The notes beneath the pieces are model-generated. The model saw only the letters and a program-made list of their open reading frames with translations. It was not told where the DNA came from and did no database searches. Source: Escherichia phage BSBP01. From it: a DNA stretch of 54,030 bases. The position numbers and the translations under genes are program-made. This document shows positions 1 through 54,030 of this stretch, one piece after another. The DNA is taken from the sequence record PQ231202.1; one strand, written 5' to 3'. Positions within the stretch are counted from its first letter, which is position 1, and the number at the start of each line of letters is the position of its first letter.

Positions 1-127
1 TCGGGATGAGGAGTAACCCAAATAAAAGCCTGAACTTTCTTTCTGCACAACACAATCAGCGCAACTAAGCCGTATCGCTACGGTATGCCAGACGCTCTCT
101 TGAGCCTTTTGAACAGAGGCATAACTG
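1..127. repeat. Exact 127-bp direct repeat of 53904-54030 (terminal redundancy or circular-assembly overlap)
   Basis: First 127 nt are identical to the last 127 nt of the window. Confidence 0.9.
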
Positions 128-749
128 TTGGAGGTAAATTGGCGGATTCGGTGAACTCCACGTTCACAATTACACAGTCGGCCTCGGATGCTTCATCCCT
201 ACCCCATCGTGCAGGTTTAATTAACTCTACGAATCCATTGAATTTGGTGACCGATACGTTGGTCAGACGCTGTGGCCTTTACGCGGCCAACGTGCCATTA
301 ATGCTGGCAAGACAGAGCTAACGTTCTCAAGCACTTTGGCGAGGATGTTCTCGGACACTGTTTTAGGAAGTGACCACCTGAACGTCTCGTGTTCATTACG
401 TTGACTTTACGGAGTCATCGGAGCTTCGTTCTCAAGCACGCCGTTTTCTTCTTTGGCCGGAGTCAAGCCGCAAGCCTTTGTCTCGGTGGACTAACCTTCT
501 CACACTAACGATGTGTAGCGGGACGTTCCAATCCTAGGAAGCAGCAATTTTAATTGCTATGCCCAGAGCAATTTGCAGGTTTGTTTGAGTTGGAGTCCTG
601 CTTCCAAACGCATGGGCTTACACCATCATCACAACAAGTTGCTAGAGTCTCGTTATTTAAAGTCGCGCACTCCCTCGACTATGATATACGTGTATTTAAA
701 GTCCCGTACCGGACTGCCAAATGAAATGCGATGGCGAGCATTTGTTCAC

Positions 750-959
750 TCACTGTCGGGTAAGTTTGGAACACTTTTGTGCCCACGTTTCATTGTGGAC
801 TAAAATCTGTGTTTTGGTTTCGCGTGACAAAACTTTCACTTCTGCAACATCCAAATAGATTGGTTGTGCAATTAAGCAATAATCACTTACGAACCCACTT
901 TGAGAGCAACTCACTATCGACATTGCTATCAGAACTGCTAGACACTTCTTTCTGAACAT
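750..959 (-). CDS. Putative o-spanin (outer-membrane lipoprotein), overlapped with the i-spanin in another frame
   Basis: ATG at 959 inside ORF 750..1076; N-terminus MFRKKCLAVLIAMSIVSC has a lipobox (IVS-C); short Cys-containing mature part. Confidence 0.45.
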   Translation of the reverse strand: MFRKKCLAVLIAMSIVSCSQSGFVSDYCLIAQPIYLDVAEVKVLSRETKTQILVHNETWAQKCSKLTRQ

Positions 960-1119
960 GCGTTTTAATCTCGATAGATTCTTTAATGGAATCGAATTGC
1001 TTCTCTGTGGCTTCCTGACGCTCCTCGGCTTTGCCTGAGCTTTTGCCTTTGAGGAACACTGCAATAATAATACCAAATGCAGTCAGGACGCCAAGAACTA
1101 TTGATTTAAGCTGTTGCAT
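883..1119 (-). CDS. Putative i-spanin-like type II membrane protein
   Basis: ATG start with AAGGTGA Shine-Dalgarno upstream; single N-terminal TM segment then charged periplasmic domain; o-spanin start embedded in it. Confidence 0.4.
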   Translation of the reverse strand: MQQLKSIVLGVLTAFGIIIAVFLKGKSSGKAEERQEATEKQFDSIKESIEIKTHVQKEVSSSSDSNVDSELLSKWVRK

Positions 1120-1831
1120 AAATCACCTTAGATGGCGCACGCACCACTTGAGCAGTCGTTGTCGCCAGCACCAGGAACGATTGCTTCTTCGTCCTGCTTT
1201 TTCTTGAGTTCTTCAATTGCTTCTTCGGCAGCACCGAAGTCTAAATTATCAAGTGCATCAAAATCCATGAGGACTCCAGTGTTGCGGGTTATTAAAAATA
1301 GCCCAGAGCCGTTATGCAGATATTAACAATTGTCTGCGAACGGGCTGGGCTTGGTAAGGTGGGGGGGTTTTGATAACGCAGGTTTTCCCGAACTGCGAGG
1401 CTTGTAGCAAGACAGCCGCATTACTTTGCGAATGCCAGCAGGATTGATAGTCCGACCGTCTTTGCTTAGGCAACCTGATTTAATCTACCTTTGTAGATAC
1501 CATCGGTTAGAGCAGTTTATTTCCATGCTAAGGGCAACTCACTTTAAATGAATTAAGTTTGTACTCTGTCACACTGCATCGCCCAGGTGTGCAGCCTAAG
1601 GTTGTCGGTTCATCGCAGAATACAAATTAATTATTGCTCCGATTTATTAATCACATCTCGAAGCCACAATGCGCCAAATTTGGTTACGTGGGATTGGAAG
1701 ACCACGGAGAGGACTTAAATTTAATTAAGCCGCAACTCGCATTTCAGAATCATTTGCACTTGTGTTTAAATGAATAAAACAGTCGCAATAACTCCAGGCA
1801 GTTTAGGCCCGTCGTAAGACTCAGAAAACTA

Positions 1832-1890
1832 CTTCAATAACACCACTCGTAAGTAATGTTATTGAAGCCCACTCTTCCTTTCAGAGTGGG
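1832..1890 (-). terminator. Two tandem perfect hairpins (10-bp and 8-bp stems) followed by a U-rich tract on the minus strand
   Basis: cttcaataac..gttattgaag and cccactct..agagtggg inverted repeats, about 77 nt downstream of the stop of gene 1967..2305. Confidence 0.3.
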
Positions 1891-1966
1891 TTCAAGGCAG
1901 CACCGGAAAACTTCCAGTGCATGCCAGATCGATTTAGCCTAGTCTCTCAAGTTTGCCATCGGCAAC

Positions 1967-2305
1967 TTAGAATACCGGAGCTTCTTCAACAGCAGCTTCA
2001 GCAGCTTCTGCAACACTTGCGTCAGCAACTTTAGCTTCTTTCGGAGTATCGAACTTAGTACGCTCAACTTCCGGCTCACCAGATTCAACCCACGGCAGGT
2101 AGAATGCCAGGAACTGCTCGATGGTGTTCTTCTGCATGGAGCGAGAACGGTCGATAGCGCCAACGGTGTTCAGGTACGCTTCGGCAGCTTTCTCAATTTT
2201 AGCACCGTTTTCCAGTTTGAAGTCATGTGCATTACACTCTGCTTCGGTCAGGAACAGGGAACCATCGTTAGCTTCGTACTGAGTTACGGTTACAATCTTA
2301 GCCAT
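1967..2305 (-). CDS. Hypothetical protein with acidic Ala/Glu-rich C-terminus ending in Phe
   Basis: 112-aa ORF; C-terminus AEAAEAAVEEAPVF. Confidence 0.55.
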   Translation of the reverse strand: MAKIVTVTQYEANDGSLFLTEAECNAHDFKLENGAKIEKAAEAYLNTVGAIDRSRSMQKNTIEQFLAFYLPWVESGEPEVERTKFDTPKEAKVADASVAEAAEAAVEEAPVF

Positions 2306-2380
2306 TTGTATATACCTTATATTGAATAGTTTTGCACGCCACGGTGACGTGACTTAGATAAAATTAAAGAGCCTTTCTCT

Positions 2381-2406
2381 TTCCACATCCAACTAATGTT
2401 TCAGAA
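2381..2406 (-). promoter_or_regulatory. Copy 1 of conserved intergenic motif (plus-strand TTCAnnTCCAACTAATGT), candidate phage RNAP promoter
   Basis: Near-identical about 20-bp element recurs 7 times, always intergenic and in the same orientation upstream of minus-strand genes. Confidence 0.3.
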
Positions 2407-2428
2407 CTGCTCTGATTCGTCAAACGAC

Positions 2429-3103
2429 TCAATATCTATTGAATCGTTCTAGTGTTTTATTTACTAAATCCTTTGTCTCATCGACAGTGAGTTCAGTGAT
2501 GATTGATTCGTCATAACCCTCAATCTGGATTGCTACAAAACGCCCAACTCCAGTCACAGTGAGTCGGTTTGTTCTGTCACGAACAACTACACCAGCTTCT
2601 TGCGCGACTGCTCGCAACAATTTCCAGCGTAAAGTTCGATTTGGCACAGCAAAGCCCTTTGCCGAGAACAACTCTTTCATGAGTTCTCCAAGACAAACAG
2701 CTTCAATGTTTTGTCCTCTTCCAACTAATTCTTGCAACAGGCACAGTGTCAACATTTCTAAATTGTTGAAGTGTCCAGCGCGCTCCAAATTAAAGAACTC
2801 TGGAGGAACAGTTGAACGAGATTTAACAGCTTGCTTATATGCACGTTCTTCTTCCTGTGCAGCAAGCATTAGCATCTCTGGCTTGATGTATTTCATAGCA
2901 GAGAAGCCAGCGCGTGTGGCTTTAATTATGCGACAAGCCTCTTTCATCTTGTAGCGTTGCCACTCACCGCGCTTCGATTCTGGATTAAAATGGACCCACA
3001 TAATGATAACATCTTCCTTGGCAAGATAGACGGCATCATTATCATTGAGCCATTGCTTACACGTTGATAGTGCAATCTCTTTGTCATCATCATGATAAGA
3101 CAT
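2429..3103 (-). CDS. Hypothetical protein
   Basis: Long ORF; start placed at internal ATG (MSYHDDD) 2 nt past the stop of the upstream gene. Confidence 0.55.
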   Translation of the reverse strand: MSYHDDDKEIALSTCKQWLNDNDAVYLAKEDVIIMWVHFNPESKRGEWQRYKMKEACRIIKATRAGFSAMKYIKPEMLMLAAQEEERAYKQAVKSRSTVPPEFFNLERAGHFNNLEMLTLCLLQELVGRGQNIEAVCLGELMKELFSAKGFAVPNRTLRWKLLRAVAQEAGVVVRDRTNRLTVTGVGRFVAIQIEGYDESIITELTVDETKDLVNKTLERFNRY

Positions 3104-3104
3104 T

Positions 3105-3431
3105 TTAGTGGCCTTGTAGGATACGTTTGTTCGCAGTTTCTGCGTCGATTCCCAAATCAACTAATGTCACCAAGCACTGCGAAATCCGCTCTTGCGCAGC
3201 TTTCTCCAGAATTTGGTATTTTTCGTTGTCAACGCCTAACACATTCTTGGCATGAATGAGTGTAGCCATTAGACCATGACCCAAAGCAACAGCTTGCATT
3301 GCCTGGAGTTCAAAGTTAATTGTGATGCCAGCGAGTTCGTGCTCTTTCTGGATAATCTCAATCAACTCTTCTTTAGATTTGTCTTGTAAGTTCAAAATGG
3401 AACTCCGTAAACTGGTTGGTTTGTTGTCCAT
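3105..3431 (-). CDS. Hypothetical protein
   Basis: 108-aa ORF in the co-directional gene array. Confidence 0.5.
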   Translation of the reverse strand: MDNKPTSLRSSILNLQDKSKEELIEIIQKEHELAGITINFELQAMQAVALGHGLMATLIHAKNVLGVDNEKYQILEKAAQERISQCLVTLVDLGIDAETANKRILQGH

Positions 3432-3712
3432 TCGCGGGTTGCGATTTGCATGGACTTGTTTGGGCCGCAGTAGAAATATTTCTTAACTTCTGCAAGGGTG
3501 TATTTAGCACTACATTCGAGTATATCTTTGAAAGTGTGCTTCCAGAACCCGTCCTTCTCAGAAATTCTTACGGTGAAGTTGTTGGTCCCGTTGTAATACC
3601 AACGCCCACCAACGAGAACGAAGTGGATTGTTTCTTCCTCCTCTTCCCCACTTGGCGAAGACATTAGCACATTTCTTAACGTCAAAACTTTAGCAGAATG
3701 CTTACGAACCAT
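3392..3712 (-). CDS. Hypothetical protein
   Basis: ORF 3392..3736 with start moved to the internal Met to limit overlap. Confidence 0.45.
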   Translation of the reverse strand: MVRKHSAKVLTLRNVLMSSPSGEEEEETIHFVLVGGRWYYNGTNNFTVRISEKDGFWKHTFKDILECSAKYTLAEVKKYFYCGPNKSMQIATREWTTNQPVYGVPF

Positions 3713-3911
3713 TTTGCAACTCCTTAATTTTGGCAATTAAGTCGCGCATGATTTTAGGGCCAATAGCCAAGTCACCAGTCATATCATAAAGGTCACTGCC
3801 TATTGCTTTTGCATTATTCTCCCAACCCTCAATAAGTTCTAACAATTCTTCAATTGTGTAGCCCTTAAACTGAAAGTTTTCGTTATTAATTACGCCGTAT
3901 TTTTGAACCAT
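3702..3911 (-). CDS. Hypothetical protein
   Basis: 69-aa ORF. Confidence 0.45.
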   Translation of the reverse strand: MVQKYGVINNENFQFKGYTIEELLELIEGWENNAKAIGSDLYDMTGDLAIGPKIMRDLIAKIKELQNGS

Positions 3912-4460
3912 AGGAACTCTCCAATTTTCGATTCAGTGTTTGTGACTTCTCTTCTCATCTTTTGGCCCATGAAACAGGCCACAGAGTTGCGAAAATAGCC
4001 CTGTTTTAGGGCCATAGTCCAACCGTTTGTGTCAATTCTGGATAACTGCATTGGCGAAGGGTTACTCCCGTTAGGGTGCGGCCTACGCATCATATCTGCA
4101 TAGCAGCCTGGCAAGCTGCGGAGGCCACAGAGGCTTTGCAACCCTTCCCAATACATTCACCCAATCCACCTGCTTTGGCATAGCTGGTGGCGCGGTTTTG
4201 TGCGGATTATGCCACTCTAAGCCCTGTTTGTCCGACTTCCTCAGAGCACCAGCAGCTTGTGGCACAAACCTATTTTCGAATGACTAACATAAGCATGAGG
4301 CACAACCCTCTAATTATTCAGCCCTAACAGCTTGCTTATTTAGTTCCAATTCATCCCAATACATCGCCTATAACAAGTGAATAGCTTTTCTGCGAAGAAG
4401 TATTCCGGCCCTTTGGCCTATGTTAAAAAGATAAATGTATATGATGGAAACATTCCATCT

Positions 4461-4550
4461 TGAAGTTCCCTCGCGCAATCGGAAGGACTCGAACCTTTCA
4501 CTCCACCCTTGTGCACAGGGCTTCTACCCAGACGATATGGAAGGAACTTC
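4461..4550 (-). ncRNA. tRNA-like structured element (non-canonical; possibly degenerate tRNA)
   Basis: Minus strand carries a T-arm-like AAAGG-TTCGAGT-CCTTC, an anticodon-like hairpin GCCCT-GTGCACA-AGGGT and a closing stem GAAGTTC/GAACTTC, but spacing is not canonical. Confidence 0.2.
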
Positions 4551-4564
4551 AATGATGTTGTCTC

Positions 4565-4589
4565 TTCAATTCCAACTAATGTTTCAGAA
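4565..4589 (-). promoter_or_regulatory. Copy 2 of conserved promoter-like motif
   Basis: cttcaattccaactaatgtttcagaa. Confidence 0.3.
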
Positions 4590-4651
4590 TTATTCCAATA
4601 TTCCAAACAAAAAGAATAATAAGAATAAAATTAAATAAATGAAGAAAGTGC

Positions 4652-4681
4652 TTGACACCCATTTGGCGATAAGTGTATAAT
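4652..4681 (+). promoter_or_regulatory. Near-consensus sigma70-type promoter on the plus strand (TTGACA-N18-TGnTATAAT)
   Basis: TTGACA at 4652-4657 and TATAAT at 4676-4681 with TG at 4674-4675 and an AT-rich upstream tract; points opposite to all genes. Confidence 0.35.
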
Positions 4682-4706
4682 GCCTTTCTTCCCTAAGAGG
4701 TCAGAA

Positions 4707-4730
4707 TCAAATTCTACTAATGTTTCAGAA
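4707..4730 (-). promoter_or_regulatory. Copy 3 of conserved promoter-like motif (variant)
   Basis: tcaaattctactaatgtttcagaa. Confidence 0.25.
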
Positions 4731-4791
4731 TTAAGCCGAAGGCCAATGCGAGTACAAAACCCGCTTGGCACTTCGACGGAACAGCCTGGAA

Positions 4792-5028
4792 CTACACTGC
4801 CTTCCAATCTGAATCAAACAGTTCCTTCGGTCTTGTATAAATTATCGAATTAATTCCCAAGAAAGTATGATTTCCATACTTCTTAACTTCCTGGTAAGCA
4901 AACCCATCTACCCAATTGCCGCAGTGGGTTTTAATCTTTGTAGCAAACAGAATTCGATAGTAGTGACCACGAGGCTGGTGGAAGAGAATATCTTCTGGCT
5001 TGATTGAGTTGATATTTAAATCAGACAT
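4792..5028 (-). CDS. Hypothetical protein
   Basis: 78-aa ORF overlapping the next gene by a few nt. Confidence 0.45.
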   Translation of the reverse strand: MSDLNINSIKPEDILFHQPRGHYYRILFATKIKTHCGNWVDGFAYQEVKKYGNHTFLGINSIIYTRPKELFDSDWKAV

Positions 5029-5563
5029 TTAGGAATAATACTCCTTCAGAGAAGATATAGTCGCTGCCGAAGTCTTTCACAATTGCTTCCCAATCAATAT
5101 ATGGTGCAAGGCGGTCTGGAATATCCAGTGCTTCACTTTGCTTGAAGTAGTCTGCAATTGAATCGCAACGAGTAATGAACATGTCGTTCAAATCATTCAC
5201 AGTGAAAATATCAATATCACCACTGCGGAATGCTGCAAGAATTACATCCAAATCGGTGTCAACAAGCAGCTCATTGAACTTATCATACTTGCGAATGCTG
5301 AACAGGCCATTGGCAAAGCAAACTTCTGTTACATCTGCTTCACTTGATTCAAGTATGTCATAAGTCCCATCTTCTGGGTATTCGATGCCGTATTCTTCAT
5401 GCAAATAATCCCGCATGTCGAAATCATAGTGACGCCAAGACAGGCCATCAATCCACGCATCTACAAATTCAGAATTAGTTTCGCCTGTGTAGAAACGAAC
5501 CAATAAGGTTTCATCTCTACGCCAGGACTTAAGATTTTCTATTGCTTGGATAATGGTGCTCAT
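5021..5563 (-). CDS. Acidic protein, possible ArdA-like antirestriction (DNA mimic) protein
   Basis: 180 aa, highly Asp/Glu-rich; C-terminal segment resembles the ArdA C-terminus by eye. Confidence 0.4.
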
Positions 5564-5838
5564 ATGCTCTCCATTGTGTCAGTTAATGCACTATGTATTT
5601 TACGAAGTTTTACTAATCTTTCCTCGCTATTTTTAATAAGCGTCCGCATAATAGCTTCTTTCTCATTGAAGCTAATTTTCATGGAAGTTTCTCCAACCTC
5701 CATATAAGCATTTAATCGAACTTCATCGCTTAGATTCAGCGCAGACATTTGATGCAATTCTTTCTTTGCCTTATCTATACGGGCATAGTGATGCTGAATC
5801 TCTGCTGGTATGTCTTGATAATTCATCGGATTCTCCAT
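5560..5838 (-). CDS. Hypothetical protein
   Basis: 92-aa ORF. Confidence 0.45.
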
Positions 5839-5846
5839 TGATGAAG

Positions 5847-6260
5847 TTATGCTGGAAGTTCGAAGTGCGGCATATCAATCAGCTTCTTCTTACCTGGTGC
5901 AAGTGGTGGATACGGCTGATTTTCATCAATACGGCTCCAGTTCCCACCCCAACGAATGGTAATTCCAAGCTCTTTTGCAGCTTTGAACATGTGATGAGCT
6001 AAAACTTTGAATCGTTCGAGGTCATTCCAGTCAATTGGATATGGTGCAATGTCCAAAGCGTTACCAGACATGTGTCGGCTTACTGAAACTTTGGTTGCAC
6101 CTTGTTTTAACAGTTCTTGTTGACGTTCATAAGAGCGTAAACCTTCCAAAACAGTCACATCAAAAGGCATGGTTTCACATGCCCGTTTGAAAACTGCAAC
6201 TAATGAAGGATTTACTCCCTTAAGTCGGTCTAAAGAACGTTGACCGAGCTTAACATTCAT
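5847..6260 (-). CDS. L-alanyl-D-glutamate peptidase (M15 family) endolysin-type enzyme
   Basis: [11 protein letters not shown] and DMPHFE zinc-ligand motifs typical of M15 peptidases such as the T5 endolysin. Confidence 0.75.
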
Positions 6261-6535
6261 TATTTGCCCTTTAACGCATCGTTTAAAGTGTTGTTTAACA
6301 GTGTGTTGAGGTTATCAAGTTCATCAAATGATGCCTGAGCCTTGGTAACTTCATCAACAAGTAATGCTCGAAGTACTGCGTGCTCAACAAGCACCCATCC
6401 GTCAATACAGTCGATGAAAACTTTAACTTTATCAACTGGAGCATTTAAATCAAAGGCCGACAAGTCAGATTTGGCATTATCTAGCTTACCTTTTGCCTTG
6501 CTTAGTTCAACTGGAACTTGGTCAATCGAAATCAT
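6260..6535 (-). CDS. Hypothetical protein
   Basis: 91-aa ORF, start adjacent to the stop of the upstream gene. Confidence 0.45.
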   Translation of the reverse strand: MISIDQVPVELSKAKGKLDNAKSDLSAFDLNAPVDKVKVFIDCIDGWVLVEHAVLRALLVDEVTKAQASFDELDNLNTLLNNTLNDALKGK

Positions 6536-6765
6536 TGAAAGCTATTCCCACTAGGGTGAATGGTTAATTTGAAGGATACTAACTCTTTATTGATTGAGGT
6601 TGTTCCAATAACTGTTGCCTCAAACAACATAGATTTAGAAGTTTCCTTCCCCACACGTTCCAAGTATTTTACAACTCGGTCGTGAATTACTGCCCACTGG
6701 CGATATTCGCAATCAGATTCCAGCAGGTATTGAACCCCATCAATGGTAAATTCGGTTGAAGTCAT
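6532..6765 (-). CDS. Hypothetical protein
   Basis: 77-aa ORF with 4-nt overlap coupling. Confidence 0.45.
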   Translation of the reverse strand: MTSTEFTIDGVQYLLESDCEYRQWAVIHDRVVKYLERVGKETSKSMLFEATVIGTTSINKELVSFKLTIHPSGNSFQ

Positions 6766-7121
6766 TTCTTCTCCGCACAGCTGGTGGATAAGATAGGGTA
6801 GTTTGCTTTGAGGAAGTCTCCGTCACGGAAAATCTGAAGTACAAGTTTGTCTTCATGATTTATAAACAGTGCAGCAAACCTGCTATCTTTAATGTTGTAA
6901 AACAAAACTGTTGCAGGATTGGGTTCATCACTTGGAACCTCTATCCAAACACCAGCTTCAGGAATTATTGACGCAATCAGAGGTTGGCTATCTCCAATAT
7001 TATCAATTACAAGAGCATATGCTCCACATTTGAAGTTCTTTGTTGACGCTTTAGACTCAAAGCTGAAGAACGCCAAAACAATTAATGCTAAGGTATAAAT
7101 AATGATGTATTTAAGTCTCAT
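6762..7121 (-). CDS. Putative secreted protein
   Basis: N-terminal signal-like hydrophobic segment MRLKYIIIYTLALIVLAFFSFESKA. Confidence 0.45.
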   Translation of the reverse strand: MRLKYIIIYTLALIVLAFFSFESKASTKNFKCGAYALVIDNIGDSQPLIASIIPEAGVWIEVPSDEPNPATVLFYNIKDSRFAALFINHEDKLVLQIFRDGDFLKANYPILSTSCAEKK

Positions 7122-7173
7122 AATTCCTCCAATAATTAATCGAGGCCACTCGAAGTGGAATGACCTCTGTTAA

Positions 7174-7878
7174 TTACAGCTTCTTGATAAGCTCTGCGGA
7201 TTTGCTTGCAGCAACTTTCATTTCATCGCGTGCGGCTTTAGAGATTGATGCCTTGTCCACGCGAATATTACAGTTACCAACTGCAATCTTGCCATCTTCT
7301 GTTGGCGGAAGCTGAGTTAACTCCAGCATTTGCTCTAGCTTTTGCAGAAGAATGCGTTGTGCTTCGATTGCATTTTGAATATTTAATGTTTCCATTACTG
7401 CTCTCACCTTTCTTGAGAATGTTCCAGTTAGTGCCAGGCGTACTTGCAAACCTTTGACGCCAGCATAGTCCACATTCACTTTATTGGCTGGCGAATGTGG
7501 ATGTTTGTACACGTTTGTTACAGTTGCCCAATTGCCATTTACCCAAATAACATCGCCAACTTCCACATCTTTTCCGAGAACATCTTCTTCATCGGATATT
7601 TCCTGCTTCTTGAACTCCTCCACAGGAAGGAATACTGGATTTATTTGGTTAGGGAACTCAATTGTTGGGGTTTCCAAGGCTGGTGGTCTGTCAAGCAACT
7701 TGACTATACGACCAAGTTCAAAATTAAAGTACCCACCAGAATATTGCAGTTGAACTACATCACTAAATCGAAGTATATTTACAATTAAATATTCTCTGTT
7801 GTTATAGACTAATACATCACCAGTTTTAACCAGATTGGCTGGTATTTCGACAACCTTAGTTCCCATGATATTCCTCAC
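7174..7878 (-). CDS. Hypothetical protein
   Basis: 234-aa ORF. Confidence 0.55.
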   Translation of the reverse strand: MRNIMGTKVVEIPANLVKTGDVLVYNNREYLIVNILRFSDVVQLQYSGGYFNFELGRIVKLLDRPPALETPTIEFPNQINPVFLPVEEFKKQEISDEEDVLGKDVEVGDVIWVNGNWATVTNVYKHPHSPANKVNVDYAGVKGLQVRLALTGTFSRKVRAVMETLNIQNAIEAQRILLQKLEQMLELTQLPPTEDGKIAVGNCNIRVDKASISKAARDEMKVAASKSAELIKKL

Positions 7879-7987
7879 GCATTACTGCACAGTGTTTGCA
7901 AACCCAAATGGTTACATAATCGTTTTCGTGTGAAATTTCCCAATTATGTAGCCCTATAAAACATAAGATTTTCATAGGGCATCTCTA

Positions 7988-8365
7988 TTAGAACGGAATG
8001 TCGTCGTCGAAGTCTTTCGGCTCGTTCGGGTTGTAGTTGCTATTCTTCGTCTGTTGCTGAGCAGGTGCTTGCTGTTGTGCAGAAGGTTGCTGGCGTGGCT
8101 GTTGCTGTTGAGCGGCAGCTTGAGGTTGAGCTTTGGCTTTAGCTTTCTCTTCACGCTTACGCATCATTTCATCAACTTGTTCCTGAGTCATGATGGTGAG
8201 TTCCAATGAGGTAAATTCGGTGTTGCCAGCTTTCTTATTCCAGCCAGACACCCAATACCAGATACCTTCTACGTTAATGCGACCACGAACATCTGGATGA
8301 TTTTCAGCTTTCTTGAAGCTGTTGTTGCCCAGAATACCAGTGTTTAAATCGTTGAATTGTGCCAT
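7988..8365 (-). CDS. Small SSB-like protein ending in the host SSB tail motif DFDDDIPF
   Basis: N-terminal about 60-aa domain, Gln/Ala/Pro-rich linker, C-terminus DFDDDIPF matching the E. coli SSB tip as recalled. Confidence 0.55.
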   Translation of the reverse strand: MAQFNDLNTGILGNNSFKKAENHPDVRGRINVEGIWYWVSGWNKKAGNTEFTSLELTIMTQEQVDEMMRKREEKAKAKAQPQAAAQQQQPRQQPSAQQQAPAQQQTKNSNYNPNEPKDFDDDIPF

Positions 8366-8437
8366 GATTAATTTCTCTTTAAGTTAATTACAGTTTAAGT
8401 TTCAGTGACATTGCTAACCACGGAATAGCTTTGTCTC

Positions 8438-8458
8438 TCTTCAAATCCAACTAATGTT
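8438..8458 (-). promoter_or_regulatory. Copy 4 of conserved promoter-like motif
   Basis: cttcaaatccaactaatgtt, about 75 nt upstream of the SSB-like gene. Confidence 0.3.
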
Positions 8459-8499
8459 AGATTAATCATGGACACCTACAAGAGATGCCCATTGTTAAT

Positions 8500-8733
8500 T
8501 TAACGAGTCAGTTTGTCAAAGTACCACATATCTTTGGTAATCCACTCACCGCTTGGTGATTTAATGTAGCAACTACCATTGATTGTGTATTTGAACTCTG
8601 CTTGCTGCAATTCTGCAAAGGTTTTGCATTCATATTTGTAAACAAAGTATGTAGGCAGTCCAATGACAACCAGAACGGACAGCAACATTAGTACGAAAGG
8701 CACTACAATATCTTTCATAACCCAATTCATCAT
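8500..8733 (-). CDS. Small membrane protein
   Basis: N-terminal TM segment VVPFVLMLLSVLVVIGL. Confidence 0.4.
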   Translation of the reverse strand: MMNWVMKDIVVPFVLMLLSVLVVIGLPTYFVYKYECKTFAELQQAEFKYTINGSCYIKSPSGEWITKDMWYFDKLTR

Positions 8734-8832
8734 ATCCCCGCTTGTAGAAGGAGTAGGTTTGCAAAACCCAGAATAACTGTAAGTATAACGACACTGATAG
8801 TGAGTGTCAGTATTATATATTTGATACTGCCC

Positions 8833-9120
8833 TCACATTACCTTTGATACAGGAATTGGGTCGATTGTGGTTTCAGGTTTATACCAACTTACTTCGCCAG
8901 AATCTTTAACAAGCTCCCACAAATTGGAGAATGTACGATAAGATAAATTGCGGTTATCATCATTAACGACAAAACCCAAAGGAGATTGAATATACGCACC
9001 GAGTGTACCGTTGTTGCGAGGAACCCCGTCACCACGACCTGCGACGATTTTGTATTCTTTACCGTTGGTAAAGTTGTAATTTGTTTTACCAACATAACGC
9101 AAAATTGAATTCTTGTTCAT
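8833..9120 (-). CDS. Hypothetical protein
   Basis: 95-aa ORF. Confidence 0.45.
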   Translation of the reverse strand: MNKNSILRYVGKTNYNFTNGKEYKIVAGRGDGVPRNNGTLGAYIQSPLGFVVNDDNRNLSYRTFSNLWELVKDSGEVSWYKPETTIDPIPVSKVM

Positions 9121-9437
9121 TTCTTAACTTTCTCCCATTTAGATAGGCCACCTTCGAGGTTGAAGATGCGGTTACAACCAGACTCATCTTTAATGACAAA
9201 TTGAGTTCCGGTCAATTGAATTGGCTCAAGTGCACCAAACAGCACTTTAGGTTTTGATAGGCTGGTGGCAAGAACAACATAAACTTTGCTTGGGCAAATA
9301 TCAAAAGCAAAGTCACGAGTGTAAACCAAATCACCAACTTTCAAATATGCTGGCAACATGCGACCTGTGGCTGGGTCACGCTGTAAACGAGTACGCTGTT
9401 TCATAAATGCTCCAAGTTGATTAATAATATTCAGCAA
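9117..9437 (-). CDS. Hypothetical protein
   Basis: 106-aa ORF. Confidence 0.45.
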   Translation of the reverse strand: MLNIINQLGAFMKQRTRLQRDPATGRMLPAYLKVGDLVYTRDFAFDICPSKVYVVLATSLSKPKVLFGALEPIQLTGTQFVIKDESGCNRIFNLEGGLSKWEKVKK

Positions 9438-9466
9438 CCACTCTCGCTACAAAGTGGTTGAGGAAA

Positions 9467-9697
9467 TTATTTGACTTCTTCCCAAGACCAGATTCCACCC
9501 TCCAAAGGAACACTTTCTCCTTCTTCAAAGTACGAATAACCATTGGCGTCTTTACGGTCGCTGTCTTTTGAAATACTTATGCGAGGCTCGATTCCATAAC
9601 CTCGCTTCACATGCATAACCCTTCCCTCAATCACATCACCAACCTTTGGTGAGTTTGCTCCATAAGAGGTTGATTTTACACATTTAAACTTTGTCAT
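9467..9697 (-). CDS. Hypothetical protein, paralogue of 9694..9921
   Basis: Shares N-terminal KFKCV-ST and a W-W motif with the adjacent ORF. Confidence 0.45.
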   Translation of the reverse strand: MTKFKCVKSTSYGANSPKVGDVIEGRVMHVKRGYGIEPRISISKDSDRKDANGYSYFEEGESVPLEGGIWSWEEVK

Positions 9698-9921
9698 TGT
9701 AATGCGCCTTGTTCACAAATGTCTGCAAATTCTGCACGATGGTCACGCTGCCATGTCCAGAATGCACCATTCATAGGAACGACAGCACCTTTACGGAATG
9801 CTGGAGAAATGCTTTCAGCAGATTTGGTTACTTTAAATTCCAAAGGCGAAATAGCTTCACCTTCAATGATTAAGCCAACTGGAACGTAGTCTTTGGTTGA
9901 AGCAACACATTTAAATTTCAT
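9694..9921 (-). CDS. Hypothetical protein, paralogue of 9467..9697
   Basis: Tandem duplicate, see above. Confidence 0.45.
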   Translation of the reverse strand: MKFKCVASTKDYVPVGLIIEGEAISPLEFKVTKSAESISPAFRKGAVVPMNGAFWTWQRDHRAEFADICEQGALQ

Positions 9922-9923
9922 GA

Positions 9924-10127
9924 TTAACCTTTTGGTGGAATATTTCCACTATTGTCTATTAACTTTCCACGATAAATATTAAACCCACAAGCAACACAGA
10001 ATGCATTATCCAAAACTACAGGACCATACATTCCAACTGCTTCATGTGCAACATGGTCTACATCAATGCTATTGCAGCGAGGACATATTACTACATCCTC
10101 TTCGTCAAAGTTCATGATATAAAACAC
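9924..10127 (-). CDS. Small zinc-ribbon protein
   Basis: CPRC...CVAC cysteine pairs. Confidence 0.45.
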   Translation of the reverse strand: MFYIMNFDEEDVVICPRCNSIDVDHVAHEAVGMYGPVVLDNAFCVACGFNIYRGKLIDNSGNIPPKG

Positions 10128-10410
10128 CTAATTCTGATTCAAGTTTAAATTCACGAAAGAAATCCAATGTTACAAATCGGATTTTACCTTCATCATCAAC
10201 TACGTTACAAGACATTTCGGAATGGACCATACGGCCCATCTTCAAGGCGACTTCTGAAAGGTTTGCTTCACCAGTTCCAGATATAACACGGTAAATCTTA
10301 TACGGCTCGAAACCTGCCAAAGAGTTATTACGGCGTGGTACGAGCATCATGCCAGTTTTAGTAGCCATAATAACTCCGATATTAAAAGTACATGAATGCT
10401 CCAACAACAA
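10105..10410 (-). CDS. Hypothetical protein
   Basis: 101-aa ORF. Confidence 0.45.
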   Translation of the reverse strand: MLLEHSCTFNIGVIMATKTGMMLVPRRNNSLAGFEPYKIYRVISGTGEANLSEVALKMGRMVHSEMSCNVVDDEGKIRFVTLDFFREFKLESELGVLYHEL

Positions 10411-10465
10411 GGAACACGAGTGGGAACATCAGAATACAGAATACAAGTTTCTTTACAATATCCAT

Positions 10466-10684
10466 TTATTTCACCAGGAAGTAGAGAACAATCAGGAATC
10501 CAACACATGCAATAATGGTTGGCATATACTTATCACGAGCACGAGGAACATATTGTTGCTGTTTAGTCTTGCCTTCCAAATGATTCATTAATTCAGTATG
10601 ATTCATTTGTTGCAGAAATGTGTTGAATTGCTGGTCGTTCATTATTTGTTCCTTAGCTTTACATTCTTCCCAACAAGTACACAA
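10466..10684 (-). CDS. Small tail-anchored membrane protein
   Basis: C-terminal TM segment IIACVGFLIVLYFLV. Confidence 0.35.
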   Translation of the reverse strand: MCTCWEECKAKEQIMNDQQFNTFLQQMNHTELMNHLEGKTKQQQYVPRARDKYMPTIIACVGFLIVLYFLVK

Positions 10685-10981
10685 TCTTTAAGCCATCGTG
10701 TTTTTAGATTTGCTGGGAACCAGGATTTAAATTCTTCGGAGTAAACCCTTGTGAAATGGAATTCGGGTGTGGTTAGTATGAGCATCCCACCACCAGTTCT
10801 TAGTAGCAGATTCTCGTAACTCACTTAATACTCCAATTCCCAAATACCAGGTTAACTATTTTAGCCACTTTACGTGCTGGCATACGAGGATTTGCAGCTC
10901 TCGCTAATTTCTTAGCCTTACGCTTTGAAGCACCGTACATAGCCATGTAGGTAACCGTTTTGGTCATATATTTGAGCTTCT

Positions 10982-11164
10982 TCATTTTCCACTCCGAGCA
11001 GCATCAAGCTGTTCTTCAAGAAGATTGATGTGTTGGCCTAAGAACAAGGCCATTTCACGAGAAATTACAACAGATTCGATTTTCGGATTTTCTGCCACTT
11101 GCTTAACACCTTGCAGGAAACTCCAAAGACTCACTTCTTCATTTTCGAACATGGTTAACCTCAA
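10982..11164 (-). CDS. Hypothetical protein
   Basis: 60-aa ORF. Confidence 0.35.
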   Translation of the reverse strand: MRLTMFENEEVSLWSFLQGVKQVAENPKIESVVISREMALFLGQHINLLEEQLDAARSGK

Positions 11165-11394
11165 TAGAAGTTTGCTGCCAGATTTTCCAACACTTTGACA
11201 GTCAAAACATCATCGTTAAGTTGTTGGAAAGTGATATCAATCCCAACTTCATCTTTAATACGAACAACAAGCTCACTTAAAATAGTGTCAGCCCAACCAC
11301 AATAGTTGACAATAATTCTCTCTTGAAGGAATTCTACTTTCTCTTCGTAAGAGGCCAACTCGATTAAGTCAGCCTTTAATTTAAACTGTGTCAT
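11161..11394 (-). CDS. Hypothetical protein
   Basis: 77-aa ORF. Confidence 0.4.
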   Translation of the reverse strand: MTQFKLKADLIELASYEEKVEFLQERIIVNYCGWADTILSELVVRIKDEVGIDITFQQLNDDVLTVKVLENLAANFY

Positions 11395-11579
11395 CTTGCC
11401 TCCAGAATTTGATTTAATCCACTGAACACGATTTCTTCATGTTCGTCAGTTGTACATGCATTGATGTAATCAAAGTCATAACCAACAAACTTCTCCGCCC
11501 ACTCCTGTAAACGAAGTAAAGAATTGAAGTACAACCTTTGCTCTACACCATTTAATTTGAAGAAGACGATGAAGTCCAT
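11391..11579 (-). CDS. Hypothetical protein
   Basis: ORF 11391..11663 trimmed to the internal Met to avoid overlap. Confidence 0.35.
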   Translation of the reverse strand: MDFIVFFKLNGVEQRLYFNSLLRLQEWAEKFVGYDFDYINACTTDEHEEIVFSGLNQILEAR

Positions 11580-11581
11580 GA

Positions 11582-11824
11582 TTAGCCTCTTACTTTCAGG
11601 AAGTCTGGATGTGCGGCAGTTGCCACAACTTTGTGATGTTTGTCGTTCTGGATTGCTTGCCAAACATATTCAGGATATGCGGCATTCTTCCACACCAGTT
11701 TGTTTTCGTAAATTGATGTGCCACACATTAGGTCTGCCAACATTATTGCTCTGGTCCTAGTATTAACCAAAGCATGAGAAACAACGCCATCACGATTAAT
11801 GTATTGATAGAGTGCATAATTCAT
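11582..11824 (-). CDS. Hypothetical protein
   Basis: 80-aa ORF. Confidence 0.4.
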   Translation of the reverse strand: MNYALYQYINRDGVVSHALVNTRTRAIMLADLMCGTSIYENKLVWKNAAYPEYVWQAIQNDKHHKVVATAAHPDFLKVRG

Positions 11825-11826
11825 AA

Positions 11827-12033
11827 CTAAACTCCGTATCTCTTGTATTTGTCGCCTTTGGAGACTTCCAAATATTCCTCAAATGTGAAAGTCCTCTCCT
11901 TGCTGTTTAATCTTGCCAACGACAAGTCTGCAACAAATTCGGCATTAAAACCTTTGTTAGAGGTCTTTCTCATGTGTGCCCCACCTCGTGTAAAGAATGT
12001 TGCACCTTCTGGTAAATCTTCGAAATTAGTCAT
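11827..12033 (-). CDS. Hypothetical protein
   Basis: 68-aa ORF, first gene after the repeat-rich non-coding region. Confidence 0.4.
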   Translation of the reverse strand: MTNFEDLPEGATFFTRGGAHMRKTSNKGFNAEFVADLSLARLNSKERTFTFEEYLEVSKGDKYKRYGV

Positions 12034-12323
12034 TTTATTCTCCTAAGTTAAAAGAAAACTCCCTACAGAACGATTGTGGAGGTCTTGTCTTACCTCAGTC
12101 CACCTTAAAGTTGTAGGGAGTTATATAGTATTCCTGTGTGTGCCGCCATCAGGGACTTCCTAGTCTGGTGGGCGCGTCGCAATCCAGCAATATACCACAC
12201 GTTTTTCACAGGCTATATATGTGACACACAAAGTGTCTAAAAACTACAATGATTAGCTTGGAGACATAATCTCTCTAAAATCTGTCACACAATTTCAGCA
12301 GAATTTACAGAGATTTGGTCTTA

Positions 12324-12340
12324 TTCACATGCAACTAATG
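12324..12340 (-). promoter_or_regulatory. Copy 5 of conserved promoter-like motif (variant)
   Basis: ttcacatgcaactaatg. Confidence 0.25.
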
Positions 12341-13238
12341 ATAAATGGACATGCTTAATTGCAACTAACTCATCTGCCAAATAGACGAATTTTGTCACAA
12401 TTAAACATGCGTCATTAATTACAGGTTTACTCCCATCTTGGAATGTATTTGGCACATTAAGATTGGAGCAAGTAGGTACGGAAAACCGACCATGTACAGC
12501 ATAATAAAACAAATTAAATAAAGGGTTTTATCCCAATATTGTCACAATATTACATGCGATGATAAAGCCTTCGCTTGGCTGGAAGCCAGTATTCATGCGG
12601 GTTGCAAGAATATTGGGTCAATACTGATACAGCTATTACATGCGAAATTGGCACAAATACTGTTACAAAATTAACATGCCAGATTGGTAGACGATTGTAT
12701 CTTCGAGGTGATTAGTCCTCTAACAATTCTGCCACATTCCAACATGCCAATTTGTAGCAATATTTACATGCCATACTGCGACGCAATTGTCACAATATTT
12801 GTTGCTCAAAATCGGGGCGGCTTCTGCGTGTAAACGAGAGGCTTTGCTCCGACTCTTCTCTTCTTTCGAATTCTGATTGAAAGAAAGAAGCATGTCCAAA
12901 AGTTCCAGTCTTGTAAAAGTTATCTCCCGGCTTGTGGGTGGGCCTTGATAATAGGAGTAACAGGTTGTCCGCTATTTTGTGCACTGAGCTAGGATTGAAT
13001 CCAGATTGCACTTTACTAGGTGGCGAACCAAGATTGAAACTAATAGACATGCTATAGGTGAAGTACAAGTTTCGAAGTATATAATCCTACTCTTTGCCAT
13101 GGTTGCTGGAACTATGGGTAGCTAATCCAGGGAGTTCGACAATTGCCACATTGCCACAACACTTTGACTCAAGCTGTCATGCTGAATGTTTCTAGAATGA
13201 TTCAACATTACATGCGGAATATTTATCCGTATTCTTTT

Positions 13239-13258
13239 ACTTCACATCCAACTAATGT
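13239..13258 (-). promoter_or_regulatory. Copy 6 of conserved promoter-like motif
   Basis: cttcacatccaactaatgtc, just downstream of the RNAP gene. Confidence 0.3.
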
Positions 13259-13361
13259 CGAATATTGAAACAATATTACATGCAGCAATATTGCTTGAAT
13301 ATTGGGATTTAGTTGTTGATGCACAAGAATAGGGCCAGTGTTTCCACCAGCCCCGTTTCTC

Positions 13362-15302
13362 TTATTGACAGAAGTAGTAAGCGTGTTCGCTCATCAGAAG
13401 CTCTTCGGTTACGATGTTCTCATGATACATCTGAATGCCACCGAGTTGCTTAGACAGATTCTCGAATTGATTGTTGGTTACGAAGATTTCAACATATGCT
13501 GCACGAATAACTTCCATCATACGTGGAGCATCTGCCAAACAGCAACGGAAACAATCGTGGATTGAAGTGAAACCACGAAGACCAGCTTCTTTAGCTTTAA
13601 CAGCAACAGTACGAGCAACCAATGCGTCGATACCTTGAATATAGTTGACTACGAAAGTACGCTTGAATTCCTCTTTAGTAGGATTGGATTCACGAATGGT
13701 CCAAGGTTTCTCTTCCTGAATCTGGCCAAAGATAACACGAGTTTGAGAGTCAACACGAATGCTGAATGCATCACAGATTTCACGAGATGGGAAGCAAGGC
13801 TTCATTACAACCTGACCATCAGTGTGCTTATAGGTGATGTATTCCTTGTTAAGCTCAACACAACGTTGATATGCAGCATCAGCAGCTTTCTCAATGAACA
13901 TGTTAATCTTAGCACCCAATGCGTTATGGATTGCTTCCACACACAGTTCAGCAAATGCCTCAGCCTTCTCAACTGGAATCTGAAGAGATGCAGTCATGTA
14001 AGAGATAAAGTCAGAAGAACCAGTTAAAGCAGCTTTACCACCACCATACTGAATAGCCATGTATGGAGTTTTGATAAACTTACGACCAGCTTTCGGATTC
14101 AAGAACTCTTCCATGATTTCAACAGAAGGTTTCATTGAAGACTTATCCAGCAGCTTCAACAGTTCACGAAGACTCAACTGGTATGGGTCAGATGCTTTAG
14201 TCTCAGAATCAACCAGACCTGTTGCACGAGCCATTTCCATGTTACCAGCAATGAATGCCAGATACTGAGTACCAGAACATTTAGCATCTAAGCCAAAGCC
14301 TACACGAGAATCGCATTCACCTGTAGTCTCAAACTTGAACCAATCCAGAGCCAGACGAACATAAGTGAATGGCTTAGAAGGACGTTCAGCTTTAGGCATG
14401 TTCATCATGCGAGCAAGTGAACCAGCTGGATTCTGAGCAACATAAGTTAAACGTTTAGCAGAGCACCAGTCTCCACCAGAAATGTCTTCCAGCTCAGCCA
14501 TGAACATGTTGTATGCAATGGTAGTAGAACCATCTTCGTTAAACTTCTTAACGATGTTCTCAACATTGTGAGAATACAAGCAACGAGCAAAGTCAGAGGA
14601 TTGTGGGTTAGGACCAGCACATGCTACATGATACAGGCGACCACGGTTATCAGCAAAGTAGTCAGAATAGAGTGTATCCTGAGTCATCATTGCTACAGCA
14701 TTGTTCCAAACATGGAGTTCAGTCTGGATTGCTTCTGGCATCTGCAAGCCACCATAAGTACGTTGTTCAAGCATGGACTGGATGATGCGAACCATCTCAG
14801 TCTCCACATGGTACTCAGTATCTTGCAGGAATTCGATTGCAGCTTTCAGAGTTTTGGATGGCTTAACTTTGCCACCTTTAACGAAAGGCTTGCGACGAGA
14901 TTCAGATGTAACACGCTCAGTGAATGGCACTGCTGTGTCTTTGGTTGTAACCAGTTCAACCCATGTGTCAGTTTGTTGGAATGACTTGTCTTCGTTCATG
15001 GTGATGAAGCCGAAGTGCTTAGCCAGACCAATGAGGTTGATAGCTGGGTCAACATAGTGCATTGCTTTCAAATCGTTGTTGTAGCGATTGGCATCAGCAA
15101 TAGAAGCAGAAGCCAGCTCAACCATCGCAATGGCAGGAACAACATCATCACGTGTGAAAGACGTCATCATCTTGAATATGGCTAAGGCAGCAATAGCACA
15201 AGTCTGAGGCTGCATATAGTTCTGCTTCTCTTTGGCACGGTATACCAGAGCAGTGATAGCAGGAACAACAGATTTGATAGTTTGAGTGGTGATAGTAGTC
15301 AT
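13362..15302 (-). CDS. Single-subunit T7-like DNA-dependent RNA polymerase, N-terminally minimal (646 aa)
   Basis: Motif A LDAKCSGTQY, motif B RKFIKTPYMAIQYGGG, motif C TSIHDCF and a VNYIQGID segment align to T7 RNAP catalytic motifs. Confidence 0.8.
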   Translation of the reverse strand: MTTITTQTIKSVVPAITALVYRAKEKQNYMQPQTCAIAALAIFKMMTSFTRDDVVPAIAMVELASASIADANRYNNDLKAMHYVDPAINLIGLAKHFGFITMNEDKSFQQTDTWVELVTTKDTAVPFTERVTSESRRKPFVKGGKVKPSKTLKAAIEFLQDTEYHVETEMVRIIQSMLEQRTYGGLQMPEAIQTELHVWNNAVAMMTQDTLYSDYFADNRGRLYHVACAGPNPQSSDFARCLYSHNVENIVKKFNEDGSTTIAYNMFMAELEDISGGDWCSAKRLTYVAQNPAGSLARMMNMPKAERPSKPFTYVRLALDWFKFETTGECDSRVGFGLDAKCSGTQYLAFIAGNMEMARATGLVDSETKASDPYQLSLRELLKLLDKSSMKPSVEIMEEFLNPKAGRKFIKTPYMAIQYGGGKAALTGSSDFISYMTASLQIPVEKAEAFAELCVEAIHNALGAKINMFIEKAADAAYQRCVELNKEYITYKHTDGQVVMKPCFPSREICDAFSIRVDSQTRVIFGQIQEEKPWTIRESNPTKEEFKRTFVVNYIQGIDALVARTVAVKAKEAGLRGFTSIHDCFRCCLADAPRMMEVIRAAYVEIFVTNNQFENLSKQLGGIQMYHENIVTEELLMSEHAYYFCQ

Positions 15303-15368
15303 TTGTAAGTCTCCAAGATTGTGTATGATTTAACTGAAACGGATTATAATAGCGTAGCCATTACACAA

Positions 15369-15384
15369 TTCACTTCCAACTAAT
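15369..15384 (-). promoter_or_regulatory. Copy 7 of conserved promoter-like motif, about 70 nt upstream of the RNAP gene
   Basis: ttcacttccaactaat. Confidence 0.3.
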
Positions 15385-15550
15385 ATCACAAACCTGTGCC
15401 ATTGTTACAACAGCACGGAGACTTTGACCTTGACCCATAAGCGAAGCGCCTAACTTGGTGTTGTTTGAAAGCCGATAGGCTGTAGGAAAAAGTTGGAGTA
15501 GGGACCGTATTTAAGTCCGATAGGACGTTGGGCTTCCCCTCCCCGCTGGC

Positions 15551-15815
15551 CCAAAAATAAAATTATAATATTGCCACAATTCTAGTCTCGTTAATATCGT
15601 AACAATTCGAGTATCGTAGCTTTGTTACGAATTCTAGTCTCATTAATTCTGTAGCAATATTGAAAATAAAAAAAAAATTATAAAAAAAATTATTTAATAG
15701 TCGGTTTTCCATTCGAACAAATTTCGGCGAGATACAGTTGACCGACCATGTACCATTTGGTTTTAACTTTACGCATTCCTAATATTACTCTTAATATTGT
15801 AGCAATATTGGGAAT
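15551..15815. repeat. AT-rich non-coding region with direct and inverted repeats and poly-A runs
   Basis: aattctagtctc at 15578 and 15630; inverted repeat cgtaacaa/ttgttacg at 15598-15629; TGTAGCAATATT copies also seen in the 12.3-13.3 kb region. Confidence 0.45.
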
Positions 15816-15925
15816 AAATAAATATTTAATTTACTTGTCTTATTCTAGCTCAAAGAGAAACGACGCTAACGCATCGAATCTCTTCTCGCATATAACTGAC
15901 AAACGTCAGCCTTCACCGTATCCAA

Positions 15926-17026
15926 TCATAGTTCAAATCCGCCTAGAGCATTGGTGTCAACTTCGGAGTCAATCTGCCCAACAAGGTACGAACTAATCTC
16001 CGTTTCTTGTGGAGCTACTTGTACAGCATCCGAATTCAACCATGCGTTAATCCAAGGAATCGGGTTAGTAGCACCTTTGAATGGAGCATCCAATCCAACT
16101 GCTTGCATACGAATATTCGTGATATATTCCACATATCCGCACAGAATTTGCTTGTTTAAGCCAATCATTGAGCCATCTTTGAACAAATAATCAGCCCAAT
16201 CTTTCTCTTGTTGGGCCACATTTTCGAACATTATTTGGCATTCTTGACGGCATTCTTTAGCAATTTCAGCCATTTCTGGGTCATCAACACCACTTGCAAG
16301 AAGGTTCAGCATGTGCTGAGTTCCGGTCAAATGGAGTGCTTCATCACGAGCAATTAAGCGAATAATCTTGGCATTTCCTTCCATTAACTTGCGTTCAGCG
16401 AAGGCAAATGAGCAAGCAAAGCTAACATAGAAGCGGATTGCTTCCAGTGCATTAATGGACATGAGGCATAAATACAGCTTCTTCTTAAGCTCACGAAGAG
16501 AAACTTTATCTTCATGCAGATGCCACATGGAAGTCAGATGTTGAAGCTCGTCATAATATTGGGAGATACCAATTGCACGCATTTTAATGTGCTCATTCTC
16601 CACAATTTCATCGAAAATTACGCTTGGGTCTGTAACAATGTTACGGATAATATGCGTGTAAGAACGAGAGTGAATTGTCTCTGAGAATGACCAAGTTTCA
16701 ATCCAAGTTTCCAGCTCAGGAATGCTCACAATTGGAAGCAAAACTGTAGTTGGTCCACGTCCCTGAATGGAATCAAGCAGGATTTGGTATCGTAAATTGC
16801 TAGTGAAGATGTGCTTCTCGCATTCAGGCAGACCAGCATAGTCAATTCTGTCCTGGCTAACATCAACCTCCTCAGGTCGCCAAAAGAAAGATAACTGCTT
16901 CTCGATTAACTTCTCGAAGATGCTGTACTTCTGTTGGTCATATCGAGCAACATTAACGTTCTGGCCAAAGAACATTGGCTCTAGTAGTTGGTTATTCTTG
17001 GTTTGTGAAAAGGTAGTGTAAGCCAT
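15926..17026 (-). CDS. nrdB: Class Ia ribonucleotide reductase small subunit
   Basis: Very close to enterobacterial NrdB along its length ([37 protein letters not shown]..); no nrdA found in the window. Confidence 0.9.
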
Positions 17027-17580
17027 TACAGATTTCCTAGATACTCATAGAATTTATGGCCACCATAACGTCCCAAACCTTTAACATTCTTGAAGTTGCA
17101 CTTCTCCGATGCTGTACAAAAGTGGGTTGCTTTGGTGACAGAGGGTTGATTAAATAGTACAAAAGATATTGCAACATTAATAGTGTCCAGAACTTGTTGT
17201 TGTTCTGTGGCATAATTAATCTTTGCTACATGCTTCCATTGAGCATTCTTCTTCTTTGCTTCTCGTGTCCATGCAAATTGGTTGCGTTGATAGACAACAT
17301 CACAAACGGTGTTAGCGAATGGCTTCCCGAACTCAGTTCTATTACGGACGACATTAGCTACCAGAATCTTTCCATGTTTGTCTTCTCCGCGAGCTTCATA
17401 CCAGATAACTTTAGTGTAGCATTCTAGCTCTTTGCGTTGTGAAGAAGATAGTTTCAGACTTCCATTTAAATAAGAGTGACTTGCAAAATCTGTAATAGCA
17501 GAATTCACTGCCCCAACCGAAGCTGGGGCGTTGATGTGAACTAAAGCTGTCAGAAGTGCAAGGACTTTGAATGATAACAT
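17026..17580 (-). CDS. Secreted SleB/CwlJ-type cell-wall hydrolase, probable endolysin
   Basis: N-terminal signal-like segment; [17 protein letters not shown] motif of the Hydrolase_2 family; immediately downstream of the holin. Confidence 0.7.
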
Positions 17581-17597
17581 TCGAGTTCCTTACCATT

Positions 17598-17939
17598 TCA
17601 TCGTGCCTTCTTGAACCACGTCAAAGGATTAAGTTGTTTGATTGCGCCAGAGAAACTTTCCCTGACAGTTGTGATAATGAGGTTGGCACCAATGACACCA
17701 ATCACAATAGCTAACACCAACTGCATAGTGACGTTAGTTGTGAAAGTTTCAAATGTACCTGCGACCTGAAATGCAAACAGCCCGATTAAGCTACATAGCG
17801 TCGCATCCAGCAACGCTTTGCTTAAGCCCTCACTCTCATATGCACCACGGATTAAAGCCGTCAGGCCAGCCAACAGTCCATGCCAAACGCCGTATTGGTG
17901 CATTGCTTCCCAAATCATCTGGAAAGTTTGTCTATCCAT
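17598..17939 (-). CDS. Putative holin
   Basis: 113 aa, three predicted TM segments, basic C-terminus, directly upstream of the hydrolase. Confidence 0.55.
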   Translation of the reverse strand: MDRQTFQMIWEAMHQYGVWHGLLAGLTALIRGAYESEGLSKALLDATLCSLIGLFAFQVAGTFETFTTNVTMQLVLAIVIGVIGANLIITTVRESFSGAIKQLNPLTWFKKAR

Positions 17940-18469
17940 TAGAATTCATTCCAGTCGATTGTTTCGGTTAGGTCGAGTTGAGACAGTTTGATACGCTTCT
18001 TCTTAAGTTTAACAAGCAGCTCGTTGTCAGACTTCTTGGCCATACCAAGCTCAACCATGTCGATGAGAATGCCAATTTCTTCCGTCAATGGTGCAAGTTT
18101 CTTCTTACGCATAAACTCGTTATATTTCACACGGTTTTCTTTATGCTCGACAAACTTCTCGCCATCAAACTTCCAAAAGTGTCTGTTTTCTTCAACACCC
18201 TCTGGCAGCGACTCCAGCTCAACTATGTTCCCACCCAGCGGTGTAGCCACAGTATCACCAGGGCCAAAGTCAATGTGTCGAATAGTCCCATCATTTTCGT
18301 ACACAACTTTGGCTGTACCGTCCTTTAAAGAATCACGAATTTTATACCAACATGTTCCATTCTCGTCACAACCGAAGAGAATCTTGTGCTCGTCCTTGAG
18401 CACTTGTTGGCTTTCAGTCAGGTTCGTATTCTCAACAAACCCTTCATACTTACACAGAATAGCTGTCAT
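17939..18469 (-). CDS. Putative tail fibre assembly (chaperone) protein
   Basis: 176 aa, directly downstream of the last fibre gene. Confidence 0.5.
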   Translation of the reverse strand: MTAILCKYEGFVENTNLTESQQVLKDEHKILFGCDENGTCWYKIRDSLKDGTAKVVYENDGTIRHIDFGPGDTVATPLGGNIVELESLPEGVEENRHFWKFDGEKFVEHKENRVKYNEFMRKKKLAPLTEEIGILIDMVELGMAKKSDNELLVKLKKKRIKLSQLDLTETIDWNEF

Positions 18470-19802
18470 ACCATGTTCCGTTCACATATTTCTGGAGTTT
18501 ACGACGACCAACGAGGTCTATAAGTTCGTCGGCAGTTTGGTTGATTACAGCGGTGATTACCCAACCAGATTCATCTCGATACCCGTAGCCACGCCATGCG
18601 GCAGTCTCTTGGTAGGAGGCCAGGCGAATGTCACCTATGAAAGAATCCATTACCCACTTCTCTCGTGCAAATCGGAATGCGTCACCACCGCCAGTGTAGT
18701 CAATGTTGCCATCATTCTGGAATGACCAGTTGTGTATATCACCATTGTCACCACGTCGGGAGATTATAGGAATTGAGAAATCATTATTTTTGCTGTATGC
18801 ACCAAACGAAATATGAGTTCCATACCCTTGACCAGTTGTTACAGTTTGGAGTGTCAAGATTGGGACCCAGGCATCTGGACCAACTTCACAGTCGTACACT
18901 CCATAAGGGACGTGCCCATCTGCCTCTTGACCCCAACCACGGCCCCAAGTTATGCCGCGATACTGCCCCTTCAGGAACAGCTTGAAGTCTTGACCAGTTC
19001 CACGTAAAGCTAACTGATTGTATCCTTCTGCGATAATGCGTGCAGTGTAGTCTGAACTAGAGTTTGCATAGTGGAAGTCGATGTATGGATAGTTGTTAAA
19101 CAACTCTACTGAACCAACTTCTGTGGTACGGTCACGCTGGTTTACTCGTGCAAGCTCTCTCCAAGCGGCCCAATTCTTCGAGGAATCAAGTGTACGACTG
19201 CGAACCCAAACGTTTCCGTATATTGATGTGTAACGCTGTTGAACACCATATGCAGTTGGCAAAACTTCCAGTGTACCAGCATTTGCTGCCGGATAACCAC
19301 CAGCAGAGCCAGCAACAGCATCAGACTCTTGATAGTAAACACCAACATCTGACGCACTTTTAAGCAAATCAATGTTGAAGTTTGAGGCATTTTTGCAAGC
19401 CATTACAGCGTGTGCTGTGTACGTCCTGCTGCCAGACGGACCTTGTGAGTAATACATAATTGGCGGTCGTGCTGCCTGACCATGTGTTACTAAGATAGAG
19501 GCATTGCTGTTATCAGAAATCCCAAGAACAGTTATGATTACATATGCCCCACTGGACTTCTCAAGGTCCCACTTCTGTAACTCTGGTGGAACGTTTACAG
19601 CAGAGTGCATCTCAACATATAGAACTTCACCATTGGTGAATGTGTATGTATTGAAATTGAAGTTTGTTACAAATGCTGTGGCTGGAATCTGGGCATTCTT
19701 TTGTCCAACAGTGATTACTTCACCACGAGCAGTGCCTGCATTTAAGAATGCAGCAGACTTTAAGGCGGCAATTAAGCCGCCAAATGACCAACCTTTAGCC
19801 AT
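18450..19802 (-). CDS. Tail fibre or receptor-binding protein
   Basis: 450 aa, Gly/Ser/Thr/Asn-rich, last of three fibre-like genes. Confidence 0.55.
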   Translation of the reverse strand: MAKGWSFGGLIAALKSAAFLNAGTARGEVITVGQKNAQIPATAFVTNFNFNTYTFTNGEVLYVEMHSAVNVPPELQKWDLEKSSGAYVIITVLGISDNSNASILVTHGQAARPPIMYYSQGPSGSRTYTAHAVMACKNASNFNIDLLKSASDVGVYYQESDAVAGSAGGYPAANAGTLEVLPTAYGVQQRYTSIYGNVWVRSRTLDSSKNWAAWRELARVNQRDRTTEVGSVELFNNYPYIDFHYANSSSDYTARIIAEGYNQLALRGTGQDFKLFLKGQYRGITWGRGWGQEADGHVPYGVYDCEVGPDAWVPILTLQTVTTGQGYGTHISFGAYSKNNDFSIPIISRRGDNGDIHNWSFQNDGNIDYTGGGDAFRFAREKWVMDSFIGDIRLASYQETAAWRGYGYRDESGWVITAVINQTADELIDLVGRRKLQKYVNGTWYDSYSV

Positions 19803-19811
19803 TACATTACC

Positions 19812-21203
19812 TTATAAAGTAGAGATTTGGTTTGGTGTCATTTTGAAATCCCAAACTCGGAAGTTGCGAACAGCATAGTTTCTTGATGTTGGATGGAAAT
19901 GAATCTGAGGATACCTGCCAACACATGCAGCCGCACCATTCTGCGAGGCATCAGCAGCCACACGAACACCGTCAACATATATTTCAAGTCCAGTGGTCGT
20001 ACTTAGGGTTGCAGCAATACGATACCAGCGATTCACTCGGTTAGGGAGATTATAGTAAATCCAGTCACTAGCACCAGAGGCATTTCGGTTAAGGTTGAGC
20101 TGCCCCTTGTTCTGCAAATAGAAGTCTATGTACTCACTATTCAACCCATTTAAGGAGAAGAATACGCCAACAGAGTCGTCACTGCTCGGCGCACGAGGCG
20201 AGTTGGAAAGAACATCTACACAGATTGTGCAGTCTGTAAATCCGTATCCCGCACCTTCGTAAAGAGTTTCTCTAACATCCTGCCCAGCAGTTCTGTACAG
20301 AGCACCACCATAATCGTTGTTAAAATACAGACTGTCGGAGGCATTGATTGCACCCTTGCCAGAGTTGATATTAAAATCACCAATCAAGTGCTGACAGAAA
20401 TTTGGCGCAGGCACTGCATACTTTGGTTCTTCTCGCGCCTTAACTTCTGCAAATGTCGCATCAGTAATAATTCGGGAGTTGGTGTTTGTTGATGCCTTGC
20501 CAACAACCGGAACACCACTGGCATCCAGCCCAATACGTTCGTCACCTGACTGCATATAAAGGCCAGCAGGACCAAACGACAACTTAGAAGTTCCGCTTAC
20601 ATCAAACAGCATACCTTGCTGGAATGTAACAGGTCCGGTGTAAGTACCACCAGTGACAGGAACAGCACCTGCCTGGGCAGCAGTTACTTTGTGTGGATTG
20701 TTTCGGTCATTGGCATGACTCGCAACAAAGGCATTGTACTGAGAAATCAGCGAATCGATTTGTGCTTTGTTGTATGCACCAATCATGTTGGCTGTCAGTC
20801 GATGTGGGTTGGAAGTGGTATCTGCGATGTGTGCAGAAATCTTACTAACAATATTATCGTAGTCGTAACGAGATACTTGAATAGCACTTGCAGCCCACTG
20901 CCCCAAGTTCTCACTAGGACGTAAAGTACGGCTGGGAGAACCGACAGTTGCAACATAAACAGTTCGAGTTGCATCATCCCACACGAGGGAACCAAGTCCA
21001 TACTGAACATCGGTTCCCCATTCGAAGACACCACGCTCAGCCAGTGCTAGGAGAGTAGTGTCAACCTTATACTGCAAATAGTTAAGAACCTGGAAGGTTG
21101 GGATTTCTGCAATCCACCCTTGAAGATACTTGGCATCCCCAGGGTCACGCCGTAGGTTGGCATTGTTTGAAGTCCAGACTCTATTAAGTTTTGGTCTTAA
21201 CAT
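19812..21203 (-). CDS. Tail fibre protein
   Basis: Shares NPHK-T..Q-G..P-GGT-TGP-TF motif with 21203..22402. Confidence 0.6.
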   Translation of the reverse strand: MLRPKLNRVWTSNNANLRRDPGDAKYLQGWIAEIPTFQVLNYLQYKVDTTLLALAERGVFEWGTDVQYGLGSLVWDDATRTVYVATVGSPSRTLRPSENLGQWAASAIQVSRYDYDNIVSKISAHIADTTSNPHRLTANMIGAYNKAQIDSLISQYNAFVASHANDRNNPHKVTAAQAGAVPVTGGTYTGPVTFQQGMLFDVSGTSKLSFGPAGLYMQSGDERIGLDASGVPVVGKASTNTNSRIITDATFAEVKAREEPKYAVPAPNFCQHLIGDFNINSGKGAINASDSLYFNNDYGGALYRTAGQDVRETLYEGAGYGFTDCTICVDVLSNSPRAPSSDDSVGVFFSLNGLNSEYIDFYLQNKGQLNLNRNASGASDWIYYNLPNRVNRWYRIAATLSTTTGLEIYVDGVRVAADASQNGAAACVGRYPQIHFHPTSRNYAVRNFRVWDFKMTPNQISTL

Positions 21204-22402
21204 TATCGTCTCGCAAGCATAGAGATTTGGTTAGCAGAAAGTCTTGGATATACCTCAAAGAATCTTAGAGCCATTACATTCTTATCTGCAAAGAGTTTGT
21301 TATCAATGTAGTCTTTCAGGTCAAGTCCGTTTGGAAAGCTGAAAGAGTCTTCATTAGAAGTTCGCATAACTACATCAACTTCATCGGTAGTAACTGCAAC
21401 AACCACAGTGGTCGGGATATTGTAGGTTGGTCCAAAGAACTTCATCCCATTGTTGGAGATGTTAAATCCGCCATACCAAAATTCTGGGGAAGCGGTTGTC
21501 TCAACAGTCCATAAACCAACAGACTCCGCATCATTAATGTCTTCATGAAAGTCAGCACGAAGCATTGGCACAGGGAGTGCAAACTGGTTTCCATACTTAA
21601 TGTTGAACTTGTTGTAGTTTGCTTCCGTAATGATTTCAAAAGCACCAGCGGAGTTTATGAACCACGCATGACCACTACTGTCCACACCAATTGCAGTAGT
21701 CCCATTAACCAATTCGAATATGCCAGTCGAATCATTTCGGTGTACATATTGTGAAACACCACTACCAGCATGCGCTTCTTTGGTGAAAGTTATCGGTCCT
21801 GTGAAAGTCCCACCAGATGTTGGAAGTGTTCCAAGCTGTTCTGGAGTTACCCTGTGGACAGATGCACCGGTTCTGGAGATGTGATATGGGATTGTTGTAA
21901 CTCGTTCGTCGCTGGCGAATCTGTCGTACACATATTCTTGAAGGTATGTCCCATCAACAATTGTGTCTACAGTATCTTTATGGGGGTTCTGTTCTGCCAT
22001 ATGAGCATTGAACACATTCTTGAGATATTGAACCTTTTCATTAAACTTAATAAGGTTTGTCTCAAGAACCTCTTGCCAACCACTTCCGGAGGTTGGAGGA
22101 CTTATATTGCCAGGAATCTCTTCCCGCTTCTGATAAATCTTACCATCAACTATTGCAAAAGCGCCAAGCGAATATGTTACGGTATCGCACCATTGCAATA
22201 TCCCACCAACCAACATATCTCGAATCTTAACGTCAGTGATTTGAGTTAAGAAGTTCTGCCATTGTTCGGGAGGCTTTTCAGCTTCCCAGCCGACATTTTC
22301 GTATCGGTCTGGGATATAGGATGGTGCAGTCGTATCCAAGTCGGGGTCAAGTGCTTCGCCATCCTGCGCCCAATATTCTGGGTAATTCAAACGATTTGTC
22401 AT
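21203..22402 (-). CDS. Tail fibre protein (proximal)
   Basis: Fibre motif as above; follows the baseplate genes. Confidence 0.55.
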   Translation of the reverse strand: MTNRLNYPEYWAQDGEALDPDLDTTAPSYIPDRYENVGWEAEKPPEQWQNFLTQITDVKIRDMLVGGILQWCDTVTYSLGAFAIVDGKIYQKREEIPGNISPPTSGSGWQEVLETNLIKFNEKVQYLKNVFNAHMAEQNPHKDTVDTIVDGTYLQEYVYDRFASDERVTTIPYHISRTGASVHRVTPEQLGTLPTSGGTFTGPITFTKEAHAGSGVSQYVHRNDSTGIFELVNGTTAIGVDSSGHAWFINSAGAFEIITEANYNKFNIKYGNQFALPVPMLRADFHEDINDAESVGLWTVETTASPEFWYGGFNISNNGMKFFGPTYNIPTTVVVAVTTDEVDVVMRTSNEDSFSFPNGLDLKDYIDNKLFADKNVMALRFFEVYPRLSANQISMLARR

Positions 22403-23043
22403 CGGTTCTCCGGTGGATAAACTTTAGAAACATATTGGAGTTCAATAGCACCACCATTGTCCGAAAGAGTTATGGAGATGCCAACAGGCTTAAAGTCTGG
22501 AAGCATGTAAGCCAACAACACTTTCTCTGCAACTGACAGTGTGTTATGCACTTGGTAATGTAGAGTCTGGAATCCTTCAATGATTTCAAGATTCAGACTG
22601 CGACCAAGAACAAGGTCCACATAAACAATCAGTTCTTCGATTGTGCAGCTTCCTACAACCTTGCGGATACGTGCACGTATTGCATCTTTAAGTTGAGTAT
22701 CGGTACGAACAAAGTCACCAGAGTCCCGGTCACCATCTGACTTCAAAATGCCACCAACGCCAGGATTATTATCATCTCCGGCAGGGAATGCGCTTGGGTC
22801 AGAATAGAAACCGAAGTACCCAAGTGGTGCAGCACCATAGATAGTACGGCTGGCACCAACGAGGTATGCAATATCATCAACCATAACGCCAAATGAATCG
22901 GCAAGGTATCGGTATTTAACAGACTCTTCTTGAGCATTCTGGACGAGCTTTAACTCGTCCAAGAAAATCTGAATGTACGCCCGTAAGTTTGGAGAATCGC
23001 TATACTGCATTAGCAGCATATCTAAACCAGATTTACCAGCCAT
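22399..23043 (-). CDS. Baseplate or tail protein (gpI/gp48-like position)
   Basis: Position after the J-like baseplate gene. Confidence 0.45.
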   Translation of the reverse strand: MAGKSGLDMLLMQYSDSPNLRAYIQIFLDELKLVQNAQEESVKYRYLADSFGVMVDDIAYLVGASRTIYGAAPLGYFGFYSDPSAFPAGDDNNPGVGGILKSDGDRDSGDFVRTDTQLKDAIRARIRKVVGSCTIEELIVYVDLVLGRSLNLEIIEGFQTLHYQVHNTLSVAEKVLLAYMLPDFKPVGISITLSDNGGAIELQYVSKVYPPENR

Positions 23044-23051
23044 TATTAACC

Positions 23052-24206
23052 TTATGGTGTTTCAGTGAAAACTACAGACGCAGATGTGGCTACAGCCTTC
23101 TTGTCAATGTCCAGTTCGATTGTAGCAATTCCAGTTGGACTTACAGAAGTACCAATGAATAATGAATCAACCTGAACACCGTTAGTAGCGTCCATGATAG
23201 GCTTGAAACATTCTGACCAGATAACAGAATCACCTGGATTCAGGGAGTTGATATACTCCATCATAGCCGTTTGCAACTGGCGTGCCGCATCGTTGGAACT
23301 AATATTAGAACCAGGGCGACGCTTGAATGTACCAGTTACATAAATGGTTGCATCTTCTGGACGACTGAACTTAATTTCGTGCGAATAGCCTTTACTATCG
23401 TAGATAGATACGGATGTAGTACCATGGGTAGGAACACCGCCCGTTTTGGAGGAATAAATTCGACGAGCAATTTCGTCTTCTGTTCCACCCTCTACGACAA
23501 CAAATACTGTACCCGAAGGCTGAGTCCCAATAGGAGCGCCGGTATCATTATCACGAATACGAATGTAAGAAAGATTAAGGTCAGCGAGTGCAGCGTAAAT
23601 AGCTTCAACAAATGCTGAACCGCTGTGCGCAGTAGTTCTGTCACGGCGGATACGAAGTGCTGGGTCAGACTCATAATCCACACCTGTTTGCCCAATCTCT
23701 GGGTTGTTAACTGATTCCCAACCTGCGACTGTGGTAACAATTTTATTAACAGTGTTAGCAGCAATGTAATATTCTCCAGACTCAGTTGCTACTGCCGTAA
23801 CAGTTCCTGGAATAATACAATCATACTGTGTTTTGAAATTCATTGTCCCGTCACTGACAATAGAGCCAGCAGGGACAAGAGTGCCAGCCTGACCAACACA
23901 ACGAACACCAACACGAGATGGCCAATTGACCAATCGCTTTGTGAAGGTCAGTTCGCAGATGTTGTCCAGACCAACCTTCTGCATTGCACCAGGACGATAG
24001 GCATTGAATACCATTTCAGCCTGTTGCCAACACTTAGAAATTTCTTCTGAAATAATTCCAATAACCTGTCCATCTGGGCCTTCTGGACTAATGTCGAAGT
24101 TGGCACCGAACACGCTACGGAATCTGCTATTAATGTGCGACACGATTTCTTGAACAGGCTTCTGTACGAACCCGTTTTCAGTCACGCCGTACTGGATTGT
24201 TGCCAT
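23052..24206 (-). CDS. Baseplate J-like protein
   Basis: 384 aa; overall resemblance and position typical of Baseplate_J. Confidence 0.6.
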   Translation of the reverse strand: MATIQYGVTENGFVQKPVQEIVSHINSRFRSVFGANFDISPEGPDGQVIGIISEEISKCWQQAEMVFNAYRPGAMQKVGLDNICELTFTKRLVNWPSRVGVRCVGQAGTLVPAGSIVSDGTMNFKTQYDCIIPGTVTAVATESGEYYIAANTVNKIVTTVAGWESVNNPEIGQTGVDYESDPALRIRRDRTTAHSGSAFVEAIYAALADLNLSYIRIRDNDTGAPIGTQPSGTVFVVVEGGTEDEIARRIYSSKTGGVPTHGTTSVSIYDSKGYSHEIKFSRPEDATIYVTGTFKRRPGSNISSNDAARQLQTAMMEYINSLNPGDSVIWSECFKPIMDATNGVQVDSLFIGTSVSPTGIATIELDIDKKAVATSASVVFTETP

Positions 24207-24553
24207 GTTAAGTAATCCTCAAGACTTCCATAATCTGAGATAGCAATGAATGAAACTCTTACTTCACGCTCACGAAAGTCAGCATCAATATTTATAGAGA
24301 TAAGTTGTTGAACACCTGGGGTGCTCCGAATGACGTTGGCGATGGCTGCTTCAATGTCAGCAGTTCTGACAGTCTTAGTGAAGATTCCCTCGAACCAAGG
24401 GAGGCCAGTGGTCGTGTCATGTTTCCATTCTCCGAACACTGTTAATAATCTGCACTTAACTATTTGAGCAACCTCTTCTACACCACCGACCCTGGTTGCA
24501 CCACGACCAATAATAATATCGTGGTTAGAATCTAACAGTAAGTTTCCAGCCAT
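24182..24553 (-). CDS. Baseplate protein (gp25/gpW-like position)
   Basis: 123 aa between spike and J-like genes. Confidence 0.45.
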   Translation of the reverse strand: MAGNLLLDSNHDIIIGRGATRVGGVEEVAQIVKCRLLTVFGEWKHDTTTGLPWFEGIFTKTVRTADIEAAIANVIRSTPGVQQLISINIDADFREREVRVSFIAISDYGSLEDYLTWQQSSTA

Positions 24554-25344
24554 TATTTCATCGGCCCTACATCGCCGCCTTCTGGGTTAGTGTGGGTGTG
24601 TTCGTTAACCGTGACTCCGTTAATGGTGAACGTACCCTGTTGAACCATATCGCCTGTAATCGACATTGTTCCACCACTGCCACCTGACACTGACATTCCT
24701 CCGAGAACGGTGAGTGATTTTGTAACTGTGGTGTCGCCATCCAAAAGGATTTGCGGCGAGATAACAGACGCTTTTTCTGTCGCTTCAATTACTATCTCCG
24801 AATCTTTCGTGATTGTAATCTTTGCAGCACCAGTAATAAGTTCTACCTTTCCGTCACCATGAAGAGTCAGACGTTGGTCACGACTTGCATTTCGGAGTTC
24901 AGTAACTCCTGCATTAAATCCTGGTATTGCACCTGGAATTGGTTGTATCCCAATAATACACACAGCAGAGTTGTGAGAGAACAACTGACTGAATGCTGGG
25001 GCAGGCCTTCCACCAATCATTCCAGCAGAGTCTTTATTCTCTGCCAACCAATGTTCAATCCCTCGTTGAGCAAAATGAACATAACAAGGAGTACCATCTG
25101 GGACCGGATGTGTTAGACTCCAGCCGCCACCTTGGATGAACTGCACAGGAACATTTCTGAGCCGCTTCTTCTTTTCTAAGGTGTAGGCATTGGTGTAGCC
25201 TGTAAATAGGTTTTCGATTGCAAGCTGCACCTCACAGGTTTGAGTTACAGCATCGAAGTTATAAATATGGCCTGGGTATCCTGTATTAACAGTTGCAGAC
25301 CTTACATCGTTGTTATGACTCGCCACGTTCAAGTACACTCGCAT
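24553..25344 (-). CDS. Baseplate central spike (gpV-like) with C-terminal HTH apex motif
   Basis: C-terminus SITGD..GTFTINGVTVNEHTHTNPEGG, resembling HxH iron-binding spike tips. Confidence 0.55.
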   Translation of the reverse strand: MRVYLNVASHNNDVRSATVNTGYPGHIYNFDAVTQTCEVQLAIENLFTGYTNAYTLEKKKRLRNVPVQFIQGGGWSLTHPVPDGTPCYVHFAQRGIEHWLAENKDSAGMIGGRPAPAFSQLFSHNSAVCIIGIQPIPGAIPGFNAGVTELRNASRDQRLTLHGDGKVELITGAAKITITKDSEIVIEATEKASVISPQILLDGDTTVTKSLTVLGGMSVSGGSGGTMSITGDMVQQGTFTINGVTVNEHTHTNPEGGDVGPMK

Positions 25345-25675
25345 CTACAATGAAGAGGAACATTTGTCGCCAAGTGTATACCTCTTCTCCTGGACTTACA
25401 GTATTCGCAACGTACATGTTTGGCAGTGGTGTGCTGTATTGCTTAAGAATATCAACACCGCCGCGAATGGGGATTCCATAAATCTTTTCAGATGAACCCC
25501 AAGCAAGGTCAAACATGTAACAGTTTAAATACTCGTTTAAATACAATGCAGACATTTTAACTGTGACACCACGAAACTCGAAAGATACATCCTTTGAGGT
25601 ATCGTATGGTACAGTCTTCACATACCCTGGTGGGAGTAGTGATAATATCTCTTGCATAGCTTGTTGTTCTGTCAT
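25313..25675 (-). CDS. Tail or baseplate protein
   Basis: 120-aa ORF inside the tail module. Confidence 0.4.
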   Translation of the reverse strand: MTEQQAMQEILSLLPPGYVKTVPYDTSKDVSFEFRGVTVKMSALYLNEYLNCYMFDLAWGSSEKIYGIPIRGGVDILKQYSTPLPNMYVANTVSPGEEVYTWRQMFLFIVDASVLERGES

Positions 25676-26574
25676 TTGAACAGCTTCCCTTTAACCGAGG
25701 ACAGAGGAGATTCCAGTTTGGCAAGTTTATCTTTTAACGTACCAAGCTGGCTCACTGCCGTAGCGCCAACTGCACCCAGACCTGGGAGAGCTATGCCAGC
25801 ACCGCCGAGAGCACCTATTCCAACACTTTGGGCAATCTTTGCAAACTCTGAATAGTCTGTCATTGATTGCATTGCTTTTCGAGCTTCAATTGCGAGCGTA
25901 TCTTCTCCGATGACTTGCAACTCTTCCAGTGTAATTTCAACAGCCAGAATTGCAGAAGTCATTTTGTCAGTCTTAGTTCGAATGCCAGTTACTACACAAT
26001 TCAAATAAGGACCGATGATAGTGGAGATGTACAGCTTAGTTCCACTTGCCCGAAAGCCATTAAACAATTCGTAGGTAGACTGGATTCGGTTGCTTGTTTC
26101 GAATGCAGAAGCAACAGCACCAGCAGCAGAGCCTAAGATTGGTATGATTGGGTTATTAAAGATTGCACCAGTTGCAACAGACAACCCTTGTACTGATGCA
26201 GTCCACATGGCAGAGTTCTGCATGTTGGAAGCAACGGCAGTTAACTTGAGGACTCGGTTATGCTTGATGATGTGGTCACTGACTAAGAAGCTAGAGCTTA
26301 CAGGAAACTTAGTAACTGTAGACTGAGCATCATGTTCTTCACTAACCATTGCATCAAACTTGAAAGAGTTGAAACTTTCTGGTGCATCGGAAGTAACCAA
26401 CGATTCGAGAGTCTTGGCAATTCCACCAAAGGCTTTGCCAAACAGTCCTTCATCTTCCTTCTGTGCAACTGGCCCATTTGACCACATAATTACAGACGGG
26501 TTATGCCCATAACTAAAAGATTTTGCGAGCGTGGAGATTCCATCGCCCAACAAACTTGTATCTATTAATGCCAT
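25672..26574 (-). CDS. Tail or baseplate protein
   Basis: 300-aa ORF inside the tail module. Confidence 0.45.
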   Translation of the reverse strand: MALIDTSLLGDGISTLAKSFSYGHNPSVIMWSNGPVAQKEDEGLFGKAFGGIAKTLESLVTSDAPESFNSFKFDAMVSEEHDAQSTVTKFPVSSSFLVSDHIIKHNRVLKLTAVASNMQNSAMWTASVQGLSVATGAIFNNPIIPILGSAAGAVASAFETSNRIQSTYELFNGFRASGTKLYISTIIGPYLNCVVTGIRTKTDKMTSAILAVEITLEELQVIGEDTLAIEARKAMQSMTDYSEFAKIAQSVGIGALGGAGIALPGLGAVGATAVSQLGTLKDKLAKLESPLSSVKGKLFK

Positions 26575-27680
26575 TAGAAAGACTCCATCGCCATTCCACT
26601 GTTTAAATACATTTGCTGCCAGGCAGCTTCTTTGCTGCCCATCACAGTGTTGCCACCTATGATGGCAGTGATGGATGTTTGGAATGTTACTTCATGGGTA
26701 GAACCATGATGAACAACTTCTGTGATGAAGTATTTATCTTCCATAGCCCATCTAAATATGCTCTGGTCTGTATTAAGAACAATACCTTTACCAGTTACAG
26801 ATGTAACACCATTTGCCAACAATTCCTCGCCCAACAGCGGTGACACATCCAGAATCATTCCTGGTTGATAGCTTGCATTGAGGAAGGTATTTAATGAGAA
26901 TGTCTTAATTCCAGAGATTGGGTTTCCAATAACTTGGTTAGCATCAAGCTTAATCGGTTCCCTATCTCTAGACATTCTATCTACAGCATCTTTGTTGCCA
27001 TAGGTATCTGGGAAGATTTGAATCTCACCAGTGGTTATAGAGAACAGAAGATTGTACTCACCGAGCAACGTTCTGAACTCTTCGAGGAATGTATCGTGAA
27101 ACACTCGGCCCAATTTGAGTACAGACTTAAATGTAGACTCTTCTACACCAAATGATGAAATGGTTGAGAACCCATAGTCAGCACACATAGAACGGATGGC
27201 ATCTTCAAGTGTGGTACCATTTGGTATATCCCTCATTTGAGTAAATGTAGTTGATGCACCATATGCTTTGGAGATGCAGAACAATTGTGTGACATGTTCT
27301 GGAGGACGTCTAAATCCCACTGCGTTTGTTACTATGCCAGAGAAGATTGTTGGGAGTTTAGGGCCAATTTCAATCCTAACTTCTGAATCAACCTGCTCTG
27401 CACCTTGATACTTGCTATGACCAGCGTTAACTCCACGCTCGTCTTCAAGGTAACCTGCACGAATTTCAATATACATATCACCATAGGATTTATCTTGGAG
27501 GAATTTAACCTCGTCAATCCCTAGGTTGTATAGAGTAATGTCGGCAGTGTCGACAGGCCAACCAACAGTTGACCGGATGGTGAAATCAATTCTGTGAGAT
27601 TTAAACACAGACTTAGTTTCAGGGTCATCCTTGCGAGAGACAACTATCTCTATACCACGCATCCACGGCATGTTATACAC
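26574..27680 (-). CDS. Tail or baseplate hub protein
   Basis: 368 aa immediately downstream of the tape measure gene. Confidence 0.45.
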   Translation of the reverse strand: MYNMPWMRGIEIVVSRKDDPETKSVFKSHRIDFTIRSTVGWPVDTADITLYNLGIDEVKFLQDKSYGDMYIEIRAGYLEDERGVNAGHSKYQGAEQVDSEVRIEIGPKLPTIFSGIVTNAVGFRRPPEHVTQLFCISKAYGASTTFTQMRDIPNGTTLEDAIRSMCADYGFSTISSFGVEESTFKSVLKLGRVFHDTFLEEFRTLLGEYNLLFSITTGEIQIFPDTYGNKDAVDRMSRDREPIKLDANQVIGNPISGIKTFSLNTFLNASYQPGMILDVSPLLGEELLANGVTSVTGKGIVLNTDQSIFRWAMEDKYFITEVVHHGSTHEVTFQTSITAIIGGNTVMGSKEAAWQQMYLNSGMAMESF

Positions 27681-27746
27681 CTATTGAAATTAATACACAT
27701 TCAAATAATGTTAAAGAGGTAACCGGGACGAATCCCGGCACCATTC

Positions 27747-30700
27747 TTACCTGCGTTCCATTGCACCATTGCCCATGTTGATTGTTTGGGTAACAGTTTG
27801 TCCATTTGGAGTCGATACGGTTGCAGAGGCTTGCTTGTTGTTTACGGTTGCCTTCACTTCCACGTTAACCACGGTTGGTTGAGTTTGTCCATAAGACAAT
27901 CCATTACGTGTAAAGCCAGCAGCACCCTCAACAATTGCATCACCCTGATTAGCCCACTCACGATATTTCTTGACACGATTCTGAGCCTGTAAAGGAACAG
28001 CATTGAGCCAATCAGTTCCGTGTTTGTTGATAGCATCATCAACAGTTCCGGCACCATCAGTGTACGCAGCCATAGCCTTCTCTACGTCACCATTATATCG
28101 CTTGAGCATTGCATCATAGTAGTCACGACCAACGCGAGCACGTTCTTCCAGTGAGTTATCTTTGGCAGGACGAACACCAAAGCCAGGGTCACGGGCAGTT
28201 GAATCAAGAACCTGCATACGACCTTTAGCACCAGTTGGCGATGTAACCACCGAACCATCTGCGTTCAAATCGCGGTTCCCTGACTCTTCTCCTGCGATAA
28301 AGTCATAAACATTACGTGCTGCATCGGCTGTACCGTTGGAGGCCACACGCATCGTTCTAGCGGCATCGCCACCTGCCTCAATAAAGGTGCTGCCATATGA
28401 GATTGCAGCTTGCGGAACAGCGTAACCAGGCAGTACACCAGCACGCTCCGTCTGCGCGATTCCTAGCTGTGCAACGCCTTCGGCATAGTTTGAGTCGGCT
28501 CCGCGCTTAACGTTCGCCTCAGCCTCGCCCATGCTGTATTCTGTGCGGTCGTAGGCACGAGCCATACCATCCAGACCAGCCATTTGCATAGCGCCAGCGA
28601 TACGCGCCTGACTCCAGCCACGTTCCTTACCACGCTCACGGGCAATGCGTGTTAACGCAACAGGGTCGCCCTGTGCCTGCCTAATGTCACCAATGGTTAG
28701 TAACCCACGGGTTCCAACAACAATGTTGGCAGCGGCGCTGGGGTCGCCATTTAGCAGGGTGTTGTAGGCACTATGTGTGGTTTGATTAAGTCGGTTGGCT
28801 TGCTGAGAGTTAAGCCCTAACATCTCCAAGCCCTGAGTCATGGAAGAATATGCGTTAGGATTATTTACACCAGCGTCTAACGAATTGCCATAGAAGTCGT
28901 TCAGACCTTCCAGAGCTTCGTTACCAATTTGGGTAGCACCAATAGCCATACCAGCGACACGACCCCACGGAGTCATCATCATGGCATTCATAGCACCATT
29001 GGACAAAGAGCCAATACTGCCACCAGCTACGCCAGCAGCCAATGCCCCACCCATGCGACCGAAGTCATCACCAAAACTTCCACCAGCTTGCCACCCACGA
29101 CGTCCACCACCGCCACCAGAACCACCACCGCTAATGCCATAGCTACTGGCATCAAATGTATCCCAGAAGCCACCGCCACCACGACCATCATTTCCACCAA
29201 AGTCGGCATCTTGTCCACGCAGTTTGTTTTCTTCCTGTGCAGCAAGAATACCTTTCTTGACAGATACTGCCATCGAGTCATTGCCAGTCGTGCTGTCAGA
29301 GCCTACGGCAGAAGTCGTGGCCTCACCAATTCCAGCATCAGTGCGATTGCCTATGAATGGGTCATCAGGTGTTCCGGCTACGGCAGAATACCCACGAGTC
29401 GACCTTTGCTTAACATCTTTCCAGATGCCATCGCCAGTCATTGCAGCACGAGCACCCTTGATTAATTCATCATTAGGTAAGTCTGGATTATCTTCAACAA
29501 ACTTTCGACCAGCATTGAGGCGCCCAATAGTAGAATCAATCTTATCTTTGTTGCGCTCGTACCATCCCTCGTCTTTCTCAATCCACTCAGATACCGTCTT
29601 GTCTCCGATTGTCTGAGAGAACAGTGCACGACTACGGCCAGATACAAGCAAGCCAAATTGAATTTGGTCGAAATAGTCCTTATGCTCGCCAGCAGAGAGA
29701 TTAGAAAACTTTTTAGCCCTTTCAGGATTCTTGTGTTCCCAAATCGCGTCATCACCGATAAGGCCATCTGGAGAATACATGAACGACGGATAATTGTCAT
29801 TTGTTATTGCGCCAGCTTGCTCGATATCGAATCCAAACTCTTTGGCGACACGGTTACGAGCAATTTCTTCCGTCCGATGACCTGCTTCGAACATTCTTTT
29901 AGTAAATTCACTTGGCCCCTTTCCGCGTTGTAGGCCAATTTTATCAACCATTGCAGCCCAAGGTCGGGTGTATTCATTGTTGCCAAGAAACGAACCAACA
30001 GTGGAGCCAGTAATGTCGTATTGTTTGCGGAAGTCCAACCATTCCTGAGTTCCCTGTTCCATGTTGTGATAATGGATTGGGCCTTCTTTCGGAGCTGGTT
30101 GTGGAGCAGAGTCCAAGTTAGATATAGCAATACTCTCACGACGAGCGCGAGCAGAGTTCCAACTCGTTGGTGAATCGAGTTGCGCAATAAACTCTGTTGA
30201 AGGACTTAGTTCGGCAGGTTCAGTATTTCTTAAGCGTTCAGCAGGGTCAAATGTCTTACTTACTTCTGCCTCATTATATTGGTGAGCATTCTCAAGAACA
30301 CCACGGATGGATGCACCAGAGTAGCGAGGGTCGTCGCCAATATCTTTCTTAAGATTCTCATACCCAGAACGAACATCTGTAATGTCTGCATAGCGGGAAG
30401 CAGAATCAAGAATCAAATCTCTGTCAGAAGATTGAGTGCGGTACGCGTTCATTCCTCTTTCAGCATCACCAGAATATACCTTTGCCGCAGACTTAACTAC
30501 GCTAGAAACATCTTGGTACAAAGTCCTACTTACATCAGACCAGCCTGGCGAGCCAGACAAGGACGCAGATAATGAGTATTCGGCATTAATACCGCTGCCA
30601 AATGAACCAAGTGGTAAACCAGATGCGTTAAGTGGCTGTCGAGGGTGTTGGATGCCACCAACAATTGATTCAGAGCCAAGTTTAGGCAATGAATCCATGT

Positions 30701-31418
30701 ATGAAAGTTTTGGCCCCGACTTATTTCCTACATTCATTGCAGATACAGCAGCAACTTCTCGGAAGTTTTGCGGCAATTCTGATTCTAAACGTTTGGCTAC
30801 ACGATAAACATCTCGTGCATAGCGGTCTGGGTTGTCGTATTGTTCACGGTCAACATACATGTGGGCAAGATAGCCGAACGACTTGGCAATATCTCCACGG
30901 TTTGTGGAATACTCGCCCATAATGTCGCCTGCATAATGTCCAGGAAGCTCCGGCATTATATCTTGATGGCCTGTCAGCGTATCACGCATGTACGCATTAA
31001 GCATTCCCCAATGACCTTCCGGTTTGTTCGGGTTTGCTTTGGGCATGTGCATCCACACATCATCGGCGGATACACCTAATTTCTCCATGTAGGCATGTAC
31101 AGCTTCTACATGGTGACTTGGACCGTTCATTGCAGCATGAAATGTTTCAGTCAGTCCAGCACCAGAAATCATTTGTGCGATATGAGCTGAGTCTGAAATC
31201 ATGTCGGAAGTACCATAAGAGATGCCATCATCTTCTGTATAGGTTTCTTCCATAAGCTGTGAATTTGTTTCCATCCAACCAGAGGCAGCACTTGATTCAA
31301 GTTGCTGTGCCATATCTCGTTTGCGCATACCTGGATTGAATGACAGACCATATTGAGCACCCAAGCCAATCAATTCGGCTTCAGACATTCTCATTAAATC
31401 TTTTAAGTTATTAGCCAT
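27747..31418 (-). CDS. Tail tape measure protein with lytic transglycosylase (SLT) domain
   Basis: 1223 aa; Gly-rich repeats; TGAKGRMQV ... AAYTDGAGTV SLT-like motifs. Confidence 0.75.
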   Translation of the reverse strand: MANNLKDLMRMSEAELIGLGAQYGLSFNPGMRKRDMAQQLESSAASGWMETNSQLMEETYTEDDGISYGTSDMISDSAHIAQMISGAGLTETFHAAMNGPSHHVEAVHAYMEKLGVSADDVWMHMPKANPNKPEGHWGMLNAYMRDTLTGHQDIMPELPGHYAGDIMGEYSTNRGDIAKSFGYLAHMYVDREQYDNPDRYARDVYRVAKRLESELPQNFREVAAVSAMNVGNKSGPKLSYMDSLPKLGSESIVGGIQHPRQPLNASGLPLGSFGSGINAEYSLSASLSGSPGWSDVSRTLYQDVSSVVKSAAKVYSGDAERGMNAYRTQSSDRDLILDSASRYADITDVRSGYENLKKDIGDDPRYSGASIRGVLENAHQYNEAEVSKTFDPAERLRNTEPAELSPSTEFIAQLDSPTSWNSARARRESIAISNLDSAPQPAPKEGPIHYHNMEQGTQEWLDFRKQYDITGSTVGSFLGNNEYTRPWAAMVDKIGLQRGKGPSEFTKRMFEAGHRTEEIARNRVAKEFGFDIEQAGAITNDNYPSFMYSPDGLIGDDAIWEHKNPERAKKFSNLSAGEHKDYFDQIQFGLLVSGRSRALFSQTIGDKTVSEWIEKDEGWYERNKDKIDSTIGRLNAGRKFVEDNPDLPNDELIKGARAAMTGDGIWKDVKQRSTRGYSAVAGTPDDPFIGNRTDAGIGEATTSAVGSDSTTGNDSMAVSVKKGILAAQEENKLRGQDADFGGNDGRGGGGFWDTFDASSYGISGGGSGGGGGRRGWQAGGSFGDDFGRMGGALAAGVAGGSIGSLSNGAMNAMMMTPWGRVAGMAIGATQIGNEALEGLNDFYGNSLDAGVNNPNAYSSMTQGLEMLGLNSQQANRLNQTTHSAYNTLLNGDPSAAANIVVGTRGLLTIGDIRQAQGDPVALTRIARERGKERGWSQARIAGAMQMAGLDGMARAYDRTEYSMGEAEANVKRGADSNYAEGVAQLGIAQTERAGVLPGYAVPQAAISYGSTFIEAGGDAARTMRVASNGTADAARNVYDFIAGEESGNRDLNADGSVVTSPTGAKGRMQVLDSTARDPGFGVRPAKDNSLEERARVGRDYYDAMLKRYNGDVEKAMAAYTDGAGTVDDAINKHGTDWLNAVPLQAQNRVKKYREWANQGDAIVEGAAGFTRNGLSYGQTQPTVVNVEVKATVNNKQASATVSTPNGQTVTQTINMGNGAMERR

Positions 31419-31586
31419 TGTCTTCTTCTTTAGGTTTTAATTCATTACGCAAATCAAGTATTGCGTGGAAGGTCAACAAATCCATAATAGAGTAGGTCCC
31501 ATCTTGTAACTCTTTAAGAGAACAGAGTGAACTGTCCTCTATTACAGGACGGTGCAAGAAGTATTTTATTTCCGGGAACTTTGCAG

Positions 31587-32045
31587 TTAAATCGTTTCCG
31601 GACTCGAATTCTTCTGCTCGGCCATCTTGGATGCTTCCACCGCCTCCAATCGTCTGCGTTCGTTGAGTTCGAGCCCTTGCTTGAAAAAATCAAGGAAGTT
31701 CGATTCCAGAACAAATGCAAACACATGGTGCATGAGCATCAAGTTGCCGTTGTATTTCATCTGCATAGTGCGTGGAGTAACTTCGACACCATCAATGGTT
31801 GCCATACACACCACACGTTTAATTAATTCTGTTACTTCATTACTCGTCCCACCTTGCTGCATTAAATAAATAATGTCTGCAAAGTTATATTTATTCTCAA
31901 CGAATGGGAAGATTGAAGTTCCGAGTTTCTGAACAAGCTCGACTTGAAGGTCAAGAGCTTGGCTGGCACTCAATTGACGAGTACCAACCAAGACTACATC
32001 ACCAGAGTCGGCTTGTAACTCGCGTTGACGAAGTTCACAAGCCAT
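31587..32045 (-). CDS. Putative tail assembly chaperone
   Basis: 152 aa between tube and tape measure genes. Confidence 0.4.
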   Translation of the reverse strand: MACELRQRELQADSGDVVLVGTRQLSASQALDLQVELVQKLGTSIFPFVENKYNFADIIYLMQQGGTSNEVTELIKRVVCMATIDGVEVTPRTMQMKYNGNLMLMHHVFAFVLESNFLDFFKQGLELNERRRLEAVEASKMAEQKNSSPETI

Positions 32046-32060
32046 GCTCTTACCTTAATG

Positions 32061-32516
32061 TTATACGCCGATTTCTGGATACTGGCCAGTTACGATGGTG
32101 AGGCGCTCTACAAAGATTGCCCACATGTTGGATGTAAAGGTTACACCACGAACAATGGCAGGCTGTTGCAGGATTGCACCGTTAACACCATTAACCAGAA
32201 CGTCACCCATCTTATCCACCAACTGAATCTGCAAAGGTTCCCACAGGGATTTGTTACCAGACAGGCCAGTTGCACGAGTAAGCTGTGCACGTTGATACAG
32301 AATTTCATTCCAGTCTGCCGTTTGCAGCAGAGGGAAAGTAATAACCCCAGACTGGTCAGCAGTGGTTGCTACAGCAAGTTTGCCGTAAGCATCCATTACA
32401 GGAACGTGTTGTGGCACGTTGTAGCGTGCCGTAATAACAGATTGCCCAGCCTGAAAGCCGTCTACACGAGCACCATCAATCAGGAGGTCTGTATTATAAA
32501 ACGAATATTGCTTCAC
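32061..32516 (-). CDS. Tail tube protein
   Basis: 151 aa directly after the sheath gene. Confidence 0.55.
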   Translation of the reverse strand: MKQYSFYNTDLLIDGARVDGFQAGQSVITARYNVPQHVPVMDAYGKLAVATTADQSGVITFPLLQTADWNEILYQRAQLTRATGLSGNKSLWEPLQIQLVDKMGDVLVNGVNGAILQQPAIVRGVTFTSNMWAIFVERLTIVTGQYPEIGV

Positions 32517-32525
32517 TGTTCACCC

Positions 32526-33974
32526 TTACTGAATGAAGTTGCCAGTAATTACAGCACCCTGGATTGCACCGGAACCGATAGCAATAAAGGAAGTACCTTC
32601 CCAAATACGTTCACCCTTCTGCGACTGCAAGAGTTCCAACGGAGTCGAGATAACTTTGTAGCCTTCTGGGTAGAAGGTGCCTTCGTTATCGTAGCCCGGA
32701 GCGATAAGGCCGTTGGTCTTAGCGAGTTCAAGCGCCAGAGTTACTTGTTGGTTAACCATCGCTACACCAGTGTCCGTCCAAGGAATCTTGGTAGTGGAGG
32801 TGTAGAACAAGTTGAACACGTTCAGGCGAACTTTCTGAGTCAGCCATTCAACGCCCTGTACTGAATCGAACCAAGTCCCATCAGCCATACGACCGTTGAA
32901 GAACATGGTGTTGCCAGCAACAGAAATGAATGCGTTACCACCACAAGCGAGCAGTGCGCTTACCTGACCGGAAGACAAGTCAGCAGTGGAGATGCCTGGA
33001 CCTTTCTTGTATGCAAGAATAAGGACGGAGTTTGCAACGTTGAAGTTAACAGTGGATGCACGACCCAGGATAGAAACTTCTGGATATTCGTCGCCGTTCA
33101 CAGATGCGTCATAAACACACAAGGTGTTACGCAGGTTCTGATTCTTCGCACGACGGAAGCTGTTATTAGTGCCAGCAATCAGAATGTTTGCATCGTTGTC
33201 AGCCCAGCCAAATACTTTGCCAGAGGCTTCACACCATTTAGCAACAGACATTTGGTTGTCAACCGGAGTAGACTTGCCACGATACTGACGGTCCAGACCA
33301 ACGTAGAAGAAGTTGAACGGAGCATCGGCAATAGTTGCCAGGTCGGTGGAGATAGACAGTTCGTTCTTGCCATTAACAGTAACAGCATTGTCGGAAGACT
33401 GTAGCTTCAGGACTTCACCAACTTTACCACCGATGTTGCTAATGGTTGCGTTAACACCAGTTGCAGAAGAAGTCAGCTTAAACTTGCCAGCCTCTTGAGT
33501 TGCAGTAACGCCAGCACCTACAGCAGCTAATGCGCCAGTTACTAGTGTAGCAACTTCGCCAAAGTCAGCAGCAGCAGAGAAGTCAATTGGGTCAGTAACA
33601 TACTGAACACCGCTAACACTAAGTTGCAGGGTGGCAGCAGTTTCCAGCTTAATGGTTGCCAGAACAGCAGCAGTTGCAGCAGTTACAGTGGCAGGAGTTG
33701 CCGGAGTCAGAGTATCGTACTTGATAGCACCAACCAGGAAAGTCTTCGGAGTCGGCTTCTGGGAATACCATGCTGTAGCAGCTTTGGCAATCTCGCCACC
33801 TGGGAAGTCTGCGAGAACTTCTTTAAGGCTGGAATACGAACGGACCGGATACACGTCAACGGTCGGAACAAACTCTTTGCTCATGAACAGGAGCGGACCA
33901 AACCCATCAGTAGCAATGGCGTTCGGAGAGATTGCAATATCAACCTGAACTAAGTCAGAAATTGGAATTGACAT
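32526..33974 (-). CDS. Tail sheath protein
   Basis: 482 aa, Ala/Thr/Gly-rich, followed by tube gene. Confidence 0.6.
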   Translation of the reverse strand: MSIPISDLVQVDIAISPNAIATDGFGPLLFMSKEFVPTVDVYPVRSYSSLKEVLADFPGGEIAKAATAWYSQKPTPKTFLVGAIKYDTLTPATPATVTAATAAVLATIKLETAATLQLSVSGVQYVTDPIDFSAAADFGEVATLVTGALAAVGAGVTATQEAGKFKLTSSATGVNATISNIGGKVGEVLKLQSSDNAVTVNGKNELSISTDLATIADAPFNFFYVGLDRQYRGKSTPVDNQMSVAKWCEASGKVFGWADNDANILIAGTNNSFRRAKNQNLRNTLCVYDASVNGDEYPEVSILGRASTVNFNVANSVLILAYKKGPGISTADLSSGQVSALLACGGNAFISVAGNTMFFNGRMADGTWFDSVQGVEWLTQKVRLNVFNLFYTSTTKIPWTDTGVAMVNQQVTLALELAKTNGLIAPGYDNEGTFYPEGYKVISTPLELLQSQKGERIWEGTSFIAIGSGAIQGAVITGNFIQ

Positions 33975-33976
33975 TA

Positions 33977-34495
33977 TTAAACCTTTTTGGTTGTGATAAG
34001 TGTATTACCATCATAGAAGTTGCCACCAACATATGCGCCAGACATGACCCCAATGGGACTCAAATCTTCACGTATAATATTGAATTGCATTTTAACCGCT
34101 TGGCGAACTTCCCAATTGGTTTCCATTTGTATGGTGGCAAGATTTAAAGGTTCTTTACCAAGAGCAGCAAACTTCTCCTGCTTCAATTTGGCTTGAACAT
34201 CGGGACGGTAAAACGAATTATCAAACTTGATAAATTCATCACCCTCACGAGAAAACATTATTGCAAACGTCAGGATGCGCACGCCACGGGTACGAAACAT
34301 CTCTTCACCGTTAACGGTTACTATTCTGTTTTCGTCAAAGCCCGGATTAGTGCTTGATAGACATTTGATTGCGGCATACTCACCATGAGGTCTGGGAGCA
34401 TTAATTTGCATGTTGTAGGTAAACTTTGGAATACCTACACACACATCTACAATCTCCTTCATGGATTGTAGTTCTTCGAGTCGAATATCCATCAC
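33977..34495 (-). CDS. Head-tail joining or tail completion protein
   Basis: 172-aa ORF between capsid and sheath genes. Confidence 0.4.
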   Translation of the reverse strand: MMDIRLEELQSMKEIVDVCVGIPKFTYNMQINAPRPHGEYAAIKCLSSTNPGFDENRIVTVNGEEMFRTRGVRILTFAIMFSREGDEFIKFDNSFYRPDVQAKLKQEKFAALGKEPLNLATIQMETNWEVRQAVKMQFNIIREDLSPIGVMSGAYVGGNFYDGNTLITTKKV

Positions 34496-34908
34496 TTCTC
34501 CAGTACGCGTGCAGCAATTACAGAGAAGAATCCGGCATCTTCATAATCGTTTATTGCTATAACTTTATACTGAATGCCATAAACAGTGATGATTGATTTC
34601 ATCGGCATCTCAGTACGACTATGAATCTTCATGAATGCTGGTTGACGCTCACCAACATCCGTTGCTTTAAGCTGTTGGCCAGCTACGCCAGAATCCCTGT
34701 CCCCATATGCAATAGGAGTACAGCGGAATTTCTTTGGAGGTTCCCAAGAATCTTCCACCCAATTATTAAGATTGTCGTAGTGACCCTCTACATATACTGC
34801 AAGAGTAGGACGACCCGTGGTCGTGTACCTGTTGAAAGCTAGGCGTTGATTAATCAAAACTGTGACCCAGGGCTTACCCTCGGCCCAGCAAATGCCATGC
34901 GCCGCCAT
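34492..34908 (-). CDS. Head-tail joining protein
   Basis: 138-aa ORF, 4-nt overlap. Confidence 0.4.
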   Translation of the reverse strand: MAAHGICWAEGKPWVTVLINQRLAFNRYTTTGRPTLAVYVEGHYDNLNNWVEDSWEPPKKFRCTPIAYGDRDSGVAGQQLKATDVGERQPAFMKIHSRTEMPMKSIITVYGIQYKVIAINDYEDAGFFSVIAARVLEK

Positions 34909-35243
34909 TGTAAATAACGTTGACCGTACACGGTTGACATGAAATCAGCTTCGATATATGGGATAGTCGAAATGATTCGGTCGCTGAACTCTACCTGCAC
35001 ATCGTCTACATCAGTACGACTTACAGGCATAGCTGGCATTGCGGCATCACCGGGCATTAAGTCATCAATTGTTGAAGACCAGTGCGCGACAAGTGATGCC
35101 ATAGCTGGGTCATAAAACCCACACCAACGCGATTCGATTGTTCCCATCACAAGTTTTGCATCTTCAACTAATATGTCAAAACGTGCTTGGGTCATGTCAG
35201 CCATAGCCGGATAACGTTTCACCAAATCGGTTAGTGTTATCAT
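34854..35243 (-). CDS. Head-tail joining protein
   Basis: 129-aa ORF. Confidence 0.4.
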   Translation of the reverse strand: MITLTDLVKRYPAMADMTQARFDILVEDAKLVMGTIESRWCGFYDPAMASLVAHWSSTIDDLMPGDAAMPAMPVSRTDVDDVQVEFSDRIISTIPYIEADFMSTVYGQRYLQWRRMAFAGPRVSPGSQF

Positions 35244-35684
35244 TTACGCCAACTTATCGTAGAGTGCCAGTTTAACGTCTTCCTGCATACCTTTGATATC
35301 AATACCATTCTTAGTCAGAATAGCATCAATGTCAGGCATACCAACTTTCACACGTTCAACAATGGTAAGAGAACCAGCTTTGATTGCTTCTTTAACCAGG
35401 TTGACTTTGCGAGTTTTGCCAGTGCTGTAATACTCTTTAATGACAAGAGCTTCTTTACCAGTCTTAACAGAAGCACCGATATTCTCGTCATCAAGCGGAA
35501 CCACTTCTTCGCGCAGTTCTTCAACTTCCGTCAGAGATGCCGTAAGAGATTTGTAGATTTCGTCATCGATTTCTACAGTTGCGCCACCAGGAATGTGAAC
35601 AAAGTCCAGCTCAGATTTGCCAGACTTTCCCTTCTTATAGAAGAAGAATTGAAGGTTGCGTGATTCGTTGTTCTTAATCTGCAT
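35244..35684 (-). CDS. Hypothetical structural protein
   Basis: 146-aa ORF after the capsid gene. Confidence 0.45.
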   Translation of the reverse strand: MQIKNNESRNLQFFFYKKGKSGKSELDFVHIPGGATVEIDDEIYKSLTASLTEVEELREEVVPLDDENIGASVKTGKEALVIKEYYSTGKTRKVNLVKEAIKAGSLTIVERVKVGMPDIDAILTKNGIDIKGMQEDVKLALYDKLA

Positions 35685-35730
35685 TACTATTTCTCTTAAG
35701 TTATGGGCGAGAATAGTCCCGCCCTATTTA

Positions 35731-36738
35731 TCAGATGCCGGAGTTGATGGAGATTGCTGCCGGATACATCGCTTGGAAGCCAGCGAAACGACCACGGCCA
35801 GGAACTTCATAAACCAGACCATGAAGCTGTACCGGTTGCCAGGTCAGTGGCAGAGGCTCACGCAGACGGAAAGTACGGTTGCCCATTGCATTGCGGCAAA
35901 CAACAACGAAGCAATCGGAGCCAGAATCGCCGTGACCTTTGATTGCGTTCAGACCCTTGATTTTATCGCGGGAGTTGATGAACTGGTTGTTGTCAATGAA
36001 GAACTGACCAATCGTCTTATCAGACTGTTCAGAACGTGCAGTGTTGAAGATGTACTGCTCATGCTCAACAGGCATCCAGATTTCGTCCGGGCGCATGATT
36101 TTCAGAGTAGAAGCATACATTGCAGACACAGCAGTGGTCAGGTCAGCAATAACTTCGGTCGGAGTCTTCTCGGCCCACTTGGTAGAACCACCAGCACCAG
36201 CAGCAACAGTTGCTTTGGTAATGTCTGGGTTTTCGAAGAAGCCAACAAAGCCGTTAGCTTTATCGCCATACCATGCAGCAGAGTTAACATACTGCTCGTA
36301 ACCACGGATAGCAGCATTTGCTTTACGGGTTTCCAGCGGGAGGCCAGTAACAGCAGCAGACGCTACTTCGTCAATATCGTAGTCGAATGCAGTACCAACT
36401 GATTTAACAGGGATGCTGTATTCTTTACCAGAAATGCTGGACTTCGGCAGGTCGGTTGCACGGGCGTTAATTACCTGAGCTTTACCAACATGGTTGTAAG
36501 AACGGTAGGTCAGAGTGTTTACGCCAGCACCACCAGTAGTGTCCACACCGAAAGCAGCACGAGCTTCCAGTTCTGGATACAGAGTGTCATAAGTTTGAGC
36601 TTCAATGAACTCAAGCTGGCGTTGAAAGAATACTGCATCGTCGTCATTCAGGACAACAGTGCCAGAATCCTGAATACGGGTGATAGCGTCGTTCAGTTCA
36701 AATTCAGAACCGTCCGCCAGTTTAATCATCTTTGGCAT
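35731..36738 (-). CDS. Major capsid protein
   Basis: About 335 aa in the head module; start placed at ATG 36738 because the ORF-track start at 36771 is TTG. Confidence 0.65.
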   Translation of the reverse strand: MPKMIKLADGSEFELNDAITRIQDSGTVVLNDDDAVFFQRQLEFIEAQTYDTLYPELEARAAFGVDTTGGAGVNTLTYRSYNHVGKAQVINARATDLPKSSISGKEYSIPVKSVGTAFDYDIDEVASAAVTGLPLETRKANAAIRGYEQYVNSAAWYGDKANGFVGFFENPDITKATVAAGAGGSTKWAEKTPTEVIADLTTAVSAMYASTLKIMRPDEIWMPVEHEQYIFNTARSEQSDKTIGQFFIDNNQFINSRDKIKGLNAIKGHGDSGSDCFVVVCRNAMGNRTFRLREPLPLTWQPVQLHGLVYEVPGRGRFAGFQAMYPAAISINSGI

Positions 36739-36793
36739 GTAAATTAATCCGTTTTGTTTGATGAGGCGCAACCATTAATTGCGCCATTGCAAC

Positions 36794-37066
36794 TTAAGCC
36801 TTCGGCGTAATGGTAATTTCTTTGGTCGCAGTTACGCTAGAGGTTGTTTTGTTTGTTGCCTTGATTGTCGCAGAAGTGGCTGTAGTCGTTGCATTGAGTA
36901 CAGTCACAGTGCCGTTTGCCGCCACAGAAACACCAGCTACAGCAGGAGTAACGGCGAAGTTGTAATCTGTTGCTGTGGAGTTCTCAAACTTAAATAGCTT
37001 GTCCACAGTTACAGTGGCATCAGAGGCAGATGCGTCCGCAGTTACAGTCCCTGCTACAGCAGACAC
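36794..37066 (-). CDS. Small Ig-like (Ala/Thr/Val-rich beta) protein
   Basis: 90 aa, repetitive A/T/V/S composition. Confidence 0.45.
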   Translation of the reverse strand: MSAVAGTVTADASASDATVTVDKLFKFENSTATDYNFAVTPAVAGVSVAANGTVTVLNATTTATSATIKATNKTTSSVTATKEITITPKA

Positions 37067-37086
37067 CGTAGGAGCTGGAGGTGGCG

Positions 37087-37560
37087 TTACGGCTTTGGGA
37101 CTACGTTAATCATGACCGGGACAACATCGCCAGCGGAAGCCGGATAACGCAGGGCAGTCAGGTTGGTTGCTTTAGTATACCCAGCACCAACACCGCCAAA
37201 TTCACCTTTAGTGGATACGCCAATGTTCTTGTCGGTGATTGCAGTTTTCAGTTTGACCATGATTGGGCCAGACAGCATAACACCCAGAGGCCAGCCAACT
37301 TTGATTGCAACAGTACCGTCACCAGGACGGGTAGCGGATTCGATGTTAATCTGGCGCATAGTAATGCCCAGAACAGTGCCATCAGAACCAATACCAGGTT
37401 TAACCTGATTAGAAGCTGTACCTTGAACAACAGCCAGACCAAAGTTTGCCATTTCTTCTTCGGCAACGTAGGTCAGGCGCTGGGAGTTGGTGGTAGCCAG
37501 GCCATATTGTTCACCTGCATATGCTTCACCAGTATTAATAGACCAATCTTGCTTTGGCAT
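37087..37560 (-). CDS. Head protein (possible decoration or scaffold-associated)
   Basis: 157 aa between scaffold-like and capsid genes. Confidence 0.45.
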   Translation of the reverse strand: MPKQDWSINTGEAYAGEQYGLATTNSQRLTYVAEEEMANFGLAVVQGTASNQVKPGIGSDGTVLGITMRQINIESATRPGDGTVAIKVGWPLGVMLSGPIMVKLKTAITDKNIGVSTKGEFGGVGAGYTKATNLTALRYPASAGDVVPVMINVVPKP

Positions 37561-37569
37561 TGTCTTACC

Positions 37570-38634
37570 TTATAAAGAGTTGAAGCGTTCTAAACGACGT
37601 TTGTTAGCTTCTTCGGAAATAGAAACTTTAGGTTTACGAGCTTCTGAATCTTTCTTAGCAGAGAATTGCATAGACTGATTCAGGGCATCTCCCAAAGTAA
37701 TGGAATCGCAATCTTCAAGAGCTGCATCGAAACGGGCGGAGATATAGTCTTCGCTCTTATCGCTGAAATCCTTGTCATGCAATTTATTAACTACAGCCAA
37801 CTTAATTTCTGCATCGGTCTTGCCGGAGAAATCGAGGTTGGAGAACTCGTCGCCAAGACGGGCCACATCAACAAGCAATGCTGTACGAGCAACTACACGT
37901 TTGTCTACCTCAGCCTGAATAGCTTCATCGGATAGTCGTGCAGTTTCTGCATCAGCAAGTTTCTGTTCAAGGGCACTAATCTTGTCAAGCGCTGCATCAC
38001 GCTCTGCTTCAACAACATCAAAGGTTGCCTTATCAACAATGGCAATCTCTTCACCAGAGTCACCAATGCGGGTAGTCTGAGCACGACCACGAACAACAAT
38101 TGCAGCATGGTTAGGGATAATGCGAACTTTATCGAAGTCGGCTTCACCATCTTCTGATACAGCCAGTTCAGCATTATGGCCCAAGGAGATTTGGTCAACA
38201 CCAGAATCAACTAATCGAATAGCTTGCTCGTCATTCAAAACGATTGATGCAGCCAAGAAAGAACCGTCTGCAACTGGACGCCCTTCGATGAACCCTTTCT
38301 GGAGTTCTTTGTTGTTCTTGATGTTAACATCATTTTTCGGATGGCCGATAGTAACCGGAATTGAGCGACAACCTTCAATGGTTGCTTCATCAAATAATAC
38401 TTCCGGCTTGGTACGAACACGGCAAATAGATTCTGGGTCCAGATGTTTTGCGATTTCACCAAGCTCTTTTGCTTTGTACAGCATGATGCCAGTACGAGCG
38501 ATGGTGCATTCTGCAATCATTTCGCCAGAGTCACGTAAACGACGGGTCGTTAAAGTAGCCTTGTCGTTCAACAAAACTACTTCATTCACGGTATCTTCGT
38601 CGTTAAGCTGAACCAGGTTTTGGTTTTGCTTCAC
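37570..38634 (-). CDS. Head morphogenesis protein (possible prohead protease and scaffold fusion)
   Basis: Coiled-coil Ala/Glu-rich C-terminal half; GTG at 38634 with AAGGG upstream, overlapping the portal 3' end; start uncertain (alternative ATG at 38520). Confidence 0.45.
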   Translation of the reverse strand: MKQNQNLVQLNDEDTVNEVVLLNDKATLTTRRLRDSGEMIAECTIARTGIMLYKAKELGEIAKHLDPESICRVRTKPEVLFDEATIEGCRSIPVTIGHPKNDVNIKNNKELQKGFIEGRPVADGSFLAASIVLNDEQAIRLVDSGVDQISLGHNAELAVSEDGEADFDKVRIIPNHAAIVVRGRAQTTRIGDSGEEIAIVDKATFDVVEAERDAALDKISALEQKLADAETARLSDEAIQAEVDKRVVARTALLVDVARLGDEFSNLDFSGKTDAEIKLAVVNKLHDKDFSDKSEDYISARFDAALEDCDSITLGDALNQSMQFSAKKDSEARKPKVSISEEANKRRLERFNSL

Positions 38635-39919
38635 TTGCGTTACCCTTTTGGATGTTAGGAGGATTAGGATTTGGCTTGCCAAGGTCACAAGTTCCGAACA
38701 CGCCCGAATGGAACATGACTTCGTTTGCAACTTCGGCAGTGATAGTACCGTTGTTAACCAGCAGGTCAACAGCAAATGCCAAATCTTTAGCTCGCTTCGC
38801 TTTCTCAACGTTGGATTCAGGGAAGATATCTAACCATTCGTAGTTATATTCTTCGATGCCAAAGTGCGCCTGGACAATCTTGTCTACCACATCTAAACGA
38901 GGGTCGAACACAGAAGTCTGCAAGCCTGTCAACAAGTCGATATAGTTTACGAGGTCAGATTCGCCCGTAGCATTCATACCGTCTGGAGATGCAGAAAGGA
39001 AACGTGTAGCCGGAATACCAACTGCGGCAGCAACTATCTTCAAGTATTCCCAAATCAAATCTTTCACACCAGACAGTGCAATTGACTTGGTGTCATACTT
39101 CTCAGTATTGTCGAGAATTAAGACATTATAAATACTCTTTGCCAGCTTCATAAGTTTGAAGCGCTTCATCACAGCAGCTTCACCTTCCGGTGATGTAAGC
39201 AGAGATTGTAAGCCTTCGACAGTTACCACATCAATGGTGGCTTCTTGGGCGAGGCTGGCAGCAGCAGCAGCAGTTGTGTAGAATTGGTCAATCGTTTTCA
39301 GCAGTGGAATAAGTACCGAATCGGAATACCACATGTTACGTTGGAATTCGAACAGCGGCAGTTCAGTACCCTCGAACCGAAGGAAACGAGTGTAGTGGAT
39401 ATAGCCGGGATACCCAGCCAAAGTGTAATACTCTGGCAAACCATAGTGAGGACTCAAAGGGTCCAGAACCATAGTCCCTGCGGCAAATAAGCGTGAGCGG
39501 TCAATAACTCTCATGGATTTAATACATCCAGTCTTCAAGTTATCCAGTCGCAATGGTGTATCAAGTTTTCCCGTACCTTTCAGGTCGAGCAGAACAAATG
39601 AAGTACCATACAATCTGGCCCATTGATATGCCTCACGGAACAGCTTACGAATACGAAGTTTCTTATCCGCTTTGCGTCCTTCTTCACTATCAATATGTCG
39701 CCACTTACGCGTCATGTCTTGAGGAATGACGGTACACACTTTCTGTGCAACCCAATCCTCACGGAAGCGGTTCATAAGTTCGCGATAGTTCGCGTTCTTG
39801 TTTGAGAAAGTCCACTGGTTGAAAGTAGACTTATCTGCTTGACCGCCCAACCCCGTTACAAGGTTTTCTAACCCATCTGCAACTTTAACAGAAAGATTGT
39901 TTTTCTTCTTGGAAGTCAT
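38603..39919 (-). CDS. Portal protein
   Basis: 438 aa immediately downstream of the terminase large subunit. Confidence 0.65.
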   Translation of the reverse strand: MTSKKKNNLSVKVADGLENLVTGLGGQADKSTFNQWTFSNKNANYRELMNRFREDWVAQKVCTVIPQDMTRKWRHIDSEEGRKADKKLRIRKLFREAYQWARLYGTSFVLLDLKGTGKLDTPLRLDNLKTGCIKSMRVIDRSRLFAAGTMVLDPLSPHYGLPEYYTLAGYPGYIHYTRFLRFEGTELPLFEFQRNMWYSDSVLIPLLKTIDQFYTTAAAAASLAQEATIDVVTVEGLQSLLTSPEGEAAVMKRFKLMKLAKSIYNVLILDNTEKYDTKSIALSGVKDLIWEYLKIVAAAVGIPATRFLSASPDGMNATGESDLVNYIDLLTGLQTSVFDPRLDVVDKIVQAHFGIEEYNYEWLDIFPESNVEKAKRAKDLAFAVDLLVNNGTITAEVANEVMFHSGVFGTCDLGKPNPNPPNIQKGNASEAKPKPGSA

Positions 39920-40143
39920 TATTTCTTCCTTAGAATAGTTCCATTACCCTTAACAATTTGAATGTTGTCGGAGGTGTGGAGTCGCAGATTCGACTCGTGC
40001 TTTAACTTAACACAGTCGCTCTCTGTGGTAGAAACTGCCTCAATCACACATAAAATGTTTCCTTCCAAATCTTGAATCTGGAAGGAGTTGTTCTTGCGTG
40101 AGCGGGCATCTAAACGAGTGATAACCGCCATATTTACATCCAT
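39919..40143 (-). CDS. Hypothetical protein
   Basis: 74-aa ORF between terminase and portal. Confidence 0.35.
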   Translation of the reverse strand: MDVNMAVITRLDARSRKNNSFQIQDLEGNILCVIEAVSTTESDCVKLKHESNLRLHTSDNIQIVKGNGTILRKK

Positions 40144-42179
40144 GCGGAGTAGTTGGCACTTGGGCCTGAGAATTCGATTGCAACCATATCTGAAACGTTA
40201 TCGACACAATCGTCGTGTCCAGTACCACTACCCAAAGAAGTGAATCCAAGTATTTCACGTCTAACATGGTCGATGTGTTCATGACCAGCAGGGAAGAATA
40301 TTCTCTTTTGCGAGAAATATGGGATTGCGTTAAGGAATCGAGTTACCTTGTCATTACCATTAATCCCATCACGAGGCAATGGCAAAACTCGGACACTCCC
40401 ATCTCTGATAAATTGTTGGTTCAAGAATTGTCCGGCAGACTTGTCTTCCATGTACAGTGCACGAGGAATACAACCTACGCATTTCAAGTCCAACTTGTTG
40501 CATTTGTTCCAGAAGTCGATGATAGCAGTCTTGAGTTCTGGAGTTTCAAACTTACCGAGCATAATATCTAAACAATAAACGTCACGCTCTTTAGTCACGC
40601 CCCAATGCTTAAGGACCGAATAATCAGAATAAGATTTGGCAGTTGATGCCGTATCCGCTGTAATAAAACTTCTGACTATGCGACTTCTGTCGAAAACGTC
40701 TGGCTCATACTCTTGCCACCAATCTTCTTTGATAAGGCCGTGGCCTTGTGCAGATGGGTCGCCAGCATACTGTGAATTGTATGTGTATGGGTTAGACTCT
40801 TTCATTGCCTCCAGAGATTCTAAGCTCTTACGTGAAGGCCATAATGCAGACTTCTCTTCCTTCCTGTTCAAATTATACAGAATGGGAATAGCATGAGTGT
40901 AGTTCTGCTTCTTGATTAACTTATCATACCATTCAGCACTTCCAACACCTTTCTCAATAATCGCTGGGATATTGAGATAATGGTATTTATCAGAAGAGCC
41001 ACCACGGAGTATATAACCAACTAAATCCTGGTCGTGAACCCGCTGCATGATGATAACCATTGGTGTACGGGCACACTTAATTTGGTTTCCGTACGAATCA
41101 GTTATGCAACCATCGTTGGCAAGGCGTGACATAAAGGTGTTATCAAATCGGTCGTTGATTTCTGCTCGAACTGTGTCAGAGTAGGCATCCTTAGGTTTGA
41201 TAACGTCATCCACCACGAAACAGCCAGAGTATTTTGCAACAAGAAGTCCAGCACCTTTACCAGTTAGCTTACCACCAGTAGGTACTGCGTGCATAACTCC
41301 AGCTTTGGTTGTACCCCAGCGTTCAAGAGAACGTTTGTTAGGGTCGATTCTCACCTTCGGGAATATTCGTTGGAACAGTGGGTCCATCATTACAGCACGG
41401 ATGTAACCACTCGATTCAAGAACAACGTCTTCTGCATACGAGGTGATAATGTTATGGCTTGATTCATTGTGGCAAAATGAATACAAGGGTAATGCGATAC
41501 TCATAAGCTGAGTCTTAGAGTGTCGTGGAGGAATGGTCACTATTAAGCGGTCAATCTCACCATCAACAACCTTCTGACCAACACTGAATATTACATCGTG
41601 AAAGTCTTGTGCTTGAAATGGAAATCCCATCTGAATATGGAACTGCCATTTACCAAAGGCTTCGAAACTTTTCATCAAGATTTTGCGAACACGTTCTGCA
41701 ACCTTGGCAGGGATTACAGTTGGGTCCACGTTATGTGGGTCATGCAGAATCTTGTCTACAAGTTCATCGGTGTTATCATGCTCCGAGTTTGGCTCCTCTA
41801 GTGTGGAACCTGCAACACGGTCAGTAACACCTGCTTGAATACCTTTCTTCAACTCATCTGCATAGGCAGTTGAGTCTTTCTTGTCGCCAGAGCGAAGACG
41901 CTCAAGTTGTGCTCTGAAAACGGAACGCAATACAGCATCGTTTTCAAGACCCTGGCCTTCTAACTCTGCTTGAATTTGTTCTTCATAGCTGTCAACTATT
42001 GCAGTATTTTCTGAAATATATCGACGGAGCAATGGCAAAGATAGAATACAGAATCTTTCTCTTGAGACTTTTAATACGTCACCGTAGTGCTTGGCAAGAT
42101 ACGAGGCTACTGTATCATTAAACTCCGGTCCGAGGTCATCAGTCTTTGACATTGATTCGTTCTCTTTGTTTTTAATCAC
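40134..42179 (-). CDS. Terminase large subunit
   Basis: ATPase P-loop-like TIPPRHSKTQ and C-terminal nuclease motif GHDDCVDN. Confidence 0.85.
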   Translation of the reverse strand: MIKNKENESMSKTDDLGPEFNDTVASYLAKHYGDVLKVSRERFCILSLPLLRRYISENTAIVDSYEEQIQAELEGQGLENDAVLRSVFRAQLERLRSGDKKDSTAYADELKKGIQAGVTDRVAGSTLEEPNSEHDNTDELVDKILHDPHNVDPTVIPAKVAERVRKILMKSFEAFGKWQFHIQMGFPFQAQDFHDVIFSVGQKVVDGEIDRLIVTIPPRHSKTQLMSIALPLYSFCHNESSHNIITSYAEDVVLESSGYIRAVMMDPLFQRIFPKVRIDPNKRSLERWGTTKAGVMHAVPTGGKLTGKGAGLLVAKYSGCFVVDDVIKPKDAYSDTVRAEINDRFDNTFMSRLANDGCITDSYGNQIKCARTPMVIIMQRVHDQDLVGYILRGGSSDKYHYLNIPAIIEKGVGSAEWYDKLIKKQNYTHAIPILYNLNRKEEKSALWPSRKSLESLEAMKESNPYTYNSQYAGDPSAQGHGLIKEDWWQEYEPDVFDRSRIVRSFITADTASTAKSYSDYSVLKHWGVTKERDVYCLDIMLGKFETPELKTAIIDFWNKCNKLDLKCVGCIPRALYMEDKSAGQFLNQQFIRDGSVRVLPLPRDGINGNDKVTRFLNAIPYFSQKRIFFPAGHEHIDHVRREILGFTSLGSGTGHDDCVDNVSDMVAIEFSGPSANYSAWM

Positions 42180-42357
42180 AATCCACTAATGGCTGAGTTT
42201 GCACGGGATTGATGCGAATGATGCTGCCTAAACCAGAATCGGCCTTTAAATACAGGCGGTTTAGTGGCATGTATGAATCACAGATAGGACATTGCTGCGT
42301 TATGAAATCATCTTCTGCAATTTCATAATGGCAGTTTGGACATTGTATTGTGCGCAT
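42172..42357 (-). CDS. Small zinc-ribbon protein
   Basis: CPNC...CPIC. Confidence 0.4.
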   Translation of the reverse strand: MRTIQCPNCHYEIAEDDFITQQCPICDSYMPLNRLYLKADSGLGSIIRINPVQTQPLVDCD

Positions 42358-42412
42358 AAGCGACTCCGAATAAGATAGGAGGCCAGATAGCCTCCCTAAT
42401 TATGCGTGTCGC

Positions 42413-42742
42413 TTAATATTTAATATCGCTCCAGGCCATATCTTTATAGAAATCTTCAAGATATGCTTGGGTAGAACCAACAACCACCACAATCTTAAAT
42501 GGCAGTATCAGCGGCTTAACAGCCGACATTAAATCTTCGCGCCCACGCTTGATACGTTCGACGTTCTTGATTGTGTTTTCACCATGTGGAAGCATGAAAA
42601 CGATAACATCCGCACCTGTTTCATTGCGAACTGCAAGTGCACGGGTGAGATAAGTCCCGCCACCAGTAGAGGTGACATTAGACTTGAGGTATGCAAATTT
42701 AACTTTGCGGTTATTTACTACAACAGGTGAGGACAGTTTCAT
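42413..42742 (-). CDS. Hypothetical protein
   Basis: 109-aa ORF. Confidence 0.45.
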   Translation of the reverse strand: MKLSSPVVVNNRKVKFAYLKSNVTSTGGGTYLTRALAVRNETGADVIVFMLPHGENTIKNVERIKRGREDLMSAVKPLILPFKIVVVVGSTQAYLEDFYKDMAWSDIKY

Positions 42743-42759
42743 TTCAGATAGGTTCCAGA

Positions 42760-43359
42760 TTATTTGTAACGTTCGGCCCCATGAGTGTGGGAACCAGTGA
42801 TTTCAACAGTTCCTGGCAAAGACACTTTCACACCACCATCACCAGTAATAGAGATGCTGTGTGAGTGTAAACCGTCAGGAATATGTGGCCTTTCATGCGG
42901 TCCAAGTTCAACACGACCAGTCGAGCCAAAGCCACCTTCACCACGACCAGTTGCATTCAAGCGGTCAACTTCAACGAAATGGTGTTGAGTAGCTTTACTA
43001 ACTTGCACCTGACAAATACGTTCACCTGGTTGAACCACAAAGGCTGTGTCCGAGTCGTTGTGCAACTTAACCATAAGATTGCCACGATAATCGGAGTCCA
43101 GAATTCCTGTGCAATTTGCCAAGCGGATGCCAGACTTAAAGCCATGACCAGAACGGCTATGTACTTTGAGTTCGTATCCAACTGGAATCTCGAATTGGAG
43201 GCCAGTATCGAAAACAGCAGAGCAGCCGGGATTGATAACAACAGTGCTATCGGAGATAGTGCAAACGTCAGCAGCAGCAGCGCCAGCAGTAGCGTACACA
43301 GGTAATTTCGCATTGGGATGCACTCGTTTAACTGCAACAACTTGGGTCATACAAGACAT
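42760..43359 (-). CDS. dut: dUTP pyrophosphatase with about 45-aa C-terminal extension
   Basis: All five dUTPase motifs (AGAAAADV, RSG, GILDSDYRG, RICQ, RGEGGFGSTG), then extension ending SITGDGGVKVSLPGTVEITGSHTHG. Confidence 0.85.
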   Translation of the reverse strand: MSCMTQVVAVKRVHPNAKLPVYATAGAAAADVCTISDSTVVINPGCSAVFDTGLQFEIPVGYELKVHSRSGHGFKSGIRLANCTGILDSDYRGNLMVKLHNDSDTAFVVQPGERICQVQVSKATQHHFVEVDRLNATGRGEGGFGSTGRVELGPHERPHIPDGLHSHSISITGDGGVKVSLPGTVEITGSHTHGAERYK

Positions 43360-43361
43360 GA

Positions 43362-44000
43362 TTATTTCTCTACTTGATAAGTTACGCGTTCAATCCAGTT
43401 GAACACTTTGAATACAGAATCACCCACTTTACCATCAACTAAATGTTCGTCCACTGTTACGCGGGTAGGTGTGTCTGGGAGGTTGATGTATCTGCGAGAA
43501 TCGCCCGTGAAATCAAAACCATCACGATGCAAACGCACAATGAGGACAAAATCATAAGCAGACTCAATGGCAACGACTTCATCACCAAAACCGCCATCGG
43601 GATAAATGACATTAATAATGCCACCCATACGCCCCGCGAGTTCTTCAACACGAGCAGCTTCAACCTTACCGAAGTAGTCTTGTCCGTAGCGAGGTTTATA
43701 CACATCTTCGCTAACGTGAATAAGAGCCTGACGAGGTGTTCTGCCACCAAGACCTGCAAGGGAGATAGAGTCTTTGAGGTCACGGTCCGAAGCGTAGTGA
43801 ATAAACTTGTCCACATCAACTTGAAAGTGTTTGGCAGTATGCTCATACAGTGCATCCTTAAACTGGTGTTTAATGAACTTGCGCTTACCGAGAAAGTATG
43901 GTTCCTCGGCAGCAACAATCTTATTTGCGATGGTGTCTTTACCGCAGCCAGGAGGTCCATTGAGAATAACAGCTAGTCGCTTAATCAAAACTTTCCTCAC
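43362..44000 (-). CDS. P-loop nucleotide or nucleoside kinase
   Basis: Walker A ILNGPPGCGKDT; start uncertain because the longest ORF overlaps the ligase 3' end. Confidence 0.55.
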   Translation of the reverse strand: MRKVLIKRLAVILNGPPGCGKDTIANKIVAAEEPYFLGKRKFIKHQFKDALYEHTAKHFQVDVDKFIHYASDRDLKDSISLAGLGGRTPRQALIHVSEDVYKPRYGQDYFGKVEAARVEELAGRMGGIINVIYPDGGFGDEVVAIESAYDFVLIVRLHRDGFDFTGDSRRYINLPDTPTRVTVDEHLVDGKVGDSVFKVFNWIERVTYQVEK

Positions 44001-44736
44001 TTTTGTCTGCACGTAAACGAACGAGTGACGGGAACCGGAACTTACCAGCTTCTGTCTTCTCACGATATCGAACTTGCATAATCGAACCAATTAGCTCGTG
44101 GCGATGTTCCCACAACCACTTACGAATCAATGTGTTAGATTCTGGAATACCGTGGTCTGCCAGACAATCTTTCACCATTGAACCAGCACTGCCGTAGTTC
44201 GAAGAGATAGAACCACACATACCTTTAAGAGCACCAGTACCTTCTTTCATACCAGTAATCTTCACATCGGCGTATTTATATGGTACAATCTTCCACCACT
44301 TACCTTTTGCATCACGGACAATGATACCTTCATGACCAAGCGCCAGATATTTATCCATCAATGCCTTAAGGTTTTCATTGCTTGGGTCTTTGCACCAGCC
44401 GATGTACAAGCGTGGGTCAACAGCACCATCACTCAACTCATACACATTGTCCTGGGTTAGTGGGATGCTTGGCGGGTCAATACGTCCGAGGATGCTAGAA
44501 GTCTCATTCCAACTATTACGGAATATCTCAGCATCTCTGAACTGTAAGTGGTCCAAATGAGGTAGGGGTTTGGAATTACGACTCCAGACACTACCTGATT
44601 TATTACGGATAGCTCGAATTCCGTCAATCTTGATGAAGAGTTCACAGCGCCCTTTGATACGGCAGTCTGGGTCTTCCCAATCATGTGCGTGAGCCTTTGT
44701 GTATCTTGTACCATCATCGAGGAGCTTAATAGACAT
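43981..44736 (-). CDS. Compact ATP-dependent DNA ligase
   Basis: Motif I KIDGIR near residue 34, EGIIVR, WWKIVPYK, and motif VI-like FRFPSLVRLRADK. Confidence 0.6.
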   Translation of the reverse strand: MSIKLLDDGTRYTKAHAHDWEDPDCRIKGRCELFIKIDGIRAIRNKSGSVWSRNSKPLPHLDHLQFRDAEIFRNSWNETSSILGRIDPPSIPLTQDNVYELSDGAVDPRLYIGWCKDPSNENLKALMDKYLALGHEGIIVRDAKGKWWKIVPYKYADVKITGMKEGTGALKGMCGSISSNYGSAGSMVKDCLADHGIPESNTLIRKWLWEHRHELIGSIMQVRYREKTEAGKFRFPSLVRLRADKSEESFD

Positions 44737-45250
44737 TAAGATTCTTTCTCAGGTATTCTCGAACAGCATTCTTGCGTCCGATTTTGGTTTTAGGAACTGG
44801 CTCTATTTTAGCAAGATTGCACTTGGCAATTTGCTCTTCGTCAGACAATTTGGCAAATGCAATACACTTCTTCTCAATGACTGCATCACGTCGTGATACA
44901 CCATATCGTTCCATGTATGTAATAATGCCGTGACAATCTTTACACAGCAATTCCAAATCTTCTGGCTGAACCAGTAAAAGGTTGTCCACAAAGCGGTGCA
45001 GGTCTTCCAATTTAAGGAGGCCACCAACTTGGACTTTGTGGTTTACTTCAATATCTTTGAGCTTATACAACTTCTTGCAATGGTAGCATTGAATGTGGAA
45101 GATTGGTTTCTTTGAGTCACCAACCTTCAATGCAATGCGTCGAGATTGTATTAGCGCGAGTTTGCTTGGGTGTTTAGACCAAACACTTCGAATAGCAGAT
45201 TGGAGCCAAGATACAAACTTGGCTTCCGTTCCACAATAACCGTAAGCCAT
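44726..45250 (-). mobile_element. HNH homing endonuclease (free-standing)
   Basis: CYHC ... NH ... CKDCH pattern; between exonuclease and ligase genes. Confidence 0.65.
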
Positions 45251-45261
45251 TCCAACTCCAA

Positions 45262-46323
45262 TTATTTCTGGAGGTACTCTTCTTGAGTGAGGATACGATT
45301 CTCTTTAAGGTCAAAGTATTCGTTAATGTTCTTGTAATGCCACAAGCGAACACAATTACCTTTTTCAATTTGATGGTGCATGTAAACAAGACGGCCCACT
45401 TTGAGCAGCTCTTGTTCCCAACCATCTCCGAAGCGCACAATATATGCACCAATAACTTTCTTCAAACCTTCTGCATAGGAGGTTGTACCATCCAGCATCT
45501 CGAATGAAGCAACTGCACCAATGCCATCACGACGGAAATAAGTTTCTCCGGCTTTGGCACCAGTTTTGTAAATTCTTTCTTCAAGAACTCCGCAACCCAT
45601 AACGTTATCCGTTGAGTCGCCAATAAGCAATTGATGCAGGAAGAATTTGGGGCCATTGCCTTTAACTTCTTTCTTCTTCGACTTGCCATTATCCTTGATG
45701 ATTAATTTGAGTTCACCATAATCTTTAGGGATTACGATTTTCTCACCAATACCCTGGGTTTCACGTTCCCATTGGTAATGTTTGATTACTGGACCAACAC
45801 CACCGTTCTGCCCGATTTGGCGCAAGTCTTTGTCCAACGATGCAATCCAGACTTCATCATATGTGCAAGGACCAATGCGCTTGAGGCTCTTAATCTCATT
45901 ACGTTTGCCCATTGTTGCTTCGTATTCATGACGGGCGAATACAGCCAGAAGGTCATCTGCTTCCAGACCTTTCATCCACATCCCATTCCATGCAACCATA
46001 ATATGTGCTTTCGCATTCTTGAGGTTTTCTGGACGCCATACGTTATCACGGTTGCCCTTATAGTCAGGAGCAAATACGTGCCTCATGGTTTCAGATGGGG
46101 ATACAAAACTCATAATCTCCGTAGCGCCAGAGCGCTTGGCGAGGAACTCCATTTTGGAGTCTATGGACATTTGAATCTTAGCAAAGTTAATATCTTCGGG
46201 GTCTTTGCCATACTCTTCCGCAGCGCAGTGGCTGAATGCAACCATGTCTGCATCTACAAGAAGCAGAACTCGTTTCTTACTCACTTTGGTAAGCTCCAAA
46301 TTAAAGGCTCCCGAAGGAGCCAT
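45262..46323 (-). CDS. 5'-3' exonuclease (T7 gp6-like FEN)
   Basis: LLLVDADMVAF and LLIGDSTDNVMGCG motifs. Confidence 0.7.
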   Translation of the reverse strand: MAPSGAFNLELTKVSKKRVLLLVDADMVAFSHCAAEEYGKDPEDINFAKIQMSIDSKMEFLAKRSGATEIMSFVSPSETMRHVFAPDYKGNRDNVWRPENLKNAKAHIMVAWNGMWMKGLEADDLLAVFARHEYEATMGKRNEIKSLKRIGPCTYDEVWIASLDKDLRQIGQNGGVGPVIKHYQWERETQGIGEKIVIPKDYGELKLIIKDNGKSKKKEVKGNGPKFFLHQLLIGDSTDNVMGCGVLEERIYKTGAKAGETYFRRDGIGAVASFEMLDGTTSYAEGLKKVIGAYIVRFGDGWEQELLKVGRLVYMHHQIEKGNCVRLWHYKNINEYFDLKENRILTQEEYLQK

Positions 46324-46331
46324 ATTTATAA

Positions 46332-47198
46332 TTAGAACGGCATACCTGTACCGCCAGCAGCACCACCTTCCGCTTCACGCTGTGCTTTTGCAGCAGCCTG
46401 TGCTTCCAGTTCAGCTTTCATAGCTGCATCAACTTCTTCATCAGAAGCCTGATTCGGTACAGCGCCTTCATCGGCAGGTTTGCCGCCTAACAGTGCAGAC
46501 AGCTTGGTCTTGTAGAAATCAACACCGGAAGTAATACGGTTCTTGATTGCATACGGAGATTCGCCACCAGGCAGCTTGTTGAATACTTCCAGGTCCGGCT
46601 CAGACATGTCGAAGAAGACAGTCGGGTTAACCAGTGCTTTAGCTTCTTTCTTCTCTTTGGATTTCATCGGAGAGAAGGTAGCAACTTTGTTCGCAACCTG
46701 ACCCGCATTCTTACCTGACTGCTTGGTATATTGAACAATGCCAACAATCAGAGGTTCGCCCAACCAATCCGGCAGGTTCTTGGCAGGATGGCCCTGAATG
46801 CCTTGTTCCAGATTAGGTTTAACTTCCAGTGCATCAATCGCCTTAGCGAATTTGTAGATGTGGGAGTTCTCACCCATGAAGCCGTCAGCATTATAGGTAA
46901 ACTCAAAGTCAAACCAACGCGGCTTGTCTTCAAGATTCTTCGCCATCATGATGCCGTCATCTTCGTCTGGGTCTTGGACCATGACCATTTTACCTTCACT
47001 GTCAACTTCTTTCATGTACTCGTCGAGCAGTTCGAAAGTCACCAGAAGTTTCAGAGACGGGGTAGGATATTTAGCAGAACCAGGCTGTAAGCCCAGGTCG
47101 ATAATACGGCAAACACGAGCAGGATAACCACCCGCTTCCAGTAATGGTGCAGCAGAAGGAGTCTTGTTCGAGGCCAGTGTAGGAGCAGCAAATGCCAT
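46332..47198 (-). CDS. Putative ssDNA-binding or annealing protein (T7 gp2.5-like position), C-terminus ending PF
   Basis: 288 aa, acidic C-terminal region ending GTGMPF, located between polymerase and exonuclease. Confidence 0.35.
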   Translation of the reverse strand: MAFAAPTLASNKTPSAAPLLEAGGYPARVCRIIDLGLQPGSAKYPTPSLKLLVTFELLDEYMKEVDSEGKMVMVQDPDEDDGIMMAKNLEDKPRWFDFEFTYNADGFMGENSHIYKFAKAIDALEVKPNLEQGIQGHPAKNLPDWLGEPLIVGIVQYTKQSGKNAGQVANKVATFSPMKSKEKKEAKALVNPTVFFDMSEPDLEVFNKLPGGESPYAIKNRITSGVDFYKTKLSALLGGKPADEGAVPNQASDEEVDAAMKAELEAQAAAKAQREAEGGAAGGTGMPF

Positions 47199-47214
47199 TT
47201 TGAGTACCTTTAAA

Positions 47215-47460
47215 TTACAGTTGAGTGATAACTAGGGAGAAGTCCAGGTCGTTCATACAAGAGATTAACTCTTGCTCATTGACGACAGGACCAGATAAAG
47301 TTTTAATGAATGCCTGATACATTGAATTGGCAGCATAATCACTTCCAAATAATGTTCCAGCATTCTCGGTAATTACAGACAGCACAGCTTCCCGTGCGTC
47401 TTCACCTTTCTTGACAAAATGGAAATGGTCCACTTTGTCGAATATAGATACAACAACCAT
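47215..47460 (-). CDS. Hypothetical protein
   Basis: 81-aa ORF. Confidence 0.45.
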   Translation of the reverse strand: MVVVSIFDKVDHFHFVKKGEDAREAVLSVITENAGTLFGSDYAANSMYQAFIKTLSGPVVNEQELISCMNDLDFSLVITQL

Positions 47461-47954
47461 TAGTGAATCTCTGCGTAGTTATCGCCAAATTGTACATCAC
47501 ATGCACAATCACGATTGAGTTTAAGTTCTTTGTTGGTCCGGTCCATTGCTTCATTAAGCAAGTCCGTCCACAAATCACGGAAACCTTTCTTAACTTGGAG
47601 AATCAATTCATCATGGAATTGTCCAGACAGAAGCGGGTCACAGCCCCAACGTTCATTGCAAATTGCAATAATGTTGTTACACCAAATATCAAACACATAT
47701 GCACCAGTACCCTGACACAATGTGGAGAAGCGGTCTTTCTCGGTGCGCAATGAATACCAGAATTTGTTTACTGGATTCTGTTGCCACATCTGACCATCAA
47801 CTGTGATAACTTTGGTGTTTGCAGCAATCTCTTTAATAGACCAGTTCAAGTCCCAATATGCTTTATGCAGTCGTGCAGCAGTAGTCTGGTCACAGCCAGC
47901 AGAACGAGCTACAGTTGGCACACCAGCACCATATTGACCATTTACATTGTTCAC
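47460..47954 (-). CDS. DNA polymerase, C-terminal fragment (rest of motif B and motif C)
   Basis: Begins GQYGAG completing motif B; contains QFHDELIL motif C; ORF opens with GTG immediately after an in-frame stop. Confidence 0.75.
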   Translation of the reverse strand: MNNVNGQYGAGVPTVARSAGCDQTTAARLHKAYWDLNWSIKEIAANTKVITVDGQMWQQNPVNKFWYSLRTEKDRFSTLCQGTGAYVFDIWCNNIIAICNERWGCDPLLSGQFHDELILQVKKGFRDLWTDLLNEAMDRTNKELKLNRDCACDVQFGDNYAEIH

Positions 47955-48083
47955 ATGAAGTCGTTAATTTCATGCCGGAACGAATCCAGCTGCATGTCAC
48001 CATGCAGAGCAGACTATATCATCACCGACCTATGTCGGGTCCCCCGTTTCCACCCACTTGGGTGTACGCCTTACGGCTAGTCG

Positions 48084-48521
48084 TTACACGTTCATGAAAG
48101 CATCTTGACAATCGTGATGAAGCTGGTGGCAACGCTTACAAAGCAACTCAAAGTTGCTCCTAACATTATTGCTTCTATCATGGTCACGATGATGAATCAC
48201 ACGTTCCGTATAGTGTACGTTCAGCAGATTCTTACCACACCTTTCACAACACTTAAGTTCTTCAAGCATTTCCTTTCTGGCACGTACATATTCACCTTTG
48301 CCGGAAGAGTAGGTTTTGCTTTCTGGACCTTTTGCGTGTTCAAAGTTTCCAGTGCCAGCACCACAGTTTATACCTTTCTTAATACACTGATTAACATAAG
48401 AACGGTCTCTGCACTCTTGCGCTGCAATATCAGAACAAGGTTTGCACTTGGAACTTCTTGGTCCTGTGGGAATGAACATCTCTCCACAAGAACATTTCTT
48501 AGGTTGGTAATTTCTTTTCAT
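48084..48521 (-). mobile_element. HNH homing endonuclease inserted inside the DNA polymerase gene
   Basis: Cys-rich zinc motifs and HHRDHD..N..CKRCHQLHH; lies between the two polymerase fragments. Confidence 0.8.
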
Positions 48522-48590
48522 GCTTCGCTCGGTATTGTCTCTGCGGCAGAGAGTTCCACCGAATTAAAGGGATTTTACATGCGCATCAAT

Positions 48591-50048
48591 TTACGCATAG
48601 TTTGTAGTCTTAAACATTGGACGTTGTTTACACTTCTTAATCCCGTCCTTGTGGTCCTGAGATTCCTGTTCGGTAATAAATCCACCAATTACGCCGATTG
48701 CAAGGTGAGCATCATAGTCTGGTGCCAACTGCTTCTTAACGTATTCAGGGTCATACATCCATTGGAAGTGGTGTTTACAGCGGTCTTCCAGTGAACACAA
48801 GTCAGAGCCTAACTGTTCGTAGTCTTCGCGCCACGCTTCCAACATTGAACGCAGTTCTTCACCGCCAAATACACGAATAGAAGGGAGGTTAACAAGTTCG
48901 CGGTGTTTAAGACGTAAAGTATTGGTAAGGCCACCACATCGTGCAGTAAGGTATCCGTCTTCATCGACGTCGCGAAGGAAACCGTTAACAACAGAGAGAC
49001 GGTGTTTATATACGCCCATCCCAATAAGATGTTGAATACCAGAGTCGGGGTTTCTTTCCGCCAGCTTATGCAAGCTCGGACATATTTCAGGATTGCCATC
49101 TTCATCCTTCACAGTGATTTGTGGAATCTGGCGAGTTTCACCTGTTTCCTTATTACGGTCGAACTTAAAGGTTTCTGGTTCCCAACCTAGGCTGAACAAC
49201 CAATCTTTGATTTGAACATGTGAACCAGCATTAGGCTTCTTGTAACCTTTAAGAACCTTGATAGCCAGGTCTGGGTCTTTCCAGTCCAAACCGTTCGCAT
49301 CACAAATAGCCTTCCACTTAATTCCAGTGGCAGACAGTTGCCCGTTCATCTTGTGGCATTTAGCTGGACGGGTCTTGATAACATACTCCGGAACACGAGG
49401 CATTGATGCCTCCAATGCGTCCGTCTTCTCTTTAATCATTGGTTCCAGCTTGGCCTTAAATGCCAATGCCTTCTCAATGTTCAGCTTCCAGCGAGTGCGT
49501 TGTTGAATAACTTGTTGACGAGCTTTTGTCATCAGATATTCAACGAAGCGTTTAACTTCGCCAGGAGATTTATAAATCTTCAAGAGTTGAATGTATTGCT
49601 GTTCCCACAGCTTCAACTGAATCTTGCAGTCTTCCATCACACGATGGTTGTACTCTTCTTGAGTTTGATTTTCCCAATCTTCAATGACTGGTTTTGGCAC
49701 ACCAAACTCTTCGCCGTAACCTTCTAAGCCGTGCTTAACACGACGAGGTTGCAGATACCAACTAATAAACAAAGTATCAATAAACACACACTTGGAGGTA
49801 TCGTATCCAAGGAATATGAGCGCTTCATTATCAAAGCACATACTATTGTGCATGACCAGCGTAGGTCCGGTATCCAAGAATGCTTGTACAGATTTTCTGT
49901 CAGTCCACTCTATTACATTCTCTTCCCTGGTTTGTATATCTATAAAACCAATATTGTGCAGACGAGGTGCGGACTGTTGCTTCATTTGCTCAAGCAAGCC
50001 TGTAGTCTCTATATCTGCGGCATACATATTATTCCAAGGGTATAACAT
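48591..50048 (-). CDS. DNA polymerase (family A), N-terminal fragment with 3'-5' exonuclease domain
   Basis: Exo motif AADIETTG; ends ...RPMFKTTNYA inside motif B. Confidence 0.8.
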   Translation of the reverse strand: MLYPWNNMYAADIETTGLLEQMKQQSAPRLHNIGFIDIQTREENVIEWTDRKSVQAFLDTGPTLVMHNSMCFDNEALIFLGYDTSKCVFIDTLFISWYLQPRRVKHGLEGYGEEFGVPKPVIEDWENQTQEEYNHRVMEDCKIQLKLWEQQYIQLLKIYKSPGEVKRFVEYLMTKARQQVIQQRTRWKLNIEKALAFKAKLEPMIKEKTDALEASMPRVPEYVIKTRPAKCHKMNGQLSATGIKWKAICDANGLDWKDPDLAIKVLKGYKKPNAGSHVQIKDWLFSLGWEPETFKFDRNKETGETRQIPQITVKDEDGNPEICPSLHKLAERNPDSGIQHLIGMGVYKHRLSVVNGFLRDVDEDGYLTARCGGLTNTLRLKHRELVNLPSIRVFGGEELRSMLEAWREDYEQLGSDLCSLEDRCKHHFQWMYDPEYVKKQLAPDYDAHLAIGVIGGFITEQESQDHKDGIKKCKQRPMFKTTNYA

Positions 50049-50055
50049 AATTACC

Positions 50056-50463
50056 TCAGTATTTTGGAGTATTCTTCATGTGCCAATTTTCGTGACACTG
50101 CTTACAAAGCCATCTTACCATCAAGGGTTTCGAATAGTCGTCGTGGTGTGCCTCCAGCTTCTTATCTTGAGTACACATCATACATCTGTTTGGTTTAACT
50201 ATCCTTCCAAACTTAAGTGCAGCATTTACCAAACTTCTTGCACGCTCCCTCTCAGGCCGCACTTCTCGGTATCTTTTGCACCTGGCATTGTTGAGTTCCC
50301 GCTCTCGTTCAATATTACGAACAGGCTTCTCTGGTAATGGTGCAGATTTGTACTCTGCACGGTACTTTAAGCTTTTGCACAACTTGCACCAAGATGAACT
50401 CTTGTGAAAGCCTGCTTCATCTTTAGGTACTTTGCACTTAGGACAAATTTTCATCATTTCCAA
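50056..50463 (-). mobile_element. HNH-type endonuclease (free-standing)
   Basis: CPKC, CKLC and C-terminal HHDDYSKPLMVRWLCKQCHENWH. Confidence 0.55.
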
Positions 50464-50518
50464 TTATTGTAAAGTGAGGGCTACGCTGGTGGGCGAACCA
50501 TGCAGCGCAGCAGCTCTG

Positions 50519-52282
50519 TTATTGATGTGGACCGTTCTTCTTAGTAAGCTGAACAATCTCTTTGGTTTCGAACAGCGAGTCATCCCAAGAACGTTGAATA
50601 ATTCGACCAGATTCGGTGTCATAATACGTCTTGAAGCCTTCTGTTTTACCACTCTTACGAGCTTTGATGGAACGAATAATAGAACAGTTTGGGTCAACTG
50701 CCTGGCTATTACGCTCAAAGCCGAACATACCATGAGAATATTTAGCAGCAGCACGTGAGCCAGTAAAGTCTGACTTCTTGATACGTCCACCATCTTCATG
50801 AGGTCGCTGACCTTTTGCAACAGGGTTAAGGTGCGACAGAATATTTACATGGAACTGATATTGGTCTGCCAGCTTAGTAATATCTGCATACAGCTTACCC
50901 AAGAAGTCGTTCTTCTCTGAGGCAGAAATCCCTTCCGATAAGTAGGTTAAGTTATCAAGGACAAACATATCAATGTCTGGTCCAATCTGACGAAGAATCG
51001 TCTTTAACCCATCCCAGGTTTCATAAGGGTCTTCTCCAGCTTGCTTGCGGTCCCAAATCTCCATGTTACGAAGCATCTTCGCAGCAGTTTGACGGAACTT
51101 AGCTTCATCATATCGAGGGTCTTCACGAGTAAACGCAGGTTCCCAATATGGCAAGTTGTCATTAAGGCCAGCCATTCGGCGCAATGTTTCTGTAGGAGTT
51201 TCCTCCATGTATGCAGTAAACACTCCCCAATCGTGCTTGGTAATGTTGTGATGCACAATCTGACGGGACAGCGTAGTTTTACCACCACCTTCTGCACCAC
51301 CGATTGTAATAACTTCGGCTCGACGTTGACCAAACATTAAGTCGGTTAACTTTGGCCAAGGATAGTCCACACCCTGTTCAACCTCGTCATCAAGCTCTTC
51401 CATAAGAAGTTCTTTGTTGACAAGTGCTGTAGGCAGAGGACGAGCCGCACGGAACACAACAGCAGATTGAGTAGCTTTGAGCAAGCCACGCTTCAAACAA
51501 TCGTTGGCATCGTTAGCTGGAAGTGTTGCAATCATTGCACCAGGCAACAATCGACACGCTTCTTTTGCAGCTTTACGTCCAGGTTCGTCATCATCAAATA
51601 CGATAACAACCTGTTCCCAACGTTGCTTAATTTCTTCTGCAACTGGTGACAAACATTTGTGTACGGAATCACTCCCGTCACTCAAACTAATTACAGCAAA
51701 ATCCAAATCTTCATATGCACCACCACGGTTCATAGTCTTGAGGATTTGACGCAATGCGATACAGTCTTCTTCACCTTCAGTGATGAACAATGTCTTACCG
51801 CCAATTGCTTTTGCAGCCAACCAGTTGTAGGGTTCGTTGCCTTGTGTATCGCCAACAGACCACATAACTTTCTTGTTCAGAAGTTTAATCTTCCAACGAA
51901 CAAGTTTGCCATTTTTGGTGTAGCCATGTGCCAGAGCATTTGGAGTCTTCCCATCATACTCTGAATACAGAAGTCGAACACCAGCAGCTTTCCAGAATTC
52001 TGGTTCGATGCTGCGATGGGTTAAATCAAACGGAGGACAAGCAGTGATTTCATCAACTTCTTCCTGAATTTCTTCTGGAGTCTTGACTTTAATCTCTGGA
52101 ATGTTCTCCGGATTATTGCCATAAGGATTTGGTACTAGAACGCCACACGCAAAGCAGTAACCAGAGAAGTTCTTATTACCAGCTTCATCGACATTCAACC
52201 AAACCTGTAAAGACTTGCCAGATGTGGATTTACAGTCTGGTACATCGTGCTTAATCTTAGCCACACATTGCTTGACGTTCAT
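50519..52282 (-). CDS. Bifunctional DNA primase-helicase (T7 gp4-like)
   Basis: N-terminal zinc finger, TOPRIM FITEGEEDCIAL and VFDDDEPG, helicase P-loop GGAEGGGKTT. Confidence 0.85.
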   Translation of the reverse strand: MNVKQCVAKIKHDVPDCKSTSGKSLQVWLNVDEAGNKNFSGYCFACGVLVPNPYGNNPENIPEIKVKTPEEIQEEVDEITACPPFDLTHRSIEPEFWKAAGVRLLYSEYDGKTPNALAHGYTKNGKLVRWKIKLLNKKVMWSVGDTQGNEPYNWLAAKAIGGKTLFITEGEEDCIALRQILKTMNRGGAYEDLDFAVISLSDGSDSVHKCLSPVAEEIKQRWEQVVIVFDDDEPGRKAAKEACRLLPGAMIATLPANDANDCLKRGLLKATQSAVVFRAARPLPTALVNKELLMEELDDEVEQGVDYPWPKLTDLMFGQRRAEVITIGGAEGGGKTTLSRQIVHHNITKHDWGVFTAYMEETPTETLRRMAGLNDNLPYWEPAFTREDPRYDEAKFRQTAAKMLRNMEIWDRKQAGEDPYETWDGLKTILRQIGPDIDMFVLDNLTYLSEGISASEKNDFLGKLYADITKLADQYQFHVNILSHLNPVAKGQRPHEDGGRIKKSDFTGSRAAAKYSHGMFGFERNSQAVDPNCSIIRSIKARKSGKTEGFKTYYDTESGRIIQRSWDDSLFETKEIVQLTKKNGPHQ

Positions 52283-52286
52283 TTAT

Positions 52287-52967
52287 TTATTCCTGGTTGG
52301 TCAGAGCCTTCCAACAAATTGGGAATAGTTCTGACATGATTTTATTCACTTCTTCCGCAAACAAGCGAACTTCATATTGCGCATGTTCGGAGGAACGTTG
52401 ATTATACATAGATGCCCAGCCATAAAGTGAGCCAGTCCAAATCCATTCAGTCATCATGGATTGTGGAAGAACCATGCGAGCTTGCTCTGGGGCAATCCCC
52501 AAACCAATTAACGTTTCATACTCTGCGATGCAAGCCTTGTTATAGCTTTCCATGCGATAATGAATATCGTCAGCAAAATCTTGTGGCAACGGTTGTGCAG
52601 TCTGAGTCATCAACTTTTCAGGACGACCAAATACAACACCTGGAACAAAGCATTCAATAGAGATTGCTTCGCCATCTTTGTAACGACGGCTAACCTCATT
52701 CCAACTAAAGCCAGTTTGATGTTTGCCAAGCTGACGTGCAATGAAGATTGGAGCTTTGCAACGCAATGTTACCTGTGCATGACGGAACGGCGTAATGTGT
52801 TTATGCTTTGCAAGAAACTCAATCAGCTTCTCGTCACGTAAAGATATTTCATGTGACTCTGCACCATAAGAAACTCGTGCAGCATTAACAGTTGTGAGGT
52901 CGCTGCCCATTGAATCTACTAATGTTGCGGTTATTTGTGGCTTAACCATTATTTGCGTATTCTCCAT
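52287..52967 (-). CDS. thyX: Flavin-dependent thymidylate synthase ThyX-like
   Basis: Aligns by eye along its length to ThyX; RHR position reads KHQ. Confidence 0.7.
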   Translation of the reverse strand: MENTQIMVKPQITATLVDSMGSDLTTVNAARVSYGAESHEISLRDEKLIEFLAKHKHITPFRHAQVTLRCKAPIFIARQLGKHQTGFSWNEVSRRYKDGEAISIECFVPGVVFGRPEKLMTQTAQPLPQDFADDIHYRMESYNKACIAEYETLIGLGIAPEQARMVLPQSMMTEWIWTGSLYGWASMYNQRSSEHAQYEVRLFAEEVNKIMSELFPICWKALTNQE

Positions 52968-53394
52968 GATATATTTTTCTTGCTACCTTGATAGCAGCCT
53001 CGGCATCTTCGAGATTGTCAAAGCTGCCAACGTATATTCGTTTACCATCTCCAACACGAATCCTCGCCACAAACTTTCCGCGAGCATCTTTATGCACACC
53101 TTTTACCCCAGATGTGTTGTTAGAGTTAATTCTTCTGTTGTGACAGTTCTGCAACTGTGTTGCTTCTCGCAGGTTGGATGGAACATCGTTAAAAGTGTTT
53201 CCATCAATATGGTCAACCTTATCTACAATCTTGCCAGTATTCATGTAGTACACAAGTACGTGCCTGCAAACACTGTAGTGCTTGCCGCCAAGGTATAGTG
53301 CTGTTTTGGCGTACCTTCCACTGCAAGTCCAATTTATTTGGTCAAACCTTTTTGCAGCCGTGTCTAACACAAATTTCTTGGACAGCCTATTCAA
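52942..53394 (-). mobile_element. HNH endonuclease with AP2-type DNA-binding domain
   Basis: HIDGN..N HNH core and GVKGVHKDARGKFVARIRVGDGKRIYVGSF AP2-like segment. Confidence 0.65.
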
Positions 53395-53453
53395 TGTTTG
53401 CTCTCCGGTTCATATGGTGGGAGATAAATTAGCTCCGCACCATGATAATGGTA

Positions 53454-53684
53454 TTATTTTAATGACGCCTGAATTTCTTTCATAGACGCATTTAGTACAG
53501 AACGCTTTTCATATTCGCGTTGATTGTACGTGTTTGTCAGTGCTTCCGCAGCTTCTATTGACAAGATTGCAAAACCGCCAAAGGCATTGCGAACTTCTTC
53601 AATATCCATGTGCAGGACTTCACTTGTGATTTGGCTGGCTATTACGGCCTTATAAATCTCTTCGGCAATTTCAGCAGTTTTCAT
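53454..53684 (-). CDS. Hypothetical protein
   Basis: 76-aa ORF, first gene after the junction non-coding region. Confidence 0.4.
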   Translation of the reverse strand: MKTAEIAEEIYKAVIASQITSEVLHMDIEEVRNAFGGFAILSIEAAEALTNTYNQREYEKRSVLNASMKEIQASLK

Positions 53685-53880
53685 GTTTCTCTCCAGTTAA
53701 AATTTAAGTAAGTGCCCTGAGTATTACAAAACACTTATTAAATTTGATTCGAACCGCCCAAGTGAATCAGCCTTGTTTATGGGGACCATCGGGGAAAAGT
53801 ATAAACCCGCTTAATGCTCGCATCATGTTTGAACATTAAGAACCCTCGACTTGCATATTTCATGTGTATAGGAACATAGT

Positions 53881-53897
53881 CTGGATTTTGAATCCAG
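53881..53897. other. Perfect hairpin (7-bp stem CTGGATT/AATCCAG) adjacent to the terminal repeat
   Basis: ctggattttgaatccag. Confidence 0.3.
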
Positions 53898-53903
53898 CTA
53901 ACT

Positions 53904-54030
53904 TCGGGATGAGGAGTAACCCAAATAAAAGCCTGAACTTTCTTTCTGCACAACACAATCAGCGCAACTAAGCCGTATCGCTACGGTATGCCAGACGCTC
54001 TCTTGAGCCTTTTGAACAGAGGCATAACTG
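53904..54030. repeat. Second copy of the 127-bp terminal repeat
   Basis: Identical to 1-127. Confidence 0.9.

Follow-up and report, generated by a model that had tools for sequence, protein, structure and literature searches.

A conserved array of directional, bipartite elements beside the inferred terminal-repeat boundary of the Chaseviridae phage BSBP01

How phages with kilobase-long direct terminal repeats recognize and regenerate their genome ends is poorly understood, and to our knowledge the repeat arrays that lie beside the terminal repeats of T7 and T5 have gone unexplained for decades. In T7, work by Dunn and Studier from 1983 and later studies reportedly describe the SRL and SRR repeats and link pausing at the concatemer junction to packaging; we know of no study that established the function of SRL and SRR, nor of one that proved the function of Repeat Region 3 in T5. 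At terminase sites (the R sites of lambda cosB, pac sites), several short protein-binding elements lie by the cut, with extra conserved sequences on both sides. The primary origin of T7 lies directly after gene 1 and has two phage promoters, and we know of no T7-type origin that contains an array like the one described below. T5 Repeat Region 3 is a highly conserved untranslated region of 1.2 kb, located mostly within the long terminal repeat and extending 270 bp into unique DNA; it holds nine DRD direct repeats and is a candidate injection-stop signal (bioRxiv 10.1101/866236). The T7 concatemer junction (CJ) is a natural class II pauser/terminator, and a 7-base T7 class II pause motif has been documented (bioRxiv 10.64898/2026.02.12.705533).

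The window that we analysed, i.e. the whole stretch of 54,030 nt (PQ231202.1), is the complete genome of the Carltongylesvirus BSBP01 (Chaseviridae, phiEcoM-GJ1-like), in which every gene lies on the minus strand. An earlier note on this sequence had pointed to a non-coding region with repeated ACATGC motifs, for which it considered an origin with iterons, a regulator-binding array or a promoter cluster for early genes. It did so without the key context, namely that the region appears to straddle the inner boundary of the terminal repeat and that related elements flank the other boundary. As in T5, an untranslated region straddles the boundary (placed here by homology) and holds dense repeats that are conserved in the family. 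No description of the array was found in the literature that could be searched, and the paper on ST32 mentions neither promoters nor repeats.

The untranslated junction and its repeated element

The region lies between two minus-strand ORFs (11827-12033 and 13362-15302), the second of which is on the side of the T7-like RNA polymerase (RNAP) gene:

12034-13361, no strand: untranslated junction region of 1,328 bp that separates the RNA polymerase gene from the first early gene

All relatives examined, among them the distant ZPAH14 and VPs20, have a gap of ~1-1.3 kb behind the RNAP gene. The ORFs within 12034-13361 are all 92 aa or shorter and start with TTG or GTG, save for one ATG ORF (42 aa, 12972-13100, minus strand) that lies within a hypervariable segment. 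Intact conservation across genera was sought for four of the gap ORFs (46-92 aa, all with TTG starts) and found for none. A hidden small gene was rejected, since outside the genus these ORFs match only partially or with stops, and the 92-aa ORF was dismissed as a gene because hypervariable segments run through it. Several GenBank records call small ORFs here that probably do not represent genes, which calls for caution in annotation. A search of the gap for tRNAs yielded none, and the Rfam covariance models gave no match at gathering score (in E-value mode, sub-threshold matches to microRNA hairpins only).

The hexamer ACATGC was found 11 times on the plus strand between 12327 and 13283 (957 nt) and once on the minus strand (at 12890), compared to 26 copies on both strands together in the rest of the window. 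With an expectation of 0.24 per 957 nt per strand (Poisson P = 2.6e-15) and a maximum same-strand count of 6 per 1 kb in 500 first-order Markov genomes, the enrichment over randomised sequence that had been proposed is confirmed. The earlier note had counted ten same-orientation copies, mostly as TTACATGC: the clustering and the single orientation stand, the number should be 11, and 'mostly' is too strong for the five of the 11 that read TTACATGC. The AATATTG and TGTAGCAATATT copies it had listed are real as well, and both belong to the ACATGC-bearing unit of 23-24 nt, AATATTGTCACAATATTACATGC. This unit is a directional and bipartite element of 23-24 bp that consists of AAyAYTGnnACA (block A), N5-6 and, at the 3' side, ACATGC (block B). 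It occurs almost nowhere else: 10 of the 12 PWM matches in the 54-kb genome fall within 12388-13283 (shuffles give 0.47). The following members were identified:

12388-12410, plus strand: array element 1, AATTTTGTCACA-attaa-ACATGC (PWM 27.4), position kept in other genera
12535-12557, plus strand: array element 2, AATATTGTCACA-atatt-ACATGC (PWM 28.5), with a perfect 17-mer palindrome inside, 92% conserved over six genera
12620-12643, plus strand: array element 3, 24-nt class (PWM 27.8)
12656-12679, plus strand: array element 4, 24-nt class (PWM 27.8)
12725-12747, plus strand: array element 5 (PWM 25.4)
12748-12771, plus strand: array element 6, CAATTTGTAGCA-atattt-ACATGC (PWM 20.1)
12783-12806, plus strand: array element 7, block A whole and block B degenerate (GTTGCT), repeat family D1
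12890-12912, minus strand: inverted element (PWM 19.0 on the minus strand), an inverted repeat, 35 nt inside the inferred terminal repeat
13030-13052, plus strand: terminal-repeat element (PWM 24.3)
13193-13215, plus strand: terminal-repeat element with weak block A (PWM 19.6)
13261-13283, plus strand: terminal-repeat element adjoining the predicted promoter P1 (PWM 28.3)
12327-12332 and 12349-12354, plus strand: two extra ACATGC without a good block A, one within the predicted promoter P2 and the other beside it

By the boundary placement given below, seven copies are located in unique DNA, and one inverted and three direct copies in the last ~430 bp of the repeat. Element 7 is the copy closest to the genome end and its TTGAGCAACAAATATTGTGACA is kept across genera; element 5 has a counterpart in all six phages scanned (about -102 to -158 from the repeat end, each with -124 to -137). 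The block A of the inverted element (ATTGGAACT type) is kept in five genera, and the extra ACATGC pair (12327-12354) is also kept in other genera. The start-to-start spacing is irregular (22 to 147 nt): the elements of the main array are 147, 85, 36, 69, 23 and 35 nt apart and the ACATGC copies on the P2 side show steps of 22 and 56 nt. The copies are not in helical phase.

Other identities of the element were considered and discarded. A cruciform or hairpin element, after the idea of the N4-type hairpin promoter, was rejected because the complementarity between AATATTG and CAATATT shows no excess above random (3.86 pairs between half-sites versus 3.73 +/- 0.13 in randomly re-paired halves). 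A role as general phage promoter was dropped as the 23-nt element is found nowhere else in the genome. DnaA boxes as present in T5 were also set aside: in our own comparison block A misses TT(A/T)TNCACA at two or three positions, one of them the T in fourth place.

The junction further contains promoter-like motifs and predicted RNA hairpins, listed here together with the motif upstream of the RNAP gene:

13241-13257, minus strand: P1, predicted phage-RNAP promoter CATTAGTTGGATGTGAA, matching by sequence 'putative phage promoter 1' of EF460875
12324-12340, minus strand: P2, predicted phage-RNAP promoter CATTAGTTGCATGTGAA, immediately beyond the array
15369-15385, minus strand: P0, promoter-like motif ~67 nt upstream of the RNAP start codon
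13331-13354, minus strand: hairpin resembling an intrinsic terminator, immediately behind the RNAP gene; SA91KD has an annotated terminator at the matching position
12808-12853, minus strand: hairpin followed by AUUUUG (sense strand), immediately outside the inferred genome end, found in folds of six phages
12671-12751, minus strand: imperfect conserved hairpin between elements 4 and 5, with invariant apex GAGGACTAATCACCTC (12705-12720)
12057-12122, minus strand: hairpin with an 11-bp stem and a U-run, located immediately 5' of the ribosome-binding site that serves the first early gene

The two copies of a promoter-like motif that had been noted before, TTCACATSCAACTAATG at 12324 and 13241, were recovered as two of the eight same-orientation copies in the genome. 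The 17-nt CATTAGTTGGATGTGAA occurs genome-wide in one orientation, as expected of a phage promoter, and five of the eight sites were confirmed to be intergenic. Eight promoters were also predicted in PP101, matching the count here (PMC6989608), and the ICTV profile states that the phage promoters of the family have not been identified experimentally (PMC12842549). P1 and P2, at ~105 and ~1,022 nt from the RNAP stop, are both predictions that are conserved in the subfamily: a counterpart of P1 lies ~40-340 nt after the RNAP stop in all Cleopatravirinae genomes examined, and the SA91KD record labels the homologous sites 'similar to promoter of phiEcoM-GJ1'. A cluster of sigma-70 promoters was rejected, as the 6 -35/-10 sites found are no excess over shuffles (10.7 +/- 3.7). 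The proposed regulator-binding array is compatible with the data, and the region does contain two predicted phage-polymerase promoters.

The hairpins differ in conservation. The one at 12808-12853 coincides with a hypervariable patch (68% identity within the genus, between blocks of 96%) and its inner stems vary among relatives. In the hairpin at 12671-12751, 94% of the cells are paired and six pairs are changed on both sides, a result matched in none of 500 shuffles. The hairpin at 12057-12122 (-28.9 kcal/mol, z = -3.3), an inverted repeat, is 93-98% conserved within the genus. A conserved T-rich stretch is located at 12498-12530.

Conservation and the ends of the terminal repeat

In the 1.9 kb after the RNAP gene, ACATGC is present in 9-14 antisense-oriented copies versus 0-2 sense-oriented copies in 13 genomes (the window and 12 complete relatives from at least six genera; background ~0.5 per kb), and the number, place and orientation of the array are shared by all 12 relatives examined. 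The identity of the array block within the genus is 95.5%, versus 82% at the third codon positions of the RNAP gene, and hypervariable patches border the block; judged from these alignments, the array block is under purifying selection. The spacers and other blocks are conserved almost as well as the motif, so the region has more to do than to offer a single binding site. The distant family member ZPAH14 carries a different motif, which is found only around its own repeat end and would be compatible with a co-evolving binder encoded by the phage.

The terminal repeat was mapped onto the window by homology to the PhageTerm-annotated repeats of Mangalitsa (1-3234) and 4HA13 (1-3120) and to the duplicated record ends of PM1 (2,665 bp); repeat ends of relatives in general were taken from PhageTerm annotation (Mangalitsa, 4HA13, Myduc) or from duplicated record ends (PM1, Y2):

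12855-15514, no strand: inferred direct terminal repeat of 2,660 bp, present as a single collapsed copy in the assembly
12845-12855, no strand: inferred right physical genome end (inner repeat boundary), placed for BSBP01 by homology to relatives
15515-15925, no strand: left flank of the terminal repeat with sister elements, next to the other boundary (15514)

The repeat would contain the RNAP gene only, plus non-coding flanks. Its inner boundary was placed at 12854/5 (Mangalitsa), ~12845/6 (4HA13) and 12849/50 (PM1), i.e. within 10 nt; the boundary of the Y2 repeat (2,608 bp) is positioned equivalently with respect to both the RNAP stop and the array, and the placement of the Myduc repeat end is consistent with Mangalitsa, 4HA13 and PM1. 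By this homology to the repeat ends of relatives, the gap appears to extend across the inner boundary of a ~2.66-kb direct terminal repeat, with 507 nt in the repeat and 821 nt outside. The main array then begins ~50 bp past the inferred right end, in unique DNA, and in the relatives with mapped ends it always occupies -67 to -640 nt on the unique side of the repeat end. Inverted block-A sites flank the repeat end at ~35-60 bp on each side in the five genera with a mapped end. The deposited repeat of PYps23T (2,339 bp), which was set experimentally by its authors, disagrees with the placement at 12850: it ends within the promoter-like motifs P0 and P1 (window ~13247 and ~15374). For annotators of Chaseviridae, the mapped boundary indicates where genomes ought to be opened.

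The left flank of the repeat shares modules with the array region:

15567, 15645 and 15793: left-flank AATATTG-N3-CAATATT
15578 and 15630: left-flank AATTCTAGTCTCRTTAA
15697-15710 and 15730-15753: left-flank modules
12474-12497, plus strand: module AGGTACGGAAAACCGACCATGTAC, common to the array region and the left flank of the repeat

Genome-wide, ACCGACCATGTAC occurs only at 12485 and 15741, and both ACCGACCATGTAC and GTCGGTTTTCC are restricted to the two regions that flank the repeat. Eight of the nine copies of AATATTG-N3-CAATATT in the genome (two mismatches or fewer) are in these two flanks. The left flanks of PM1 and Myduc have the same design, with repeats that combine block A with a different block B. 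Observed directly are the motif, the way it is oriented, conserved and unique within the genome, and where it lies with respect to the repeat ends annotated or duplicated in the records of relatives; the readings below depart from there.

A possible end-marking role and its alternatives

Our preferred reading, to which we assign a probability of about 0.4, is that the ACATGC array is bound by protein and flags the genome end to the terminase or to the machinery of end processing; here we infer the protein binding, the identity of the binder and the control that the array would have over cutting or packaging. The elements would be bound by a phage-encoded sequence-specific protein, most likely a recognition component of the terminase or end-processing machinery, and together the bound elements would assemble a nucleoprotein complex on the concatemer. 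This complex would set the cut that makes the right genome end, between the two inverted block-A sites ~35-60 bp to either side, and the sister elements (same block A, different block B) would mark the other repeat boundary. The predicted promoters P1 and P2 and a terminator-like hairpin surround the putative cut site, which is why end formation may depend on transcription in the way known from the concatemer junction of T7.

In favour of end marking are the local and conserved motif, the purifying selection on the array block, the separate array of ZPAH14 around its own repeat end, the agreement of repeat ends among relatives, the inverted block-A sites that flank the end and the related elements at the other boundary; as at cos or pac sites, the elements lie beside the mature-end cut, the nearest one ~50 bp from the inferred end. 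Against it stand the PYps23T repeat ends at P0 and P1 instead of 12850, the location of most copies beyond the repeat, where the DNA would not enter the capsid together with the marked end if packaging begins there, the covariation of one hairpin, and the uniform orientation with respect to transcription, which also suits a transcription-coupled or RNA-level role. Scans with PHROGs and Pfam of 38 distinct proteins identified no small terminase, DNA-binding or helix-turn-helix protein; the genes upstream of TerL (42172-42357, zinc-ribbon-like at a sub-threshold score, and 42413-42742, without assignment) are candidates only.

The array could also control DNA entry, by an injection stop as in T5. 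The left terminal repeat with the RNAP gene would enter first, and the array behind it would bind a host or ejected protein, causing a halt until phage polymerase is made; the polymerase, starting from P1 and P2, would next draw in or transcribe what remains. The repeat indeed holds the RNAP gene only, with a promoter-like motif before it and a terminator after it, the array starts ~50 bp beyond the repeat end and is flanked by P1 and P2, and this layout is close to that of T5 Repeat Region 3 (bioRxiv 10.1101/866236). Such control would account neither for the other boundary, with its sister elements and its shared modules, nor for the inverted sites around the cut. Furthermore, block A is no DnaA box (two to three mismatches, one of them at the T in fourth place), the motif differs in the other subfamily although the DnaA boxes of the hosts are conserved, and two-step entry is unreported for the family in the papers that could be searched; we consider entry control unlikely. 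We find a T7-type origin likewise improbable. Transcripts from P1 and/or P2 would prime DNA synthesis, and the gp4-like primase-helicase would load at the elements or recognise them. In favour of such an origin are the position just downstream of the RNAP gene, as in the primary origin of T7, the two phage promoters (predicted only), the conserved T-rich stretch and the T7-like replication genes (primase-helicase, DNA polymerase, SSB, exonuclease, ligase). An origin of this type requires no ten-copy array, however, and would leave the link to both repeat boundaries unaccounted for; the spacing is irregular, the T7 primase trinucleotide GTC is present in some copies only, the GC content of the 1-kb window with the main array (12001-13000) is 0.395 and no lower than that of adjacent windows, and the GC skew has no inflection across the gap, although the latter is uninformative as an origin test because all genes are on one strand. 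The iteron origin that had been suggested fits poorly too: iterons are regular, helically phased repeats of ~17-22 bp, and the units here, of 23-24 bp and in one orientation, have an irregular spacing of 22-147 nt, the replication genes are T7-like, and an initiator (Rep, O or DnaA-like) was found by PHROGs and Pfam in none of the 38 proteins, many of the small early ones having no assignable function.

The single orientation of all copies relative to transcription, their location between P1 and P2, ahead of every early gene, and the elements that adjoin both P1 and P2 would suit a transcription regulatory array, in line with the second and third options of the earlier note, in which operators, pause sites or roadblocks, or weak promoters, read by a phage regulator or polymerase, time the switch from the RNAP gene to early and middle gene expression. 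In our own comparison the sense-orientation element and the promoter motif have CAT...TGTGA in common, and some block A variants (AATCTGTC) are similar to what we take to be the sequence of the T7 class II pause motif. The pause-like similarity is on the antisense strand, sigma-70-like sites are not enriched, the 23-nt element is found neither at the six remaining promoter-like sites nor elsewhere in the genome, ten operators over 900 bp are unusual for a simple switch, and the sister elements of the left flank would be left unaccounted for; we find the regulatory reading very doubtful. The same low standing is given to a structured non-coding RNA or long 5' leader from P1, in which GCAUGU blocks would pair (G-U closed) into hairpins that serve RNA processing, stability or protein sequestration. 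The sense strand of 12230-12860 folds at -199 kcal/mol versus -145 +/- 7.5 for shuffles (z = -7.2), more strongly than the antisense strand (z = -5.1), the hairpin at 12671-12751 covaries (six pairs changed on both sides, 0/500 shuffles) and the entire block is conserved, spacers included. The consensus over six genera is nevertheless weak (-34 kcal/mol over 455 columns, covariation term 0), most of its helices are uninformative, being self-pairs of the invariant GCAUGU, the complementarity within elements shows no surplus (3.86 vs 3.73 +/- 0.13 pairs), Rfam gave no match, and P1 is separated from the array by a hairpin that resembles a terminator. Pairing alone would moreover favour a perfect palindrome and not the strictly asymmetric ACATGC.

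End marking, the reading we prefer, could also be joined with entry control. The boundaries of the long repeat of Chaseviridae would then carry a bipartite code, a shared block A plus a side-specific block B (ACATGC at the right boundary, a block particular to each lineage at the left one), that is read by phage proteins, and the right array would act twice. It would first gate entry, limiting delivery and expression to the RNAP gene of the repeat, which in a myovirus would amount to two-step entry of the T5 kind driven by a T7-like polymerase, and would later direct the terminase cut. We regard this combination as quite improbable.

Comparison with known systems

The Chaseviridae offer a compact and strongly conserved set of candidate cis elements, comprising the bipartite motif, a cut window, sister elements and flanking predicted promoters. 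As the genome is small and the phage flopper grows on E. coli K-12, the recognition of ends, a coupling to transcription and a possible entry in stages are open to direct tests. Iteron origins (lambda ori, plasmid oriV) are alike in having same-orientation repeats in non-coding DNA, but the spacing here is irregular, no initiator gene was found in the scans described above, and a tie to both terminal-repeat boundaries is not a property of origins. Terminase sites (lambda cosB, pac) similarly present multiple short binding elements next to a cut, as the putative ones here would, and extra conserved sequences occur on either side of the cut in both; they differ in that here 7-11 irregularly spaced copies extend over 450-900 bp, that two different cuts are required, one per repeat boundary, and that neither a small terminase nor a helix-turn-helix protein was identified.

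With the T7 concatemer junction the region shares short imperfect direct-repeat arrays outside the terminal repeat on both sides and a single-subunit RNA polymerase, and T7 ties polymerase pausing at the junction to concatemer processing. The T7 units are ~7 nt long and surround a repeat of 160 bp, whereas here they are bipartite, 23-24 bp long and surround a repeat of 2.66 kb that includes the polymerase gene; no sequence similarity to SRL or SRR was seen.

Compared to T5 Repeat Region 3, the quoted repeat motifs show by inspection no resemblance to our element, and T5 has DnaA boxes, which block A is not. The T5 region is mostly inside the repeat while ~60% of this one is outside, the T5 repeat spans 10 kb with many pre-early genes in contrast to 2.66 kb with the RNAP gene only, and T5 relies on the host polymerase. 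Common to both are an untranslated region of ~1.2-1.3 kb across the inner boundary of a long direct terminal repeat, dense direct and inverted repeats with palindromes, and a family-wide conservation above that of many neighbouring genes.

The bipartite element and the promoter-like motif

We found that the ACATGC hexamers in the gap (12034-13361) between the RNAP gene (13362-15302) and the first early gene (11827-12033) are the 3' block within a 23-24-nt element composed of block A (AAyAYTGnnACA), an A/T-rich spacer of 5 or 6 nt and block B (ACATGC). A two-block weight matrix recovered 12 matches genome-wide (0.47 in shuffled genomes), 10 of which lie in 12388-13283, here called the array. 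Two copies deviate from the others:

12890-12912, minus strand: inverted copy, among the 10 matrix matches in the array
12783-12806, plus strand: further copy, block A intact and block B degenerate

The hexamer itself occurs within 12327-13283 in 11 plus-strand copies and one minus-strand copy. The 26 copies in the rest of the genome (both strands summed) predict 0.24 per 957 nt per strand (Poisson P = 2.6e-15), and the densest 1-kb stretch in 500 Markov-resampled genomes held at most six. The same-strand cluster described in the earlier note is thus real and far above chance, with 11 copies instead of the ten counted there; about half of them, not most, read TTACATGC. Three more copies (30986, 31043 and 31093, minus), ~50 nt apart, lie within a 1,223-aa ORF (27747-31418); they have no block A and are probably due to repetition in the protein sequence. 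A hairpin-type element was unsupported, as complementarity of the half-sites inside the elements was not in excess.

A distinct element is the 17-nt motif, called promoter-like in the earlier note, that reads CATTAGTTGGATGTGAA on the sense strand. It is usually followed by GAGAG, is kept across the subfamily and has eight copies in the genome, every one in gene orientation (all five checked sites are intergenic):

2382, 4565, 8440, 12324, 13241, 15369, 27694 and 47338, gene strand: promoter-like motif, 17 nt each

One copy lies ~67 nt upstream of the RNAP gene. The records of phiEcoM-GJ1 and SA91KD label the motif a putative phage promoter, and it matches the eight phage promoters predicted in PP101 (PMC6989608); the ICTV profile (PMC12842549) stresses that such promoters still lack experimental proof. 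The motif is probably the promoter of the phage polymerase.

Within the gap no tRNA was found and no Rfam family at gathering score (E-value mode gave only sub-threshold microRNA-hairpin matches). The four gap ORFs (46-92 aa, all with TTG starts) are matched in other genera only in part or with interrupting stop codons, and the 92-aa ORF crosses a segment whose conservation within the genus is 0-15%, so that no conserved small protein was found and the description of the region as non-coding stands.

The predicted terminal repeat and right genome end

Members of the Chaseviridae have linear, non-permuted genomes whose direct terminal repeats measure ~2.3-3.2 kb (PMC12842549; PMC9699118; PMC8762354). 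The window (54,030 bases) is a complete phage genome in circular assembly, in which the true repeat is present as a single collapsed copy. An exact 127-bp duplication at the window ends (1-127 = 53904-54030) is the assembler overlap. Apparently all genes are on the minus strand, and identity to the Escherichia phages ST32, Mangalitsa, flopper and phiEcoM-GJ1 (genus Carltongylesvirus, family Chaseviridae) is 85-93% in the tested stretch. The DNA polymerase is apparently split over two ORFs (48591-50048 and 47460-47954, minus) that are separated by an HNH endonuclease gene (48084-48521); further HNH/endonuclease genes are found at 50056-50463 and 52942-53394. The repeats of the relatives are as follows:

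Mangalitsa, 1-3234: terminal repeat, PhageTerm
4HA13, 1-3120: terminal repeat, PhageTerm
Myduc, 1-3202: terminal repeat, PhageTerm
PM1, 2,665 bp: terminal repeat, identical record ends
Y2, 2,608 bp: terminal repeat, identical record ends

Mapped by homology, the inner boundary falls on the window at 12854/5 (Mangalitsa), about 12845/6 (4HA13) and 12849/50 (PM1), and the outer boundary at 15514. From these positions we infer a repeat of 2,660 bp (12855-15514) with the RNAP gene as its sole gene. The gap would straddle the right genome end, with 507 nt within the repeat and 821 nt outside. In all six phages compared, from five genera, the main array is found in unique DNA at 67-640 nt from the boundary, with its orientation unchanged. 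The 2,339-bp repeat of Yersinia phage PYps23T (MW147598), which its authors determined experimentally (PMC8762354), conflicts with this, as its boundary is unlike that of the five other phages. The deposited repeat starts and stops inside two 17-nt promoter-like copies (window ~15374 and ~13247), and the discrepancy could be a genuine difference or an artefact of ligation-PCR or recombination between these near-identical 17-mers. Proteus phage Myduc has 218 bp perfectly duplicated in tandem (2767-3202); the duplication ends exactly at the annotated repeat end (3202) and may be an assembly artefact at the boundary.

The order of features along the sense strand, with P0, P1 and P2 as predicted phage-RNAP promoters, is:

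15385-15369, minus: P0, then the RNAP gene
13354-13331, minus: putative intrinsic terminator after the RNAP gene
13257-13241, minus: P1 with an abutting array element, then two elements
12912-12890, read along the sense strand: inverted element, then a purine-rich tract
about 12850: right end, closing the repeat part
12853-12808, minus: hairpin then AUUUUG, directly outside the inferred end
12806-12388, read along the sense strand: seven array elements
12340-12324, minus: P2, then a conserved leader
12122-12057, minus: strong conserved hairpin (11-bp outer stem, z = -3.3), then UUUUCUUUU (U-run)

P1 and its adjacent element are enclosed by an inverted repeat (13249-13315) with 29-nt arms that are 79% complementary. 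The terminator-like hairpin outside the end coincides with a hypervariable patch (12808-12853, 68% identity between blocks of 96%); its fold is kept and its inner stems differ among several relatives. The hairpin at 12057-12122 immediately precedes the ribosome-binding site of the first early gene and could be a terminator, an attenuator or an RNase III-type processing site. In the five genera whose repeat end is mapped, inverted block-A-like sites are found at roughly 35-60 nt on both sides of it. At both boundaries, YC|GGA(C/G) follows a purine-rich tract, a short likeness that could be chance.

Conservation and the left boundary

The non-coding gap of ~1-1.3 kb after the RNAP gene occurs in every family member examined. 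The comparison covered 13 Cleopatravirinae genomes, namely the window plus 12 relatives (Carltongylesvirus, Sabourvirus, Suwonvirus, Loessnervirus, Faunusvirus, Myducvirus, one Aeromonas phage and metagenomic contigs). Over the 1.9 kb past the RNAP gene, each has ACATGC 9-14 times against the gene direction and 0-2 times along it, with a background of ~0.5 per kb. Within the genus, block 12234-12813 is 95.5% identical (RNAP gene: 91.9% overall, 82% at third codon positions) and is bounded by hypervariable patches (12134-12213, 12814-12853 and 12954-13033). Motif positions are 97.1% conserved versus 93.8% for the spacers, a slight difference, and across genera other blocks, e.g. GTTAGAGGACTAATCACCTCGAAGATAC and TGTGCCAAATAC, are conserved as strongly as the motif. 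Judged from this conservation, the array region is therefore a composite cis-acting region, with more to it than one repeated binding site. The distant Aeromonas phage ZPAH14 is without the ACATGC element and has its own direct repeat, ATAGGTATGAGACA, in 5-6 copies confined to the surroundings (3128-3457) of its own terminal-repeat end at 3373, a pattern that co-evolution of the sites with a phage-encoded binder would predict.

With ≤ 2 mismatches allowed, the genome has nine copies of AATATTG-N3-CAATATT, block A's palindromic core, eight of which fall in the repeat's two non-coding flanking regions:

12535, 12609, 12656, 13261 and 13287: palindromic cores, array region
15567, 15645 and 15793: palindromic cores, left flank

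Common to the left flank (15515-15925) and the array region, and found nowhere else in the genome, are ACCGACCATGTAC, GTCGGTTTTCC and 55 nt at 15792-15846 that match 12498-12552 in reverse complement. The left-flank repeats of PM1 and Myduc align with the right-hand elements, with ACATGC swapped for TTAACGGCTC and AAGTCGTAAG, respectively; the window has TTAAYGAGACTAG. Each repeat boundary thus seems to be marked by block A, common to both, together with a block B specific to its side. Just outside the left boundary we also observed long A/T runs, AAAAAAAAAATTATAAAAAAAATTATTTAAT (15640-15700), and a G-rich block, GGGCTTCCCCTCCCCGCTGGCCC (15531-15553), an equivalent pattern being kept in other genera.

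Possible functions of the array

The position at the genome end, the inverted sites, the sister elements, the lineage-specific motif and the strong purifying selection, taken in combination, point to the array as a set of predicted binding sites by which the end-forming machinery would recognise the repeat-unique junction, a reading to which we give roughly two chances in five. Either a terminase or an accessory factor would do this, and transcription by the phage polymerase may be coupled to it; a small terminase was not recognisable in the genome.

The main rivals are a T5-like entry-control signal, a T7-like transcription-primed origin, a transcription regulatory array and a structured leader RNA. 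For entry control, the nearest layout described is Repeat Region 3 of T5 (bioRxiv 10.1101/866236); a transcription-primed origin would fit the location after the RNAP gene, the two predicted promoters and the T7-like replisome. An origin with iterons in the strict sense, as offered in the earlier note, fits poorly because the spacing is irregular and no initiator was found in PHROGs and Pfam scans of 38 distinct proteins. The promoter cluster offered there is not borne out by sigma-70-like sites, which are not enriched in the gap (6 versus 10.7 expected). As to RNA, the sense strand of 12230-12860 is much more stably folded than its shuffles (z = -7.2; antisense strand, z = -5.1), an excess that is mostly GCAUGU self-pairing via G-U pairs, and the consensus fold of ten genomes is weak, its covariation term being zero. 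The hairpin at 12671-12751 has six compensatory pairs, reached by none of 500 shuffles, which keeps an RNA or single-strand structural component among the possible parts of the region.

We found no account, in the searchable literature, of the bipartite element or of its conservation throughout the family, its constant placement relative to the repeat end or the side-specific block B. The array would be of value mainly as a tractable system, in an E. coli phage, for studying recognition of long terminal repeats. Repeat-rich untranslated regions, of unproven function in both cases, are also known beside the terminal repeats of T5 and T7.

Follow-up and report, generated by a model that had tools for sequence, protein, structure and literature searches.

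The ICTV profile of the family describes chasevirus genomes as linear and non-permuted, their terminal redundancy taking the form of repeats of about 3 kb. Reports on chasevirus packaging are inconsistent: some describe it as headful or the DNA as permuted, and others give repeat lengths of 2.3, 2.6 or 3.2 kb. Circular permutation was originally suggested for phiEcoM-GJ1, headful packaging was called by PhageTerm for the chasevirus Fifi44, and the ST32 paper makes no statement on genome ends or promoters. A known genome start allows correct orientation, annotation and species comparison, and ICTV counts the terminal repeat when chasevirus species are compared.

The window analyzed here is the whole 54,030-nucleotide sequence of Escherichia phage BSBP01 (PQ231202.1). 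Its two ends overlap by 127 bases (1-127 is identical to 53904-54030), which indicates a circular assembly with a unique length of 53,903. Nucleotide and protein searches alike place it nearest to Carltongylesvirus phages such as ST32, phiEcoM-GJ1, flopper, Mangalitsa and PYps23T, and its polymerase is 92-98% identical to the Carltongylesvirus polymerases. It also has the single-subunit RNA polymerase, the gene order and the nucleotide similarity by which Chaseviridae are recognized; judged by these sequence comparisons, the phage is a Carltongylesvirus-like chasevirus. It encodes a T7-like primase/helicase and DNA polymerase, and its large genes lie on the minus strand. The locus of interest is the spacer of 623 bases (15303-15925) between nrdB and the following gene, whose landmarks are:

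13362-15302, minus strand: single-subunit RNA polymerase gene, 646 aa (PHROG 414, E = 1.6e-96)
15300-15314, minus strand: ribosome-binding site GGAG and ATG of the RNA polymerase gene

Published or annotated records of six relatives, which represent five genera, place the left boundary of a long direct terminal repeat at sites that correspond to 15514-15519 of the window, within the first of two hairpins in the spacer (H1). With the boundary marked by a slash, these records are:

vB_EamM-Y2: repeat of 2608 bases, left boundary CTGTCG/GACTT
PM1: repeat of 2665 bases, left boundary CTATCG/GGAG
Mangalitsa: repeat of 3234 bases, left boundary TATCGGAC/TTAAA (PhageTerm)
4HA13: repeat of 3120 bases, left boundary TATCGGAC/TTAAA (PhageTerm)
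Myduc: repeat of 3202 bases, left boundary CCCTAT/CGGGAG (PhageTerm)
JL1: repeat of 2995 bases, left boundary CCTAT/CGGAC (record with both repeat copies)

These records are partly dependent on one another, as the 4HA13 genome was re-aligned to Mangalitsa, and PM1 and SSEM1 share the start position of Y2. Together they give at least three distinct cut positions inside a stretch of six bases, obtained by different laboratories and methods. Both repeat boundaries carry a YCGGA-like sequence in most of the phages compared; the left one reads TATCGGAC, the right one GTCGGAG, GTCGGAC, CCGGACA or GACGGAC.

The window is identical to Mangalitsa over the 65 bases that precede the left boundary and over the 55 bases that precede the right boundary, the latter placed by PhageTerm. 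Transferred by homology, the right boundary falls at 12855 from Mangalitsa and at 12851 from JL1, which is 4-5 bases further on. The position of the relatives' boundaries on H1, taken with the identity to Mangalitsa, leads to a predicted repeat of about 2.66 kb in which the polymerase gene is contained in full:

15515-15526, minus strand: hairpin H1, GTCC-TATC-GGAC, with the predicted first packaged base within 15514-15519
12847-12860, minus strand: predicted right repeat boundary GAGAAG/AGTC/GGAG (homology to Mangalitsa)
12855-15514, minus strand: predicted long direct terminal repeat, 2660 bases, with an uncertainty of about 5 bases at each boundary (homology)

Based on this, the predicted start of the packaged linear genome is at about 15514-15519 on the minus strand, and its repeat of about 2.66 kb would carry the complete polymerase gene. 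In the circular assembly the terminal repeat would be collapsed to one copy, and the ends given here for the window are placed by homology. We think it probable that the genome-end junction of a chasevirus with long direct terminal repeats lies in this spacer. The sequence-only reading, an earlier annotation of the window, had named a packaging site or physical genome end as one option for the region. Homology supports an end, but it places it in a GC-rich hairpin 50-150 bases downstream of the AT-rich repeats to which that reading had drawn attention, and these repeats fall just outside the predicted terminal repeat.

The predicted repeat resembles those of Y2, PM1, Mangalitsa, 4HA13, Myduc and JL1 in several respects. 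The gene order is shared (lysis genes, with or without nrdB, then the spacer and the RNA polymerase gene), and the spacer sequence is homologous to that of the window. Their repeats begin about 210-420 bases ahead of the polymerase gene and enclose the whole gene, as is predicted for the window. At 2660 bases the predicted repeat is close in length to those of Y2 and PM1, and it is shorter than those of Mangalitsa, JL1, 4HA13 and Myduc because of indels inside the repeat. A genome end at this place is expected for the family; it is an ordinary kind of feature with new anatomical detail, and the gain is modest.

The region had been described as AT-rich and as lying upstream of the RNA polymerase gene. 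The second statement is correct, since the polymerase gene occupies 13362-15302 on the minus strand. The first holds for 15556-15850 (26.8% GC, compared with 43.9% for the whole window), but the region also contains a block of 50.6% GC at 15400-15555. The most conserved elements of the region sit in this block, on which the sequence-only reading had made no remark; the main feature of the spacer, its hairpins, had not been flagged. All of the elements that it did list were found at the coordinates it gave. The features of the AT-rich part and its surroundings are:

15578-15658, unstranded: three 26-base tandem units with the AATTCTAGTCTC repeat and its inverted repeat (repeat search)
15668-15689, plus strand: A10 and A8 runs, which are T runs on the coding strand, within the 26.8% GC segment
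15733-15749, minus strand: conserved element ATGGTCGGTCAACTGTA (alignment with relatives; repeat family)
15851-15876, minus strand: terminator-like hairpin and T-rich tail, just past the nrdB stop codon (terminator scan)

The direct repeat AATTCTAGTCTC is present at 15578 and 15630, with the spacing of 52 bases that had been given for it; of 2000 shuffles of the region, 60 (about 3%) contained an exact 12-mer repeat. The tandem units around it differ in copy number and sequence among close relatives. The inverted repeat TCGTAACAA/TTGTTACGA also exists (15597-15605 and 15622-15630), but it is at chance level, with a 9-mer of this kind in 1661 of 2000 shuffles (83%). Alignment shows close relatives without the 26 bases that bear one of its arms. 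We therefore rejected the 9-base inverted repeat as a functional element on these two counts, and taken alone it is evidence of nothing. The A10 and A8 runs reported at this place are at 15668-15677 and 15682-15689, and their lengths vary between close relatives in the alignment. The ATGGTCGGTCAACTGTA element occurs in one or two copies in relatives and has a related copy in the window at 12474-12497. At the site of the terminator-like hairpin relatives also have a hairpin, in which stem changes compensate when the alignment is inspected by eye; it is likely to be the end of the late transcription unit.

Copies of a short element shared between this region and the 12-13 kb region had also been noted, and these are the best-supported part of that observation. 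Exact copies of the element TGTAGCAATATT are at 12753, 15650 and 15798, and copies with a single mismatch occur at 13281 and 15567 on the minus strand; with up to one mismatch there are six matches against 0.43 expected. Generalized to TGYNNCAATATT, the box has 10 exact matches in the window against 0.56 expected, and all 10 fall within 12535-12799, 13261-13292 or 15567-15809, in the non-coding regions flanking the polymerase gene. Boxes of the TGTAGCAATATT type are strongly non-random. The following groups stand out:

15793-15809, unstranded: back-to-back pair of boxes of the TGYNNCAATATT family, reading AATATTGCTACAATATT on the minus strand (kept across genera in the alignment)
15567-15578, minus strand: box TGTGGCAATATT, the nearest to the end, lying outside the left repeat boundary by about 52 bases
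12535-12799, unstranded: cluster of TGYNNCAATATT boxes adjoining the right repeat boundary on its outer side, often in the longer form GCATGTAATATTGTGACAATATT (minus strand)

The cluster at 12535-12799 is also seen in Y2, PM1, 4HA13, Myduc and Mangalitsa. Box clusters are kept in five genera, and the GCATGTAATATTGTGACAATATT extension is frequent in the 1.3-kb non-coding stretch past the polymerase gene. A box at 12788-12799, about 55 bases outside the right repeat boundary, is oriented as the mirror image of the box nearest to the left boundary, and mirror-oriented boxes stand at similar offsets in 4HA13. A search for extended mirror symmetry of the two repeat flanks gave a match confined to the box of about 15 bases. 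Mirror similarity of the flanks reached z of about 3 in four of six phages, with nothing in Myduc or Y2. The mirror placement of boxes around the boundaries is suggestive only.

An alternative view of the boxes and tandem units in the AT-rich part is that they are the iterons of a replication origin beside an easily melted stretch, similar to the primary origin of T7 next to gene 1. An origin had also been among the options named from the sequence alone, and it would be compatible with a genome end nearby. It would account for the restriction of the repeated boxes to two non-coding regions flanking the polymerase gene, for the segment of 26.8% GC with its A runs and for the phage-promoter-like motifs that adjoin the box clusters, and it suits a phage with T7-like primase/helicase and DNA polymerase. 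Repeated boxes beside an AT-rich stretch are indeed what is found here, as at iteron-type origins, but this is a feature that is not specific to origins. The boxes are moreover found in either orientation and at each boundary of the repeat, a pattern that suits recognition of the boundaries no less well. We regard an origin as an unlikely explanation of these elements.

The reading that we prefer, a genome end in the spacer, draws attention to the GC-rich block, in which the relatives' left boundaries fall. In addition to H1 this block contains:

15470-15481, minus strand: hairpin H2, AGCC-TATC-GGCT, with the second CCTATCGG core
15500-15511, minus strand: nearly invariant block AATACGGTCCCT, between H1 and H2 and immediately inside the predicted end
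15438-15453, minus strand: possible third small hairpin TTAGGCG-CTT-CGCTTA (found by eye; not predicted by RNAalifold)

H2 lies 45 bases on from H1, and exact CCTATCGG occurs in the whole window only at 15472-15479 and 15517-15524. We compared the block across 14 distinct sequences from isolates and metagenomes. Pattern scans of IMG/VR and metagenomes had supplied the extra homologs for this covariation set, most of the other matches in these scans being chance. The CC-TATC-GG core is invariant in both hairpins, and the stems covary across relatives. For H1 the arms are GTCC/GGAC, CTCCC/GGGAG, ATCCC/GGGAT, AGTCC/GGACT or TAAGTCC/GGACTTA, with the further variant ACTCC/GGAGT in a metagenome homolog; for H2 they include GAAGCC/GGCTTC, TAGCC/GGCTA, GAGCC/GGCTC and GTCC/GGAC. 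In a loop-anchored alignment 87% of cells were paired, and two-sided changes were present in 6 of 10 pairs. The covariation score was 0.276 compared with 0.10 in shuffles; none of 500 shuffles matched it, and slid controls scored far lower. Between the hairpins, GTCCC of the AATACGGTCCCT block is invariant and the remainder at least 90% conserved among the 14 sequences, with more homologs known. At the site of the third hairpin relatives have CCTGC-TTCG-GCAGG and CCCAC-TTC-GTGGG.

The arms of H1 are not those of H2 in any one phage, but each pair is complementary, which argues for pairing within a strand rather than for a symmetric binding site in double-stranded DNA. The stems are short, with 4-7 pairs. 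The coincidence of the hairpins with the mapped ends favors a role of this pairing in DNA over one in RNA. That H1 is itself the recognition or cut element seems to us an evenly balanced proposition. A large structured RNA in the GC-rich block was considered and rejected: in folding, the 161-base block does not exceed shuffled sequence (z = 0.2), RNAalifold predicts H1 and H2 only, and a search of Rfam at gathering and permissive thresholds gave no match. Dispersed hairpin promoters of the kind used by the N4 virion polymerase were rejected as well, as the CCTATCGG core occurs only twice, both times in one spacer.

Upstream of the hairpins lies a candidate from the scan for host-type promoters:

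15565-15594, minus strand: sigma-70-like promoter candidate TTAACG-18-TATTAT, with 9 of 12 matches (promoter scan)

This is the only sigma-70-like site on the coding strand of the region. It is overlapped by a perfect TATAAT (15562-15567) and lies about 45-50 bases outside the predicted genome end. The homolog of this site in phiEcoM-GJ1 (GenBank EF460875) carries the annotation of a putative sigma-70 promoter, with a -35 of TTGACG, compared with which the TTAACG of the window is weaker. The TATAAT/TATTAT box in the -10 position and the T run that follows are kept across genera, and the -35 is not. Early promoters for the host RNA polymerase had been proposed for this region on sequence grounds. 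The candidate is plausible and has an annotated counterpart, but it is weak: in the promoter scan the number of promoter-like matches in the region does not exceed that in shuffles, and conservation does not extend to the -35. On balance we lean slightly against the site being functional.

The spacer could alternatively be purely a transcription control region, with host early promoters, a phage promoter and a structured leader in the messenger of the polymerase gene. The phage would then package by the headful mechanism into permuted DNA with no fixed end, and the hairpins would act in RNA, for instance as processing or protein-binding sites. With the conserved -10-like box upstream of them, the hairpins would be transcribed, and the covariation fits pairing in RNA equally. 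The group's large terminase has been likened to T1-like headful terminases, and both the permutation suggested for phiEcoM-GJ1 and the PhageTerm call for Fifi44 point in the same direction. Against this, the repeat boundaries of six relatives, drawn from five genera, fall exactly on H1, and the family is non-permuted according to the ICTV profile. The block also has no Rfam match at the permissive threshold and no excess folding stability. We consider this explanation quite unlikely.

Placing the genome end at H1, as we prefer, puts a second promoter-like element inside the predicted repeat:

15369-15387, minus strand: phage-promoter-like motif GATATTAGTTGGAAGTGAA, at 72 bases ahead of the start codon of the polymerase gene

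The ICTV profile records chasevirus promoters as not yet identified. The GATATTAGTTGGAAGTGAA motif matches the "putative phage promoters" annotated in phiEcoM-GJ1, the core of which is ATTAGTTGGA. With up to one mismatch, ATTAGTTGGA has 16 matches in the window against 4.3 expected, and 15 of the 16 are on the coding strand. An extended consensus is common to six copies; all six are in sense orientation, in or near gaps before early and middle genes, and four of them are clearly intergenic, 73-179 bases before ORF starts. A motif with the extended consensus was not found before late genes. Phage promoters 1, 2, 3 and 5 of phiEcoM-GJ1 have window homologs at 13247, 12330, 8446 and 4571, and the copy before the polymerase gene (15375) lacks annotation in phiEcoM-GJ1. 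From its sequence and distribution, we regard the GATATTAGTTGGAAGTGAA/ATTAGTTGGA motif as a candidate promoter of the phage RNA polymerase.

The same motif marks the genome end in the record of one close relative, PYps23T, which has an exact repeat of 2339 bases with both boundaries following ATTAGTTGGA. This repeat was derived from ligation-PCR and restriction mapping. The window has the motif at both homologous sites (15375-15384 and 13247-13256), and an end of this type would give it a repeat from 15374 to 13247, 2128 bases long, with ATTAGTTGGA directly preceding each boundary. The ends of six other phages, among them the congeneric Mangalitsa and JL1, nevertheless lie 140 bases upstream, in H1. 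A junction at a shared 10-base sequence is, in our inference, the expected product of template switching in PCR or of recombination, and the restriction data (about 2.5 kb extra) do not separate a repeat of 2.3 kb from one of 2.7-2.9 kb. An end at the promoter-like motif of the window is very doubtful in our view.

A small protein, or a small RNA of known type, is a most improbable product of this region. The window has a mechanical 49-aa ORF, and small frames are annotated in relatives (flopper_25, PYps23T ORF081 and Mangalitsa_082). These frames differ between close relatives because of non-triplet indels, and their products are unalike and of low complexity; a protein gene was rejected for these reasons. 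Neither a tRNA or tmRNA (ARAGORN scan) nor an Rfam family was found.

With the end placed in H1, the elements of the spacer can be arranged into a proposed organization. Read on the coding (minus) strand, it would begin with the late-gene terminator, followed by about 300 bases of AT-rich DNA with short boxes and 26-base units, a stretch that would be the last single-copy sequence in the packaged DNA. Next would come the sigma-70-like promoter and, about 45-50 bases on, the left repeat boundary within H1. Beyond H1 and H2 would follow the phage-polymerase-promoter-like motif, the ribosome-binding site and the RNA polymerase gene, and the packaged molecule would end with a second copy of about 12855-15514. 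We suppose that the terminase or a partner nuclease would cut concatemers at the hairpin and at the right boundary, with the hairpins and flanking TGYNNCAATATT boxes acting as recognition signals. The repeat might then be duplicated through strand-displacement synthesis, as has been proposed for T7/T3.

This arrangement would have a consequence for expression of the polymerase gene, which the predicted repeat would place twice in each virion, in two promoter contexts. As the sigma-70-like site lies outside the repeat, on linear DNA it would precede the right-hand copy of the gene only, and the left-hand copy would be preceded by the phage-type motif only. In incoming linear DNA the host polymerase could therefore read only the right-hand copy from the sigma-70-like promoter, and this copy would be expressed first. 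If true, the two copies would be wired differently, the right one behind a host promoter and the left one behind a phage promoter only.

Taking the elements together, we put forward the tentative proposal that the twin CC-TATC-GG hairpins, the YCGGA cut motif at both repeat boundaries and the mirror TGYNNCAATATT boxes about 50 bases outside each of them form an undescribed, partly structure-specific signal, which may direct the cutting and duplication of ends in long-terminal-repeat myoviruses with a T7-like polymerase; as a whole we place it on the unlikely side. As far as could be found, the literature and records on the boundaries of these phages make no mention of the twin hairpins, the shared cut motif or the boundary-specific boxes. 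The conserved hairpins and boxes are concrete candidates for an end-forming signal, and they can be mutated.

The best-known counterparts of this arrangement are T7 and T3, which encode a single-subunit RNA polymerase and whose direct terminal repeats are non-permuted. In T7 the repeat has 160 bases and is free of genes. Arrays of short repeats reportedly flank the terminal repeat of T7 and T3 on both sides, a promoter is said to read across the concatemer junction, and a hairpin or inverted repeat has reportedly been implicated in duplication of the repeat. The window phage differs from T7 and T3 in being a myovirus whose terminase is grouped with T1-like enzymes. Its predicted repeat of about 2.66 kb contains the polymerase gene, in contrast to the gene-free repeat of T7, and the sequences are unrelated. 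The junction predicted for the window is nonetheless like that of T7 and T3 in its parts: a single-subunit RNA polymerase, direct repeats, flanks of short repeats, a promoter that would cross the junction, and a hairpin.

When the two ends of the BSBP01 record were compared, positions 1-127 proved identical to 53904-54030 over all 127 bases. Such identity is typical of a de novo assembly that has been circularised; the unique genome length is 53,903 bases, with any terminal repeat collapsed in the assembled sequence. Further sites of note are as follows.

12847-12855 and 15515-15522, YCGGA/YCGGG sites at the predicted repeat boundaries, compared with relatives
13247 and 12330, two phage-promoter-like motifs downstream of the polymerase gene
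15375-15384 and 13247-13256, ATTAGTTGGA, equivalents of the boundary sites in phage PYps23T
15733-15749 and 12474-12497, GTACATGGTCGGT(CAACTGTA), one site in each non-coding region

Most phages with mapped ends carry a YCGGA or YCGGG-like sequence at both the left and the right repeat boundary. The cut positions reported for these relatives are scattered around this sequence, with deviations reaching about 5 bases; such a spread would fit either staggered cuts or differences between methods.

The predicted right boundary falls within the 1.3 kb that follow the single-subunit RNA polymerase gene (12050-13361), a stretch in which we found no convincing gene. It holds approximately nine copies, counting variants, of a 23-base minus-strand motif of the GCATGTAATATTGTGACAATATT type, which is kept in Y2, PM1, 4HA13, Myduc and Mangalitsa; candidate functions for this motif are those of an origin, of early promoters and of packaging signals. 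The element GTACATGGTCGGT(CAACTGTA) is common to this stretch and to the nrdB–polymerase spacer, and one or two copies of it are kept in the homologous spacer across five genera, with a partial inverted partner, ACCGAC, lying about 40 bases downstream.

Extended-consensus copies of the promoter-like motif, which resembles the putative phage promoters annotated in phiEcoM-GJ1, are confined to the early and middle regions (2388-15384, minus strand). As none precedes the structural and lysis genes, which occupy 17-42 kb, the late genes may rely on a different signal or on read-through.

In three related viral contigs from IMG/VR (L028 of 49 kb, L052 of 13 kb and L062 of 7 kb), an intergenic gap contains TCGGTGTAATACGGTCCCTG and, 7 bases further on, CCTATCGG. 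Since no related polymerase gene lies near this pair in any of the three, the match may represent the same end element in another phage group, or may have arisen by chance.

The spacer of PP952070.1, named Staphylococcus phage Pel53, is 80-91% identical to the Escherichia-type chasevirus spacer of BSBP01 and has the same flanking genes; its Staphylococcus hyicus host label looks doubtful.

Compared with six other chaseviruses, the published repeat boundaries of PYps23T (MW147598; 52531 and 2339) are displaced by about 140 bases on the left and about 390 bases on the right; this difference may be real, or it may be an artefact of PCR or recombination. Both PYps23T boundaries are immediately preceded by the same 10-base ATTAGTTGGA, the core of the promoter-like motif.

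Follow-up and report, generated by a model that had tools for sequence, protein, structure and literature searches.

In Proteus phage YP1, phage SSU5 and T4-like phages, as in the bacterial loci examined here, the two subunit genes of class Ia ribonucleotide reductase (RNR), nrdA and nrdB, adjoin each other. Dwivedi et al. (2013, PMC3653736) reported that "two phages only contain nrdB", listed in their Table S1 as phiEcoM-GJ1 (YP_001595470.1) and Campylobacter phage CPt10, the nrdA of the latter being a disrupted pseudogene, and they left it open whether such incomplete phage RNR sets are functional. The GJ1 nrdB has been annotated since 2008, and in the related phage ST32 the phage RNAP has been described as the first ORF and the RNR beta subunit as the last (PMC6266442). 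Neither the gene nor its orphan state is new, and our scan adds no discovery in this respect.

Protein and DNA searches identify Escherichia phage BSBP01 as a phiEcoM-GJ1-like myovirus of the genus Carltongylesvirus (Chaseviridae, Cleopatravirinae), within an ST32-like subclade. We found 45 GenBank phage records with an NrdB 90%–99.7% identical to that of BSBP01, called RNR beta in nearly all of the annotated records, and E. coli, Shigella and Yersinia are hosts of near-identical phages, which bears out the enterobacterial host that had been proposed on first inspection of the sequence. The window analyzed here is the whole 54,030-nucleotide stretch of record PQ231202.1. Its first 127 bases are the same as its last 127, and it is therefore read as a complete circularized assembly of 53,903 bp.

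A class Ia beta subunit without its partner

The nrdB product matches the Pfam family PF00268 (Ribonuc_red_sm) with 164.9 bits (E 3e-48), far above the curated cut-off of 33.6 bits and over profile positions 7–281 of 281, and its top match among solved structures is E. coli R2, in both crystal and cryo-EM chains, over the full length (E 1e-199). Identity to E. coli NrdB is 79.8% when counted over 376 aligned columns and 82.0% over the 366 ungapped ones. The first-pass annotation, which had described a protein very close to enterobacterial NrdB across its length, is confirmed, and the ORF is real and full-length. When aligned to E. coli NrdB, all 17 functional residues checked are intact. These comprise the six di-iron ligands (D84, E115, H118, E204, E238, and H241), the radical tyrosine Y122, the radical-transfer residues W48, D237, and Y356 together with E350, and the pocket residues F208, S211, F212, and I234, plus S114 and R236. 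Positions that are invariant in 37 gamma-proteobacterial NrdBs are changed at 18 of 257 in the phage protein, compared with 61 in the NrdB of SSU5 and 93 in that of T4-like phages; the 18 include Q306, near I297, which is Gly in the phage, and D369 in the C-terminal tail, which is Ala.

The phage protein therefore has the full-length domain, the iron ligands and Y122, the radical path and the C-terminal alpha-binding tail of a class Ia beta subunit, whereas the alpha-subunit gene that would complete an nrdAB operon is not found alongside. A di-iron ferritin-like protein with a role other than ribonucleotide reduction, such as an oxidase or an iron or redox function, would fit the lack of a phage partner and the unusual place in a late tail/lysis operon. 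It is nonetheless a very improbable identity for a protein that keeps features required for RNR alone (the Y356/E350 tail and the alpha-binding C-terminus) and is 82% identical to the canonical enzyme.

Six-frame tblastn of the window gave no credible match to E. coli NrdA, YfaE, NrdH, NrdI, NrdE, NrdD, or NrdG, nor to the NrdA of a T4-like phage, SSU5, or Proteus phage YP1; the top matches in this partner-gene search had E values of 0.055–0.8 across 17–39 residues, and an NrdF query matched nrdB alone. The DNA polymerase gene is split by an HNH-like ORF; the weak NrdE match (E 0.055, window 48405–48521) lies within this ORF and was dismissed as a chance hit. As the window is complete, the lack of nrdA in the window is also its lack in the genome. 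Two earlier observations are upheld by this result, namely that nrdB occurs without nrdA, since the search for nrdA, nrdH, and nrdI remnants was negative in six frames across the complete genome and nrdB is a true orphan, and that its product would have to pair with host NrdA, because in a genome without nrdA any RNR activity depends on the host alpha subunit. The phage also encodes ThyX, a dUTPase, and a dNMP-kinase homologue.

In the tail (residues 356–375), the phage protein is identical to E. coli NrdB at 15 of 20 positions and retains Y356 and the terminal L/F/L anchors, compared with 8 of 20 identities for T4-like NrdB. The tail does not set the orphan apart from other host-type phage NrdBs, those of YP1 (14/20) and OBP falling in a range of 14–15/20; T4-like NrdB alone differs clearly. 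Since YP1 has its own NrdA and an equally host-like tail, conservation of the tail is no specific proof of pairing with the host.

Genome position and expression signals

All genes of the genome lie on the minus strand, with the coding-strand order around the locus being tail fibres, tail-fibre assembly protein, holin, endolysin, nrdB, 623 nt of non-coding DNA, and RNAP (Table 1). The GJ1, ST32, and Mangalitsa records all have RNAP first and nrdB last. The Mangalitsa and 4HA13 records each start and end at what corresponds to window position 15514/15515. By PhageTerm, the direct terminal repeat is 3,234 bp long in Mangalitsa and 3,120 bp long in 4HA13, and a terminal repeat of 2,339 bp has been demonstrated by experiment in PYps23T (PMC8762354). 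The direct terminal repeats of these relatives (2.3–3.2 kb) contain the RNAP gene, and the adjacency of nrdB and RNAP as an artefact of circular permutation was rejected on this ground. In virion DNA, the unique region has nrdB as its last gene, approximately 410 nt before the right repeat with its copy of RNAP. The placement given at first pass, between the lysis genes and the RNAP gene, therefore stands, with holin and endolysin upstream and the RNAP copy of the right terminal repeat following nrdB. The right-end spacer contains three 26-nt tandem units, which include a sigma-70 promoter annotated in GJ1.

Table 1. Features of the nrdB locus and its surroundings in BSBP01 (window coordinates)
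Feature	Position	Strand	Basis or remark
Single-subunit RNAP gene	13362-15302	minus	PF00940
Start of direct terminal repeat, holding the RNAP gene	13362..15514	minus	Boundary 15514/15515
Right-end non-coding spacer, nrdB to terminal repeat	15516..15847	minus	Homologous spacer in 4HA13 and Faunus
Two stable RNA hairpins 3' of the nrdB stop, the second with a U-rich tract behind it	15848..15911	minus	Terminator-like
nrdB, class Ia ribonucleotide reductase beta (R2) subunit	15926..17026	minus	ATG start, 366 aa
Short loop, residues 170-175, LHEDKV	16502..16519	minus	Replaces surface beta-hairpin of bacterial NrdB; alignments and AF2
Endolysin (cell-wall hydrolase), directly upstream of nrdB	17026..17580	minus	PF07486, E 1e-15
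Shine-Dalgarno AGGAAA, 6 nt upstream of nrdB ATG	17033..17038	minus	Read from sequence
Holin, part of the lysis cassette upstream of nrdB	17598..17939	minus	PF05106, E 2e-8
Phage-RNAP promoter-like site TAACATTATTTGAATGTGTA, nearest upstream of nrdB	27694..27713	minus	Weight-matrix score 21.8

The Shine-Dalgarno sequence of nrdB is the one also given for ST32 ORF79 (PMC6266442). The endolysin stop overlaps the nrdB start codon (TAATG at 17024–17028), from which we infer that translation of nrdB is probably coupled to that of endolysin. Promoters were sought with a position-weight matrix built from the nine phage promoters annotated in GJ1, and the nearest upstream site corresponds to 'phage promoter 9' of GJ1. 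Between this site and nrdB, the weight-matrix scan found no comparable phage promoter, and sigma-70-like and terminator-like matches were not above shuffled expectation; directly upstream of nrdB, neither a sigma-70-like nor a phage-type promoter was found. On the other side, the 96 nt 3' of the nrdB stop fold with −33.2 kcal/mol (z = −4.1; none of 200 shuffles reached this stability) and include a terminator-like site at 15876..15861, and the hairpins probably mark the end of the late transcript. Taken together, the search for promoters, the overlapping TAATG, and the hairpins behind the gene make nrdB most likely the last cistron of a late baseplate/fibre/lysis transcript of approximately 11.8 kb that would start at the promoter-like site.

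Ancestry, gain, and selection

The closeness of the protein to enterobacterial NrdB had been taken at first pass to suggest recent acquisition from the host. Recent capture of a chromosomal nrdB from E. coli or another enterobacterium would agree with the 80%–82% protein identity over the whole length and with Enterobacteriaceae NrdBs being marginally the closest among bacteria (80%–82% versus 77%–79% for others), but the DNA tells otherwise. Identity to the nrdB of all 5,426 E. coli genomes is approximately 70%, third-position identity to E. coli nrdB is 41%, and Nei–Gojobori dS is saturated. Codon usage and GC, compared with those of the phage's other genes for a host-like signature, were typical of the phage: GC3 is 0.411 in phage nrdB against 0.623 in E. 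coli nrdB and a mean of 0.407 ± 0.054 in 60 phage genes, and the log-likelihood contrast of phage versus E. coli codon usage is 0.163, at rank 27 of 60 and next to the phage mean of 0.164.

No closer donor emerged from the searches. Among 185,579 GTDB species genomes and 5.8 billion proteins, the closest bacterial NrdBs were 75%–80% identical and spread over Enterobacteriaceae, Morganellaceae, Yersiniaceae, Pasteurellaceae, and Vibrio, and among the 5.8 billion proteins there was no NrdB between the phage clusters at 91% and bacteria at 78% identity. A high-scoring protein of 494 aa (P0004) was considered as an intermediate or fusion and rejected, being a bacterial chromosomal nrdB with repeated adapter-derived PVSYTHLDVYKRQ inserts. 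E. coli NrdB is nearer to the NrdB of Pasteurellaceae (84%–86%; Haemophilus 85%) than to that of the phage (82%), and the mean corrected distance from phage NrdB to Enterobacteriaceae (0.234) is about that between E. coli and Vibrio (0.240). In neighbour-joining trees, the Carltongylesvirus NrdBs were monophyletic (100%) on a long branch and nested within Enterobacterales in 0 of 300 bootstraps, while their sister group shifted: all bacteria, Vibrio, or the remaining host-type phage NrdBs took this place, with less than 25% support in every case; the robust result of these trees is limited to a placement that is never inside Enterobacterales. Together with nrdB alleles that already differ by a dS of 0.7–0.8 inside the genus, these data effectively refute recent capture.

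Phage NrdB falls in a host-type gamma-proteobacterial group, far from the T4-type phage NrdBs (54% identity); other phage members of the host-type group are Pantoea phage Survivor (77% identity), Proteus phage YP1 (76%), Pseudomonas phage OBP (75%), Aeromonas phage D6 (72%), and Erwinia phage RAY (71%). As judged from these comparisons, nrdB is of gamma-proteobacterial ancestry, was acquired long ago, and is fully adapted to phage composition. The evolutionary reading is corrected accordingly, from a recent theft to an old, ameliorated, and strongly constrained gene of one genus.

The distribution of the gene among relatives gives the point of gain. A search with RNAP returned 108 family members, 45 of which were at least 90% identical, the same number as the records with an NrdB of at least 90% identity, and the nrdB ORF is intact in all 45 Carltongylesvirus records. 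No nrdB stands behind endolysin in Sabourvirus 4HA13, Faunusvirus, Loessnervirus Y2, and Myducvirus, where the genome end or the repeat comes next. Both NrdB and NrdA are absent by tblastn from the complete 4HA13 and Faunus genomes, in which orthologues of holin and endolysin were found, and the terminus-side spacer is homologous in 4HA13, Faunus, and BSBP01. As the sister genera are empty at this site, the pattern is one of gain and not of loss, and gene content shows that nrdB was gained once, by the Carltongylesvirus ancestor, as an insertion of approximately 1.1 kb between endolysin and the spacer.

The suggestion that the location after the lysis cassette looks like a moron insertion holds in part. 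The gene is lineage-specific and absent at the same junction in relatives, and, like morons of the Hendrix type, it is an extra gene of one lineage with a terminator-like hairpin behind it. Unlike these morons, it has no recognizable promoter of its own, its start overlaps the preceding stop, and its composition is that of its neighbours and not foreign. An auxiliary metabolic gene added at the end of the late operon is the better description of nrdB, and 'moron' is only loosely apt.

Within the genus, the dN/dS of nrdB is 0.025 (BSBP01 versus Mangalitsa) and 0.068–0.072 (versus GJ1), as low as or lower than that of its neighbours, holin included (RNAP 0.05–0.15, endolysin 0.03–0.12). The dS of nrdB between the ST32-like and GJ1 subclades is 0.69–0.79, compared with 0.12–0.43 for neighbouring genes, which points to an old allele split with mosaic flanks. 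A decaying relic of a former phage nrdAB operon that has lost nrdA would have a parallel in the nrdB-only phage CPt10 with its nrdA pseudogene (PMC3653736). We give this next to no weight here, considering an ORF that is intact in 45 of 45 genus members, a dN/dS of 0.025–0.07 at a dS of up to 0.79, the lack of any nrdA fragment in six frames, and sister genera whose empty site indicates gain. The BSBP01 nrdB is almost certainly a functional gene under selection, and as a host-enzyme homologue under strong purifying selection within the phage lineage, it is an auxiliary metabolic gene of a virulent phage.

Proposed function and comparison with known systems

We consider it rather probable (about 0.6) that nrdB encodes an active phage beta2 and that this pairs with host NrdA in a hybrid enzyme. 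Phage beta2 would self-assemble its diferric-tyrosyl radical cofactor from host iron and the host ferredoxin YfaE, its conserved C-terminal tail would dock it onto host NrdA (alpha2), and the radical would be delivered along the conserved Y122-W48-Y356 path. In this way, phage beta2 could add to or replace host NrdB during the shut-off of host gene expression and sustain dNDP synthesis for phage DNA replication, acting alongside the phage ThyX, dUTPase, and dNMP-kinase-like genes. The hybrid enzyme is favoured because the cofactor site, the radical path, and the tail are under constraint, while the phage has no alpha subunit and does have other dNTP genes. Several points speak against it: more flux from an extra beta alone is hard to explain unless host alpha is in excess, one would not expect a DNA-precursor enzyme in a late operon, closely related genera thrive without nrdB, the tail is no more host-like than that of YP1 with its own NrdA, and D369 of the tail, invariant in the 37 bacteria, is Ala in the phage. 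Our literature search found no published test of a hybrid RNR from a lone viral beta and a host alpha. Since the class Ia RNR of E. coli is the best-studied RNR, the hybrid-enzyme experiment would be easy.

The late expression, a poor fit for a replication enzyme, and the conserved alpha-binding tail of an orphan subunit could also suit a non-catalytic binder, the tail of which would sequester or re-regulate host alpha2 in a dominant-negative or regulatory manner. Such a protein would have no need of the iron ligands, Y122, W48, D237, Y356, or the radical pocket, yet these are intact at a dN/dS of 0.03–0.07, and blocked dNTP synthesis would hurt a 54 kb phage that carries ThyX and a dUTPase; we regard this role as unlikely.

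The sole notable length difference between phage and E. coli NrdB is a deletion of 10 residues from a surface beta-hairpin in the ST32-like clade, BSBP01 included, by which L171–V185 of E. coli becomes HEDKV; GJ1 NrdB has a 4-residue deletion within the same hairpin. AF2 models place a beta-hairpin with strands at 174–178 and 181–185 (Met-numbered; local pLDDT 86–92) in E. coli-type NrdB, and a short helix-loop-helix junction at the same site in phage NrdB (local pLDDT 82–88). Mean pLDDT was 57 and 63 overall, owing to shallow alignments, and only the locally confident hairpin region of these models was used. In the inactive alpha4beta4 ring, I297 of beta packs into a dATP-induced pocket of the alpha cone domain (PMC11447812). 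This key residue is kept in phage NrdB; loss of the alpha4beta4 contact was rejected on that basis, and its conservation means that there is no evidence for escape from dATP control. It is doubtful, and at most a tentative extension of the hybrid-enzyme proposal, that hairpin-less, surface-altered phage beta2 (e.g., with Q306G and D369A) enters the dATP-inhibited alpha4beta4 ring with host alpha2 less readily, or binds alpha2 more tightly than host beta2 does. If so, host RNR would be freed from feedback late in infection, in a minimal, one-gene viral deregulation of dNTP synthesis. As a naturally hairpin-less beta2, the phage protein could also serve in studies of how the subunits interact and how the allosteric ring forms.

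Compared with phiEcoM-GJ1 gp75, ST32 ORF79, and the other Carltongylesvirus beta genes, the BSBP01 nrdB is the same gene at the same position; relative to GJ1 gp75 (372 aa), its 366-aa product lacks the whole beta-hairpin and otherwise differs in nothing of substance. With E. coli NrdB (R2; e.g., PDB 1RIB and 6W4X), it shares fold, length class, metal ligands, radical site and path, and I297, and it differs in being a phage gene without an adjacent nrdA or yfaE, in the deleted 10-residue hairpin, and in its phage codon usage. The RNR genes of T4-like phages, SSU5, and the YP1/Privateer group are likewise phage-borne auxiliary genes of dNTP supply, and the NrdB of YP1 is host-type as well, whereas T4-like NrdB is 54% identical to that of BSBP01 and has a divergent tail (8/20). 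In T4-like phages, SSU5, and YP1, however, nrdA stands beside nrdB in early or DNA-metabolism modules, while BSBP01 carries the beta subunit alone, at the end of a late operon.

Genome ends and the divergence of nrdB from its neighbours

The first and last 127 bases of the window are identical (Table), an overlap left by the assembler in a circularised contig, without which the genome measures 53,903 bp, a figure that counts the terminal repeat once. In phiEcoM-GJ1 (GJ1), a phage of the same genus, a host sigma-70 promoter is annotated whose counterpart in the window sits in the unique right-end spacer, outside the terminal repeat, accompanied by 26-nt tandem relatives. Accordingly, in linear virion DNA these elements would lie ahead of the RNAP gene at the right end but not of its left-hand copy. 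Within the repeat, upstream of RNAP, lie a phage-promoter-like site (score 22.4) and a TTGTGT-17-TATAAT match.

Between the subclade holding the window (ST32-like) and that of GJ1, nrdB has a dS of 0.69–0.79, whereas the flanking endolysin, holin and RNAP genes have values of 0.12–0.43, a contrast indicating that the region around the right end of the genome is a recombinational mosaic.

Table. Coordinates of features in the window
Feature	Coordinates	Strand	Remark
End repeat	1-127 = 53904-54030		exact
RNAP gene	13362-15302	minus	flank of nrdB
Phage-promoter-like site	15388..15369		region 15340-15390
TTGTGT-17-TATAAT match	within 15340-15390		
Host sigma-70 promoter	15594..15565		with tandem relatives, region 15516-15660
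nrdB	15926-17026	minus	
Endolysin and holin genes	17026-17939	minus	flank of nrdB
Interrupted DNA polymerase gene	47460-50048	minus	
DNA polymerase, first part	50048-48594	minus	GJ1 Pol residues 1-485
DNA polymerase, second part	47960-47463	minus	GJ1 Pol residues 479-644
ORF in insert	48084-48521		145 aa

An interrupted DNA polymerase gene

An insert of ~630 nt, with an ORF that has weak HNH-endonuclease matches (E 0.002–0.005) under the Pfam cut-off, divides the family-A DNA polymerase gene in two. In 4HA13, a phage of the sister genus Sabourvirus, the DNA polymerase is annotated as a join across an HNH endonuclease. The insert is probably a homing-endonuclease intron or a similar element.

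Anomalies in public records

GenBank PP952070.1 ("Staphylococcus phage Pel53", 53,660 bp), the size of which fits a Carltongylesvirus genome, encodes an NrdB 91% identical to that of the window; the probable explanation is a mistaken host label (Staphylococcus hyicus) or a contaminant isolate. A bacterial chromosomal nrdB at 8001-9485 of locus L095 (GCA_054570795.1, contig JBBPFT010000007.1) reaches a length of 494 aa through repeated "PVSYTHLDVYKRQ" segments, which are translated Nextera transposase adapter; its inflated length is thus an artefact of assembly in this public genome.

nrdB in other phages and on plasmids

In the E. coli genome collection, the phage nrdB matched the chromosomal gene in 5,426/5,426 genomes and, at 60–80% DNA identity, an additional 202 plasmid records, probably SSU5-like phage-plasmids with their own nrdAB. 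Host-type NrdBs, 75–79% identical to that of E. coli, are also encoded by the jumbo phages Pseudomonas OBP, Erwinia RAY and Aeromonas D6, with a yfaE-like ferredoxin directly after nrdB in OBP. No nrdA lies within 4 kb of nrdB in these three phages, nor are they among the 40 listed of 42 phage records with an NrdA at least 60% identical to that of E. coli. Their nrdA is either missing or much more divergent, and a lone host-type nrdB may therefore recur in further phage lineages.

Follow-up and report, generated by a model that had tools for sequence, protein, structure and literature searches.

Escherichia phage BSBP01 as a member of the Chaseviridae with a predicted group I intron in its DNA polymerase gene

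The ICTV profile of the Chaseviridae (2022) describes a family of myovirus morphology whose members encode an RNA polymerase (RNAP) related to that of the Autographiviridae as well as their own DNA polymerase and helicase/primase, and whose linear, non-permuted dsDNA genomes of 52-56 kbp have a G+C content of 39.3-52.5% and direct terminal repeats of ~3 kb. The description of phiEcoM-GJ1 (GJ1), the type phage of the genus Carltongylesvirus, dates from 2008, and the same gene set in a single orientation was reported in the ST32 paper. The gene order common to the GJ1 group starts with the RNAP gene, small early genes and the genes for SSB, an L-Ala-D-Glu peptidase, an antirestriction protein, ThyX, the primase-helicase and polA, continues with exonuclease, ligase, dUTPase, TerL, portal, major capsid protein, sheath, tube and the SLT-bearing tape-measure protein, and ends with baseplate, fibres, holin/endolysin and the small subunit of ribonucleotide reductase. 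Escherichia phage BSBP01 resembles this group in its single coding strand, a genome of ~53 kb, 44% GC and a local DNA identity of 87-96%.

We are highly confident that the window, i.e. the whole stretch of 54,030 nt analysed here, is the complete, circularly assembled genome of a virulent myophage of Escherichia/Shigella type that belongs to the Chaseviridae, subfamily Cleopatravirinae, genus Carltongylesvirus (phiEcoM-GJ1 group), and that its mixed appearance is the normal, long-established design of this family. The first 127 nt of the contig are identical to the last 127 nt, which indicates circularisation with an assembler overlap, so that any terminal repeat would be collapsed and invisible in the assembly. 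The remaining 53,903 unique bp, with a GC content of 43.9%, fall within the family range, the RNAP is recognised by Pfam RNA_pol and PHROG 414, and the phage has its own DNA polymerase and helicase/primase; the myovirus morphology is predicted from the genes for sheath, tube, tape measure and baseplate. BSBP01 aligns collinearly from end to end with its nearest deposited genomes, PO103-1 (ON778463), 2KOFFS (PV615261) and Ecp_YSF (OR327751), as well as with GJ1, and our own VIRIDIC-style calculation against these four genomes gave intergenomic similarities of 89.0, 88.7, 87.0 and 72.2%, respectively. When the window was divided into thirds, many deposited Chaseviridae reached 87-96% DNA identity over the larger part of each (megablast), and the same gene order recurs in dozens of deposited phages, including PO103-1, 2KOFFS, Ecp_YSF, ST32 and GJ1; the lineages in the records of the relatives read Chaseviridae, Cleopatravirinae, Carltongylesvirus. 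Compared with the genus threshold of ~70% genome-wide nucleotide similarity, as quoted in the 4HA13 paper, the value of 88.7% to 2KOFFS, a classified member of Carltongylesvirus, places BSBP01 in this genus, while the 72.2% to the type phage is borderline. By contrast, the species boundary of >95% identity over the genome length (ICTV Chaseviridae profile) is not reached, the highest value among the four genomes being 89.0%, nor do any of the top megablast matches combine >95% identity with full coverage. With whole-genome similarities by our own calculation of ~89% to PO103-1 and 72% to GJ1, BSBP01 is therefore probably a new species inside the known genus. It also differs from its relatives in individual elements: the polymerase gene contains a predicted group I intron and, within it, an HNH gene, both absent from PO103-1, 2KOFFS, Ecp_YSF and GJ1, the HNH genes that GJ1 carries before the primase-helicase and TerL genes are missing, and a terminator-like hairpin is found instead of the tRNA-Arg of the Chaseviridae.

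All of the replication and virion genes listed in the original prediction are present on the minus strand, where all features named below are located, and pass profile searches (Pfam, PHROGs). Minus-strand ORFs make up 92.7% of the window and every supported gene lies on this strand, in agreement with the proposed unidirectional layout; two sizeable plus-strand ORFs in gaps had no family match in PHROGs. The core of the description is correct: one strand combines replication and transcription genes of T7 style with virion genes for a contractile tail. The region to which it was assigned, 40134-53394, contains TerL and the replication module, but the tail module is located outside, at ~17939-34495, and the T7-like RNAP gene (13362-15302) was missing from the gene list.

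At the right edge of that region, a 150-aa homing-endonuclease-like ORF with HNH_3 and AP2 domains (52942..53394; Pfam HNH_3 E 7.7e-9, AP2 E 1.2e-5; PHROG 99 E 1e-42) forms a polymorphic insertion upstream of the gene for the flavin-dependent thymidylate synthase ThyX (52287..52967; Pfam Thy1 E 5.5e-42); it is absent from PO103-1, 2KOFFS, Ecp_YSF and GJ1, and SA91KD and Pel53 carry it (~80%) at this locus. The bifunctional primase-helicase (50519..52282, 587 aa) comprises Toprim, DnaB_C and AAA_25 domains (Pfam), and its six best PDB matches, named DNA primase/helicase or DNA helicase (E 4e-31 to 1.6e-12), are what we take to be T7 gp4 chains; judged by these domains and matches, the enzyme is clearly T7 gp4-like. 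Between it and the polymerase lies a free-standing endonuclease ORF of 135 aa (50056..50463; PHROG 2340 E 1.6e-32), and 2KOFFS has an ORF annotated as "endonuclease" in the corresponding place. On the other side of the polymerase, the FEN-type 5'-3' exonuclease (45262..46323; PHROG 107 E 1.2e-58; Pfam 5_3_exonuc_N with 31 bits, just under the cut-off) is the functional counterpart of T7 gp6, and is accompanied by a 174-aa HNH endonuclease homologous to GJ1 gp41 (44726..45250; PHROG 1985 E 1.4e-59), an ATP-dependent DNA ligase (43981..44736; PHROG 114 E 1e-39; Pfam DNA_ligase_OB_2), a dNMP kinase (43362..44090; PHROG 139 E 1.6e-38) and a dUTPase (42760..43359; Pfam dUTPase E 1.8e-22). An orphan small subunit of ribonucleotide reductase (Ribonuc_red_sm E 3e-48) is encoded within 15926..17939, together with the holin and a cell-wall hydrolase endolysin (Pfam Phage_holin_3_1 and Hydrolase_2).

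The polymerase gene was described as split, and two ORFs are indeed present; however, they appear to be divided by an intron rather than to encode the subunits of a two-subunit enzyme. Exon 1 (48593..50048, within the ORF 48591-50048; PHROG 17 E 8e-67) covers codons 1-485 plus one nucleotide, and homology to the uninterrupted GJ1 gp37 ends on this side at 48595. Exon 2 (47460..47938, within the ORF 47460-47954; Pfam DNA_pol_A E 1.7e-7) encodes the C-terminal 159 aa, matches positions 219-381 of the 381 positions of the DNA_pol_A profile and has 96% DNA identity to the 3' end of GJ1 gp37. The 654 nt in between (47939..48592) interrupt the conserved KxxNYxxQYG polymerase motif and match the whole group I intron model of Rfam (RF00028, E 2e-6 to 9e-6), with 32.5 bits, i.e. 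below the gathering score of 50. At the predicted 5' splice site AUGCGU is followed by AAAUUGAUGCGCAU, with a U-G pair in P1, and the intron ends in AAAUG with a terminal G. Within it, a 145-aa HNH homing endonuclease is encoded (48084..48521; PHROG 25862 E 6e-25; weak Pfam HNH and HNH_3 matches). Joining the exons yields an in-frame CDS of 1935 nt in which NYACQYG is restored and 620 of 644 aa are identical to GJ1 gp37. A mobile group I intron of 654 nt carrying an HNH endonuclease, as predicted from these features, explains the split polymerase: two polymerase ORFs are seen because the intron and its HNH gene interrupt the gene, and splicing would be required to produce the 644-aa polymerase.

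Alternatively, the polymerase could be a true two-polypeptide enzyme of 485 aa and 164 aa, with an unspliced, free-standing HNH gene between the two parts, as in some T4-like phages. The score below the Rfam gathering threshold, a GTG in frame (47954) as a possible start codon of exon 2, and the abundance of free-standing HNH genes in the BSBP01 genome would fit such an arrangement, yet we regard it as improbable, since the insert matches the full group I model at E ~1e-6 with canonical boundaries, the break is placed within a catalytic motif, and excision of exactly 654 nt restores both the frame and NYACQYG as in the uninterrupted GJ1 enzyme. Moreover, the intron has a 3' catalytic core with homologues in group I introns annotated in further phage genes (PhAPEC5/7, vB_AsaP_MQM1 and vB_EcoM_G2285; 72-80% identity over ~140 nt), and the ribozyme parts are more conserved than the ORF, with one compensatory base-pair change. 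Among 50,697 records, the full element was found in one other phage (two records). The phage vB_EcoM_4HA13 (4HA13; Sabourvirus, Chaseviridae), which has the same family architecture but belongs to another genus, carries the same group I intron and HNH ORF in the identical polymerase codon, and its polymerase CDS is given in RefSeq as a join of two pieces. Between the two phages, the intron shows 86.6% identity, compared with ~75% for the flanks (74.5% for exon 1 and 76.2% for the primase-helicase gene).

Group I introns with HNH endonucleases occur in the DNA polymerase genes of SPO1-type and T7-like phages. The predicted BSBP01 intron resembles those of other phage polymerase genes in that it invades a highly conserved catalytic motif and that the HNH ORF is looped out of the ribozyme, but the gene that it occupies and the site of its insertion are particular to polA of the Chaseviridae. 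The nearest relatives of the polymerase itself outside the family are enzymes of Acinetobacter and Pseudomonas myophages (35-41%), with those of T7-supergroup podophages at 22-23% identity, and a search against PDB sequences returned no match. Of the replication proteins proposed to be of T7 type, the primase-helicase is clearly gp4-like, and the polymerase is, outside the family, closest to those of other myophages.

The single-subunit RNAP (13362..15302; Pfam RNA_pol E 1.3e-18; PHROG 414 E 1.6e-96), encoded by the first gene in the conventional orientation of the family, lies in a region that is ~87% identical at the DNA level to the gp01-containing segment of GJ1. By its sequence it is distantly T7-like: it has 646 aa compared with 883 aa in T7, and the similarity is weak (E 0.006; E 0.0058 for the match to T7 RNAP 1aro). 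Upstream of the gene, a consensus scan identified a putative early promoter of host sigma-70 type, TTAACG-18-TATTAT (15565..15594). The surrounding 83 nt are 94% identical to a GJ1 segment annotated as "putative host sigma70 promoter". In addition, the motif ACATTAGTTGGATGTGAA is found in eight copies, compared with 0.10 expected, all on the coding strand and at positions syntenic with GJ1 annotations. Since the ICTV profile refers to the phage-RNAP promoters of the Chaseviridae as not yet identified, this motif is regarded as a candidate promoter.

TerL, the large terminase subunit (40134..42179; PHROG 38 E 1.3e-96; Pfam Terminase_6C), is followed by the head module (34492..39919), assigned from Pfam and from the annotations of collinear relatives, with the portal (38603-39919; Phage_portal_3 E 3e-75), a DUF2213 protease/scaffold protein (E 5e-31), the major capsid protein (35731-36771; Major_capside E 5e-49) and head-tail connectors. 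The segment 31411..34495 encodes a tail completion protein, sheath (32526-33974; DUF3383 E 8e-55; PHROG 205 tail sheath E 3e-93), tube (32061-32516) and tail chaperones (Pfam, PHROGs including PHROG 280). The baseplate genes (22399..27680) specify the hub (PHROG 196), a Dit-like protein (Pfam Dit_like), a small protein, the spike (N-terminal domain PF18352), a gpW-like wedge and a gpJ/gp6-like wedge (PHROG 120 and PHROG 6, the latter at 23052-24206 with E 3e-51) and a DUF2612 protein, so that the sheath and baseplate assignments, whose failure in profile searches the original prediction had named as grounds for refutation, withstand such searches. Three tail-fibre genes (21203-22402, 19812-21203 and 18450-19802; PHROG 8147, PHROG 5454; Laminin_G_3) and a fibre assembly protein (17939-18469; Caudo_TAP) complete the tail genes. 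The tape-measure or virion protein (27747..31418, 1223 aa) has a C-terminal SLT lytic transglycosylase domain (Pfam SLT E 1.6e-7). Embedded in the same protein is a YqaJ-type PD-(D/E)XK nuclease domain (aa 459-595, nt ~29633-30044; Pfam YqaJ E 3.5e-12), which matches the exonuclease 3syy in the PDB (E 2.6e-7) with its SPDG...EHK aligned to SPDG...EIK; both domains are also found in GJ1 gp62, and a nuclease domain of this type inside a tape-measure protein is worth a look.

BSBP01 shares with the T7-like phages (Autographiviridae) an early single-subunit RNAP, the unidirectional layout, a fused primase-helicase of gp4 type, a family A polymerase, a FEN-type exonuclease and an ATP-dependent ligase. 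In contrast to their short podovirus tail, it has genes for a contractile tail, and since BSBP01 encodes a sheath, tube, tape measure and baseplate, it is not placed in the Autographiviridae. Its head genes match other Pfam families than those of T7-like phages, and its genome of ~53 kb is larger than that of T7 (~40 kb). On the virion side, the tail had been called Mu/P2-like, which is accurate as far as a generic contractile-tail core is concerned: sheath, tube, hub, spike, gpW-like, gpJ/gp6-like and gpI-like proteins and an SLT-bearing tape measure are shared with Pam3, XM1 (7kh1), E217 (8env) and phi92, which are simple contractile-tail myophages with solved tails, and Mu and P2 are of this broad structural class as well. 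However, the nearest solved sheaths are those of Pam3 (8hdr), 7kh1 and Phi92 gp130, the nearest baseplate chains include 9zd7 gp88, 9ndy wedge protein 2, Phi92 gp145, 8env gp44, Pam3 gp22 and 7kh1 gp16, and none of the significant solved-structure matches for sheath and baseplate comes from Mu or P2. To our knowledge, Phage_portal_3, DUF2213 and Major_capside are not head families of Mu or P2 either. Mu and P2 are temperate, whereas the BSBP01 lineage is virulent and encodes a replisome of its own.

An infection cycle may be outlined by comparison with T7 and from the family literature. The linear genome, with a direct terminal repeat of ~3 kb that would be collapsed in the assembly, would enter the cell with the RNAP end first, in line with the entry model of T7 type that the Myduc genome announcement put forward. 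The host sigma-70 RNA polymerase would transcribe the phage RNAP gene from the early promoter, and the phage RNAP would in turn transcribe the remaining genome in one direction from the conserved promoter-like motif. A minimal replisome of T7 style, consisting of the gp4-like primase-helicase, family A polymerase, SSB, FEN exonuclease and ligase, would then copy the DNA, supported by ThyX, dUTPase, dNMP kinase and the ribonucleotide reductase small subunit, and packaging of the product would yield a virion with a contractile tail of simple type.

The combination of T7-like and myophage features could be taken for a recent recombination event, in which the replication and transcription cassette of a T7-like podophage was newly joined to the structural cassette of a Mu/P2-like myophage, giving rise to an undescribed genus. 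That the best-characterised homologues come from different morphotypes (T7 gp4 as opposed to the sheath and baseplate structures of myophages) would be consistent with this reading, but we consider it very improbable: the same junctions and order are found in dozens of phages of Escherichia, Shigella, Yersinia, Erwinia, Pantoea, Pectobacterium, Proteus and Aeromonas, the lineage is already classified as a family, the polymerase is closest to the enzymes of other myophages and not to that of T7, and chains of Mu or P2 are absent from the nearest solved tail proteins. Close collinear relatives rule out a recent chimera of T7-like and Mu/P2-like modules. The module composition is likewise unbroken, with a GC content of 0.443 and 0.452 and correlations of 0.86 for tetranucleotides and 0.88 for codon frequencies. 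An artefactual join of two phages from a mixed sample, to which the assembler-made contig with its terminal overlap might point, has a negligible probability, since the full-length order is identical in independent isolates that different laboratories sequenced.

The original prediction did not recognise the combination as a described genus and named a close relative with the same gene order as grounds for refutation; many such relatives exist in an ICTV-ratified family. The term "chimeric" is misleading for an architecture that is family-wide across several host genera. With no compositional break between the modules, this architecture is an old, stable family design and not a recent chimera, and the gene combination of BSBP01 is real but not new, because it is the hallmark of the recognised family Chaseviridae.

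Escherichia phage BSBP01 is an ordinary phage of the Chaseviridae. When each third of the window was compared by megablast with 50,697 phage records, it matched many phages of Escherichia, Shigella and Yersinia at 87-96% identity over most of its length. The close relatives include PO103-1, Ecp_YSF, 2KOFFS, SA91KD, SKA49, ST32 and phiEcoM-GJ1 (GJ1, the type phage of its genus), and the lineage in the relatives' records is Chaseviridae; Cleopatravirinae; Carltongylesvirus. Four full genomes were compared with the window by VIRIDIC-style reciprocal BLASTN, and all four are collinear with it, circular permutation and strand aside, with intergenomic similarities of 89.0% for PO103-1 (ON778463), 88.7% for 2KOFFS (PV615261), 87.0% for Ecp_YSF (OR327751) and 72.2% for GJ1. 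The suggestion of the original prediction that the gene combination does not belong to a described genus thus fails, since close relatives with identical gene order are already in the database. Under ICTV criteria, with cut-offs of >95% for a species (ICTV profile of Chaseviridae) and about 70% for a genus (4HA13 paper), these similarities place BSBP01 within Carltongylesvirus, of which it is probably a new species, judged against the four genomes compared in full.

Replication genes in the manner of T7 do lie next to myovirus-like virion genes, as was observed, in an architecture that was known before. The predicted replication genes are all present: a primase-helicase of the Toprim/DnaB type, a family A polymerase split into two pieces, a 5'-3' exonuclease of the FEN type, an ATP-dependent ligase, a dUTPase and ThyX. 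A dNMP kinase also belongs to this set. As for the virion, the sheath passes a profile search (PHROG 205, E 3e-93), and the assignments of the tube, the 1223-aa SLT-bearing tape measure, the spike, the gpJ/gp6-like wedge and three fibre genes were confirmed; the set also holds TerL, the portal, a DUF2213 protease/scaffold and the major capsid protein, and the baseplate and tail further comprise a hub, a Dit-like protein, a gpW-like wedge, a DUF2612 protein and a fibre assembly protein. The span assigned to the whole arrangement, 40134-53394, covers TerL and the replication module, whereas the tail genes are found at ~17.9-34.5 kb. The most diagnostic gene, a single-subunit RNA polymerase (RNAP) at 13362-15302 (Pfam RNA_pol E 1.3e-18; PHROG 414 E 1.6e-96), was missing from the predicted gene list. 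GJ1 was reportedly published in 2008 for this combination of traits. Chaseviridae are lytic myoviruses with linear genomes of 52-56 kb and terminal repeats of about 3 kb, which encode a large single-subunit RNAP, like the Autographiviridae, as well as their own DNA polymerase and helicase/primase (ICTV profile of Chaseviridae). The same replication genes, with all ORFs in one orientation, were described for ST32 (ST32 paper), and a T7-like, transcription-assisted entry of the DNA was proposed for Myduc, on the grounds that the gene order begins with the RNAP and that a single strand carries all genes (Myduc genome announcement), so that together these sources make the myovirus/T7-style combination the published hallmark of the family.

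The label T7-like suits transcription and the helicase-primase. For the primase-helicase, the six best solved-structure matches are primase/helicase chains (E down to 4e-31), which we take to be T7 gp4, and at the level of sequence the protein is unambiguously gp4-like. The RNAP matches that of T7 (1aro) at E 0.006, with a length of 646 aa vs 883 aa, and is only distantly T7-like. Neither the spliced polymerase nor the 5'-3' exonuclease found a match in the PDB sequence search, and relatives of the polymerase were therefore sought by tblastn against phage genomes. Outside the Chaseviridae, the nearest polymerases are those of Acinetobacter (~41%), Cellulophaga (38%), Pseudomonas Otagovirus-like (35%) and Vibrio (34%) phages, which have genomes of 73-139 kb and for the most part carry the myophage "M" in their names; by contrast, the polymerases of T7-supergroup podophages (SIO1 and a pelagiphage) reach 22-23% only. 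The description of the tail as Mu/P2-like applies in the sense of a generic simple contractile-tail core and not of a specific likeness: among solved proteins, those of Pam3, XM1 (7kh1), E217 (8env), Phi92 and others come closest to the sheath and the gpJ-like wedge, and the solved-structure match tables for these two proteins contain no Mu or P2 chain. Furthermore, the two modules are indistinguishable in composition (GC 0.443 vs 0.452, tetranucleotide r 0.86, codon-frequency r 0.88), which argues against a recent chimera.

The minus strand holds nearly all long ORFs, and 92.7% of the 54,030 nt is covered in a simple non-overlapping ORF call. Two ORFs on the plus strand that fall into gaps (85-321 and 15748-15996) were rejected as genes, as they have no PHROG match; this, together with a promoter-like motif confined to the minus strand, supports the predicted unidirectional transcription. 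Positions 1-127 are identical to 53904-54030, as expected from the k-mer overlap of a circularised assembly, so that the window contains a single, complete genome (53,903 unique bp, G+C 43.9%), in which the direct terminal repeat of ~3 kb typical of the family would be collapsed and not visible. ARAGORN detected no tRNA in the window, and Rfam at gathering thresholds gave no match over its whole length. An orphan ribonucleotide reductase small subunit is encoded at 15926-17026 (minus strand) without a large subunit, as is also annotated in GJ1. Likewise, the annotation of GJ1 has both of the distinct peptidoglycan hydrolases seen here, namely an M15 L-Ala-D-Glu peptidase encoded with the early genes (5847-6260, minus strand) and a Hydrolase_2 protein adjoining the holin (17026-17580, minus strand).

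From the "putative phage promoters" of 20 nt in the annotation of GJ1, the consensus AAACATTAGTTGGATGTGAA is obtained. Its conserved 18-mer core, ACATTAGTTGGATGTGAA, matches the window eight times at ≤3 mismatches, vs 0.10 expected, and always on the coding (minus) strand, at 2382-2399, 4565-4582, 8440-8457, 12324-12341, 13241-13258, 15369-15386, 27694-27711 and 47338-47355. The sites are mostly intergenic and largely syntenic with those of GJ1, and the strand-specific 18-mer is a candidate promoter of the phage RNAP; this support bears on a promoter that, for the Chaseviridae, is listed as not yet identified (ICTV profile of Chaseviridae). At 15594-15565 (minus strand), upstream of the RNAP gene, BSBP01 has retained the putative host sigma-70 promoter of the GJ1 annotation. 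In the same upstream region, 15565-15650 (minus strand) contains two or three tandem ATTAA(C/T)GAGACTAGAATTGT elements with sigma-70-like hexamers, recalling the cluster of early host promoters in T7. BSBP01 differs from GJ1, ST32 and Ecp_YSF in lacking their tRNA-Arg, although the flanks of the locus are conserved: a long hairpin that leads into a T-run on the coding strand replaces 78 nt (1285-1362, minus strand). A 62-nt part of this element (1294-1355) shares 98.4% identity with a stretch that carries no annotation in about 50 Stx1-/Stx2a-converting lambdoid phages. A different tRNA was rejected for the 62-mer, which matches no RNA family in Rfam and forms a plain hairpin before the T-run, and by its sequence the replacement appears terminator-like.

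The split of the polymerase is best explained by a mobile group I intron that houses an HNH gene, and for which splicing and homing are inferred. In an alignment with the uninterrupted gp37 of GJ1, homology ends at 48595 and resumes at 47938, and on the minus strand Rfam in E-value mode matches the group I intron model over its full length at 48602-47990 (32.5 bits vs a gathering threshold of 50, E 2e-6 to 9e-6). When the junction is read directly, exon 1 ends in ...AACUAUGCGU at 48593, its terminal U pairing with a G in the P1 helix (AUGCGU/GCGCAU), and exon 2 starts with GUCAAUAUGG at 47938. The intron thereby spans 48592-47939 (654 nt, minus strand), has G as its last nucleotide and is inserted in the NYACQYG motif. 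Its removal in silico leaves an in-frame CDS of 1,935 nt and restores the catalytic motif NYACQYGAG, with 620 of the 644 encoded residues identical to GJ1 gp37. The intron carries an HNH ORF of 145 aa (48084-48521, minus strand; PHROG 25862, E 6e-25), and its 3' catalytic core resembles annotated group I introns in unrelated phage genes. Among the phage collection, the whole element occurs in one other phage only, vB_EcoM_4HA13 of the genus Sabourvirus (two records), at the identical site and with 86.6% identity; there the polymerase CDS is annotated in RefSeq as a two-piece join, which alone marks the intron, the paper on this phage being silent on it (4HA13 paper). Between the two introns, mismatches are sparser in the ribozyme segments (2/71 and 14/146) than in the HNH ORF (72/438), and a compensatory change is seen in one hairpin (CACCC...GGGUG to CAUCC...GGAUG). 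Since the intron is more alike in the two phages than the primase-helicase gene (76.2%) or exon 1 (74.5%), the comparison is suggestive of a passage between genera.

The HNH ORF of the intron is one of four endonuclease genes in the replication module (52942-53394, 50056-50463, 48084-48521 and 44726-45250). The first, at the right edge of the predicted span and upstream of ThyX on the minus strand, is a homing-endonuclease-like ORF with HNH_3 and AP2 domains. It is a polymorphic insertion: SA91KD and Pel53 have it at this locus too (~80%), and all four genomes compared in full lack it. The record of Staphylococcus phage Pel53 (PP952070.1), with Staphylococcus hyicus entered as host, is ~88% identical to BSBP01 over 70% of the early region. 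Because of this identity to an enterobacterial Chaseviridae genome and the shared HNH-AP2 insertion, a mis-assigned host or contamination seems likely for this record.

Some novelty remains in one item alone, a nuclease domain embedded in the tape measure. Within its gene (27747-31418, minus strand), a YqaJ-type PD-(D/E)XK domain (aa 459-595, nt 29633-30044, E 3.5e-12) is placed between the N-terminal region and the C-terminal lytic transglycosylase domain, as gp62 of GJ1 also carries one. Its SPDG...EHK residues line up with the PD-(D/E)XK motif in 3syy, a solved exonuclease (E 2.6e-7), and the lambda-exonuclease/YqaJ-type domain and its catalytic motif are apparently intact. By tblastn, Chaseviridae phages of Escherichia, Yersinia, Erwinia, Pantoea and Pectobacterium have the domain within their tape-measure gene (55-99% identity), whereas the only matches outside the family, at about 26-36%, are RecE-like recombination exonucleases that stand alone. 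In the phage collection the fusion is confined to Chaseviridae, and it is conserved across the Cleopatravirinae. A local rise in GC to 0.51 coincides with 29633-30044. A limited search of the literature found, among the titles and openings of abstracts listed, no published account of the fusion or of a role as virion nuclease. In general, tape measures enter the cell by ejection before the DNA does, and if this applies here, the embedded domain would be delivered with the virion. That the tape measure thereby acts as a nuclease, processing the phage's own terminally repeated ends or attacking host or competitor DNA, is a speculative and rather unlikely reading; if true, processing of its own ends could serve, e.g., end-joining or recombination-dependent replication.

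The combination that was pointed out re-identifies, from raw sequence, the founding trait of the Chaseviridae, and as stated it matters little. Useful outcomes are the firm taxonomic placement of BSBP01 and the pointing out of a previously unremarked feature, the nuclease domain of the tape measure, while the intron explains the split polymerase and may provide a small example of intron spread within one phage family.

What the first reader, a model, noticed from the sequence alone, without database searches (positions are those of the whole stretch)
42760..43359. dUTPase with a C-terminal extension resembling the apex motif of the baseplate spike
After motif 5 the dUTPase continues for about 45 residues ending HSISITGDGGVKVSLPGTVEITGSHTHG. 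The spike at 24553..25344 ends MSITGDMVQQGTFTINGVTVNEHTHTNPEGG, sharing SITGD, a GT-x-I-x-G segment and the HTH triad. Both protein classes are trimers, so the extension may form a metal-binding trimeric tip on the enzyme.
Basis: partly seen in the sequence, partly recalled or inferred. Interest (0 to 1): 0.7.

Follow-up and report, generated by a model that had tools for sequence, protein, structure and literature searches.

The report
Phage dUTPase with fibre-type histidine-box tail
A phage enzyme that destroys dUTP carries an optional, fast-changing 51-residue tail studded with the same Gly-x-His-x-His "histidine box" that phage tail fibres use to lock three chains around a metal ion, a motif I could not find reported on any enzyme; the resemblance to this phage's own tail spike is not real.

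Summary
The ORF (42760..43359, minus strand, 199 aa) is a complete trimeric-type dUTPase of a phiEcoM-GJ1-like phage (Chaseviridae). It has a 51-residue tail after motif V containing HSH (aa165-167) and HTH (aa191-193). The similarity to the spike at 24553..25344 is not significant: BLASTP E=1.7, and no spike hit by tblastn over 50,697 phage genomes or by exhaustive phmmer.

The tail is still not random. Across Chaseviridae dUTPases it varies from 0 to about 75 residues and is mosaic, but His is 11% of residues. His-x-His occurs 29 times against 8 expected (0/20,000 shuffles), with Gly at -2 in 22/31 boxes.

With the histidines held fixed, the flanks match the iron-binding boxes of the T4 gp37 fibre (z≈9). 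They do not match spike Apex boxes of P2 gpV, Mu gp45 or this phage (z=0.7).

Within one tail type dN/dS is 0.03-0.15, so the tail is translated and constrained. Close relatives (97% core identity) lack it entirely.

Best reading: a facultative fibre-type His-box tail whose three copies form His6-metal cages on the enzyme's threefold axis. That step is inferred, not shown. New variant of a known kind; moderate interest.

The parts
42760..43359 (-). dUTPase CDS, 199 aa plus stop (orthologue of phiEcoM-GJ1 gp44)
   Evidence: ORF list. 96-98% identical to annotated dUTPases of Carltongylesvirus phages.
42916..43359 (-). Catalytic core, aa1-148, with the conserved dUTPase residues intact (D31, R69-S70-G71, D88/D90/Y91/G93, R114/Q117, R139...G148)
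   Evidence: Pfam PF00692 E=1.8e-22. phmmer matches to solved dUTPases, E 5e-29 to 1e-16; these entries, e.g. E. coli 1DUP and human 2HQU, are homotrimers by established knowledge. Invariant columns in alignment A2. AF2 pLDDT >90 for the core.
42916..42945 (-). Motif V, RGEGGFGSTG (aa139-148), the flexible C-terminal arm
   Evidence: Translation. Aligned to motif V of solved dUTPases.
42868..42915 (-). Linker RVELGPHERPHIPDGL (aa149-164), Pro/His-rich; replaced by other linkers in relatives
   Evidence: blastn breakpoints at about aa150 and aa162.
42856..42876 (-). His box 1, DGLHSHS (H165, H167)
   Evidence: Sub-threshold Pfam PF03335 'Phage tail fibre repeat' match at tail residues 16-25. 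Family-wide G-x-H-x-H enrichment.
42796..42858 (-). Beta-prone spacer SISITGDGGVKVSLPGTVEIT (aa168-188), readable as three 8-residue x-phi-x-phi-x-G-x-G units; swapped for unrelated spacers in relatives
   Evidence: Weak repeated matches to the strand-turn-strand end of repeat units in large multi-repeat proteins; reading these units as Ig-like domains is my inspection, not a domain search.
42781..42795 (-). His box 2, GSHTH (H191, H193)
   Evidence: The box G-[AS]-H-x-H-G-A-x-[RF]-Y-K is kept in several otherwise different tail types.
42763..42780 (-). C-terminal cap GAERYK (aa194-199)
   Evidence: Conserved end of tails in lineages down to 57-59% identity over the BLASTP-aligned region: GANRYK in P0030, GAHFYK in P0040.
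24553..25344 (-). Central baseplate spike (comparison object, not part of the dUTPase feature); Apex HTH at 24592..24600
   Evidence: Pfam PF18352 E=5.5e-18. PDB matches to puncture devices and to Mu gp45 aa113-197. It carries the only other HxH in a tail-region protein of the window.

Best explanation
The gene encodes an ordinary, probably active, homotrimeric dUTPase. A facultative accessory tail has been grafted behind motif V.

The tail is built from modules: a linker, one to four fibre-type 'His boxes' (G-x-H-x-H followed by a short beta-prone segment), variable spacers and, in many lineages, a conserved ...H-x-H-G-A-x-R-Y-K end. In this window there are two boxes (H165/H167 and H191/H193) bracketing a 21-residue beta-prone spacer.

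The proposed mechanism has three steps. First, the enzyme is a threefold-symmetric trimer, so its three tails emerge in parallel. Second, they zip in register. Third, each box layer contributes 3 x 2 histidines to an octahedral cage around a divalent metal (Fe2+ or Zn2+) on the threefold axis. This is how the same motif works in T4 gp37 and gp12, R-pyocin fibres and P2/Mu-type spikes.

The result would be a short metal-locked stalk that ties the three motif-V arms together. It could stabilise or couple the arms, or present a variable docking surface.

Shown here: the motif, its enrichment, its fibre-type context, coding constraint, mosaic exchange, and restriction to Chaseviridae.

Inferred, not shown: trimeric assembly of the tail, metal binding, and any effect on catalysis.

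The tail did not come from the phage's spike. Its boxes are of the fibre type, not the Apex type.
For: (1) Enzyme identity. Pfam PF00692 and all conserved motif residues are present. The best solved relatives are dUTPases of the homotrimeric class (oligomeric state from established knowledge).

(2) His enrichment. In 24 diverse tails His is 11.4% of residues. H-x-H occurs 29 times against 8.0 expected from composition-preserving shuffles (0/20,000). Spacings 0 and 2-5 are at or below expectation. A reduced set of 18 lineages gives 20 against 5.5 (0/20,000).

(3) Gly at -2 in 22/31 boxes, binomial P=3e-14.

(4) Fibre-type flanks. With the His positions fixed and all other residues shuffled, the flanks match the seven HxH boxes of the T4 gp37 tip (aa883-1000). 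These boxes lie in the region reported to hold the gp37 iron sites (PMC6116203; that there are seven irons is from my own knowledge). Summed score is 326 against 34±34, 0/1000. Using only three gp37 boxes gives z=9.0.

(5) Pfam 'Phage tail fibre repeat' PF03335 is the only Pfam hit of the window's tail (E=0.014).

(6) Seven of eight tails tested align to gp37 aa926-1000, the HxH-bearing tip, with pairwise E 0.001-0.11; the eighth (P0040) aligns elsewhere at E=2.5. Against the phage's own spike the range is 0.04-6.

(7) Selection. Within a tail type dN/dS is 0.03-0.15. SA91KD against FXie shows 16.5 synonymous and 2.5 non-synonymous differences in 49 codons.

(8) Literature. The HxH cage is described as an intermolecular motif of trimeric fibres and spikes, thought to keep chains in register (bioRxiv 10.1101/2023.02.25.529910; PMC6116203).
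Against: No direct evidence for metal binding or for tail trimerisation.

The AF2 monomer model leaves the tail at pLDDT 41-46 with no secondary structure. That is uninformative for an obligate-trimer fold, but it gives no support.

Pfam PF03335 is below its gathering score (15.9 against 20 bits).

No fibre is found by exhaustive phmmer or by tblastn, so the relation is at motif level only.

In four lineages the first box starts only 6-7 residues after motif V. That may be too short to reach the threefold axis while motif V is docked on the active site, so a cage there might compete with arm closure, or the boxes may work differently.

The tail is dispensable: relatives with 91-97% identical cores stop at GRV, and 6 of 18 tailed lineages have no HxH.

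The tails are phylogenetically related, so the shuffle statistics overstate independence.
Confidence: 0.5

Rival explanations
1. One reading: the extension is related to, or copied from, the Apex domain of the phage's own baseplate spike. It would form a spike-like metal tip, perhaps with the dUTPase packaged in the virion.
For: Both end with an HTH near the C-terminus. They share SITGD and a GT..I.G segment. Both parent proteins are trimers. The spike is a genuine central spike with an Apex-type HxH (for the Apex definition).
Against: BLASTP E=1.5-1.7. The SW shuffle test gives z=2.3, and the best path is a different alignment. tblastn over 50,697 phage genomes and phmmer over 1.84 billion proteins find no spike. 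With His fixed, tail flanks do not resemble Apex boxes (z=0.7, 110/500 shuffles as good), and the Apex signature H-x-H-x-x-G-[DE]-x-G-G is absent. The OB-fold and long beta-helix that define spikes are absent. No virion proteomics evidence was found.
Confidence: 0.06
2. The tail is a flexible His-rich metal-binding peptide that does not form on-axis cages. It might chelate Ni, Zn or Fe within one chain (two boxes giving a 4-His site). It might bridge to another protein, or modulate motif V or the active-site metal when the arm closes.
For: The tail has low predicted order. In several lineages the first box lies 6-7 residues from motif V. Box number and spacing are highly variable. H-x-H on one face of a beta-strand is a general metal ligand pair (established knowledge, e.g. 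carbonic anhydrase, Cu,Zn-SOD).
Against: Many tails have a single box, which alone gives only two ligands unless chains combine. The flank signature is specifically that of trimeric fibre boxes (z about 9), not of a generic His-rich tract. HH and other spacings are not enriched. The parent enzyme supplies exactly the threefold symmetry the cage needs.
Confidence: 0.25
3. The tail is mainly a hypervariable docking or evasion surface, for example binding or avoiding a host or satellite factor, as staphylococcal phage dUTPases are read by SaPI Stl repressors. The His boxes would serve only as scaffold or recombination joints.
For: Tail dS is roughly 1.1-5 times core dS (about 3-fold or more in most pairs), and tail types are swapped between phages with near-identical cores. 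blastn homology breaks at aa150, aa162 and aa168, at or next to box 1. Presence or absence varies among close relatives. Precedent for moonlighting phage dUTPases comes from my own knowledge (Tormo-Mas et al. 2010) and from the Stl-dUTPase literature (PMC5794464).
Against: No partner is known. No defence or satellite system sensing dUTPase is known in Enterobacteria. This rival is compatible with the main explanation rather than exclusive of it.
Confidence: 0.15
4. The extension is a non-functional read-through or recombination scar downstream of a normal dUTPase.
For: It is dispensable in close relatives and very variable.
Against: There is strong purifying selection within tail types (dN/dS 0.03-0.15). 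The frame is intact in every tailed genome examined. The terminal motif is conserved across lineages down to 57-59% identity. The HxH pattern is non-random.
Confidence: 0.03

Closest known systems
HxH 'histidine cage' / GxHxH His boxes of phage tail fibres (T4 gp37 tip, PDB 2XGF; T4 gp12; R1/R2 pyocin fibres)
   Same: Same G-x-H-x-H-[ST]-phi context (flank test z about 9). One to several boxes per chain separated by short beta-prone segments. The parent protein is a homotrimer. The boxes lie at or near mosaic breakpoints, as proposed for T-even fibre 'His boxes' (Tetart et al. 1998, own knowledge).
   Different: The host protein is a cytoplasmic nucleotide-metabolism enzyme, not a virion fibre. 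The tail is only 14-75 residues. There is no detectable homology beyond the motif. Pfam PF03335 is below threshold. Metal binding is untested.
Apex domain of central baseplate spikes (P2 gpV, phi92-type spike, Mu gp45, and this phage's own spike at 24553..25344)
   Same: A C-terminal HxH in a trimeric protein. In spikes, three copies cage one Fe ion.
   Different: The Apex signature H-x-H-x-x-G-[DE]-x-G-G and its flanks are not shared (z=0.7). There is no OB-fold or long triple beta-helix. No significant alignment exists.
Trimeric phage dUTPases with accessory segments (staphylococcal phi11/80alpha Dut motif VI; phage T5 dUTPase extra loop; Drosophila dUTPase C-terminal extension)
   Same: A canonical trimeric dUTPase core carries a lineage-specific, variable add-on that is not needed for catalysis. 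In the staphylococcal and T5 cases the add-on has a second, non-enzymatic role (own knowledge; PMC5794464 seen).
   Different: Those add-ons are internal insertions or unrelated tails without HxH boxes. None is proposed to bind metal on the threefold axis.
T4 fibritin 'foldon' (small C-terminal trimerisation domain)
   Same: A short C-terminal module whose only structural job is to hold three parallel chains in register. This is a functional analogy from own knowledge.
   Different: The foldon is a metal-free beta-hairpin propeller with no sequence relation.

Membership tests
Trimeric dUTPase (Pfam PF00692) | Profile match above the curated threshold | tested here: met
   80 bits against a cut-off of 22, E=1.8e-22, aa16-148.
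Trimeric dUTPase (Pfam PF00692) | Five conserved motifs, including the Asp of motif III and the Gly-rich motif V | tested here: met
   D31, R69/S70/G71, D88/D90/Y91/G93, R114/Q117 and R139...G143-G148 are invariant or near-invariant in alignment A2. They align to solved dUTPases.
Trimeric dUTPase (Pfam PF00692) | Homotrimeric quaternary structure | not testable with these tools
   Inferred from homology to solved dUTPases known to be homotrimers (oligomeric state from established knowledge). Only a monomer could be modelled.
Fibre-type HxH histidine cage (GxHxH His box) | H-x-H motif, recurrent and non-random, in a homotrimeric protein | tested here: met
   29 observed against 8.0 expected, 0/20,000 shuffles. 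Other spacings are not enriched. 12 of 18 tail lineages carry at least one box.
Fibre-type HxH histidine cage (GxHxH His box) | Sequence context like structurally verified iron sites (Gly at -2, Ser/Thr then a beta-prone segment after) | tested here: met
   Gly at -2 in 22/31 boxes, P=3e-14. Flank score against T4 gp37 boxes is 326 against 34±34. z=9.0 with three boxes.
Fibre-type HxH histidine cage (GxHxH His box) | Match to Pfam PF03335 'Phage tail fibre repeat' at the gathering score | tested here: not met
   15.9 bits against 20, E=0.014. It is seen in 2 of 4 tails tested.
Fibre-type HxH histidine cage (GxHxH His box) | Octahedral His6 coordination of Fe2+/Zn2+ on the threefold axis by three chains in register | not testable with these tools
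   Needs a trimer model with metal, or experiment. The AF2 monomer gives pLDDT 41-46 for the tail.
Central-spike Apex domain (P2 gpV / Mu gp45 type) | Significant sequence similarity to Apex domains | tested here: not met
   E=1.5-1.7 against the phage's own spike. No spike appears in tblastn or phmmer searches. Flank test z=0.7.
Central-spike Apex domain (P2 gpV / Mu gp45 type) | Preceded by an OB-fold and an intertwined triple beta-helix of a baseplate spike | tested here: not met
   The tail follows a dUTPase core. The spike architecture is found only in ORF 24553..25344.
Central-spike Apex domain (P2 gpV / Mu gp45 type) | HxH near the C-terminus | tested here: met
   H191-T-H193 lies six residues from the end. 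This feature alone is shared with fibres.

The most novel reading that the evidence does not exclude
A virion-fibre building block, the intermolecular His6-metal cage, has been recruited by a cytoplasmic enzyme. The three C-terminal arms of a phage dUTPase would be tied into a metal-loaded mini-fibre. Its formation could gate motif-V closure, giving metal-dependent control of dUTP hydrolysis, or could present a rapidly exchangeable docking stalk. I found no report of an HxH cage outside virion or tailocin proteins, so this may be the first. It would also be a natural, modular, about 10-residue metal-dependent trimerisation tag.
Probability: 0.4. Interest if true: 0.65.

Novelty: new variant of a known kind. 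Interest (0 to 1): 0.5.

Why it matters
The HxH cage is described in the literature as a feature of phage fibres, tailspikes and central spikes, and its role in folding and register is still untested.

Finding the same box type on a small, soluble, easily assayed trimeric enzyme offers a simple system. It occurs there in natural variants with 0, 1, 2, 3 or 4 boxes on nearly identical cores. That series could test what the cage does for trimer stability, chain register and metal selectivity.

It also adds a case to the growing list of phage dUTPases with accessory, fast-evolving segments, which elsewhere signal a second function. The box could also be of practical interest as a minimal metal-dependent trimerisation tag.

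If the tails turn out to be disordered and metal-free, the finding reduces to a clade-specific variable tail of unknown role.

Tried and rejected
1. Direct homology of tail and spike was rejected: BLASTP E=1.7, shuffle z=2.3, Apex flank test z=0.7.

2. phmmer of the tail against PDB sequences gave only an irrelevant hit, 6czj 'b10', E=0.51. An 18-column profile of 24 boxes against PDB gave no hits, probably because it is too short for HMMER's filters.

3. Exhaustive phmmer of the tail over 1.84 billion representatives found one true relative, a dUTPase. The other six hits are large multi-repeat proteins that reach significance by summing weak matches; in most of them a repeat unit with a strand-turn-strand end aligns to the spacer. 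I judged them analogous, not homologous, and none is a fibre or spike.

4. The AF2 monomer with a 57-sequence alignment gave a confident core and an unstructured tail at pLDDT 41-46. It cannot address a trimer-only fold.

5. A donor fibre within the phage was sought. No other tail-region protein in the window has a G-x-H-x-H box; only the spike has an HxH.

6. Literature searches for dUTPase with HxH, a C-terminal extension or Chaseviridae found no description of this tail. The phiEcoM-GJ1 genome and proteome paper (PMC2223254) is not held. The ST32 and Yersinia-phage papers contain no virion proteomics for it.

7. The read-through or scar hypothesis was rejected by dN/dS.

8. A general property of phage dUTPases was rejected. 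Of 80 IMG/VR loci, only the three Chaseviridae tails have HxH. Ten non-Chaseviridae tails have 2.7% His and no HxH.

Full report
**What is in the sequence**

The window is a phiEcoM-GJ1-like myovirus (Chaseviridae, Cleopatravirinae, Carltongylesvirus). The 3-kb region around the finding is 95-98% identical to a series of Escherichia phages.

ORF 42760..43359 on the minus strand encodes 199 aa. Pfam dUTPase PF00692 covers aa16-148 (80 bits, cut-off 22). The protein aligns over aa3-153 to dozens of solved dUTPases of the homotrimeric class, with E down to 5e-29. The conserved residues of the catalytic motifs are invariant in an alignment of 57 relatives.

Motif V (RGEGGFGSTG) is aa139-148. It is followed by 51 further residues: RVELGPHERPHIPDGLHSHSISITGDGGVKVSLPGTVEITGSHTHGAERYK.

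ORF 24553..25344 is a real central baseplate spike. It matches Pfam PF18352, and its C-terminal 90 residues match the solved Mu gp45 C-terminal domain.

**Is the resemblance to the spike real?**

No.

- BLASTP of the tail against the spike gives E=1.5-1.7 in a search space of only 52 x 263 residues.
- A Smith-Waterman shuffle test gives z=2.3, with 32-34 of 1000 shuffles as good. The same weak z (2.1-2.2) is obtained against an unrelated fibre protein.
- tblastn of the tail against 50,697 phage genomes at E<=10 returns only dUTPase tails of Carltongylesvirus phages. It does not return the spike of the same phages.
- phmmer against 1.84 billion protein representatives returns one true relative, a dUTPase. 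The other six hits are large multi-repeat proteins that score by summing weak matches, mostly of a strand-turn-strand element to the spacer SISITGDGGVKVSL.

**What the tail is**

The tails of related dUTPases were read from 120 database homologues, 11 + 80 IMG/VR loci and 14 named phage genomes. They range from nothing (GRV-stop) to about 75 residues and are hardly alignable.

One element recurs: G-[SA]-H-x-H-[SGT] followed by a short beta-prone segment, in 0 to 4 copies.

- In 24 diverse tails His makes up 11.4% of residues. H-x-H occurs 29 times against 8.0 expected from composition-preserving shuffles (0 of 20,000). HH and the spacings H-x2-5-H are at or below expectation.
- A reduced set of 18 lineages gives 20 against 5.5 (0 of 20,000).
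- Gly occupies position -2 in 22 of 31 boxes (P=3e-14).
- Ten C-terminal tails of dUTPases outside this clade have 2.7% His and no H-x-H.
- HxH-tailed metagenomic proteins sit in the Chaseviridae gene order ligase, dNMP-kinase-like, dUTPase ... terminase.

The motif is therefore a clade-specific, selected feature.

**Fibre type, not Apex type**

The HxH motif is documented as an intermolecular 'histidine cage'. Three symmetry-related copies coordinate one Fe ion octahedrally in P2 gpV and other spikes, in the T4 gp37 fibre and in R-pyocin fibres, with Zn seen in gp12 (bioRxiv 10.1101/2023.02.25.529910; PMC6116203).

I extracted T4 gp37. Its tip (aa883-1000) holds seven HxH boxes; the correspondence to seven iron sites in the 2XGF structure is from my own knowledge.

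I kept the histidines of the dUTPase tails fixed and shuffled all other residues. The flanks score 326 against the gp37 boxes, compared with 34±34 for shuffles (0/1000). Three gp37 boxes alone give z=9.0.

The same test against the Apex boxes of P2 gpV (H197/H199), Mu gp45 and this phage's spike gives z=0.7, with 110 of 500 shuffles as good. The Apex signature H-x-H-x-x-G-[DE]-x-G-G is absent.

Pairwise BLASTP places seven of eight tested tails on gp37 aa926-1000 with E 0.001-0.11; one (P0040) does not align there (E=2.5). Against the spike the range is 0.04-6. The only Pfam family hitting the window's tail is PF03335 'Phage tail fibre repeat', below threshold (15.9 against 20 bits, E=0.014).

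**Evolutionary behaviour**

The tail is facultative and mosaic. Phages whose cores are 91-97% identical to this one end at GRV-stop (Mangalitsa-type contig, TH26, TH37, PYps23T, MLP1). There the tail coding block is replaced by a 15-nt AT-rich stretch before the next gene's ribosome-binding site.

Among tailed phages, linkers, spacers and ends are combined differently:

- GJ1, JL1 and the window: ...HSHSISIxGDGGVKVSLPGTVEIxGSHTHGAERYK
- SA91KD, FXie and SKA49: ...HSHSMSVVGEGTTAFVSGTTSIGAHTHGAERYK
- ST32, DE15, Pel53 and EcoM1: other combinations

Nucleotide homology breaks at about aa150, aa162 and aa168, that is, after motif V and at box 1.

Nei-Gojobori estimates show that the tail is translated and constrained. 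Within a tail type dN/dS is 0.03-0.15. SA91KD against FXie shows 16.5 synonymous and 2.5 non-synonymous differences in 49 codons. Tail dS exceeds core dS by roughly 1.1- to 5-fold, and by about 3-fold or more in most pairs. This indicates older alleles exchanged between lineages.

The end ...H-x-H-G-A-x-[RF]-Y-K is kept in lineages only 57-59% identical over the aligned region.

**How it most likely works**

Shown: a canonical dUTPase of the homotrimeric class with a constrained, exchangeable tail made of fibre-type His boxes.

Inferred: because the enzyme is threefold symmetric, the three tails can align in parallel. Each box layer can then form a His6 cage around Fe2+ or Zn2+ on the axis, as in fibres. 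In this protein that would give two cages (H165/H167 and H191/H193) separated by a 21-residue spacer. The spacer reads as three x-phi-x-phi-x-G-x-G octads (SISITGDG, GVKVSLPG, TVEITGSH), compatible with a hairpin or one turn of a triple beta-helix. This reading is speculative.

Such a stalk would tether the three motif-V arms and might stabilise or couple them. Given its hypervariability, it might also serve as a docking surface.

I put this at about 0.5.

The main difficulty is that in four lineages the first box begins only 6-7 residues after motif V. That may not reach the axis while the arm is closed over the active site. A cage there could therefore compete with catalysis, or the boxes could bind metal in another geometry (rival, 0.25).

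The AF2 monomer model is confident for the core and blank for the tail (pLDDT 41-46). This neither supports nor refutes a trimer-only fold. Trimer prediction and metal analysis could not be done here.

**Comparison with what is known, and novelty**

The enzyme is an ordinary member of the trimeric dUTPase family. The tail works, by inference, like the HxH cages of phage fibres.

It passes the sequence-level membership tests for those cages: motif, context and trimeric parent. It fails the Pfam gathering threshold. The defining structural feature is untested.

It is not a member of the spike Apex family, because similarity and architecture were both tested and not met.

Searches of 8 million papers for dUTPase together with HxH, a C-terminal extension or Chaseviridae found no description of this tail. 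Database annotations call the protein simply dUTPase.

I therefore rate it a new variant of a known kind, of moderate interest (0.5). It is a neat and testable case of a virion-fibre motif on a metabolic enzyme, with natural 0-to-4-box variants. The mechanism is unproven and the biological role is unknown.

Noticed in passing
L003, L004, L007, L010 just downstream of the dUTPase; L108 1757-1978; L109 2704-2889; L110 6543-6740. Absent at window 42743-42759.: In many relatives the gene immediately after the dUTPase is a 61-73 aa protein of Pfam PF25708 (Phage_T7_Gp5_9 family). The window and phiEcoM-GJ1 lack it and go straight to the 109-aa gp45-like ORF (42413..42742).
   Followed up: partly
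L005 and L006, positions 2951-2970 (tail-less relatives): Where the tail is missing, GRV is followed by TAATTAGTAACTAAT, a short stretch with stop codons in all three frames. It lies directly before the conserved TGGAACCTATCTGAAATG start region of the next gene. The indel of the tail module is therefore clean.
   Followed up: partly
P0077, P0080, P0093 (64-69 aa tails); P0085 (Burkholderia ubonensis) and P0111 (95-aa tails): Other dUTPases, outside Chaseviridae, carry quite different C-terminal domains after motif V. One is a KVGQRVRLSPD... domain of about 65 aa. Another is a 95-aa Cys/Trp-containing domain. The position after motif V tolerates appended domains in general.
   Followed up: no
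window 42172..42357 to 40134..42179, compared with L001 3150-3641: phiEcoM-GJ1 has an HNH endonuclease gene (gp47) between the 61-aa zinc-ribbon-like ORF and the large terminase. The window lacks it: the terminase ORF starts directly after the 61-aa ORF. This is another mobile-element presence/absence polymorphism in the region.
   Followed up: no
window 43362..44090 (-): The mechanical ORF upstream of the dUTPase is 242 aa from a TTG start. The orthologue in phiEcoM-GJ1 is annotated as 208 aa (627 nt). It has a P-loop (GPPGCGKD) and is variously annotated as dNMP kinase, adenylate kinase or ATP-binding protein. Pfam gives only weak AAA-type hits.
   Followed up: no
P0124 (814 aa) and P0121 (1601 aa), hits: Large multi-repeat proteins reached E of 1e-7 to 1e-22 against a 52-aa query only by summing 6-12 weak repeat matches (e.g. 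HTHTMSITSNGGDGSVDV against HSHSISITGDGGVKVS). This is a caution about multi-repeat inflation in phmmer whole-sequence E-values.
   Followed up: yes
L016 (record PP952070.1): A Chaseviridae genome deposited as 'Staphylococcus phage Pel53' (host Staphylococcus hyicus) has an 89%-identical dUTPase region and the same gene order as the E. coli phages. The host assignment looks doubtful for a member of this Gammaproteobacteria-infecting family.
   Followed up: no
PMC6266442 (phage ST32) and PMC6753284 (Mangalitsa): Members of this phage group are reported as low-temperature phages: the ST32 burst is about 600 at 20 °C against 2 at 37 °C. ST32 has a two-box tail and Mangalitsa has none, so the tail does not obviously track this trait.
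   Followed up: no
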